The notes beneath the pieces were generated by a model. The model had not been told where the DNA came from. It ran no database searches and worked only from the letters and a program-made list of their open reading frames with translations. A DNA stretch of 20,000 nt. It comes from an uncultured virus (IMG/VR IMGVR_UViG_3300011386_000023). Lineage: Duplodnaviria > Heunggongvirae > Uroviricota > Caudoviricetes. A program made the translations under genes and the position numbers. Below are positions 1-20,000 of this stretch, one piece after another (position 1 is the stretch's first letter; each line of letters opens with the position of its first letter). The stretch lies in the IMG/VR virus record IMGVR_UViG_3300011386_000023; one strand, written 5' to 3'.

Positions 1-962
1 GTTAAAGCTGCGATTTTTGGCAGGCTTTCAATATGAGCTTTGACAAAATCAGGGTTGTTTTTTGCCTGTCCCTTCACCCATTCAATGGTTGCTTGACCAG
101 TTAAACGACCATCACTACATGCAGCCACAATCAAGTCATCAATTTCTTTTGCCTTTTGAGCCGCCTCAGCATTACCAGCGTTTGCGACAGCTTCTTGATA
201 AACAGCCATCGGAACGAATTGAGTCATATCGACTTGATCTTGACTGTTTGCAGCCAGCTTAAGCTGATCAATTGCAGCTAAGGCATCAAAAAGGTGCTGA
301 CCATTTGCAGCTACAGCAACACCGGTTTTTTCTTTGATTTGCGCTGACAGCTTGTTAAGTTCTGCCAAAATTTCTTCTGCTGTTGCAGACAATGGCAGAT
401 TTAACATCCAGCGCAGTTGTTCTAATAACTCTTCCATTTCAGAATCCTGTGTGGAATTTTGGGTAAAGTAATCCTGTGCCAAGGCAGCAAGACGAGCCTC
501 GGGCAGATTATCCAGATTAGGGGTGTTGGTTAATGCGACGCTATGAAGCCCAACGACTTCACCAGTTTTGGTATAAAAAAGAACGGGTGATAAATACTTA
601 TATTCTTCCTTCTCAATATGGCCTTTGGCCTTATCGAGCCATTTAAAATTAGTACTACATATGCCAACTCCCTTGATGTATGAAAAAGATGCTGCCTTCA
701 ACCATCCTGAAGCGGGAGCTGGTTCACCAGTTTCCTGTGCTTTTAATGTGGCATGTTCATAATCAATAACCATGTCCACCTTACGTTGATTTAATGCAGC
801 AACAATCTGCTCACCACGTTCGGGAGTAAGTACCCAGTGTGGTGCATCAAAAGGTCGTCCATCAACTCCATTAAATGTTCCTTCAGGAACAAGTACCAGA
901 TGAGTCGATGTGGCATTCAAGTCAATTGAGTATGAAGCGACAAGAATTGATTTATTAGGCAT
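1..962 (-). CDS. Mu gpI-like prohead protease/scaffold, 3' end beyond the window (absent from the ORF track)
   Basis: Manual translation from ATG at 962: MPNKSILVAS...VPEGTFNGVDGRP...MVIDYEHATL...APASGW...EYKYLSPV...LHSVALTNTPNL; motifs typical of Mu-like protease; frame open to position 1. Confidence 0.9.
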   Translation of the reverse strand, partial: MPNKSILVASYSIDLNATSTHLVLVPEGTFNGVDGRPFDAPHWVLTPERGEQIVAALNQRKVDMVIDYEHATLKAQETGEPAPASGWLKAASFSYIKGVGICSTNFKWLDKAKGHIEKEEYKYLSPVLFYTKTGEVVGLHSVALTNTPNLDNLPEARLAALAQDYFTQNSTQDSEMEELLEQLRWMLNLPLSATAEEILAELNKLSAQIKEKTGVAVAANGQHLFDALAAIDQLKLAANSQDQVDMTQFVPMAVYQEAVANAGNAEAAQKAKEIDDLIVAACSDGRLTGQATIEWVKGQAKNNPDFVKAHIESLPKIAAL

Positions 963-1036
963 AACATCTACTTTTAAAAAGATGTTATGAGATTAAATTG
1001 AGGGGATAAAAAAGATCAGGCGGAAACACTTCCGCC
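960..1036 (-). promoter_or_regulatory. Late promoter candidate for the protease operon: activator box 1019-1036, -10 TAATCT 995-990, hairpin 960-989
   Basis: GGCGGAA-ACAC-TTCCGCC palindrome; inverted repeat CATAACATCT/AGATGTTATG includes the start codon. Confidence 0.75.
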
Positions 1037-1050
1037 CAGTTTATTTATTC

Positions 1051-1554
1051 TTATTCAAAGCTTTTATGCCAATAAAAATCTACATCATCAAACACTGCAT
1101 CTTCTGCTTCTTGTTGTAAAAATCCGTGCTCATTCATTGGCAAGAATGGACGTGCCGGGAACTTGCTCCCCGGGTGATTGACTTGTTTAAACACCTTACC
1201 GTTGAATGACAATGCCTGTTTATTTCTGGGACGTATCACATGTGGTCGTGTTTTCCCACCGTTATGTAGAATGGCAGCATAAGGCACATTGGTGCCAATG
1301 ATTGCTTGGTCACGGGTATATTGAGTCGTGATACTACGGCGCAAATTCCCTGATTGGTATAGGTAAGAAGGTTGTGATCTATCCGGAGCCAGACCAGCCC
1401 ATTTAGGACGTCCACCTGCATCAAAGTTATCATCAGTTATGGCTGCAAATGTGTTTGCAATCGCTGCCGATAATGGTGTGGTGTCACCCATACGATCAGC
1501 AGCCTGTGCCATCCGCTCAATCAGAGCATCATTTTTGATTTGAATAAAGCTCAT
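1051..1554 (-). CDS. Mu gpG-like virion morphogenesis (tail completion) protein
   Basis: GRPKW..L, SGNLRRSI, GTNVPYAAILHNGG and PARPFL motifs; located between F and I. Confidence 0.9.
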   Translation of the reverse strand: MSFIQIKNDALIERMAQAADRMGDTTPLSAAIANTFAAITDDNFDAGGRPKWAGLAPDRSQPSYLYQSGNLRRSITTQYTRDQAIIGTNVPYAAILHNGGKTRPHVIRPRNKQALSFNGKVFKQVNHPGSKFPARPFLPMNEHGFLQQEAEDAVFDDVDFYWHKSFE

Positions 1555-2801
1555 TCAATCACCTCAAAATCATTAGGAGGTATATTTTTGAAGATACGGG
1601 ATACTTGCAAATGTCCAGATACCACTTTGAACTCAACAACAACGTCATGTGGCAATACATAAAACAAAGCCTGAGTTTGTTTATCCCAAAGCTTTTGCTC
1701 CACATTGGCAATTAAATCTGGCAAAGCAATCAGTTCAGTTACAGATACATCAGTGTATTTTTTATTAACAAGTACTTCATCGCTCAACCATATCATTTTA
1801 GATTCAAATGATTGACCTGCCGCTGTTAAGAATTTTACTGAATCATACTGAAGCACACCAATTGGACTAAACTGTTTTTGAGATTTTGAAAGCTTCAAGG
1901 CATGATTAACAAAACTTTTATTAACTTTTGTAAGATTATGATTAGTCAATAATTTCTGTGATTGATTTAGTCCACGCGCTTCTCCCAGCAGATTAGTTGC
2001 TCGATTAATCATTACATCATTCAACAAATAGCTAGAAGCTGGTGAACCATTAAAACCAGCTGCGGGAGCAAAAGTTAATTTCCCATCTTTGGTTGGAATA
2101 TCAAACTGAGTGCGCTTAACAATAACATCGGCTCCAGTGTTGCGATCCACGCCCACACGTTCATATATGTCAGATTCATTTCCTTCACCTGATAAGATTT
2201 CTTTACCTTCAACCTCACGGGCTGAACGTGCAATCACCCGGCATTTACAACCCCACTCACTTGGGGGATAAGCAACATTCCAAAACGGATCATCAAAACG
2301 GAATAATCGACCATTTAACGCAACATGCTGCTTACGAGGATTGCTAATTGTAATATGACGCCATTCCCAGAATGGCCGTGTTTCCGCACCTGCAAGCATT
2401 GCTTTGTACCGCCCAGCTGCAAAAGCAGACTGCATATTTGTATCGTAGATCGTACGTAACCGACGCGGGCTGCCCAGTTGAACTTCTTGTTCTCGACCCT
2501 CTGGATTAATGACGGTTTTTTTTCCCCACCAACCTTTTTCCTGAAGGGTTGGCGTAATATTGGCTTTCCATTGCTCCAGTGTTTGTCCTTTCTGCATTGC
2601 AGTAATCAAGGATTGACGGATATCCTGAAGCAAATCCATGCGGGCAATTTTTGCCACTGTAAATGCTTTGCTATGTGCATTATCAAGGGTTTCATGCCAA
2701 TCCCAACCAATCTTAAAACCTTTTTTCTCAAGATAAGAAATGGCATCTTCAGGCGGCAAGGTAAACAGAGCATTAAGCTCAGGCCGTTGAGCGCTAGGCA
2801 T
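1551..2801 (-). CDS. MuF minor head protein with C-terminal extension
   Basis: AFTVAK, RRLRTIYDTNMQSAFAAGRY and YPPSEWGCKCRV motifs; follows portal. Confidence 0.92.
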   Translation of the reverse strand: MPSAQRPELNALFTLPPEDAISYLEKKGFKIGWDWHETLDNAHSKAFTVAKIARMDLLQDIRQSLITAMQKGQTLEQWKANITPTLQEKGWWGKKTVINPEGREQEVQLGSPRRLRTIYDTNMQSAFAAGRYKAMLAGAETRPFWEWRHITISNPRKQHVALNGRLFRFDDPFWNVAYPPSEWGCKCRVIARSAREVEGKEILSGEGNESDIYERVGVDRNTGADVIVKRTQFDIPTKDGKLTFAPAAGFNGSPASSYLLNDVMINRATNLLGEARGLNQSQKLLTNHNLTKVNKSFVNHALKLSKSQKQFSPIGVLQYDSVKFLTAAGQSFESKMIWLSDEVLVNKKYTDVSVTELIALPDLIANVEQKLWDKQTQALFYVLPHDVVVEFKVVSGHLQVSRIFKNIPPNDFEVIE

Positions 2802-4384
2802 TAGTTTTGCTCCGCTTGAATACTTAAGTGACCCATAACTTCAGCTGCAAAAATTAAACGTGTTAATTTTTCTTGTAGAGCTGGTTCATCATCACCCGGG
2901 TAAACATCCTGAAGGAGTGCTAAAACTTCCTCTTCATTGCCAGCATTAATCTTTGCCAATAATTGCTTGGTCCAGTCTTCAGCCGTTGTTTGGGCAGTTT
3001 CAGATTGTTCTTTTAACAACAATTGCAATGCTTGCTCTTCAACAGGCAATTGAGCAGAGTTGGCAGCAATCAAATTGTTTAGTAAATTTGGCTGGAAAGT
3101 ATTCAACGCTAGGTTAGGTATTTGACTTGGCTGCTGCACAATCCCAAGTACAGGCTCTTTATCATTAGCAGGCTGTGGAATACCTAATTTCTCATGCGCC
3201 CATGACAAAGGTATCTTCATACCAACACCAACCAGCTTCTCAAGAGAATTACTAAATACCTCCATGTCTTCAACATCGCTGGTATCAAAGTAAAACTCCG
3301 GATAACGATCTTTATGAATATTGGGGTAGTTCAATCGCATCAAATAATCAATGAGATTGTCAGTAATTGAACGTGCTAACTGTTTGGCGTCAGACTTTAT
3401 CAATGCTTCAAATTGAATTTCATGCGTCTTTGACTGTGCATTTGTAGATGATTTGCCATCCGCTTGTGAAATCAAAGTGCCGCCAACAATAACTTTTGAT
3501 TGAATCTGCTCAAAATACTTGATCATATTCATATGGTTAGCAGTATCACCATCAGCAGCTGATTCAAAATCAATGCTCATCCCATTGGGAATAGTCCCAC
3601 CAGCATTGCGTCCAATTAGCATAACCGCACGCTGAAGAGTCATTTTTTCTTCTTTGGTCGCACCAGAAGGATATTTACCTATACGGATCGGCATGCCATA
3701 AATTTCTAAAAATTCCATCACATCGCGAACAGCATAATTTTTAAAAACAAATGGAAATGCTAATACCCGGTATAAGCCTGAACGACTGATGTAACCTGTT
3801 TTAGCTTGGTGTAAATGATTAAACCAGCCAAAGTCCCAGAACTCGGCACCATCTGGGGAACCATCATTTAAACGCAAACAGTTCAATTGGTTATGGGGGG
3901 TCATGAAGTTTCGAGGGACTACATGTTCAAAGCTATCTGGAAGCCACAAATTACCTAATCGTTTCCATTGAATCTCTTGGCATGAATAACCATGTCCAAC
4001 AGCATCCATCGCATTGAACAAGAACATCTCAAAGTTTTTAATATCATCAATCCACTCTTGGACTTCTTCAGCAATTTTCTTTTCTTGTGTACTGGCATTT
4101 TTAGGTGGTTTAACGCCCCATGCAAGTTTGTTTACACCTTTTTTGCGTTTATCCATCTCGGAAAAGATATGACCGTCGCGCTCTTCCATATCACAAAACA
4201 GATCAGCCTGAGCCTGCAAATTGCCTTGCTCAGCCTCTGTCAGTAATTGATGTAATCGATATGGTGTCATCCCAACAACTGGATGCTCTTGCCACTGATT
4301 TGACAGCCAAGATACTTCTGCGGTTTGCTGGGTTTCTAATGCAGTACGATCTTGTTTTTTAGAAGTGCGGTCTTTTTTAGCCAT
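2801..4384 (-). CDS. Portal protein (DUF935 / Mu gp29 family); likely start MAKKDR at 4384
   Basis: QADLFCDMEERDGH, FLEIYGMPIRIGKY and GGTLISQ motifs; the track start at 4420 overlaps the predicted -10 element. Confidence 0.9.
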   Translation of the reverse strand: MAKKDRTSKKQDRTALETQQTAEVSWLSNQWQEHPVVGMTPYRLHQLLTEAEQGNLQAQADLFCDMEERDGHIFSEMDKRKKGVNKLAWGVKPPKNASTQEKKIAEEVQEWIDDIKNFEMFLFNAMDAVGHGYSCQEIQWKRLGNLWLPDSFEHVVPRNFMTPHNQLNCLRLNDGSPDGAEFWDFGWFNHLHQAKTGYISRSGLYRVLAFPFVFKNYAVRDVMEFLEIYGMPIRIGKYPSGATKEEKMTLQRAVMLIGRNAGGTIPNGMSIDFESAADGDTANHMNMIKYFEQIQSKVIVGGTLISQADGKSSTNAQSKTHEIQFEALIKSDAKQLARSITDNLIDYLMRLNYPNIHKDRYPEFYFDTSDVEDMEVFSNSLEKLVGVGMKIPLSWAHEKLGIPQPANDKEPVLGIVQQPSQIPNLALNTFQPNLLNNLIAANSAQLPVEEQALQLLLKEQSETAQTTAEDWTKQLLAKINAGNEEEVLALLQDVYPGDDEPALQEKLTRLIFAAEVMGHLSIQAEQN

Positions 4385-4465
4385 GATAGATGCAAATACA
4401 ATTTGAGGATTCTGCACCATTGTGAAATTTTAGCGGGCTTAAAATCAGGCGGAAATGCTTCCGCC
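4385..4465 (-). promoter_or_regulatory. Late promoter candidate for portal: box 4448-4465, -10 CACAAT 4424-4419
   Basis: GGCGGAA-ATGC-TTCCGCC; same box to -10 spacing as the copies at 1019 and 8877. Confidence 0.75.
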
Positions 4466-4642
4466 CAATTTCATGCGCTCATTTGCGATTTAAGCGCCTT
4501 TTTTATTTTTACGGATCATTGCAGCAAAATACAAAACAAATGCCTTAAAGAGCGTTTATAAAGATTTATAAATCTATTTGTTCATGCTTGCCAGAGTGTG
4601 ATATGAATTTGAGTTCTTTAAATCATTCTAAGGAAACAAATA

Positions 4643-4912
4643 ATGGCTAATTATTTACATGACCAAAAATTTTTAAATCGAGGGGATATCGTACATCTAG
4701 ATTGTGATACTCAATGTAATTTTATGATTATGGATAATACTAATTTTCAAAATTATCGTAATGGGCGTCAATTCAATTACTATGGGGGACATTACACCCA
4801 TTTCCCAGCACGTATAAATGTACCTCATACTGGGACATGGAATGTTGTTATTGATTTAGGTGGTGGACGCGCGAATATTCGTTACAACCTTAGCTATTTG
4901 ACTGCAAACTAA
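4643..4912 (+). CDS. DUF1883-family small protein (moron)
   Basis: QCNFMIMDNTNFQNYRNG..YYGG..PARINVPHTGTWNVVIDLGG pattern recognised from memory; RBS AAGGA; opposite strand to the late genes; AT-rich. Confidence 0.8.
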   Translation: MANYLHDQKFLNRGDIVHLDCDTQCNFMIMDNTNFQNYRNGRQFNYYGGHYTHFPARINVPHTGTWNVVIDLGGGRANIRYNLSYLTAN

Positions 4913-5093
4913 TTTCGATTGAGGCTAAAGCATTTTCTAAAATTTGCTTTAGCTTTTTATTTATTTCAACATCATTTGTCATCAATCCCATAGGTGATCC
5001 ATTAATAGGCACTGTATTGGAAAAATATGTTACATCATCTAACTGTATTTCAATATTTGATATATTTTTTGGTGAAATCTTAATATCCATCAT
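4890..5093 (-). CDS. Hypothetical protein, 67 aa
   Basis: AT-rich ORF preceded by a degenerate late-promoter box at similar spacing to the other three. Confidence 0.55.
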   Translation of the reverse strand: MMDIKISPKNISNIEIQLDDVTYFSNTVPINGSPMGLMTNDVEINKKLKQILENALASIEISLQSNS

Positions 5094-5164
5094 TTAAAAC
5101 TCGTTTTAAGGTACTTCTAGTTTATTTTCAAAAGTAATTTTCAATAGGCGGAAACACTTCCAGC
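5094..5164 (-). promoter_or_regulatory. Degenerate late promoter: box 5147-5164, -10 TAAACT 5124-5119
   Basis: GGCGGAA-ACAC-TTCCAGC. Confidence 0.6.
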
Positions 5165-5177
5165 CAATTATAAAAAT

Positions 5178-6737
5178 TTACCAACATCCGGCTGTATCGA
5201 CCCAACCATCATAATCATCTGGGTTCGTTTCAATTTCTTCGCTAGAAGGTAGTGGAATGAACTCAATCGGTGCTAAAGGATGGTTGCTGGCATAATCAGC
5301 CAGCAAATGGGCTATAGCACTGTCACCGTGACGATCTTTATTATTTGAATTAGATTTCCCCTGTGCTGGAATACGTGCTACACCATTAACCATCACAAAA
5401 GCCCGGTGATCTTCAATTACATCCTGATCCGCTGGCATGTTCTCAATATCACCATCTTCCAGTGAGGCTTTAAAGTGTGGTGTATTTTCACGGTACCATG
5501 CTTCAGTCAACATGATAGCTTCAATTCGCTCACCATATATAACCTGCATGGCTTCAGCTAAATAACCACCATTACCTCCAGCATCATGTGCACCTTTGCT
5601 AAAGTTAGGCAGTATCGCAACAATAAGTTTTAGAAATTCTTCTTGTTGTTTATATGGAACTTTGAACATTTCGAACAAGAAAGGAATACGCTTTCTAGTA
5701 TTGGTCTGTTCTACCAACGGCCAGAATGAACAGGCATTGACTTTACGGGCAAAGTCTAAACCATAGTAACTGGTCGTTTTTTTTGGTAAAGCTTCAATCA
5801 ATGGCTTTAAATGTTCATTAAAGAATTCCAGTACTTCAGCATTTCGAGCCTCTTCACTCACATTGCTAAAGTCATCCCAACCTTTAGGTGCATGAAAACG
5901 GATGACTGGTACTGTGCTGTCTTTCTTACTCTCTAATAATGAATGTGGCAGCCAGCGACCACCACCTTTGGAGGGAACAACATCTAGCTCTTCATTGGCT
6001 GCATCGCCATAAAATCCATAAACATCATCAACCCATTCTTTTTCCTCATCAGGATCATAAGCAATGCCTTTACGTAAACAGACGGTATGACTATATAAAC
6101 CTTGAGCTACAGCATCAGAGAAGGTTATACGATGAACTGACCCTTTACGCTTACCAGATCGTATTTCGTTAATCAGTTCATTAAATGGATTATCTTCACC
6201 TTCATGAGTACTAATTACTCTGACACACCCCCCAAGAATTAAGAACGCTAAAGCAGCTTTAAGCAAACCCGGCAAATCATCATGGAATGCTGCCTCATCA
6301 ATAATTAGACGACCTTGACGCCCACGTAAGTTGGATGGTCGGCTGGTTAAAGCTTCAATTCGAAATCCAGAATTTGGAAAACGGATAATATAAGTCTGGA
6401 TCTGTTTATCACCATCCTCCCAAATACCTTCCTCAAGTTCACTTGCAGCTAAGTCATAGACCCTTGCCCACATTGCACAGGCTTGAATAAACTCAACTGT
6501 CATATCCTTGTTGTACCCAACATAATAGACATTTTGACCACCTGCATTTCGATCACTGGCACATTCAAGTGTTGCATCGGCACATTCAGCCCATGTCAAA
6601 CCAATACGACGTGATTTTTCAGCTACTTTCAGTGGGGTTTTATCAGACACCCATTTTTGCTGATACTTTAAAAGTACCGCTGGCACATCACTAAAAAAAT
6701 CAGGCTCAAGTGATTCATGAAGAGGGTTATTTGACAT
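5178..6737 (-). CDS. terL: Terminase large subunit (Mu gp28-like)
   Basis: EKSRRIGLTW Walker A variant, LIIDEAAF Walker B, GLDFAR and HGDSAIA nuclease motifs. Confidence 0.93.
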   Translation of the reverse strand: MSNNPLHESLEPDFFSDVPAVLLKYQQKWVSDKTPLKVAEKSRRIGLTWAECADATLECASDRNAGGQNVYYVGYNKDMTVEFIQACAMWARVYDLAASELEEGIWEDGDKQIQTYIIRFPNSGFRIEALTSRPSNLRGRQGRLIIDEAAFHDDLPGLLKAALAFLILGGCVRVISTHEGEDNPFNELINEIRSGKRKGSVHRITFSDAVAQGLYSHTVCLRKGIAYDPDEEKEWVDDVYGFYGDAANEELDVVPSKGGGRWLPHSLLESKKDSTVPVIRFHAPKGWDDFSNVSEEARNAEVLEFFNEHLKPLIEALPKKTTSYYGLDFARKVNACSFWPLVEQTNTRKRIPFLFEMFKVPYKQQEEFLKLIVAILPNFSKGAHDAGGNGGYLAEAMQVIYGERIEAIMLTEAWYRENTPHFKASLEDGDIENMPADQDVIEDHRAFVMVNGVARIPAQGKSNSNNKDRHGDSAIAHLLADYASNHPLAPIEFIPLPSSEEIETNPDDYDGWVDTAGCW

Positions 6738-7282
6738 TAACTTGTTATCCCTAAAATCTGTTTACGGATTTCATTAGCTGTTTCTTTGGATAAGCCACTT
6801 TTCTTGACAATCTTATCCACCTCTTTAGCAGCAGCTTGCACTCGCTCTTTAACTTCTGATTCCCACTTTTTCTGGTTCACAGAAGCCTTGGCAATTTCCG
6901 CAATACCTTTACCAGCTTTTGCCATAAGCATGATGCGATCTGCCGGGTCTGCATCAGGATTTTCTGATTCTTGCAAAGCAATAAGCGCATTAAACAATTC
7001 AGTTTGAACCAGCGATAAAACAGCAGAGCTTCGCATATCACTATCATCGGGCGCAGCATCGGCAATCATCATGGCTGCTTGTGTACTGGCCTGAACCGCA
7101 GCAAGTTTTTGTTCTACTTTTTGACCGTAACGGTGTACGCTTGACTTGCTGACGTTGTAACCACGCTCTTGCAGGATTTTTGCAATTTCTTCATAACCAC
7201 AAAAACCTTGATCCATAAACCGCTTATCAAGCCAAGTTTTATCCTCAGCACTTAGTAGATCAATTGACGACTCTCTTGCCAT
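6737..7282 (-). CDS. DUF3486 / Mu gp27-like putative terminase small subunit
   Basis: MARESSIDLL, GYNVSKSSVHRYG and GLS..A..IR..ILGI pattern; overlaps terL start by 1 nt. Confidence 0.88.
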   Translation of the reverse strand: MARESSIDLLSAEDKTWLDKRFMDQGFCGYEEIAKILQERGYNVSKSSVHRYGQKVEQKLAAVQASTQAAMMIADAAPDDSDMRSSAVLSLVQTELFNALIALQESENPDADPADRIMLMAKAGKGIAEIAKASVNQKKWESEVKERVQAAAKEVDKIVKKSGLSKETANEIRKQILGITS

Positions 7283-7290
7283 GTGTCACC

Positions 7291-7602
7291 TCAGTTCCAG
7301 TATTTTTCTGGACGGGCAATACCAGCTTGGCAATCAATTGTGTACTCCACAATATCAATACCTAAACGATCAAGTTTTGCATGCCAATGACCATCAGGCT
7401 GCTTTTTAATTTCAACTAGCTTACGTTCTTCCAAATAGTCCAATTGAACATGTAATTCTTGTGGGGTTGTATCAGCGTATAAAGCACGCATTACATCAAG
7501 CAATAAAGTATCCAATGCCCCAAGTGGACGAGCTTTATCTAGGGCATTCAGCAAATGCCAGCGCATACCTTCACGACGGATTTTTTGAAGATCAAAACTC
7601 AT
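7291..7602 (-). CDS. Mu gp26-like winged-helix protein
   Basis: RRE..RW.LL..L, LDYLEERKLV and GIARP pattern; conserved position before terS. Confidence 0.8.
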   Translation of the reverse strand: MSFDLQKIRREGMRWHLLNALDKARPLGALDTLLLDVMRALYADTTPQELHVQLDYLEERKLVEIKKQPDGHWHAKLDRLGIDIVEYTIDCQAGIARPEKYWN

Positions 7603-7943
7603 GGGTTAATTCCTTGCTTAATCTGAACTTTTTCAAGCTTTTCAGCTACGGCATCTAGCTTGGCTTCAATAACAGTTTGACCGCGAATATAGTCATCACG
7701 GGCAATATAACGAAATGGCATATCTGCTTGAAACTGAAGGAACTCTCGTTCGAGCTTTCGTAAGTCTTCTTGTCCCTTCAAGTGTTGGCGAGAGACTTCT
7801 TCAATTTTTTGATTTGTTGATTCAAAATTCTGCTGAATACTATTACTAATTTGATTACCTAACAATTTAAACATTCCCCAGACTGTACTAATGACAGTCG
7901 AGAGAATGAGAAAAATTTGATAGGGTTCAAGTTGTATGGTCAT
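7599..7943 (-). CDS. Membrane-anchored coiled-coil protein (gp25 positional equivalent)
   Basis: N-terminal TM helix; YIARDDYIRGQTVIEAKLD pattern. Confidence 0.7.
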   Translation of the reverse strand: MTIQLEPYQIFLILSTVISTVWGMFKLLGNQISNSIQQNFESTNQKIEEVSRQHLKGQEDLRKLEREFLQFQADMPFRYIARDDYIRGQTVIEAKLDAVAEKLEKVQIKQGINP

Positions 7944-8323
7944 GCATCCTCCTTAACATCGGATGCTGAAGGTAACGGCTTCGCTTTACTTTGATTTATA
8001 AAACGGCCAACAAGTCCCAAAACAGCCAAAACTAAAGTTATTTTGGATTGTGCGTCTGCTGGTAATGTTGCAATTAATTCAGGTGGCAATGTGTCATAAA
8101 AAGTTTGAACCGCCACAATGCCAGCAAAGGCAACGTTACTAAACCATTTCCAACCTGTACGCCAATTGTGTACCAAGACTCCAAATTGCATGGTAGAGCC
8201 ATGAACACCTTGAATATATTGAGGTTCAATAATTTTCTTAGGATTGTTCGCTAAAAGTTCTTTCTTTTGTTGTCGTAAACGACGAGAAAGCTCTTGAGGA
8301 GAAACACTATATTTTTTATTCAT
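7940..8323 (-). CDS. Putative holin with a basic N-terminal extension
   Basis: Overlaps endolysin stop; NWRTGWKWFS followed by two hydrophobic segments and GRFINQ; RBS GGAG. Confidence 0.75.
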   Translation of the reverse strand: MNKKYSVSPQELSRRLRQQKKELLANNPKKIIEPQYIQGVHGSTMQFGVLVHNWRTGWKWFSNVAFAGIVAVQTFYDTLPPELIATLPADAQSKITLVLAVLGLVGRFINQSKAKPLPSASDVKEDA

Positions 8324-8820
8324 GGCGTATCTCCAGCTGCATAACGTAGGTTACTGGCAACTCTACGAGTCCAACCACGACCAAATTCTGAGAATGTTTT
8401 TAGTTTTGCATAAAACTCTAGGCGCTCAGCATTGAACAAAACTAAGACATCATCGAGCGATTTTTTATTAATTGCTCCTAAAGTAATGTCTCCAACTACA
8501 CCATCATCAGCTACGCCAACTGCACGTTGTAGCATACGAATCGCATTACCAATGCCATGATTAACAGCAGCATCAAACATTTGAAAACCAATTGCAGAAT
8601 TGTATTGTGCGCATTTCGCGTGCTCCCAATATGCTTTACGGTAAATCTCTTTTGCTTGATCACGCTTCATATAGCGCATGGAACCGATATACCCATTTTC
8701 TCGCGCTGTTTTTATTGTGATACCCCAATTGGTTTCCCCACCAGGGTCTTTAGGATTATTTACATAGCCACCTTCATGACCAATAGTCCGTTCAAACACT
8801 TCATCAAAAGTGATAGACAT
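8320..8820 (-). CDS. Endolysin, glycoside hydrolase family 108 with peptidoglycan-binding C-terminus
   Basis: HEGGYVNNPKDPGGETNWGIT, FDAAVNHG and FGRGWTRRV. Confidence 0.95.
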   Translation of the reverse strand: MSITFDEVFERTIGHEGGYVNNPKDPGGETNWGITIKTARENGYIGSMRYMKRDQAKEIYRKAYWEHAKCAQYNSAIGFQMFDAAVNHGIGNAIRMLQRAVGVADDGVVGDITLGAINKKSLDDVLVLFNAERLEFYAKLKTFSEFGRGWTRRVASNLRYAAGDTP

Positions 8821-8847
8821 AAAAAAACCTCATCAAATGATGAGGCT
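8821..8847 (-). terminator. Intrinsic terminator-like hairpin abutting the endolysin ATG and masking its RBS
   Basis: Minus strand reads AGCCTCATCA-TT-TGATGAGGTT-TTTTT-ATG. Confidence 0.75.
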
Positions 8848-8894
8848 ATGTTGCAATCTGAACTATTTTTTTATCAGGCGGAAATGCTTCCGCT
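8848..8894 (-). promoter_or_regulatory. Late (Plys-like) promoter: box 8877-8894, -10 CAACAT 8853-8848
   Basis: GGCGGAA-ATGC-TTCCGCT, 57 bp from the start codon, the same distance as the protease copy. Confidence 0.72.
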
Positions 8895-8903
8895 CAGTTT
8901 TTA

Positions 8904-9455
8904 TTATTTTAACTTACAAGCATTTTCTAATGGCGAAATCACATATTGAAGCCCACGAATATCAAAAGAAACAAACGCAACATTTTTATTTGTAGTAGTA
9001 AATTTTAGAGCTAATTTATCATGCTTCAACAAAGGATCAATCATTTCAATAGGATTACTAAAGAATAGTGTTTGTAAATCATCGCCTCTACGCATTGAAT
9101 AGTCGACTGCTTTTTCAGCATCAAAACGCAAAGTGATATTTGAAGATTTATAATCTCTCCCAACAGAATCAACACTATTCTTTAATGCAAAATAAACATC
9201 AAATTTATTTTCTTGACAACGCAGAACTAAGCTTGGTCTAGTTTGAATTCCATCTAGTTTTAATGGTTCATCAGATTCGACATAAGCTAGCACCGTAAAA
9301 CTATCATCAATTGGATTTTTCTCATGGTGGTATTGCCATTTATTTTGAGATACTTGTGCTTCTGAAGCTGCTTGAATTTCACCTTGCTCAGCAACTTTTT
9401 CTTTAGAACATCCAGTTAATACAAGTAGCCCAACAACTAAAATAAATTTTTTCAT
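8904..9455 (-). CDS. Lipoprotein, probably co-transcribed with the repressor
   Basis: MKKFILVVGLLVLTG-C lipobox; start overlaps repressor stop. Confidence 0.85.
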   Translation of the reverse strand: MKKFILVVGLLVLTGCSKEKVAEQGEIQAASEAQVSQNKWQYHHEKNPIDDSFTVLAYVESDEPLKLDGIQTRPSLVLRCQENKFDVYFALKNSVDSVGRDYKSSNITLRFDAEKAVDYSMRRGDDLQTLFFSNPIEMIDPLLKHDKLALKFTTTNKNVAFVSFDIRGLQYVISPLENACKLK

Positions 9456-10102
9456 TAATAAAAAGTCCCGCGACTAGGTGGTATCCATCTACCAATAATT
9501 TCAACATCTGTCGATTCATTTAAATCAAGTTTCATGGGTAAATATTTTTCATTATCTGACAACAATAACAATTCATTAAATTGACGTTGAACACGTTTAA
9601 CCCAGAAATTTTCGTGATTTCTTACAACATAAATAAAACCATCAGTTAATTCTTTATCAATCGTATTGATTAATAAAGGCTCCTTATCATGAATAGTTGG
9701 CTCCATTGAATCGCCCTTGGCATAAACGATGACTAAGTCCTTAGCATAAAGCCCATGTCTTGCGAGCCAGTCTTTTCTAAATGCCAAACGGCTAGTAGGT
9801 TCTGTTTCACCCAAACAAACTGCACCATCACCAGCAGACACCGAAACATCATAAACATTGACTAAGTCAAACTCATAAGCAAAGTCACTATTTTGTAACT
9901 GTGGTGATTTATTACCCGTTACTATGTAACCAATATCTGCTCCAACTTCGGCAATTGCAGCTAAATATCCCGCTTTTGGTTGTGTCAAATCCTTCTCGTA
10001 ATCGATCTGACTTTTCTTGGTAGTGCCTGCTAATTCAGCAAAAACTGGTTGCGTATAACCCAGTCGCTCACGCTCTTCTTTAAGTCTTGCTCCAATAGTC
10101 AC
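9455..10102 (-). CDS. CI-like repressor (XRE HTH + S24 peptidase); likely GTG start at 10102
   Basis: IGARLKEERERLGYTQ HTH; SAGDG cleavage site, GDSMEP Ser, VKRV Lys; GGAG 8 nt upstream of GTG. Confidence 0.92.
   Translation of the reverse strand: MTIGARLKEERERLGYTQPVFAELAGTTKKSQIDYEKDLTQPKAGYLAAIAEVGADIGYIVTGNKSPQLQNSDFAYEFDLVNVYDVSVSAGDGAVCLGETEPTSRLAFRKDWLARHGLYAKDLVIVYAKGDSMEPTIHDKEPLLINTIDKELTDGFIYVVRNHENFWVKRVQRQFNELLLLSDNEKYLPMKLDLNESTDVEIIGRWIPPSRGTFY
9883..9900. promoter_or_regulatory. Auxiliary operator candidate inside the repressor gene
   Basis: AGTCACT-ATTT-TGTAACT resembles the main operator. Confidence 0.5.
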
Positions 10103-10121
10103 AAAAAACACTCCAATAATA

Positions 10122-10150
10122 TTGACAAGTAACTAAATAGTTACTAATGT
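10122..10150 (+). promoter_or_regulatory. Early lytic sigma70 promoter with operator palindrome at 10128-10145
   Basis: TTGACA-17 bp-TAATGT; AGTAACTA-AA-TAGTTACT fills the spacer. Confidence 0.85.
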
Positions 10151-10202
10151 GGTGCTATAAGTTCTACTTAATGCAACTTTAGACACACAGAGGAAACTAA
10201 AT

Positions 10203-10409
10203 ATGCACCTAAAAACTCCCGAAGAAGTTAAACAGGAATTTATTGAACAAGGTATTCCTGTTTCATCATGGGCTGAAAGTAAAGGTTTCACCCCACAAGA
10301 AGTTTACAAAGTACTCAACGGTCAATCTAAAGGAAACTTTGGACGTGCCCACAAGATTGCCGTTGCGCTCGGACTAAAACCAGAGCCTAAACAAAAAGTC
10401 ACTGTTTAG
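10203..10409 (+). CDS. Ner/Cro-like DNA-binding protein (BcepMu gp16-like)
   Basis: TPEEVK..F...G.....WA...GF....VY.VLNG....G.AHKIAVALGLK; divergent from the repressor. Confidence 0.88.
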   Translation: MHLKTPEEVKQEFIEQGIPVSSWAESKGFTPQEVYKVLNGQSKGNFGRAHKIAVALGLKPEPKQKVTV

Positions 10410-10414
10410 TTACT
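10397..10414. promoter_or_regulatory. Auxiliary operator candidate at the end of the ner-like gene
   Basis: AGTCACT-GTTT-AGTTACT, one arm mismatch to the main operator. Confidence 0.6.
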
Positions 10415-10442
10415 TCGCACATATTCGCACATTTTTGCACAC
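10414..10442 (+). repeat. Three 10-bp phased direct repeats
   Basis: TTCGCACATA TTCGCACATT TTTGCACAC. Confidence 0.8.
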
Positions 10443-10452
10443 GGGGAAAGAG

Positions 10453-10620
10453 ATGAGACAAAAACAATTAGGAAGTATTGCATTTCGTTACCTAATCGTC
10501 TTTGTAGCGACCTTCGGATATGTCCAATGGTTCTTCGCTGAACAAGACAATGAAGTTCTTAAACAGCAACTAATGTCAATCAAGTTTACTCAAGGAGATG
10601 GGCATGAGTTCAACAAATAA
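10453..10620 (+). CDS. Small single-TM protein
   Basis: ATG at 10453 after a purine-rich leader; hydrophobic segment YLIVFVATFGYVQWFF. Confidence 0.6.
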   Translation: MRQKQLGSIAFRYLIVFVATFGYVQWFFAEQDNEVLKQQLMSIKFTQGDGHEFNK

Positions 10621-10900
10621 ATCGGCAGGAAAAGTTTTATCAGTCTTATTCGCTCTACGTGGTCACTACATTACTGGCGTTAGCAATAAACAACTTTCTG
10701 AAAGCCTAAATGAGTCACCAACATTTATCACACGTGCACTACAAACGCTGGAAGCAAACGGCTGGGCTGAAAAACGCGATAACGGCAACTATGCACCAAG
10801 CATGATGGCAATTCGTTTCGGCGCTTCATGCAAAGAAGAATGTGACCGCATGCAAGCTCGTATTGATGAATACAAGCAACGTCTACAAACACAGTTTTAA
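10604..10900 (+). CDS. IclR-type winged HTH protein
   Basis: SAGKVLSVLFAL...GVSNKQLSESL..SPTFITRALQTL; RBS AGGAG. Confidence 0.8.
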   Translation: MSSTNKSAGKVLSVLFALRGHYITGVSNKQLSESLNESPTFITRALQTLEANGWAEKRDNGNYAPSMMAIRFGASCKEECDRMQARIDEYKQRLQTQF

Positions 10901-10912
10901 TAAGGGTTCGTT

Positions 10913-11797
10913 ATGAGTAATGAAGTAGTTACTGAAGTTGAAATTCAAAATCATACAAAGGCTGTTGCAGGTTTAGCAACGCAACTTGGTTATGAAGGAG
11001 CCTTAACTGTAGGTGCATTGGAAGATGAAATTCGCTTTTTCCAACAACGTACTGTTGAAGCTGTTATGGAGCTTGGCAAACGCTTATTAATTTTAAAAGA
11101 AATCACCCCTCATGGTGAATTTAATAAGCGTGTTGAGATGTTGAATTTCACCCCACGTATGGCACAAAAATTCATGTCAGCAGTATTGAAATTCTCAAAA
11201 ACGAATTCGAGTTCGCTTTTGCAGAAAGCTGGAAATCAAACAAAATTGCTTGAGCTTGTAACATTGGATGACGATGAAATACAAGTCATCGAACAAGGTG
11301 GAAGCATTGGAGAGCTTTCATTAGATAGCATTGAAACCATGTCGGCACGCGAATTAAAAGACGAACTTCGCAAAATTAAAGCTGATAAGGAAGCTGCTGA
11401 CTTACTTCTTCAAAAGAAAGACCTAAAGATTAATGAATTAGACGCAAAGCTCACCAAGCTTCAGAGTCCAGTTCAAATCAAAAAGCGTGCTGAATCTGAA
11501 GAGCAACTCATTGCTGCAAAGGCTTTAGAAGAAGCCACCAGCGCATGTTTAACAATGCACAACGACACAGTGCGCTTCAAGAACACTATCAACTCTGTTT
11601 TAGACACCATCAATGAGCATGGCCTTTACAACATCCAAGAGCAACTAGAAGCCCTCGTTATCAGCGCATTTCAACAGATTGCCCAAACTAGTGTTGAATT
11701 TGGAATCCAAATTGATTTTGAAACGATGGTAAACCCAGCATGGTTACCTGCGGATCAAGACGCTGCTGCATTTGATGCAACAAACGTGGAGCAGTAA
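10913..11797 (+). CDS. DUF3102-domain protein
   Basis: ELGKRLLILKE..PHGEF...R.AQKFM pattern; sits immediately before the transposase as in B3-like phages. Confidence 0.82.
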   Translation: MSNEVVTEVEIQNHTKAVAGLATQLGYEGALTVGALEDEIRFFQQRTVEAVMELGKRLLILKEITPHGEFNKRVEMLNFTPRMAQKFMSAVLKFSKTNSSSLLQKAGNQTKLLELVTLDDDEIQVIEQGGSIGELSLDSIETMSARELKDELRKIKADKEAADLLLQKKDLKINELDAKLTKLQSPVQIKKRAESEEQLIAAKALEEATSACLTMHNDTVRFKNTINSVLDTINEHGLYNIQEQLEALVISAFQQIAQTSVEFGIQIDFETMVNPAWLPADQDAAAFDATNVEQ

Positions 11798-11799
11798 TC

Positions 11800-13551
11800 A
11801 TGACAAATCCAAACTTAGCAAAACAAGATTACTTGCGCGAAATTGCAGCCAAACTTGCTGCTGCCGAGTTTGGTGGGAAAGCTGCGATTGTTAAAACTGC
11901 ATGCGACTTTTTAAGTCTTAGCAAGCCACAACTTTACCGTGAACTTGAAAAAGTAGGTTTTAAATCTGAACGTAAACAGCGCTCTGATAAAGGCAAAACA
12001 GTTGTACCAACTGAAGTTGCTGAAATGGTCGGCGGTATGGTGCATGTAGCAACCCGTGCCAATGGTAAAAAGACATTGCCGATGACTACTGCACTGGAAA
12101 TGCTTATCGCTGACGGTAAAGCACCAAAAGTATCAGCAGCAACAGTTGCGCGTGTCATGAAACAAAACATGTGCCACCCAAAACAACTGGCTACACCATC
12201 GGCACATACACAGCAAAAATCGCTACATCCAAACCACGTTTGGCAGGTTGATGCCTCTGTCTGTGTTTTGTTTTACCTGCCTAAAGGCGGTATGCAAGTG
12301 ATGGATGAGAAAAAGTTCTACAAGAACAAACCTGCCAATGTGAAGAAAATCGAAAATGACCGTGTGATTCGCTATGTCATGACTGACCACTATTCAGGCT
12401 CAATTTATGTTGAGTATGTCTATGGCAGTGAAAGCTCTGAAAACTTAATTGAGATTTTCTTAAATGCAATTCAAAAGCGTTCTGCTCAAGAGCCGATGCA
12501 TGGTGTTCCAAACATCCTTTACACAGACAAAGGCTGTGCAAACACCAGTGGCTTATTCAGAAATTTACTTGAGCGCCTAGATGTAACTTTTATACCCCAT
12601 GCAACTGGTAATTCACAAGCAAAAGGCCAAGTTGAAAACGCTCAAAATATTGTTGAAACACAGTTTGAAGGCCGCCTGCGTTTCATGCAGATCAACAATA
12701 TCCAAGAGTTAAATGCCCAAGCTACTGCATGGCGCATGTATTGGAATGAAACAAAAATTCATAGCCGTACTAAGCGCAGCCGTAATGCTGTTTGGCAAAC
12801 CATTAAGCCTGAACAATTACGCATTGCTCCAACAATGGAATTGTGCCGTGAACTTATCAGCACAGTACCAGTTGAAAAAACAGTTAAAGCCAATCTTACG
12901 GTTAGTCATGCCATTCAAGGCTATGGCTCACAAGACTATGACGTTCGTCATGTTGATGGGGTTTATCCGAAAGCTAAGTTGCAGATTGTAGTGAATCCAT
13001 ACCGTGCGCCATGCATCGATGTATTGACTAAAGATCAACACGGCAATGAGGTCATTTTCACATGCGAACCGATGCAAGTTGATTGGGTTGGCTTTGGAAA
13101 TGATGCAGCAATCATCGGTGAAGAAATTAAGGCAATGCCTCAAAGCAAAATTGATGAAAACCGCAAACGCATACTTAAAAAAGCTTATGACGCTGAAACT
13201 CTTGAGCAAGTTGATAAAGCAATTGCCAAGAAGAAACCAGCCTATGACGGTCAGCTCAATGCTATGGCAGACGTTGCAGCGGTTGAAGTTCCGACTTACA
13301 TCAAACGAGCTGGTGAGCAAGTCACTACACCAATACAACGTCGTGAATCTGCACCTATTTCAACAGTAGAAGCTGCAAAAGAAATCCGAGGCTTAATTGG
13401 TGATCTGTGGACCACGGATCACTACAAGGCCCTCAAAAAATCTTATCCAGATGGTTTAGTCCCTGCCGATGCAGTACGTGAAATTGCTGAAGCAATAAAG
13501 GCTGAACAAGAACTTCCACTACAACGGCCACAACTTCGTGTTGTTGGTTAA
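11800..13551 (+). CDS. DDE transposase (MuA analogue, rve core)
   Basis: RKQRSDKG, WQVDAS (D), YTDKG (D), AKGQVE (E). Confidence 0.93.
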   Translation: MTNPNLAKQDYLREIAAKLAAAEFGGKAAIVKTACDFLSLSKPQLYRELEKVGFKSERKQRSDKGKTVVPTEVAEMVGGMVHVATRANGKKTLPMTTALEMLIADGKAPKVSAATVARVMKQNMCHPKQLATPSAHTQQKSLHPNHVWQVDASVCVLFYLPKGGMQVMDEKKFYKNKPANVKKIENDRVIRYVMTDHYSGSIYVEYVYGSESSENLIEIFLNAIQKRSAQEPMHGVPNILYTDKGCANTSGLFRNLLERLDVTFIPHATGNSQAKGQVENAQNIVETQFEGRLRFMQINNIQELNAQATAWRMYWNETKIHSRTKRSRNAVWQTIKPEQLRIAPTMELCRELISTVPVEKTVKANLTVSHAIQGYGSQDYDVRHVDGVYPKAKLQIVVNPYRAPCIDVLTKDQHGNEVIFTCEPMQVDWVGFGNDAAIIGEEIKAMPQSKIDENRKRILKKAYDAETLEQVDKAIAKKKPAYDGQLNAMADVAAVEVPTYIKRAGEQVTTPIQRRESAPISTVEAAKEIRGLIGDLWTTDHYKALKKSYPDGLVPADAVREIAEAIKAEQELPLQRPQLRVVG

Positions 13552-13560
13552 GGAGCAACC

Positions 13561-14838
13561 ATGAAACAAAAAGACTGCTCGACAAAACTCAAGGACCTCA
13601 TTTTAGACAACGGAATTATACAAGCTGATTTAGCTCGATACGTACAGCTAAGCCCGTCATCGATCAACATCATCATCAACTGCCTTAGATGGCCGAAGAA
13701 GAATACTGATTTTGTGAAAGCCCGTTTTAGAGAGTTCTTGGTCAACGCAAAGATTAGCGAGTCAGAAATCGATGATGCATTTAACGAAATGTTTGATGCA
13801 CCACCACAAAAAACACTTCTTGAAAGACTTGGCTCAGAGGCAGCTAGTGAAAGAGAACTAGACCATGTGTATCGCGCATTAGTAGCACGACACGGAAACA
13901 AACAAATTAATGAACTTTTAAATGAGGACGAACAAGCCATGTTGCTCGCAAAACAGTCGTTGACTCAACAAGCTAAAAAACATTTTGGCTTGTTTGACAA
14001 CCCTTTCACAAATGAAGTTCGTGCAGTTGAAGAACTATTCTTGAATAGCGACATCAACTATGTGCGTCAAGCCTTATATCAGACAGCTAAACATGGCGGA
14101 TTCATAGCAATCTCAGGTGAGTCAGGTTCAGGTAAATCGACTTTACGACGCGACCTTTTAGATCGTATTCGTCGTGAAAAATTACCAATTTTGATTATCG
14201 AACCATATGTCATTGCGACTGAAGATAATGACATTCAAGGTAAGACACTTAAATCAAGCCATATTGCTGAAGCAATTATTAATACGGTTAGTGCTGGTCA
14301 AGAGAAACCACGCATGTCTGCCGAGGCTCGTTTCCGCCAAGTACATATGATTTTAAAAAATTCAAGTGAAGCCGGTTATAGCCATTTATTAGTGATTGAA
14401 GAAGCTCACAGCTTGCCAATCGCTACTCTTAAACAGTTAAAGCGTTTCTTTGAATTAGAGGACGGCTACAAAAAACTAATTGGGATCGTCTTAATCGGTC
14501 AGCCAGAACTTGCAAACAAATTAAGTGAGCGCAACCCAGCGGTACGTGAAGTTGTACAGCGTTGTGAGAGTGTGACACTGGAACCTTTAACAAATACTTC
14601 ATTAGTTGAGTACTTACAACACCGAGTTAAAAGCGTCGATAAAAAACTGGAGTCGATCATCACTGAAGAAGGCATTCAAGCAGTTGTTGACCGTCTAACT
14701 CAAATCAATAGCGCTGGCAAAACCACACGCTCACTTTTATATCCACTTGCCATTGGCAACTTAATTACCAGTTCTATGAACCTCGCAGCAGAAATCGGCG
14801 AGGACGTTATCACACGCGACATCGTGATGGGGGTTTAA
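13561..14838 (+). CDS. Transposition ATPase (MuB analogue, ExeA-like AAA) with N-terminal HTH
   Basis: GESGSGKS Walker A, LLVIEEAH Walker B, LIGQPEL. Confidence 0.92.
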   Translation: MKQKDCSTKLKDLILDNGIIQADLARYVQLSPSSINIIINCLRWPKKNTDFVKARFREFLVNAKISESEIDDAFNEMFDAPPQKTLLERLGSEAASERELDHVYRALVARHGNKQINELLNEDEQAMLLAKQSLTQQAKKHFGLFDNPFTNEVRAVEELFLNSDINYVRQALYQTAKHGGFIAISGESGSGKSTLRRDLLDRIRREKLPILIIEPYVIATEDNDIQGKTLKSSHIAEAIINTVSAGQEKPRMSAEARFRQVHMILKNSSEAGYSHLLVIEEAHSLPIATLKQLKRFFELEDGYKKLIGIVLIGQPELANKLSERNPAVREVVQRCESVTLEPLTNTSLVEYLQHRVKSVDKKLESIITEEGIQAVVDRLTQINSAGKTTRSLLYPLAIGNLITSSMNLAAEIGEDVITRDIVMGV

Positions 14839-14841
14839 GCC

Positions 14842-14940
14842 ATGAAATTTAATTTAAGAAATTTACTGATTGTGAACTTTGCAGTTTGGTTTTTTGCAGT
14901 CGCTGTAGTGATGGCTGTGCTAGGAGGTTGCAATGGATAA
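14842..14940 (+). CDS. 32-aa hydrophobic peptide MKFNLRNLLIVNFAVWFFAVAVVMAVLGGCNG
   Basis: Manual translation; starts 3 nt after the ATPase stop. Confidence 0.6.
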   Translation: MKFNLRNLLIVNFAVWFFAVAVVMAVLGGCNG

Positions 14941-15034
14941 GACATACCTCGCTGTCTGGATTTGCATCACGATCATGATCGTTGCTTGTTCTGGTTTTGA
15001 TGCATTAAGCAAATTTGGAGGTTGCAATGGCTGA
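14933..15034 (+). CDS. 33-aa hydrophobic peptide MDKTYLAVWICITIMIVACSGFDALSKFGGCNG
   Basis: Strong RBS AGGAGG; overlaps both neighbours by 8 nt. Confidence 0.65.
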   Translation: MDKTYLAVWICITIMIVACSGFDALSKFGGCNG

Positions 15035-15245
15035 TTTTGCAGATGTAGCAAGCACTTTGTCTGAACAAGATTTAGACCATGCACTTGCCAACATTAAACA
15101 CTTTGACCAAGTCAGTAACTATGAATGTGAAGACTGTGGTGCCGAAATTCCAGAGCGTCGTCGCGCTCTGGGCAATGTAAAGCTTTGCATTGACTGTCAA
15201 ACAGCAGTTGAAAGCAAATCCAAACATTTCCGAGGTGGTCTATGA
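15027..15245 (+). CDS. TraR/DksA C4 zinc-finger protein
   Basis: MADFADVA N-terminus, CEDCGAEIPERRR...LCIDCQ; RBS GGAGG. Confidence 0.92.
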   Translation: MADFADVASTLSEQDLDHALANIKHFDQVSNYECEDCGAEIPERRRALGNVKLCIDCQTAVESKSKHFRGGL

Positions 15246-15472
15246 ACATCAAACAAAAACGCGCTCATTTTCCCAAGGTTTTAGACAAATTGGTCAGTGG
15301 TGATTATGTGCTTGTACCAAAAGAATCTGCTCAGTTTTGTGCAGAAAAAACTATTGACCATGTCCATGACAATATTCGTGAGTTTGGTGAAAACGCTGAA
15401 CTTGAAGCCGAATGGAAAGCCCATGCTCATGCATTGATGGTTGCAACAGGTGACACACGCTATGAAAACTAG
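15242..15472 (+). CDS. Hypothetical protein
   Basis: ATGA overlap with upstream gene; RBS GAGGT. Confidence 0.7.
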   Translation: MNIKQKRAHFPKVLDKLVSGDYVLVPKESAQFCAEKTIDHVHDNIREFGENAELEAEWKAHAHALMVATGDTRYEN

Positions 15473-16133
15473 ATGTCCAGCATGCGGAGCAACAAACAGC
15501 CTAGATGCCCTATTAGGGCATGGTGAAGCAAGCAAAGCTTTCGTTGCTTCACTAAATCTGGTTGGTGATTTAGCTACGCCACTGGTCAAGTACTTGGGAA
15601 TGTTCCGCTCTCAAAATCGTGAGCTTACTTTTGAACGCACAGCTAAGTTACTTGGCGAAATTGCTGCGGATATTAATGCGCAGCAAATCAAACGTGGTCA
15701 CCACAGTTACCCAGCTCCTAAAGCAGCATGGATCTGGGCAATCAACACAATGCTTGAGCGTCGTGACCAAGGCAAGTTGCAGTTGCCTCTGAAAAACCAC
15801 GGCTATCTATATGAAGTGATCAGTTCATTCAAGCCAGAAAATGCACCAGCACCAACTGAGCGTCGAGCTGCTGTGCCACTAGAGAAAACTGAAGCTGAAC
15901 GTGCAGCTGAGCAAGCTGAACATGAACGTCAAAAGCATATACGCCCAAACTTCAGCGTTACCGAAATGCTTGGCTTCACAAAAATGAATGAGAAGCAGCC
16001 AGAACGTGGGCTGAAGAATATTCCAAAAGAACAACTTATGGCGCATGTCGTTAAACACAAGCATCCAGATGAAACTTTAGAACAGTGCTACCAACGCTTA
16101 AAAGCAGCTGAAACACAGGAGCAAACTAACTAA
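15462..16133 (+). CDS. Early protein with N-terminal CPxCG motif, typical of Mu-like phages
   Basis: MKTRCPACGA..SLDALL, YLGMFR and LPLKNHGYLYEV. Confidence 0.8.
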   Translation: MKTRCPACGATNSLDALLGHGEASKAFVASLNLVGDLATPLVKYLGMFRSQNRELTFERTAKLLGEIAADINAQQIKRGHHSYPAPKAAWIWAINTMLERRDQGKLQLPLKNHGYLYEVISSFKPENAPAPTERRAAVPLEKTEAERAAEQAEHERQKHIRPNFSVTEMLGFTKMNEKQPERGLKNIPKEQLMAHVVKHKHPDETLEQCYQRLKAAETQEQTN

Positions 16134-16636
16134 TGGCACGTAAATCACTCAAAGAACCACAACTTCAAAGTTGGGAAGCAGTTGATCAAACATTGGCACA
16201 AATGGCTGAGATCAACCGTGACATCGCACTTGAAGAAGCTGCTTGTAATGAACAGGTCGACAAGCTCAAGGAAGCAACCAAACAACGTCTTAAACCGCTA
16301 TTGGAACGAGTTAAGGCGTATGAACTTCAACTTAAAGAATTTTGTGATCACCGCAAAAATGAGTTTTTGCAAATCAAGAGTAAAAAGTTGACACACGGTT
16401 CGGTTGGCTACCGCTTATCCACCAGTGTGACTATTCCTGATCCTGTTTTTACTTGCCAGATGCTCAAGCAATTAAAGCTTGAACACTGCATCCGTACTAA
16501 AACCGAACCTGATAAGGAGTCAATCAAACAACTCACACCCGAACTAATCGCTGAAATTGGTGCAACTCTTAAACAGCGCAACAACTTTGGCTATGAAATT
16601 GAAACAGTTGATCCAACTGCTACAGCTGCTCATTAA
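16133..16636 (+). CDS. gam: Host-nuclease inhibitor Gam
   Basis: Coiled-coil N-terminus; KSKKLTHGSVGYR and IRTKTEPDKE motifs. Confidence 0.88.
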   Translation: MARKSLKEPQLQSWEAVDQTLAQMAEINRDIALEEAACNEQVDKLKEATKQRLKPLLERVKAYELQLKEFCDHRKNEFLQIKSKKLTHGSVGYRLSTSVTIPDPVFTCQMLKQLKLEHCIRTKTEPDKESIKQLTPELIAEIGATLKQRNNFGYEIETVDPTATAAH

Positions 16637-16658
16637 ACCTAAAACTGAGGCTATCAAC

Positions 16659-16826
16659 ATGTACACAGTTAAAGCACTTGAACCGCAACTAAATGATGAT
16701 CCGCAAGCCCTGTTTGCAATCGTCCGTGATGACGACGTTTTAGTCGGTCATTTCTACCGCCACGAACATGCAGAAATTGCATGTGCAGCACTTAACCAAA
16801 ATCAAGCAACTACTGAAGGAAATTAA
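16659..16826 (+). CDS. Hypothetical protein, 55 aa
   Basis: ATG at 16659 with RBS GAGG. Confidence 0.65.
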
Positions 16827-16830
16827 ACTC

Positions 16831-17118
16831 ATGAACAAATCAGAACTTATCAAACACATCGCTTCTTCTGCTTCTCTTACTCAAGCACAAGCTACAGCTG
16901 CTCTTAATGCAGTTGAAAGTGGCATCAGCAAAGCACTTGCTGCTGGGGATGACGTTGCATTAATCGGCTTTGGAACCTTTTCCGTAAAAGAACGTGCTGC
17001 GCGTACAGGCCGCAATCCTAAAACTGGCGAAGAGCTACAAATTGCTGCGGCAAAAGTACCTTCCTTCAAAGCAGGAAAAGCACTTAAAGAGGCTGTTAGT
17101 AATGGCAACAAAAATTAA
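16831..17118 (+). CDS. hup: Phage-encoded HU DNA-binding protein
   Basis: MNKSELI...[22 protein letters not shown]...[13 protein letters not shown]. Confidence 0.95.
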
Positions 17119-17281
17119 GGGCTTAGACATGCTTGAAAAGAACGGTTTAAGGGTTGTCCGTAAATACAACATTTGCGGATGGTTCGAGTATCACGTTTTG
17201 AATGAGGCTGGTCAGAGAATTTCACGGCATACAGTTCAACAACGTGCGATTGATATAGCTCTGAACACGCTTCAAGCATAA
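17102..17281 (+). CDS. Hypothetical protein, 59 aa
   Basis: ATG at 17102 with RBS GAGG; overlaps the end of HU. Confidence 0.65.
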
Positions 17282-17346
17282 GCGAAACACAGGCATTCGT
17301 GCCTGTGTCTGCTGGATGTCGTGGTCCAGTACTGATGAGCAGCGAG
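17282..17346 (+). ncRNA. Type II hammerhead ribozyme; predicted cleavage 3' of C17309
   Basis: GC-GAAA, stem III CACAGGCA/TTCG/TGCCTGTG, TC, stem I TGCTGGAT/GTCGTG/GTCCAGTA, CTGATGA-GC; all core nucleotides intact. Confidence 0.92.
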
Positions 17347-17352
17347 AACATA

Positions 17353-17421
17353 ATGATCAGAATTGAAGATTTAGAAAAGTTACCACCTGAAGTGGTTGAA
17401 AGTATTAAGGAGACAACATAA
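17353..17421 (+). CDS. 22-aa mini-ORF MIRIEDLEKLPPEVVESIKETT (possible gene remnant)
   Basis: Starts just after the ribozyme; TAATG overlap with the next gene. Confidence 0.4.
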   Translation: MIRIEDLEKLPPEVVESIKETT

Positions 17422-18134
17422 TGAGTATGACCCGCGAAGAAGCAATTCTAAAAATCAAAAAATGTTTAGCATTGGCTAAATCAGCCAATGAAAATGAAGC
17501 AGCAATTGCACTACGTCAAGCGCAGTCTTTAATGCGCGAATTTCAGATTGATCCTGATCTGCTCGATATCGTTGAGGCTAGTTGCGAAAGTAAAGCAACA
17601 AAAATACCGCAAGCTTGGGAAGCAAGTTTAGTTATGACAATTGCTAGAGCTATGCAGTGCAAACCTATTTTTAGTTCTGGCAGTAGAACTTGGGGCATTA
17701 AAGCTTCATGGACATTTATTGGTGTCGATCCAGCACCAGAAGTTGCTTCCTATACTTTTGATGTCTTATATCGCCAAGTGATTCGTTCAAGGAAAAGTTT
17801 TATTGAAAACAGTTTAAAACGTGTGACGGTTAAAAAAAATAAGGTGCGTCGTGCGGATTTATTTTGTGAAGGTTGGGTGGATTCAGTTAAGCATTTAATA
17901 ACTGACTTAGATATTGAAGTTCCAGCAAATACCAATGAACGTATTAAAAAACATATGGATAAAACTCATGGAAAGCTTGGTTCATTTACGCCCAAAGACC
18001 GCAATAAAGGCAAAGCTTTCAATGATAGAGCAGCTAATGATTATCATGCGGGTAAACAATCTGGGAAATCAGCAAAAATAAATCAAGCAATGAATGGTGG
18101 TAAACAATTTGAAAAGTTGGGAGCACCTACATGA
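17421..18134 (+). CDS. DUF2786-domain protein
   Basis: KIKKCLALAKSANENEAAIALRQAQSLM; F..GW motif; RBS AAGGAG. Confidence 0.88.
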   Translation: MSMTREEAILKIKKCLALAKSANENEAAIALRQAQSLMREFQIDPDLLDIVEASCESKATKIPQAWEASLVMTIARAMQCKPIFSSGSRTWGIKASWTFIGVDPAPEVASYTFDVLYRQVIRSRKSFIENSLKRVTVKKNKVRRADLFCEGWVDSVKHLITDLDIEVPANTNERIKKHMDKTHGKLGSFTPKDRNKGKAFNDRAANDYHAGKQSGKSAKINQAMNGGKQFEKLGAPT

Positions 18135-18418
18135 AAACAATGAGACTGTCAGATAAAGAAGCACAGTTAATTTTAGATCGTCGCGCTGAACAACACCACA
18201 AAAAGGCAACTTTTGCTTTTCAAGTCAGGTCGATTCAAGTAGCAAATGCATATTTTGAATGGGCTAAGAAGAACAGTTTTCTAGAACCTACTTTGGGAAC
18301 GTTTGTTAATTCATTTTGTTATGACGGACCCGACGCCAAAGTTATGTGTGGTGCCGTACATCAAATATGGAAACTTGTATTTTCGTTTCAAATTCCTATG
18401 GAGAAACCACAATGCTAA
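18131..18418 (+). CDS. Hypothetical protein
   Basis: ATGA overlap; RBS GGGAG. Confidence 0.7.
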   Translation: MKTMRLSDKEAQLILDRRAEQHHKKATFAFQVRSIQVANAYFEWAKKNSFLEPTLGTFVNSFCYDGPDAKVMCGAVHQIWKLVFSFQIPMEKPQC

Positions 18419-18624
18419 TAATTGCTTATTTCCTCGTTTTCTTCATCGGTATAGGAAGCTGCTTTAAAGAAGCTAAATTGGCGTGGTTATCGCGTAATAG
18501 TATTGGCTTAACTATCTTTGAAAAACGTGCCTACACTTTAAAAGCATGCATTGCGATTCTTATCGCCATTTTTGGTCTATTAGGTCTACTAGAAGCAATT
18601 GTCTGCTCTGGAGTGTTGCAATGA
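18412..18624 (+). CDS. Small two-TM membrane protein
   Basis: ATG at 18412 with GGAG; two hydrophobic helices. Confidence 0.65.
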   Translation: MLIIAYFLVFFIGIGSCFKEAKLAWLSRNSIGLTIFEKRAYTLKACIAILIAIFGLLGLLEAIVCSGVLQ

Positions 18625-19058
18625 AATTCAATAAAAAAGCCAATCTGATTAAGCTAATCCATGTGGGCAAAACAAAACTTAGTTTAGATGATGAGCTTTA
18701 TCGAGACATTCTTATTAGCACTACTGGTAAAACCAGTTCAAAAGATTTGAATCTAGCACAGCTTGAAGCTGTGCTGGATCGGTTCAAACAACTTGGCTTT
18801 GAAGTTGAATCAAAAAATAAATCTGGCGTTAAGAACTTAGCAAGTGATGCGCAAAGCAAATTGATTCGTCATTTATGGTTGCAACTACATGCAGCTGGTC
18901 AAGTTAGAAATAAAGATGAAAAAGCTTTAGCAAAATTTGTAGAGAACAAAGTTGGTGTGAGTGCATTGCAATTTATGAGCAGCCACCATGCAGACATGAT
19001 CATTACTCACTTACGCCAATGGTGCAAACGTTGCGGCATTGAAAGAACAGAACAATAA
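18621..19058 (+). CDS. gemA: GemA / gp16 (DUF1018) family protein
   Basis: LIKLIHVGK..L.LDDELYR..L...TGK.SSKDL; LIRHLW; AL.KFV. Confidence 0.92.
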   Translation: MKFNKKANLIKLIHVGKTKLSLDDELYRDILISTTGKTSSKDLNLAQLEAVLDRFKQLGFEVESKNKSGVKNLASDAQSKLIRHLWLQLHAAGQVRNKDEKALAKFVENKVGVSALQFMSSHHADMIITHLRQWCKRCGIERTEQ

Positions 19059-19061
19059 GAA

Positions 19062-19141
19062 AGTAAAAACCCCAGTGCGCCAACACTGAGGTTTTAAATT
19101 CCCCCCACCGACGAAAGTAAGAGGAGATAAATCATAAGACT
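19062..19141 (-). ncRNA. Candidate ~80-nt antisense sRNA to the mor leader
   Basis: Minus-strand promoter immediately upstream; ends in terminator CCTCAGTG-TTGGCG-CACTGGGG-TTTTT. Confidence 0.55.
19065..19095 (-). terminator. Intrinsic terminator, better formed on the minus strand
   Basis: G-U pair on -, C/A mismatch on +; T tracts on both sides. Confidence 0.7.
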
Positions 19142-19146
19142 GCTAA

Positions 19147-19175
19147 ATCTTAACATGGGATAACAGCGGGAGCAA
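19147..19175 (-). promoter_or_regulatory. Antisense sigma70 promoter overlapping the mor RBS
   Basis: TTGCTC-17 bp-TAAGAT with extended -10 TG. Confidence 0.6.
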
Positions 19176-19177
19176 TT

Positions 19178-19627
19178 ATGGTTTATCGTCCTCACATCAC
19201 TGATGCACAACAACTATTTTCTGATGAAGAACTCATTGCACTTATGCCTAAAAACTTTGCATTTGTGGCGAAGCTCATTGGCGTAAAACCAGCTTTAAGC
19301 CTTATTGAAAGTTATGGCGGCATTCTAGTTTTCGTGCCCCATAAACACGCTTTAGGCATTCATCATGAACTTTCACAGATCATTGGTTATTCTAAGTTAC
19401 AGCTGCTCTCAGAGCACTTGGGTAACACTTCAATAGAAGTACCTATGGCTACAACAATCACGATTGCAATGCGTAATAGAACGATCCGTGAGCTTGCTGC
19501 TAAAAAAGAAAGCCGCTCAAAGATAGCCCGTAAATTTGGCGTGACTATTAGAACAATCCGCAGTATCGTAAACGGCGAGGAAAAGCTTAAGTTTCATCTA
19601 GACCAGAATCTGGATTTATTCGAATAA
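19178..19627 (+). CDS. mor: Mor/C-family transcription activator
   Basis: LIG...AL.LIESYGG..VFVP, RNRTIRE and C-terminal HTH IARKFGVTIRTIRSIV; follows gemA. Confidence 0.88.
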   Translation: MVYRPHITDAQQLFSDEELIALMPKNFAFVAKLIGVKPALSLIESYGGILVFVPHKHALGIHHELSQIIGYSKLQLLSEHLGNTSIEVPMATTITIAMRNRTIRELAAKKESRSKIARKFGVTIRTIRSIVNGEEKLKFHLDQNLDLFE

Positions 19628-19653
19628 AAAAGCGGACTAAAAGCCCGCTTTTT
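19626..19653 (+). terminator. Intrinsic terminator after mor, probably bidirectional
   Basis: AAAAAAGCGGACT-AAA-AGCCCGCTTTTT. Confidence 0.85.
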
Positions 19654-19687
19654 CTATTTCACAGCATGAAAAATCTTTTCAAACTTC

Positions 19688-19766
19688 ATCCCACTCAATC
19701 CCATCTTATCCCACAAAATCCCACAATTATCTCATCACTCTTATATATTTATATTATTAGGTATCA
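19688..19766. repeat. Prophage end: phased ATCCCA repeats and terminal CA
   Basis: ATCCCAC/T at 19688, 19698, 19708, 19718 and ATCTCAT at 19729; AT-rich spacer; GGTATCA ending at 19766. Confidence 0.75.
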
Positions 19767-20000
19767 GATTGCATTCAATTACGGAATGACAACTACCTAA
19801 TTGTTGCACCAACTTCCAATATTTCGTTCAATATTGATGAATTCAGCTATCTAATGGATATTCAAGGCGTAGACGGCATAAATGAAAAGACATGGAAAGC
19901 TATTTTTGGACAGCTAGTTGAAAAATACAAATATGTCTATTATGAATCTGAATTCGTATCACCAAAATTCATATACATAGAGTGTGACAGCAAAAATTGA
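19767..20000 (+). pseudogene. 3' fragment of a host gene interrupted by the prophage
   Basis: 77 sense codons (DCIQLRNDNYL...ECDSKN) then TGA at 19998-20000; no start codon near the junction; in-frame TAG at 19758. Confidence 0.6.

Follow-up and report, generated by a model that had tools for sequence, protein, structure and literature searches.

The DNA analysed here, referred to as the window, is a stretch of 20,000 nucleotides from an uncultured virus (IMG/VR record IMGVR_UViG_3300011386_000023). Its plus strand carries the genes of a Mu-like early operon (transposase, MuB-like ATPase, Gam, GemA and Mor), with a repressor gene in divergent orientation and late genes nearby. The genes and signals needed below are, in order along the window:

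9455-10111, minus strand: S24/HTH repressor gene (Pfam), divergent from the early block
11800-13551, plus strand: rve (DDE) transposase gene (Pfam rve, 1.5e-08)
13561-14838, plus strand: gene for a MuB-like AAA+ protein (Pfam AAA_22, 1.3e-17)
16133-16636, plus strand: Gam gene (Pfam Phage_Mu_Gam, 8.9e-30)
16768-17118, plus strand: HU gene (Pfam)
17102-17281, plus strand: open reading frame (ORF) of 59 aa, whose stop codon abuts the ribozyme described below; homologous ORFs of 59-60 aa occur in related loci
17353-17421, plus strand: ORF of 22 aa that follows the ribozyme immediately and whose stop codon shares bases with the DUF2786 ATG (TAATG)
17421-18134, plus strand: gene for a DUF2786/DUF7168 protein (PF23771, 2.5e-26; PF10979, 1e-10)
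18546-19058, plus strand: gemA (PF06252, 3.7e-32)
19066-19095, plus strand: stable hairpin between gemA and mor (fold of -12.6 kcal/mol, z -4.79)
19178-19627, plus strand: mor, of the late or middle activator family (PF08765, 2e-10)
19628-19655, plus strand: terminator-like hairpin and U run directly after mor (sequence and fold)

Mu-type late genes sit on the minus strand to the left of the repressor, where Pfam identifies a GH108 endolysin, Mu Gp27 (2.3e-50), the Mu portal (Portal_Mu, 8.2e-92), Mu F (Phage_Mu_F, 2.5e-20) and a virion morphogenesis protein. Thus, the window in its entirety is a Mu-like prophage whose early and late arms point away from each other. An earlier interpretation of this DNA from its letters and ORFs (the sequence-only reading) had placed a ribozyme inside the early operon, with the transposase, Gam and HU genes upstream and the DUF2786, gemA and mor genes downstream, and the Pfam assignments bear this out. 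No Pfam family was found for the 59-aa ORF. The 22-aa peptide is kept in divergent loci, with the motif E/D-L-E/D-x-L-P-x-E-V/I. The nearest named genome records for the DUF2786 protein are from Acinetobacter species (88% and 80% identity); a distant blastn search with positions 16900-17900 against 50,697 phage records returned nine records, each matching the HU gene only, and no named relative. Judged by its predicted fold, the hairpin between gemA and mor, for which the signal scan has a listing on the minus strand only, may be where the early transcript ends.

The 71-nt gap at 17282-17352 can now be annotated as a ribozyme rather than an empty spacer. The element takes up the entire gap, from the stop codon of the 59-aa ORF to the next ribosome-binding site, and is built from the following parts:

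17282-17283, plus strand: 5' strand of stem II (GC), paired with 17339-17340 (G17282-C17340 and C17283-G17339; 2 bp)
17284-17286, plus strand: core residues G12, A13 and A14, equal to the Rfam consensus; together with A15.1 they form the GAAA at 17284-17287
17287-17308, plus strand: stem III hairpin, 17287-17295 with 17300-17308 (9 bp including A15.1-U16.1) and a UUCG loop at 17296-17299
17307-17309, plus strand: GUC triplet, read from the sequence
17309, plus strand: C17 (position in the Rfam alignment), with predicted self-cleavage between 17309 and 17310
17310-17331, plus strand: stem I hairpin, 17310-17317 with 17324-17331 (8 bp) and the loop GUCGUG
17319-17322, plus strand: 5' strand of the pseudoknot (UCGU) in loop I, paired with 17342-17345
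17332-17338, plus strand: core CUGAUGA (C3 to A9; Rfam alignment)
17339-17340, plus strand: 3' strand of stem II (GC), read from the sequence
17342-17345, plus strand: 3' strand of the pseudoknot (GCGA), one A after stem II; it overlaps a Shine-Dalgarno (SD)-like GAGA at 17344-17347

The sequence-only reading had called this element a type II hammerhead, and a search with the Rfam models agrees. Hammerhead_II (RF02276) matches the plus strand at 17280-17348 with 59.3 bits, against a gathering score of 37, and with an E-value of 3.1e-10. The match is full length (model positions 1-66 of 66) and is the sole gathering-level Rfam match within the 20-kb window; a permissive scan (E <= 1) gave two further rows far below threshold, both from unrelated families. 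No other ribozyme was found in the window, and our own covariance model R1, described below, matches this one copy. The hammerhead core is specified by C3 U4 G5 A6 N7 G8 A9, G12 A13 A14, the pair A15.1-U16.1 and a nucleotide other than G at position 17. The window provides CUGAUGA (17332-17338), GAA (17284-17286), A17287-U17308 and C17309, respectively, and in the RF02276 alignment every core nucleotide of the hammerhead at 17282-17346 equals the consensus. The permutation is type II, with loops closing stems I and III and with stem II open to the flanks (Rfam structure line and RNAfold). Stems I and III also form in the minimum-energy folds given by RNAfold, for the isolated element as well as in 251 nt of context. 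Some folds also contained a pairing of the core CUGAU (17332-17336) with AUCAG (17356-17360), which we rejected because the AUCAG partner is not conserved in relatives. Checked against the sequence and the Rfam alignment, the coordinates that the sequence-only reading gave for the GAAA, the stems, the UUCG loop, the GUC, the CUGAUGA and the pseudoknot are all right, and so is its 8-bp stem III, which becomes 9 bp if A15.1-U16.1 is counted. The element does begin at the base after a stop codon (TAA, 17279-17281), as had been noted.

Covariation of the stems in related prophages, on which the sequence-only reading had made its call depend, is strong, with 98.4% and 98.0% of cells paired in two alignments. 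The first alignment (A1) comprises 35 distinct variants from related prophages, with the structure written from the window copy; R1 was built from it. The 98.4% refers to standard pairs in 794 cells. Changes on both sides are seen in 11 of the 23 pairs, amounting to 107 such cells. None of 500 shuffles reached the observed pairing, cell count, pair types or covariation score (four of five measures), and slid controls, in which the partners were moved by 1-3 columns, were 25-41% paired. A scan of viral contigs with a core pattern of the subtype gave at least 131 stretches, with 80 loci taken; with these added to the earlier loci, the second alignment (A3) contains 111 model matches, or 107 distinct rows, among the matches listed. 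Among these listed matches, the 98.0% refers to 2395 cells, two-sided changes occur in 16 of the 23 pairs (453 cells), and partners slid as before are 28-49% paired. Again among the matches listed, both sides change in all eight pairs of stem I and in seven of the nine modelled pairs of stem III. Stem II is G-C and C-G in 35/35 rows of A1 and in 107/107 rows of A3 (among the matches listed), where the selection pattern fixed these bases.

The pseudoknot between UCGU in loop I and GCGA, also proposed in the sequence-only reading, is confirmed as a 4-bp helix that is paired across relatives. It is 98.4% paired in A3 (among the matches listed), though it lies outside the covariance model. Of its four pairs, one varies on both sides and two on a single side, and the fourth never changes (among the matches listed). 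The second pair is GC in 82 rows, CG in 15, AU in five, GU in two and something else in three (among the matches listed), and the window copy belongs to the C-G minority.

Within the core, variation is confined to position 7, which is U, A or C among relatives. Position 7 is the one hammerhead core position that tolerates change, and variation there is as expected of a working hammerhead. The rows of A1 were picked with a core regular expression and the scan rows with a core pattern, and core invariance is partly by construction because these selection patterns fix the core; A3 was fitted to the nested structure, and related rows share ancestry. The alignments indicate that the helices are under selection for RNA pairing and that the core is kept.

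Taken as a sequence, the element is almost certainly a real and active type II hammerhead. The alternative of an inactive relic or a chance match can appeal to the fact that cleavage is predicted here from the sequence. It would have to accommodate a full-length match at an E-value of 3.1e-10 with a consensus core, compensatory changes in all helices across 107 variants (among the matches listed) and the presence of the same subtype in at least 131 viral stretches. We regard it as extremely improbable, and chance or a dead relic as excluded for practical purposes.

To describe the distribution of the ribozyme, loci encoding relatives of the DUF2786 protein were taken from viral contigs (77 loci) and from genomes (46 loci), and presence or absence was counted with R1. 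The ribozyme is found in 50 of the 52 loci in which the DUF2786 protein is at least 45% identical (L002-L045, L079-L085 and L120), the exceptions being L031 and L038. In G001, the nearest virus record, a single hammerhead occupies the corresponding site. The hammerhead is absent in all 33 viral loci with a DUF2786 protein that is 36-44% identical. Five of 38 more distant genome loci carry it (Paludibacterium L116 and Aeromonas-type L118, L121, L122 and L123), some with two copies, and it was not found in the remaining 33. When RF02276 was run on 35 whole viral records lacking the hammerhead, no match exceeded the cut-off and one weak match scored 19.2 bits. A gathering-level Rfam search for another ribozyme class in the same slot, covering 20 of 73 hammerhead-less loci, gave no matches. 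Matches of a loose regular expression in L038, L096 and L113, among others, are false places and were discarded. Given that 33 of 33 viral loci and 33 of 38 distant genome loci have no hammerhead, Mu-like early operons work without the ribozyme.

When genera are compared, the presence of the ribozyme goes with the DUF2786 module rather than with mor. This bears on the idea that it serves as a timer for the late activator, in which cleavage would free a 5'-OH RNA with DUF2786, gemA and mor and thereby set the timing of Mor accumulation and of late gene expression. The geometry permits such a role, as mor lies downstream of the ribozyme within one block of genes on the same strand and no plus-strand promoter-like site is listed between 17000 and 19149. 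However, mor is preceded by a 119-nt gap (19059-19177) with the stable hairpin at 19066-19095 and by a promoter-like site at 19150-19179, and may therefore have its own transcript. The fold is that of a plain ribozyme, with no aptamer-like domain. In Aeromonas the ribozymes flank the DUF2786 gene (in L122, at 2401-2475 and 3529-3608), which ties them to the DUF2786 module and not to mor. A timer for Mor therefore seems quite unlikely to us.

The two exceptional loci, L031 and L038, still have the TAA and the first ~16 nt of the element. What remains is GCGAAAC in degenerate form and the stem III 5' strand, together with a short CAGGC-UAAA-GCCUG hairpin. A GC-rich hairpin of 7-8 bp and a run of U7 follow, reaching up to the 22-aa ORF. 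The folds have energies of -27 and -28 kcal/mol (z -3.9 and -4.4). The consensus terminator scan has no plus-strand listing for the GC hairpin and U7 of L031, although the fold does show the hairpin; the label 'terminator-like' for these two loci therefore rests on the fold and on our reading of the sequence. A 25-mer of this element is found in these two viral contigs only, and the two loci have different upstream genes. We read L031 and L038 as a derived replacement, in which stem I, the core and stem II appear to have given way to a terminator-like hairpin at the same junction.

The close fit of the ribozyme between a stop codon and a ribosome-binding site was quantified on 86 unique instances of the subtype from viral contigs (among the matches listed), each with flanks of 150 nt. 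The ORF criteria were our own (a stop ending a frame that is open over at least 20 codons, or a start opening at least 20 codons), and distances to start codons are given without a formal null. A stop triplet lies directly before the G of stem II in 46/86 (among the matches listed), compared to 3.6% per position in the upstream flank. Stops supported by an ORF are at offset 0 in 39/86 and within -2 to +1 in 59/86 (among the matches listed). On the other side, a start codon follows GAGCAGC by 2-17 nt in 70/86, and an SD-like 4-mer is present in 67/86; in 31/86 this 4-mer starts one base past GAGCAGC and overlaps the last base of the pseudoknot (all among the matches listed). The related loci show the same arrangement: the ribozyme nearly always begins at the stop, and an SD-like GAGG or GAGA and a start codon come a few bases after it. 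From these sequences, the layout of stop, ribozyme and ribosome site appears to be general for the subtype. We found no description of it in the published hammerhead literature that was searched, partly by title; in the searched text of one key paper (PMC3088659) the terms 'stop codon', 'Shine-Dalgarno' and 'ribosome binding' have 0 occurrences.

The overlap between pseudoknot and ribosome site raises the possibility of a translation switch, in which the 3' strand of the pseudoknot covers the SD sequence of the next ORF and folding or cleavage gates translation. The layout hints weakly at this: in the window, GCGA (17342-17345) and GAGA (17344-17347) overlap ahead of an ATG at 17353, the relatives have a GCGAGG or GCCGAGG tail with an ATG 5-10 nt on, and an SD-like 4-mer stands at offset +1 from GAGCAGC in 31/86 (among the matches listed). 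The pseudoknot is only 4 bp long, however, and shares just 2 nt with the SD-like motif here. Apart from the pseudoknot, the site is equally unpaired before and after the cut in predicted folds. Both partners of the pseudoknot lie on the 3' product and would stay there after cleavage. There is, in our judgement, little chance that gating of translation is what the element is for.

The genes on both sides of the ribozyme differ between loci while the ribozyme is kept; counted by eye among the contexts listed, no fewer than six unrelated ORFs occur upstream of it and no fewer than five different ones downstream. Upstream, the kinds seen include the 59-aa ORF, HU, the 99-aa, 148-aa and 80-aa families and others. 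Downstream there are ORFs of 22, 87, 83 and 103 aa, or the DUF2786 gene itself.

Such exchange would be expected if the element were a module junction, a sequence of ~70 nt kept mainly as a homology patch for swapping accessory early genes between Mu-like phages or for spreading with cassettes, with cleavage taking second place. The genes on both sides differ among close relatives in which the ribozyme is nearly identical, many viral contigs carry two copies 450-750 nt apart around single genes, and the identities of the flanked genes are reported as not constant (PMC3088659). A homology patch, however, needs neither an intact core nor a pseudoknot, and the selection on RNA pairing, with compensatory changes in 16/23 pairs and a fixed core (among the matches listed), is left without a reason. 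As the main explanation, a module junction is unlikely, if a little less so than the timer or the translation switch. It can hold together with a role in RNA processing.

The best explanation, which we consider somewhat better than an even bet, is that the ribozyme is a constitutive mRNA processing site in the early message. The cut is inferred to be constitutive because no sign of regulation was found. As the early mRNA is transcribed, it would fold into stems I and III, the 2-bp stem II and the 4-bp pseudoknot between loop I and the tail, and self-cleavage after C17309 would split the message in two. Judged from the sequence, this probably divides the early operon transcript of the Acinetobacter Mu-like prophage into two RNAs. 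The upstream RNA would run from a ner-like gene through the transposase, MuB, Gam and HU genes to the 59-aa ORF, would keep the stop codon of the latter, and would terminate 28 nt further on with the stem III hairpin, bearing a 2',3'-cyclic phosphate. The downstream product would begin with a 5'-OH followed by the stem I hairpin, with the ribosome site ~35 nt in, and would carry the 22-aa ORF, the DUF2786/DUF7168 gene, gemA and perhaps mor. Stem II, having only 2 bp, should let the halves separate.

In view of how bacterial mRNAs generally decay, exonucleases and 5'-end-dependent RNase E would be expected to attack poorly at a 5'-OH with a 5' hairpin, or at a 2',3'-cyclic phosphate with a 3' hairpin. 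With both ends thus protected, each half would gain a lifetime and a translation context of its own. The distal early genes would be uncoupled in decay and translation from the proximal ones, with both products hairpin-capped and carrying unusual end chemistry. That such segmentation and stability of the mRNA is the function under selection is a slightly weaker claim, which we put just above even.

RNA-library contigs span the predicted cleavage site at 17309/17310: record 2 of X1 covers 17258-18200, and record 3 of X11, a 42-kb contig, covers 16700-18135. Contigs cannot show RNA ends, and these may stem from DNA; they therefore neither support nor refute cleavage. Another contig of X1 stops at 17283, which puts the break between X1 contigs at 17258-17283 and away from 17309/17310; in X5, contigs are missing over 17042-17521. 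Run X23, made up of raw reads, yielded 59 reads that are 90-95% alike, mostly on the HU gene, the prophage itself being absent from the run.

The processing reading can be taken one step further. The series of stop codon, ribozyme and a ribosome site that overlaps the pseudoknot tail, seen here and in roughly half to two thirds of the 86 viral instances (among the matches listed), might be the functional unit of the subtype, and the type II topology might have been selected for leaving a protective hairpin on both products; we offer this as a tentative proposal that is more likely wrong than right. The ribozyme would then act as a terminator without termination, giving the upstream message a hairpin 3' end while RNA polymerase runs on into the distal genes. 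If the upstream RNA needs to end in a hairpin, the replacement seen in L031 and L038 is consistent with that; these are two loci of a single origin and prove nothing. If the proposal is true, they represent a natural swap between related devices and provide a handle on the purpose of bacterial hammerheads, a question asked since 2011. The layout, the exchange of genes and the L031/L038 variants together form matched natural constructs for asking about hairpin-capped mRNA ends.

Much of this has precedents. Type II hammerheads with a pseudoknot between loop I and the 3' tail flank prophage genes, and polycistronic RNAs of ~2 kb are cleaved at them in vitro and in E. coli (Perreault et al. 2011, PMC3088659). 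The window copy shares with the subtype described there the open stem II, the capped stems I and III, the core, the very short stem II, the 4-bp pseudoknot and the prophage setting. Compared with that subtype, nothing structural differs; the second pseudoknot pair is C-G here (15/107) and mostly G-C elsewhere (82/107, among the matches listed). Three type II hammerheads of Desulfovibrio vulgaris (loc 1-3), near genes for phage-like and DNA-binding proteins, have been shown to cleave both in vivo and in vitro, and cleavage by this class leaves a 2',3'-cyclic phosphate on the upstream fragment and a 5'-OH on the downstream one (Olzog et al. 2021, PMC8782182). The Desulfovibrio fragments reported there measure 29-32 nt on the 5' side and 39 nt on the 3' side, compared to a predicted 28 nt (17282-17309) and at least 36 nt (17310-17345) here. 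Those copies have another host and other sequences, and the Acinetobacter copy is known from its sequence only. Among the genes associated with self-cleaving ribozymes in bacteria, those of Mu-like phages show the strongest link, for a reason stated as unknown (PMC10085705), and the window copy likewise adjoins Mu-like Gam, GemA, Mor and DUF2786 genes. Processing into transcripts of differing stability or translation has been suggested, with the function described as undetermined (PMC6765202). Thus, the family and its abundance in bacteria and prophages, the pseudoknot, the prophage setting, the link to Mu-like genes and polycistronic cleavage are already in print, and PMC3088659 and PMC6765202 also suggest a polycistronic-processing role for prophage hammerheads.

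No published report of this Acinetobacter copy was found among the papers searched, which were judged by title. Our additions are modest: a quantified layout of stop, ribozyme and ribosome site, the free exchange of genes in Acinetobacter prophages, and the replacement of a ribozyme by a hairpin. An engineered counterpart is RiboJ, a satellite-RNA-derived ribozyme with an added hairpin that self-cleaves before a ribosome-binding site and leaves the downstream cistron with a defined 5'-OH end and a hairpin, whatever sequence lies upstream. The window copy resembles RiboJ in being a self-cleaving ribozyme before a ribosome-binding site. Unlike in RiboJ, the natural type II topology would by itself leave a hairpin on both products.

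The core of the type II hammerhead in the early operon has a single variable position, position 7, which is the fifth nucleotide of the CUGAUGA motif (window 17332-17338) and homologous to window 17336. It differs even between near-identical prophages. Among the related loci encoding relatives of the DUF2786 protein (L-numbers), it is A in L008-L012 and C in L022, L024, L025 and most divergent loci; the window has U.

Two relatives have an altered ribozyme slot, between the upstream stop codon and the next ribosome-binding site:

L031:2345-2410, altered slot
L038:2360-2420, altered slot

The stop codon and the initial ~16 nt of the hammerhead are kept in both, and a terminator-like element, a GC hairpin followed by U7, takes the place of the remainder. 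A 25-mer from this element is present, among viral contigs, in these two only. The element lies immediately 5' of the same small ORF that follows the ribozyme in the window:

17353-17421, 22-aa ORF, 3' of the ribozyme

Its peptide is kept across divergent loci (e.g. MIRIEDLEKLPPEVVESIKETT, MLTHEELENLPEEIKSSIGEIP and MIEIKDLDKLPPEVVISIGETS), and its stop codon overlaps the DUF2786 start codon. The ORF probably encodes a genuine micro-protein or serves as a coupling leader.

In three Aeromonas-type loci, the DUF2786 gene or small ORFs are bracketed by two hammerheads:

L122:2401-2475 and 3529-3608, hammerhead pair
L118:1266-1343 and 2160-2236, hammerhead pair
L121:1064-1140 and 1739-1795, hammerhead pair

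The second member in L121 is a short variant (44.6 bits), aligned without stem III.

Elsewhere in the window, candidate regulatory elements are found at the putative early promoter, around mor and near the right end of the prophage:

10122-10127, TTGACA, in the interval that separates the repressor gene from the first early ORF
10128-10145, inverted repeat AGTAACT-AAAT-AGTTACT, directly after TTGACA
19066-19095, stable hairpin, gemA-mor interval
19628-19655, terminator-like hairpin with a U run, directly 3' of mor
19688-19723, four direct ATCCCA repeats spaced by exactly 10 bp

The first two together (10122-10145) look like an operator across the early promoter; a consensus scan listed no promoter there. 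Transcription of the early genes may stop short of mor, and mor may be transcribed from a separate start. The ATCCCA repeats, just past the mor terminator and close to the end point of many related viral contigs, may be transposase-binding sites at the prophage right end.

The remaining features lie to the left of the repressor gene:

1051-9455, minus strand, Mu-type late genes (endolysin GH108, Gp27, portal, Mu F, virion morphogenesis)
4643-4912, plus strand, DUF1883 ORF
8904-9455, minus strand, VasI-like ORF (type VI secretion family; weak match, 1.2e-06)

The VasI-like ORF adjoins the repressor gene, and the DUF1883 ORF is moron-like, lying within the late-gene arm on the opposite strand. 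The late genes run leftward from the repressor, and the early and late arms are therefore divergent. Unlike in the Mu order, mor is located at the far right end of the prophage.
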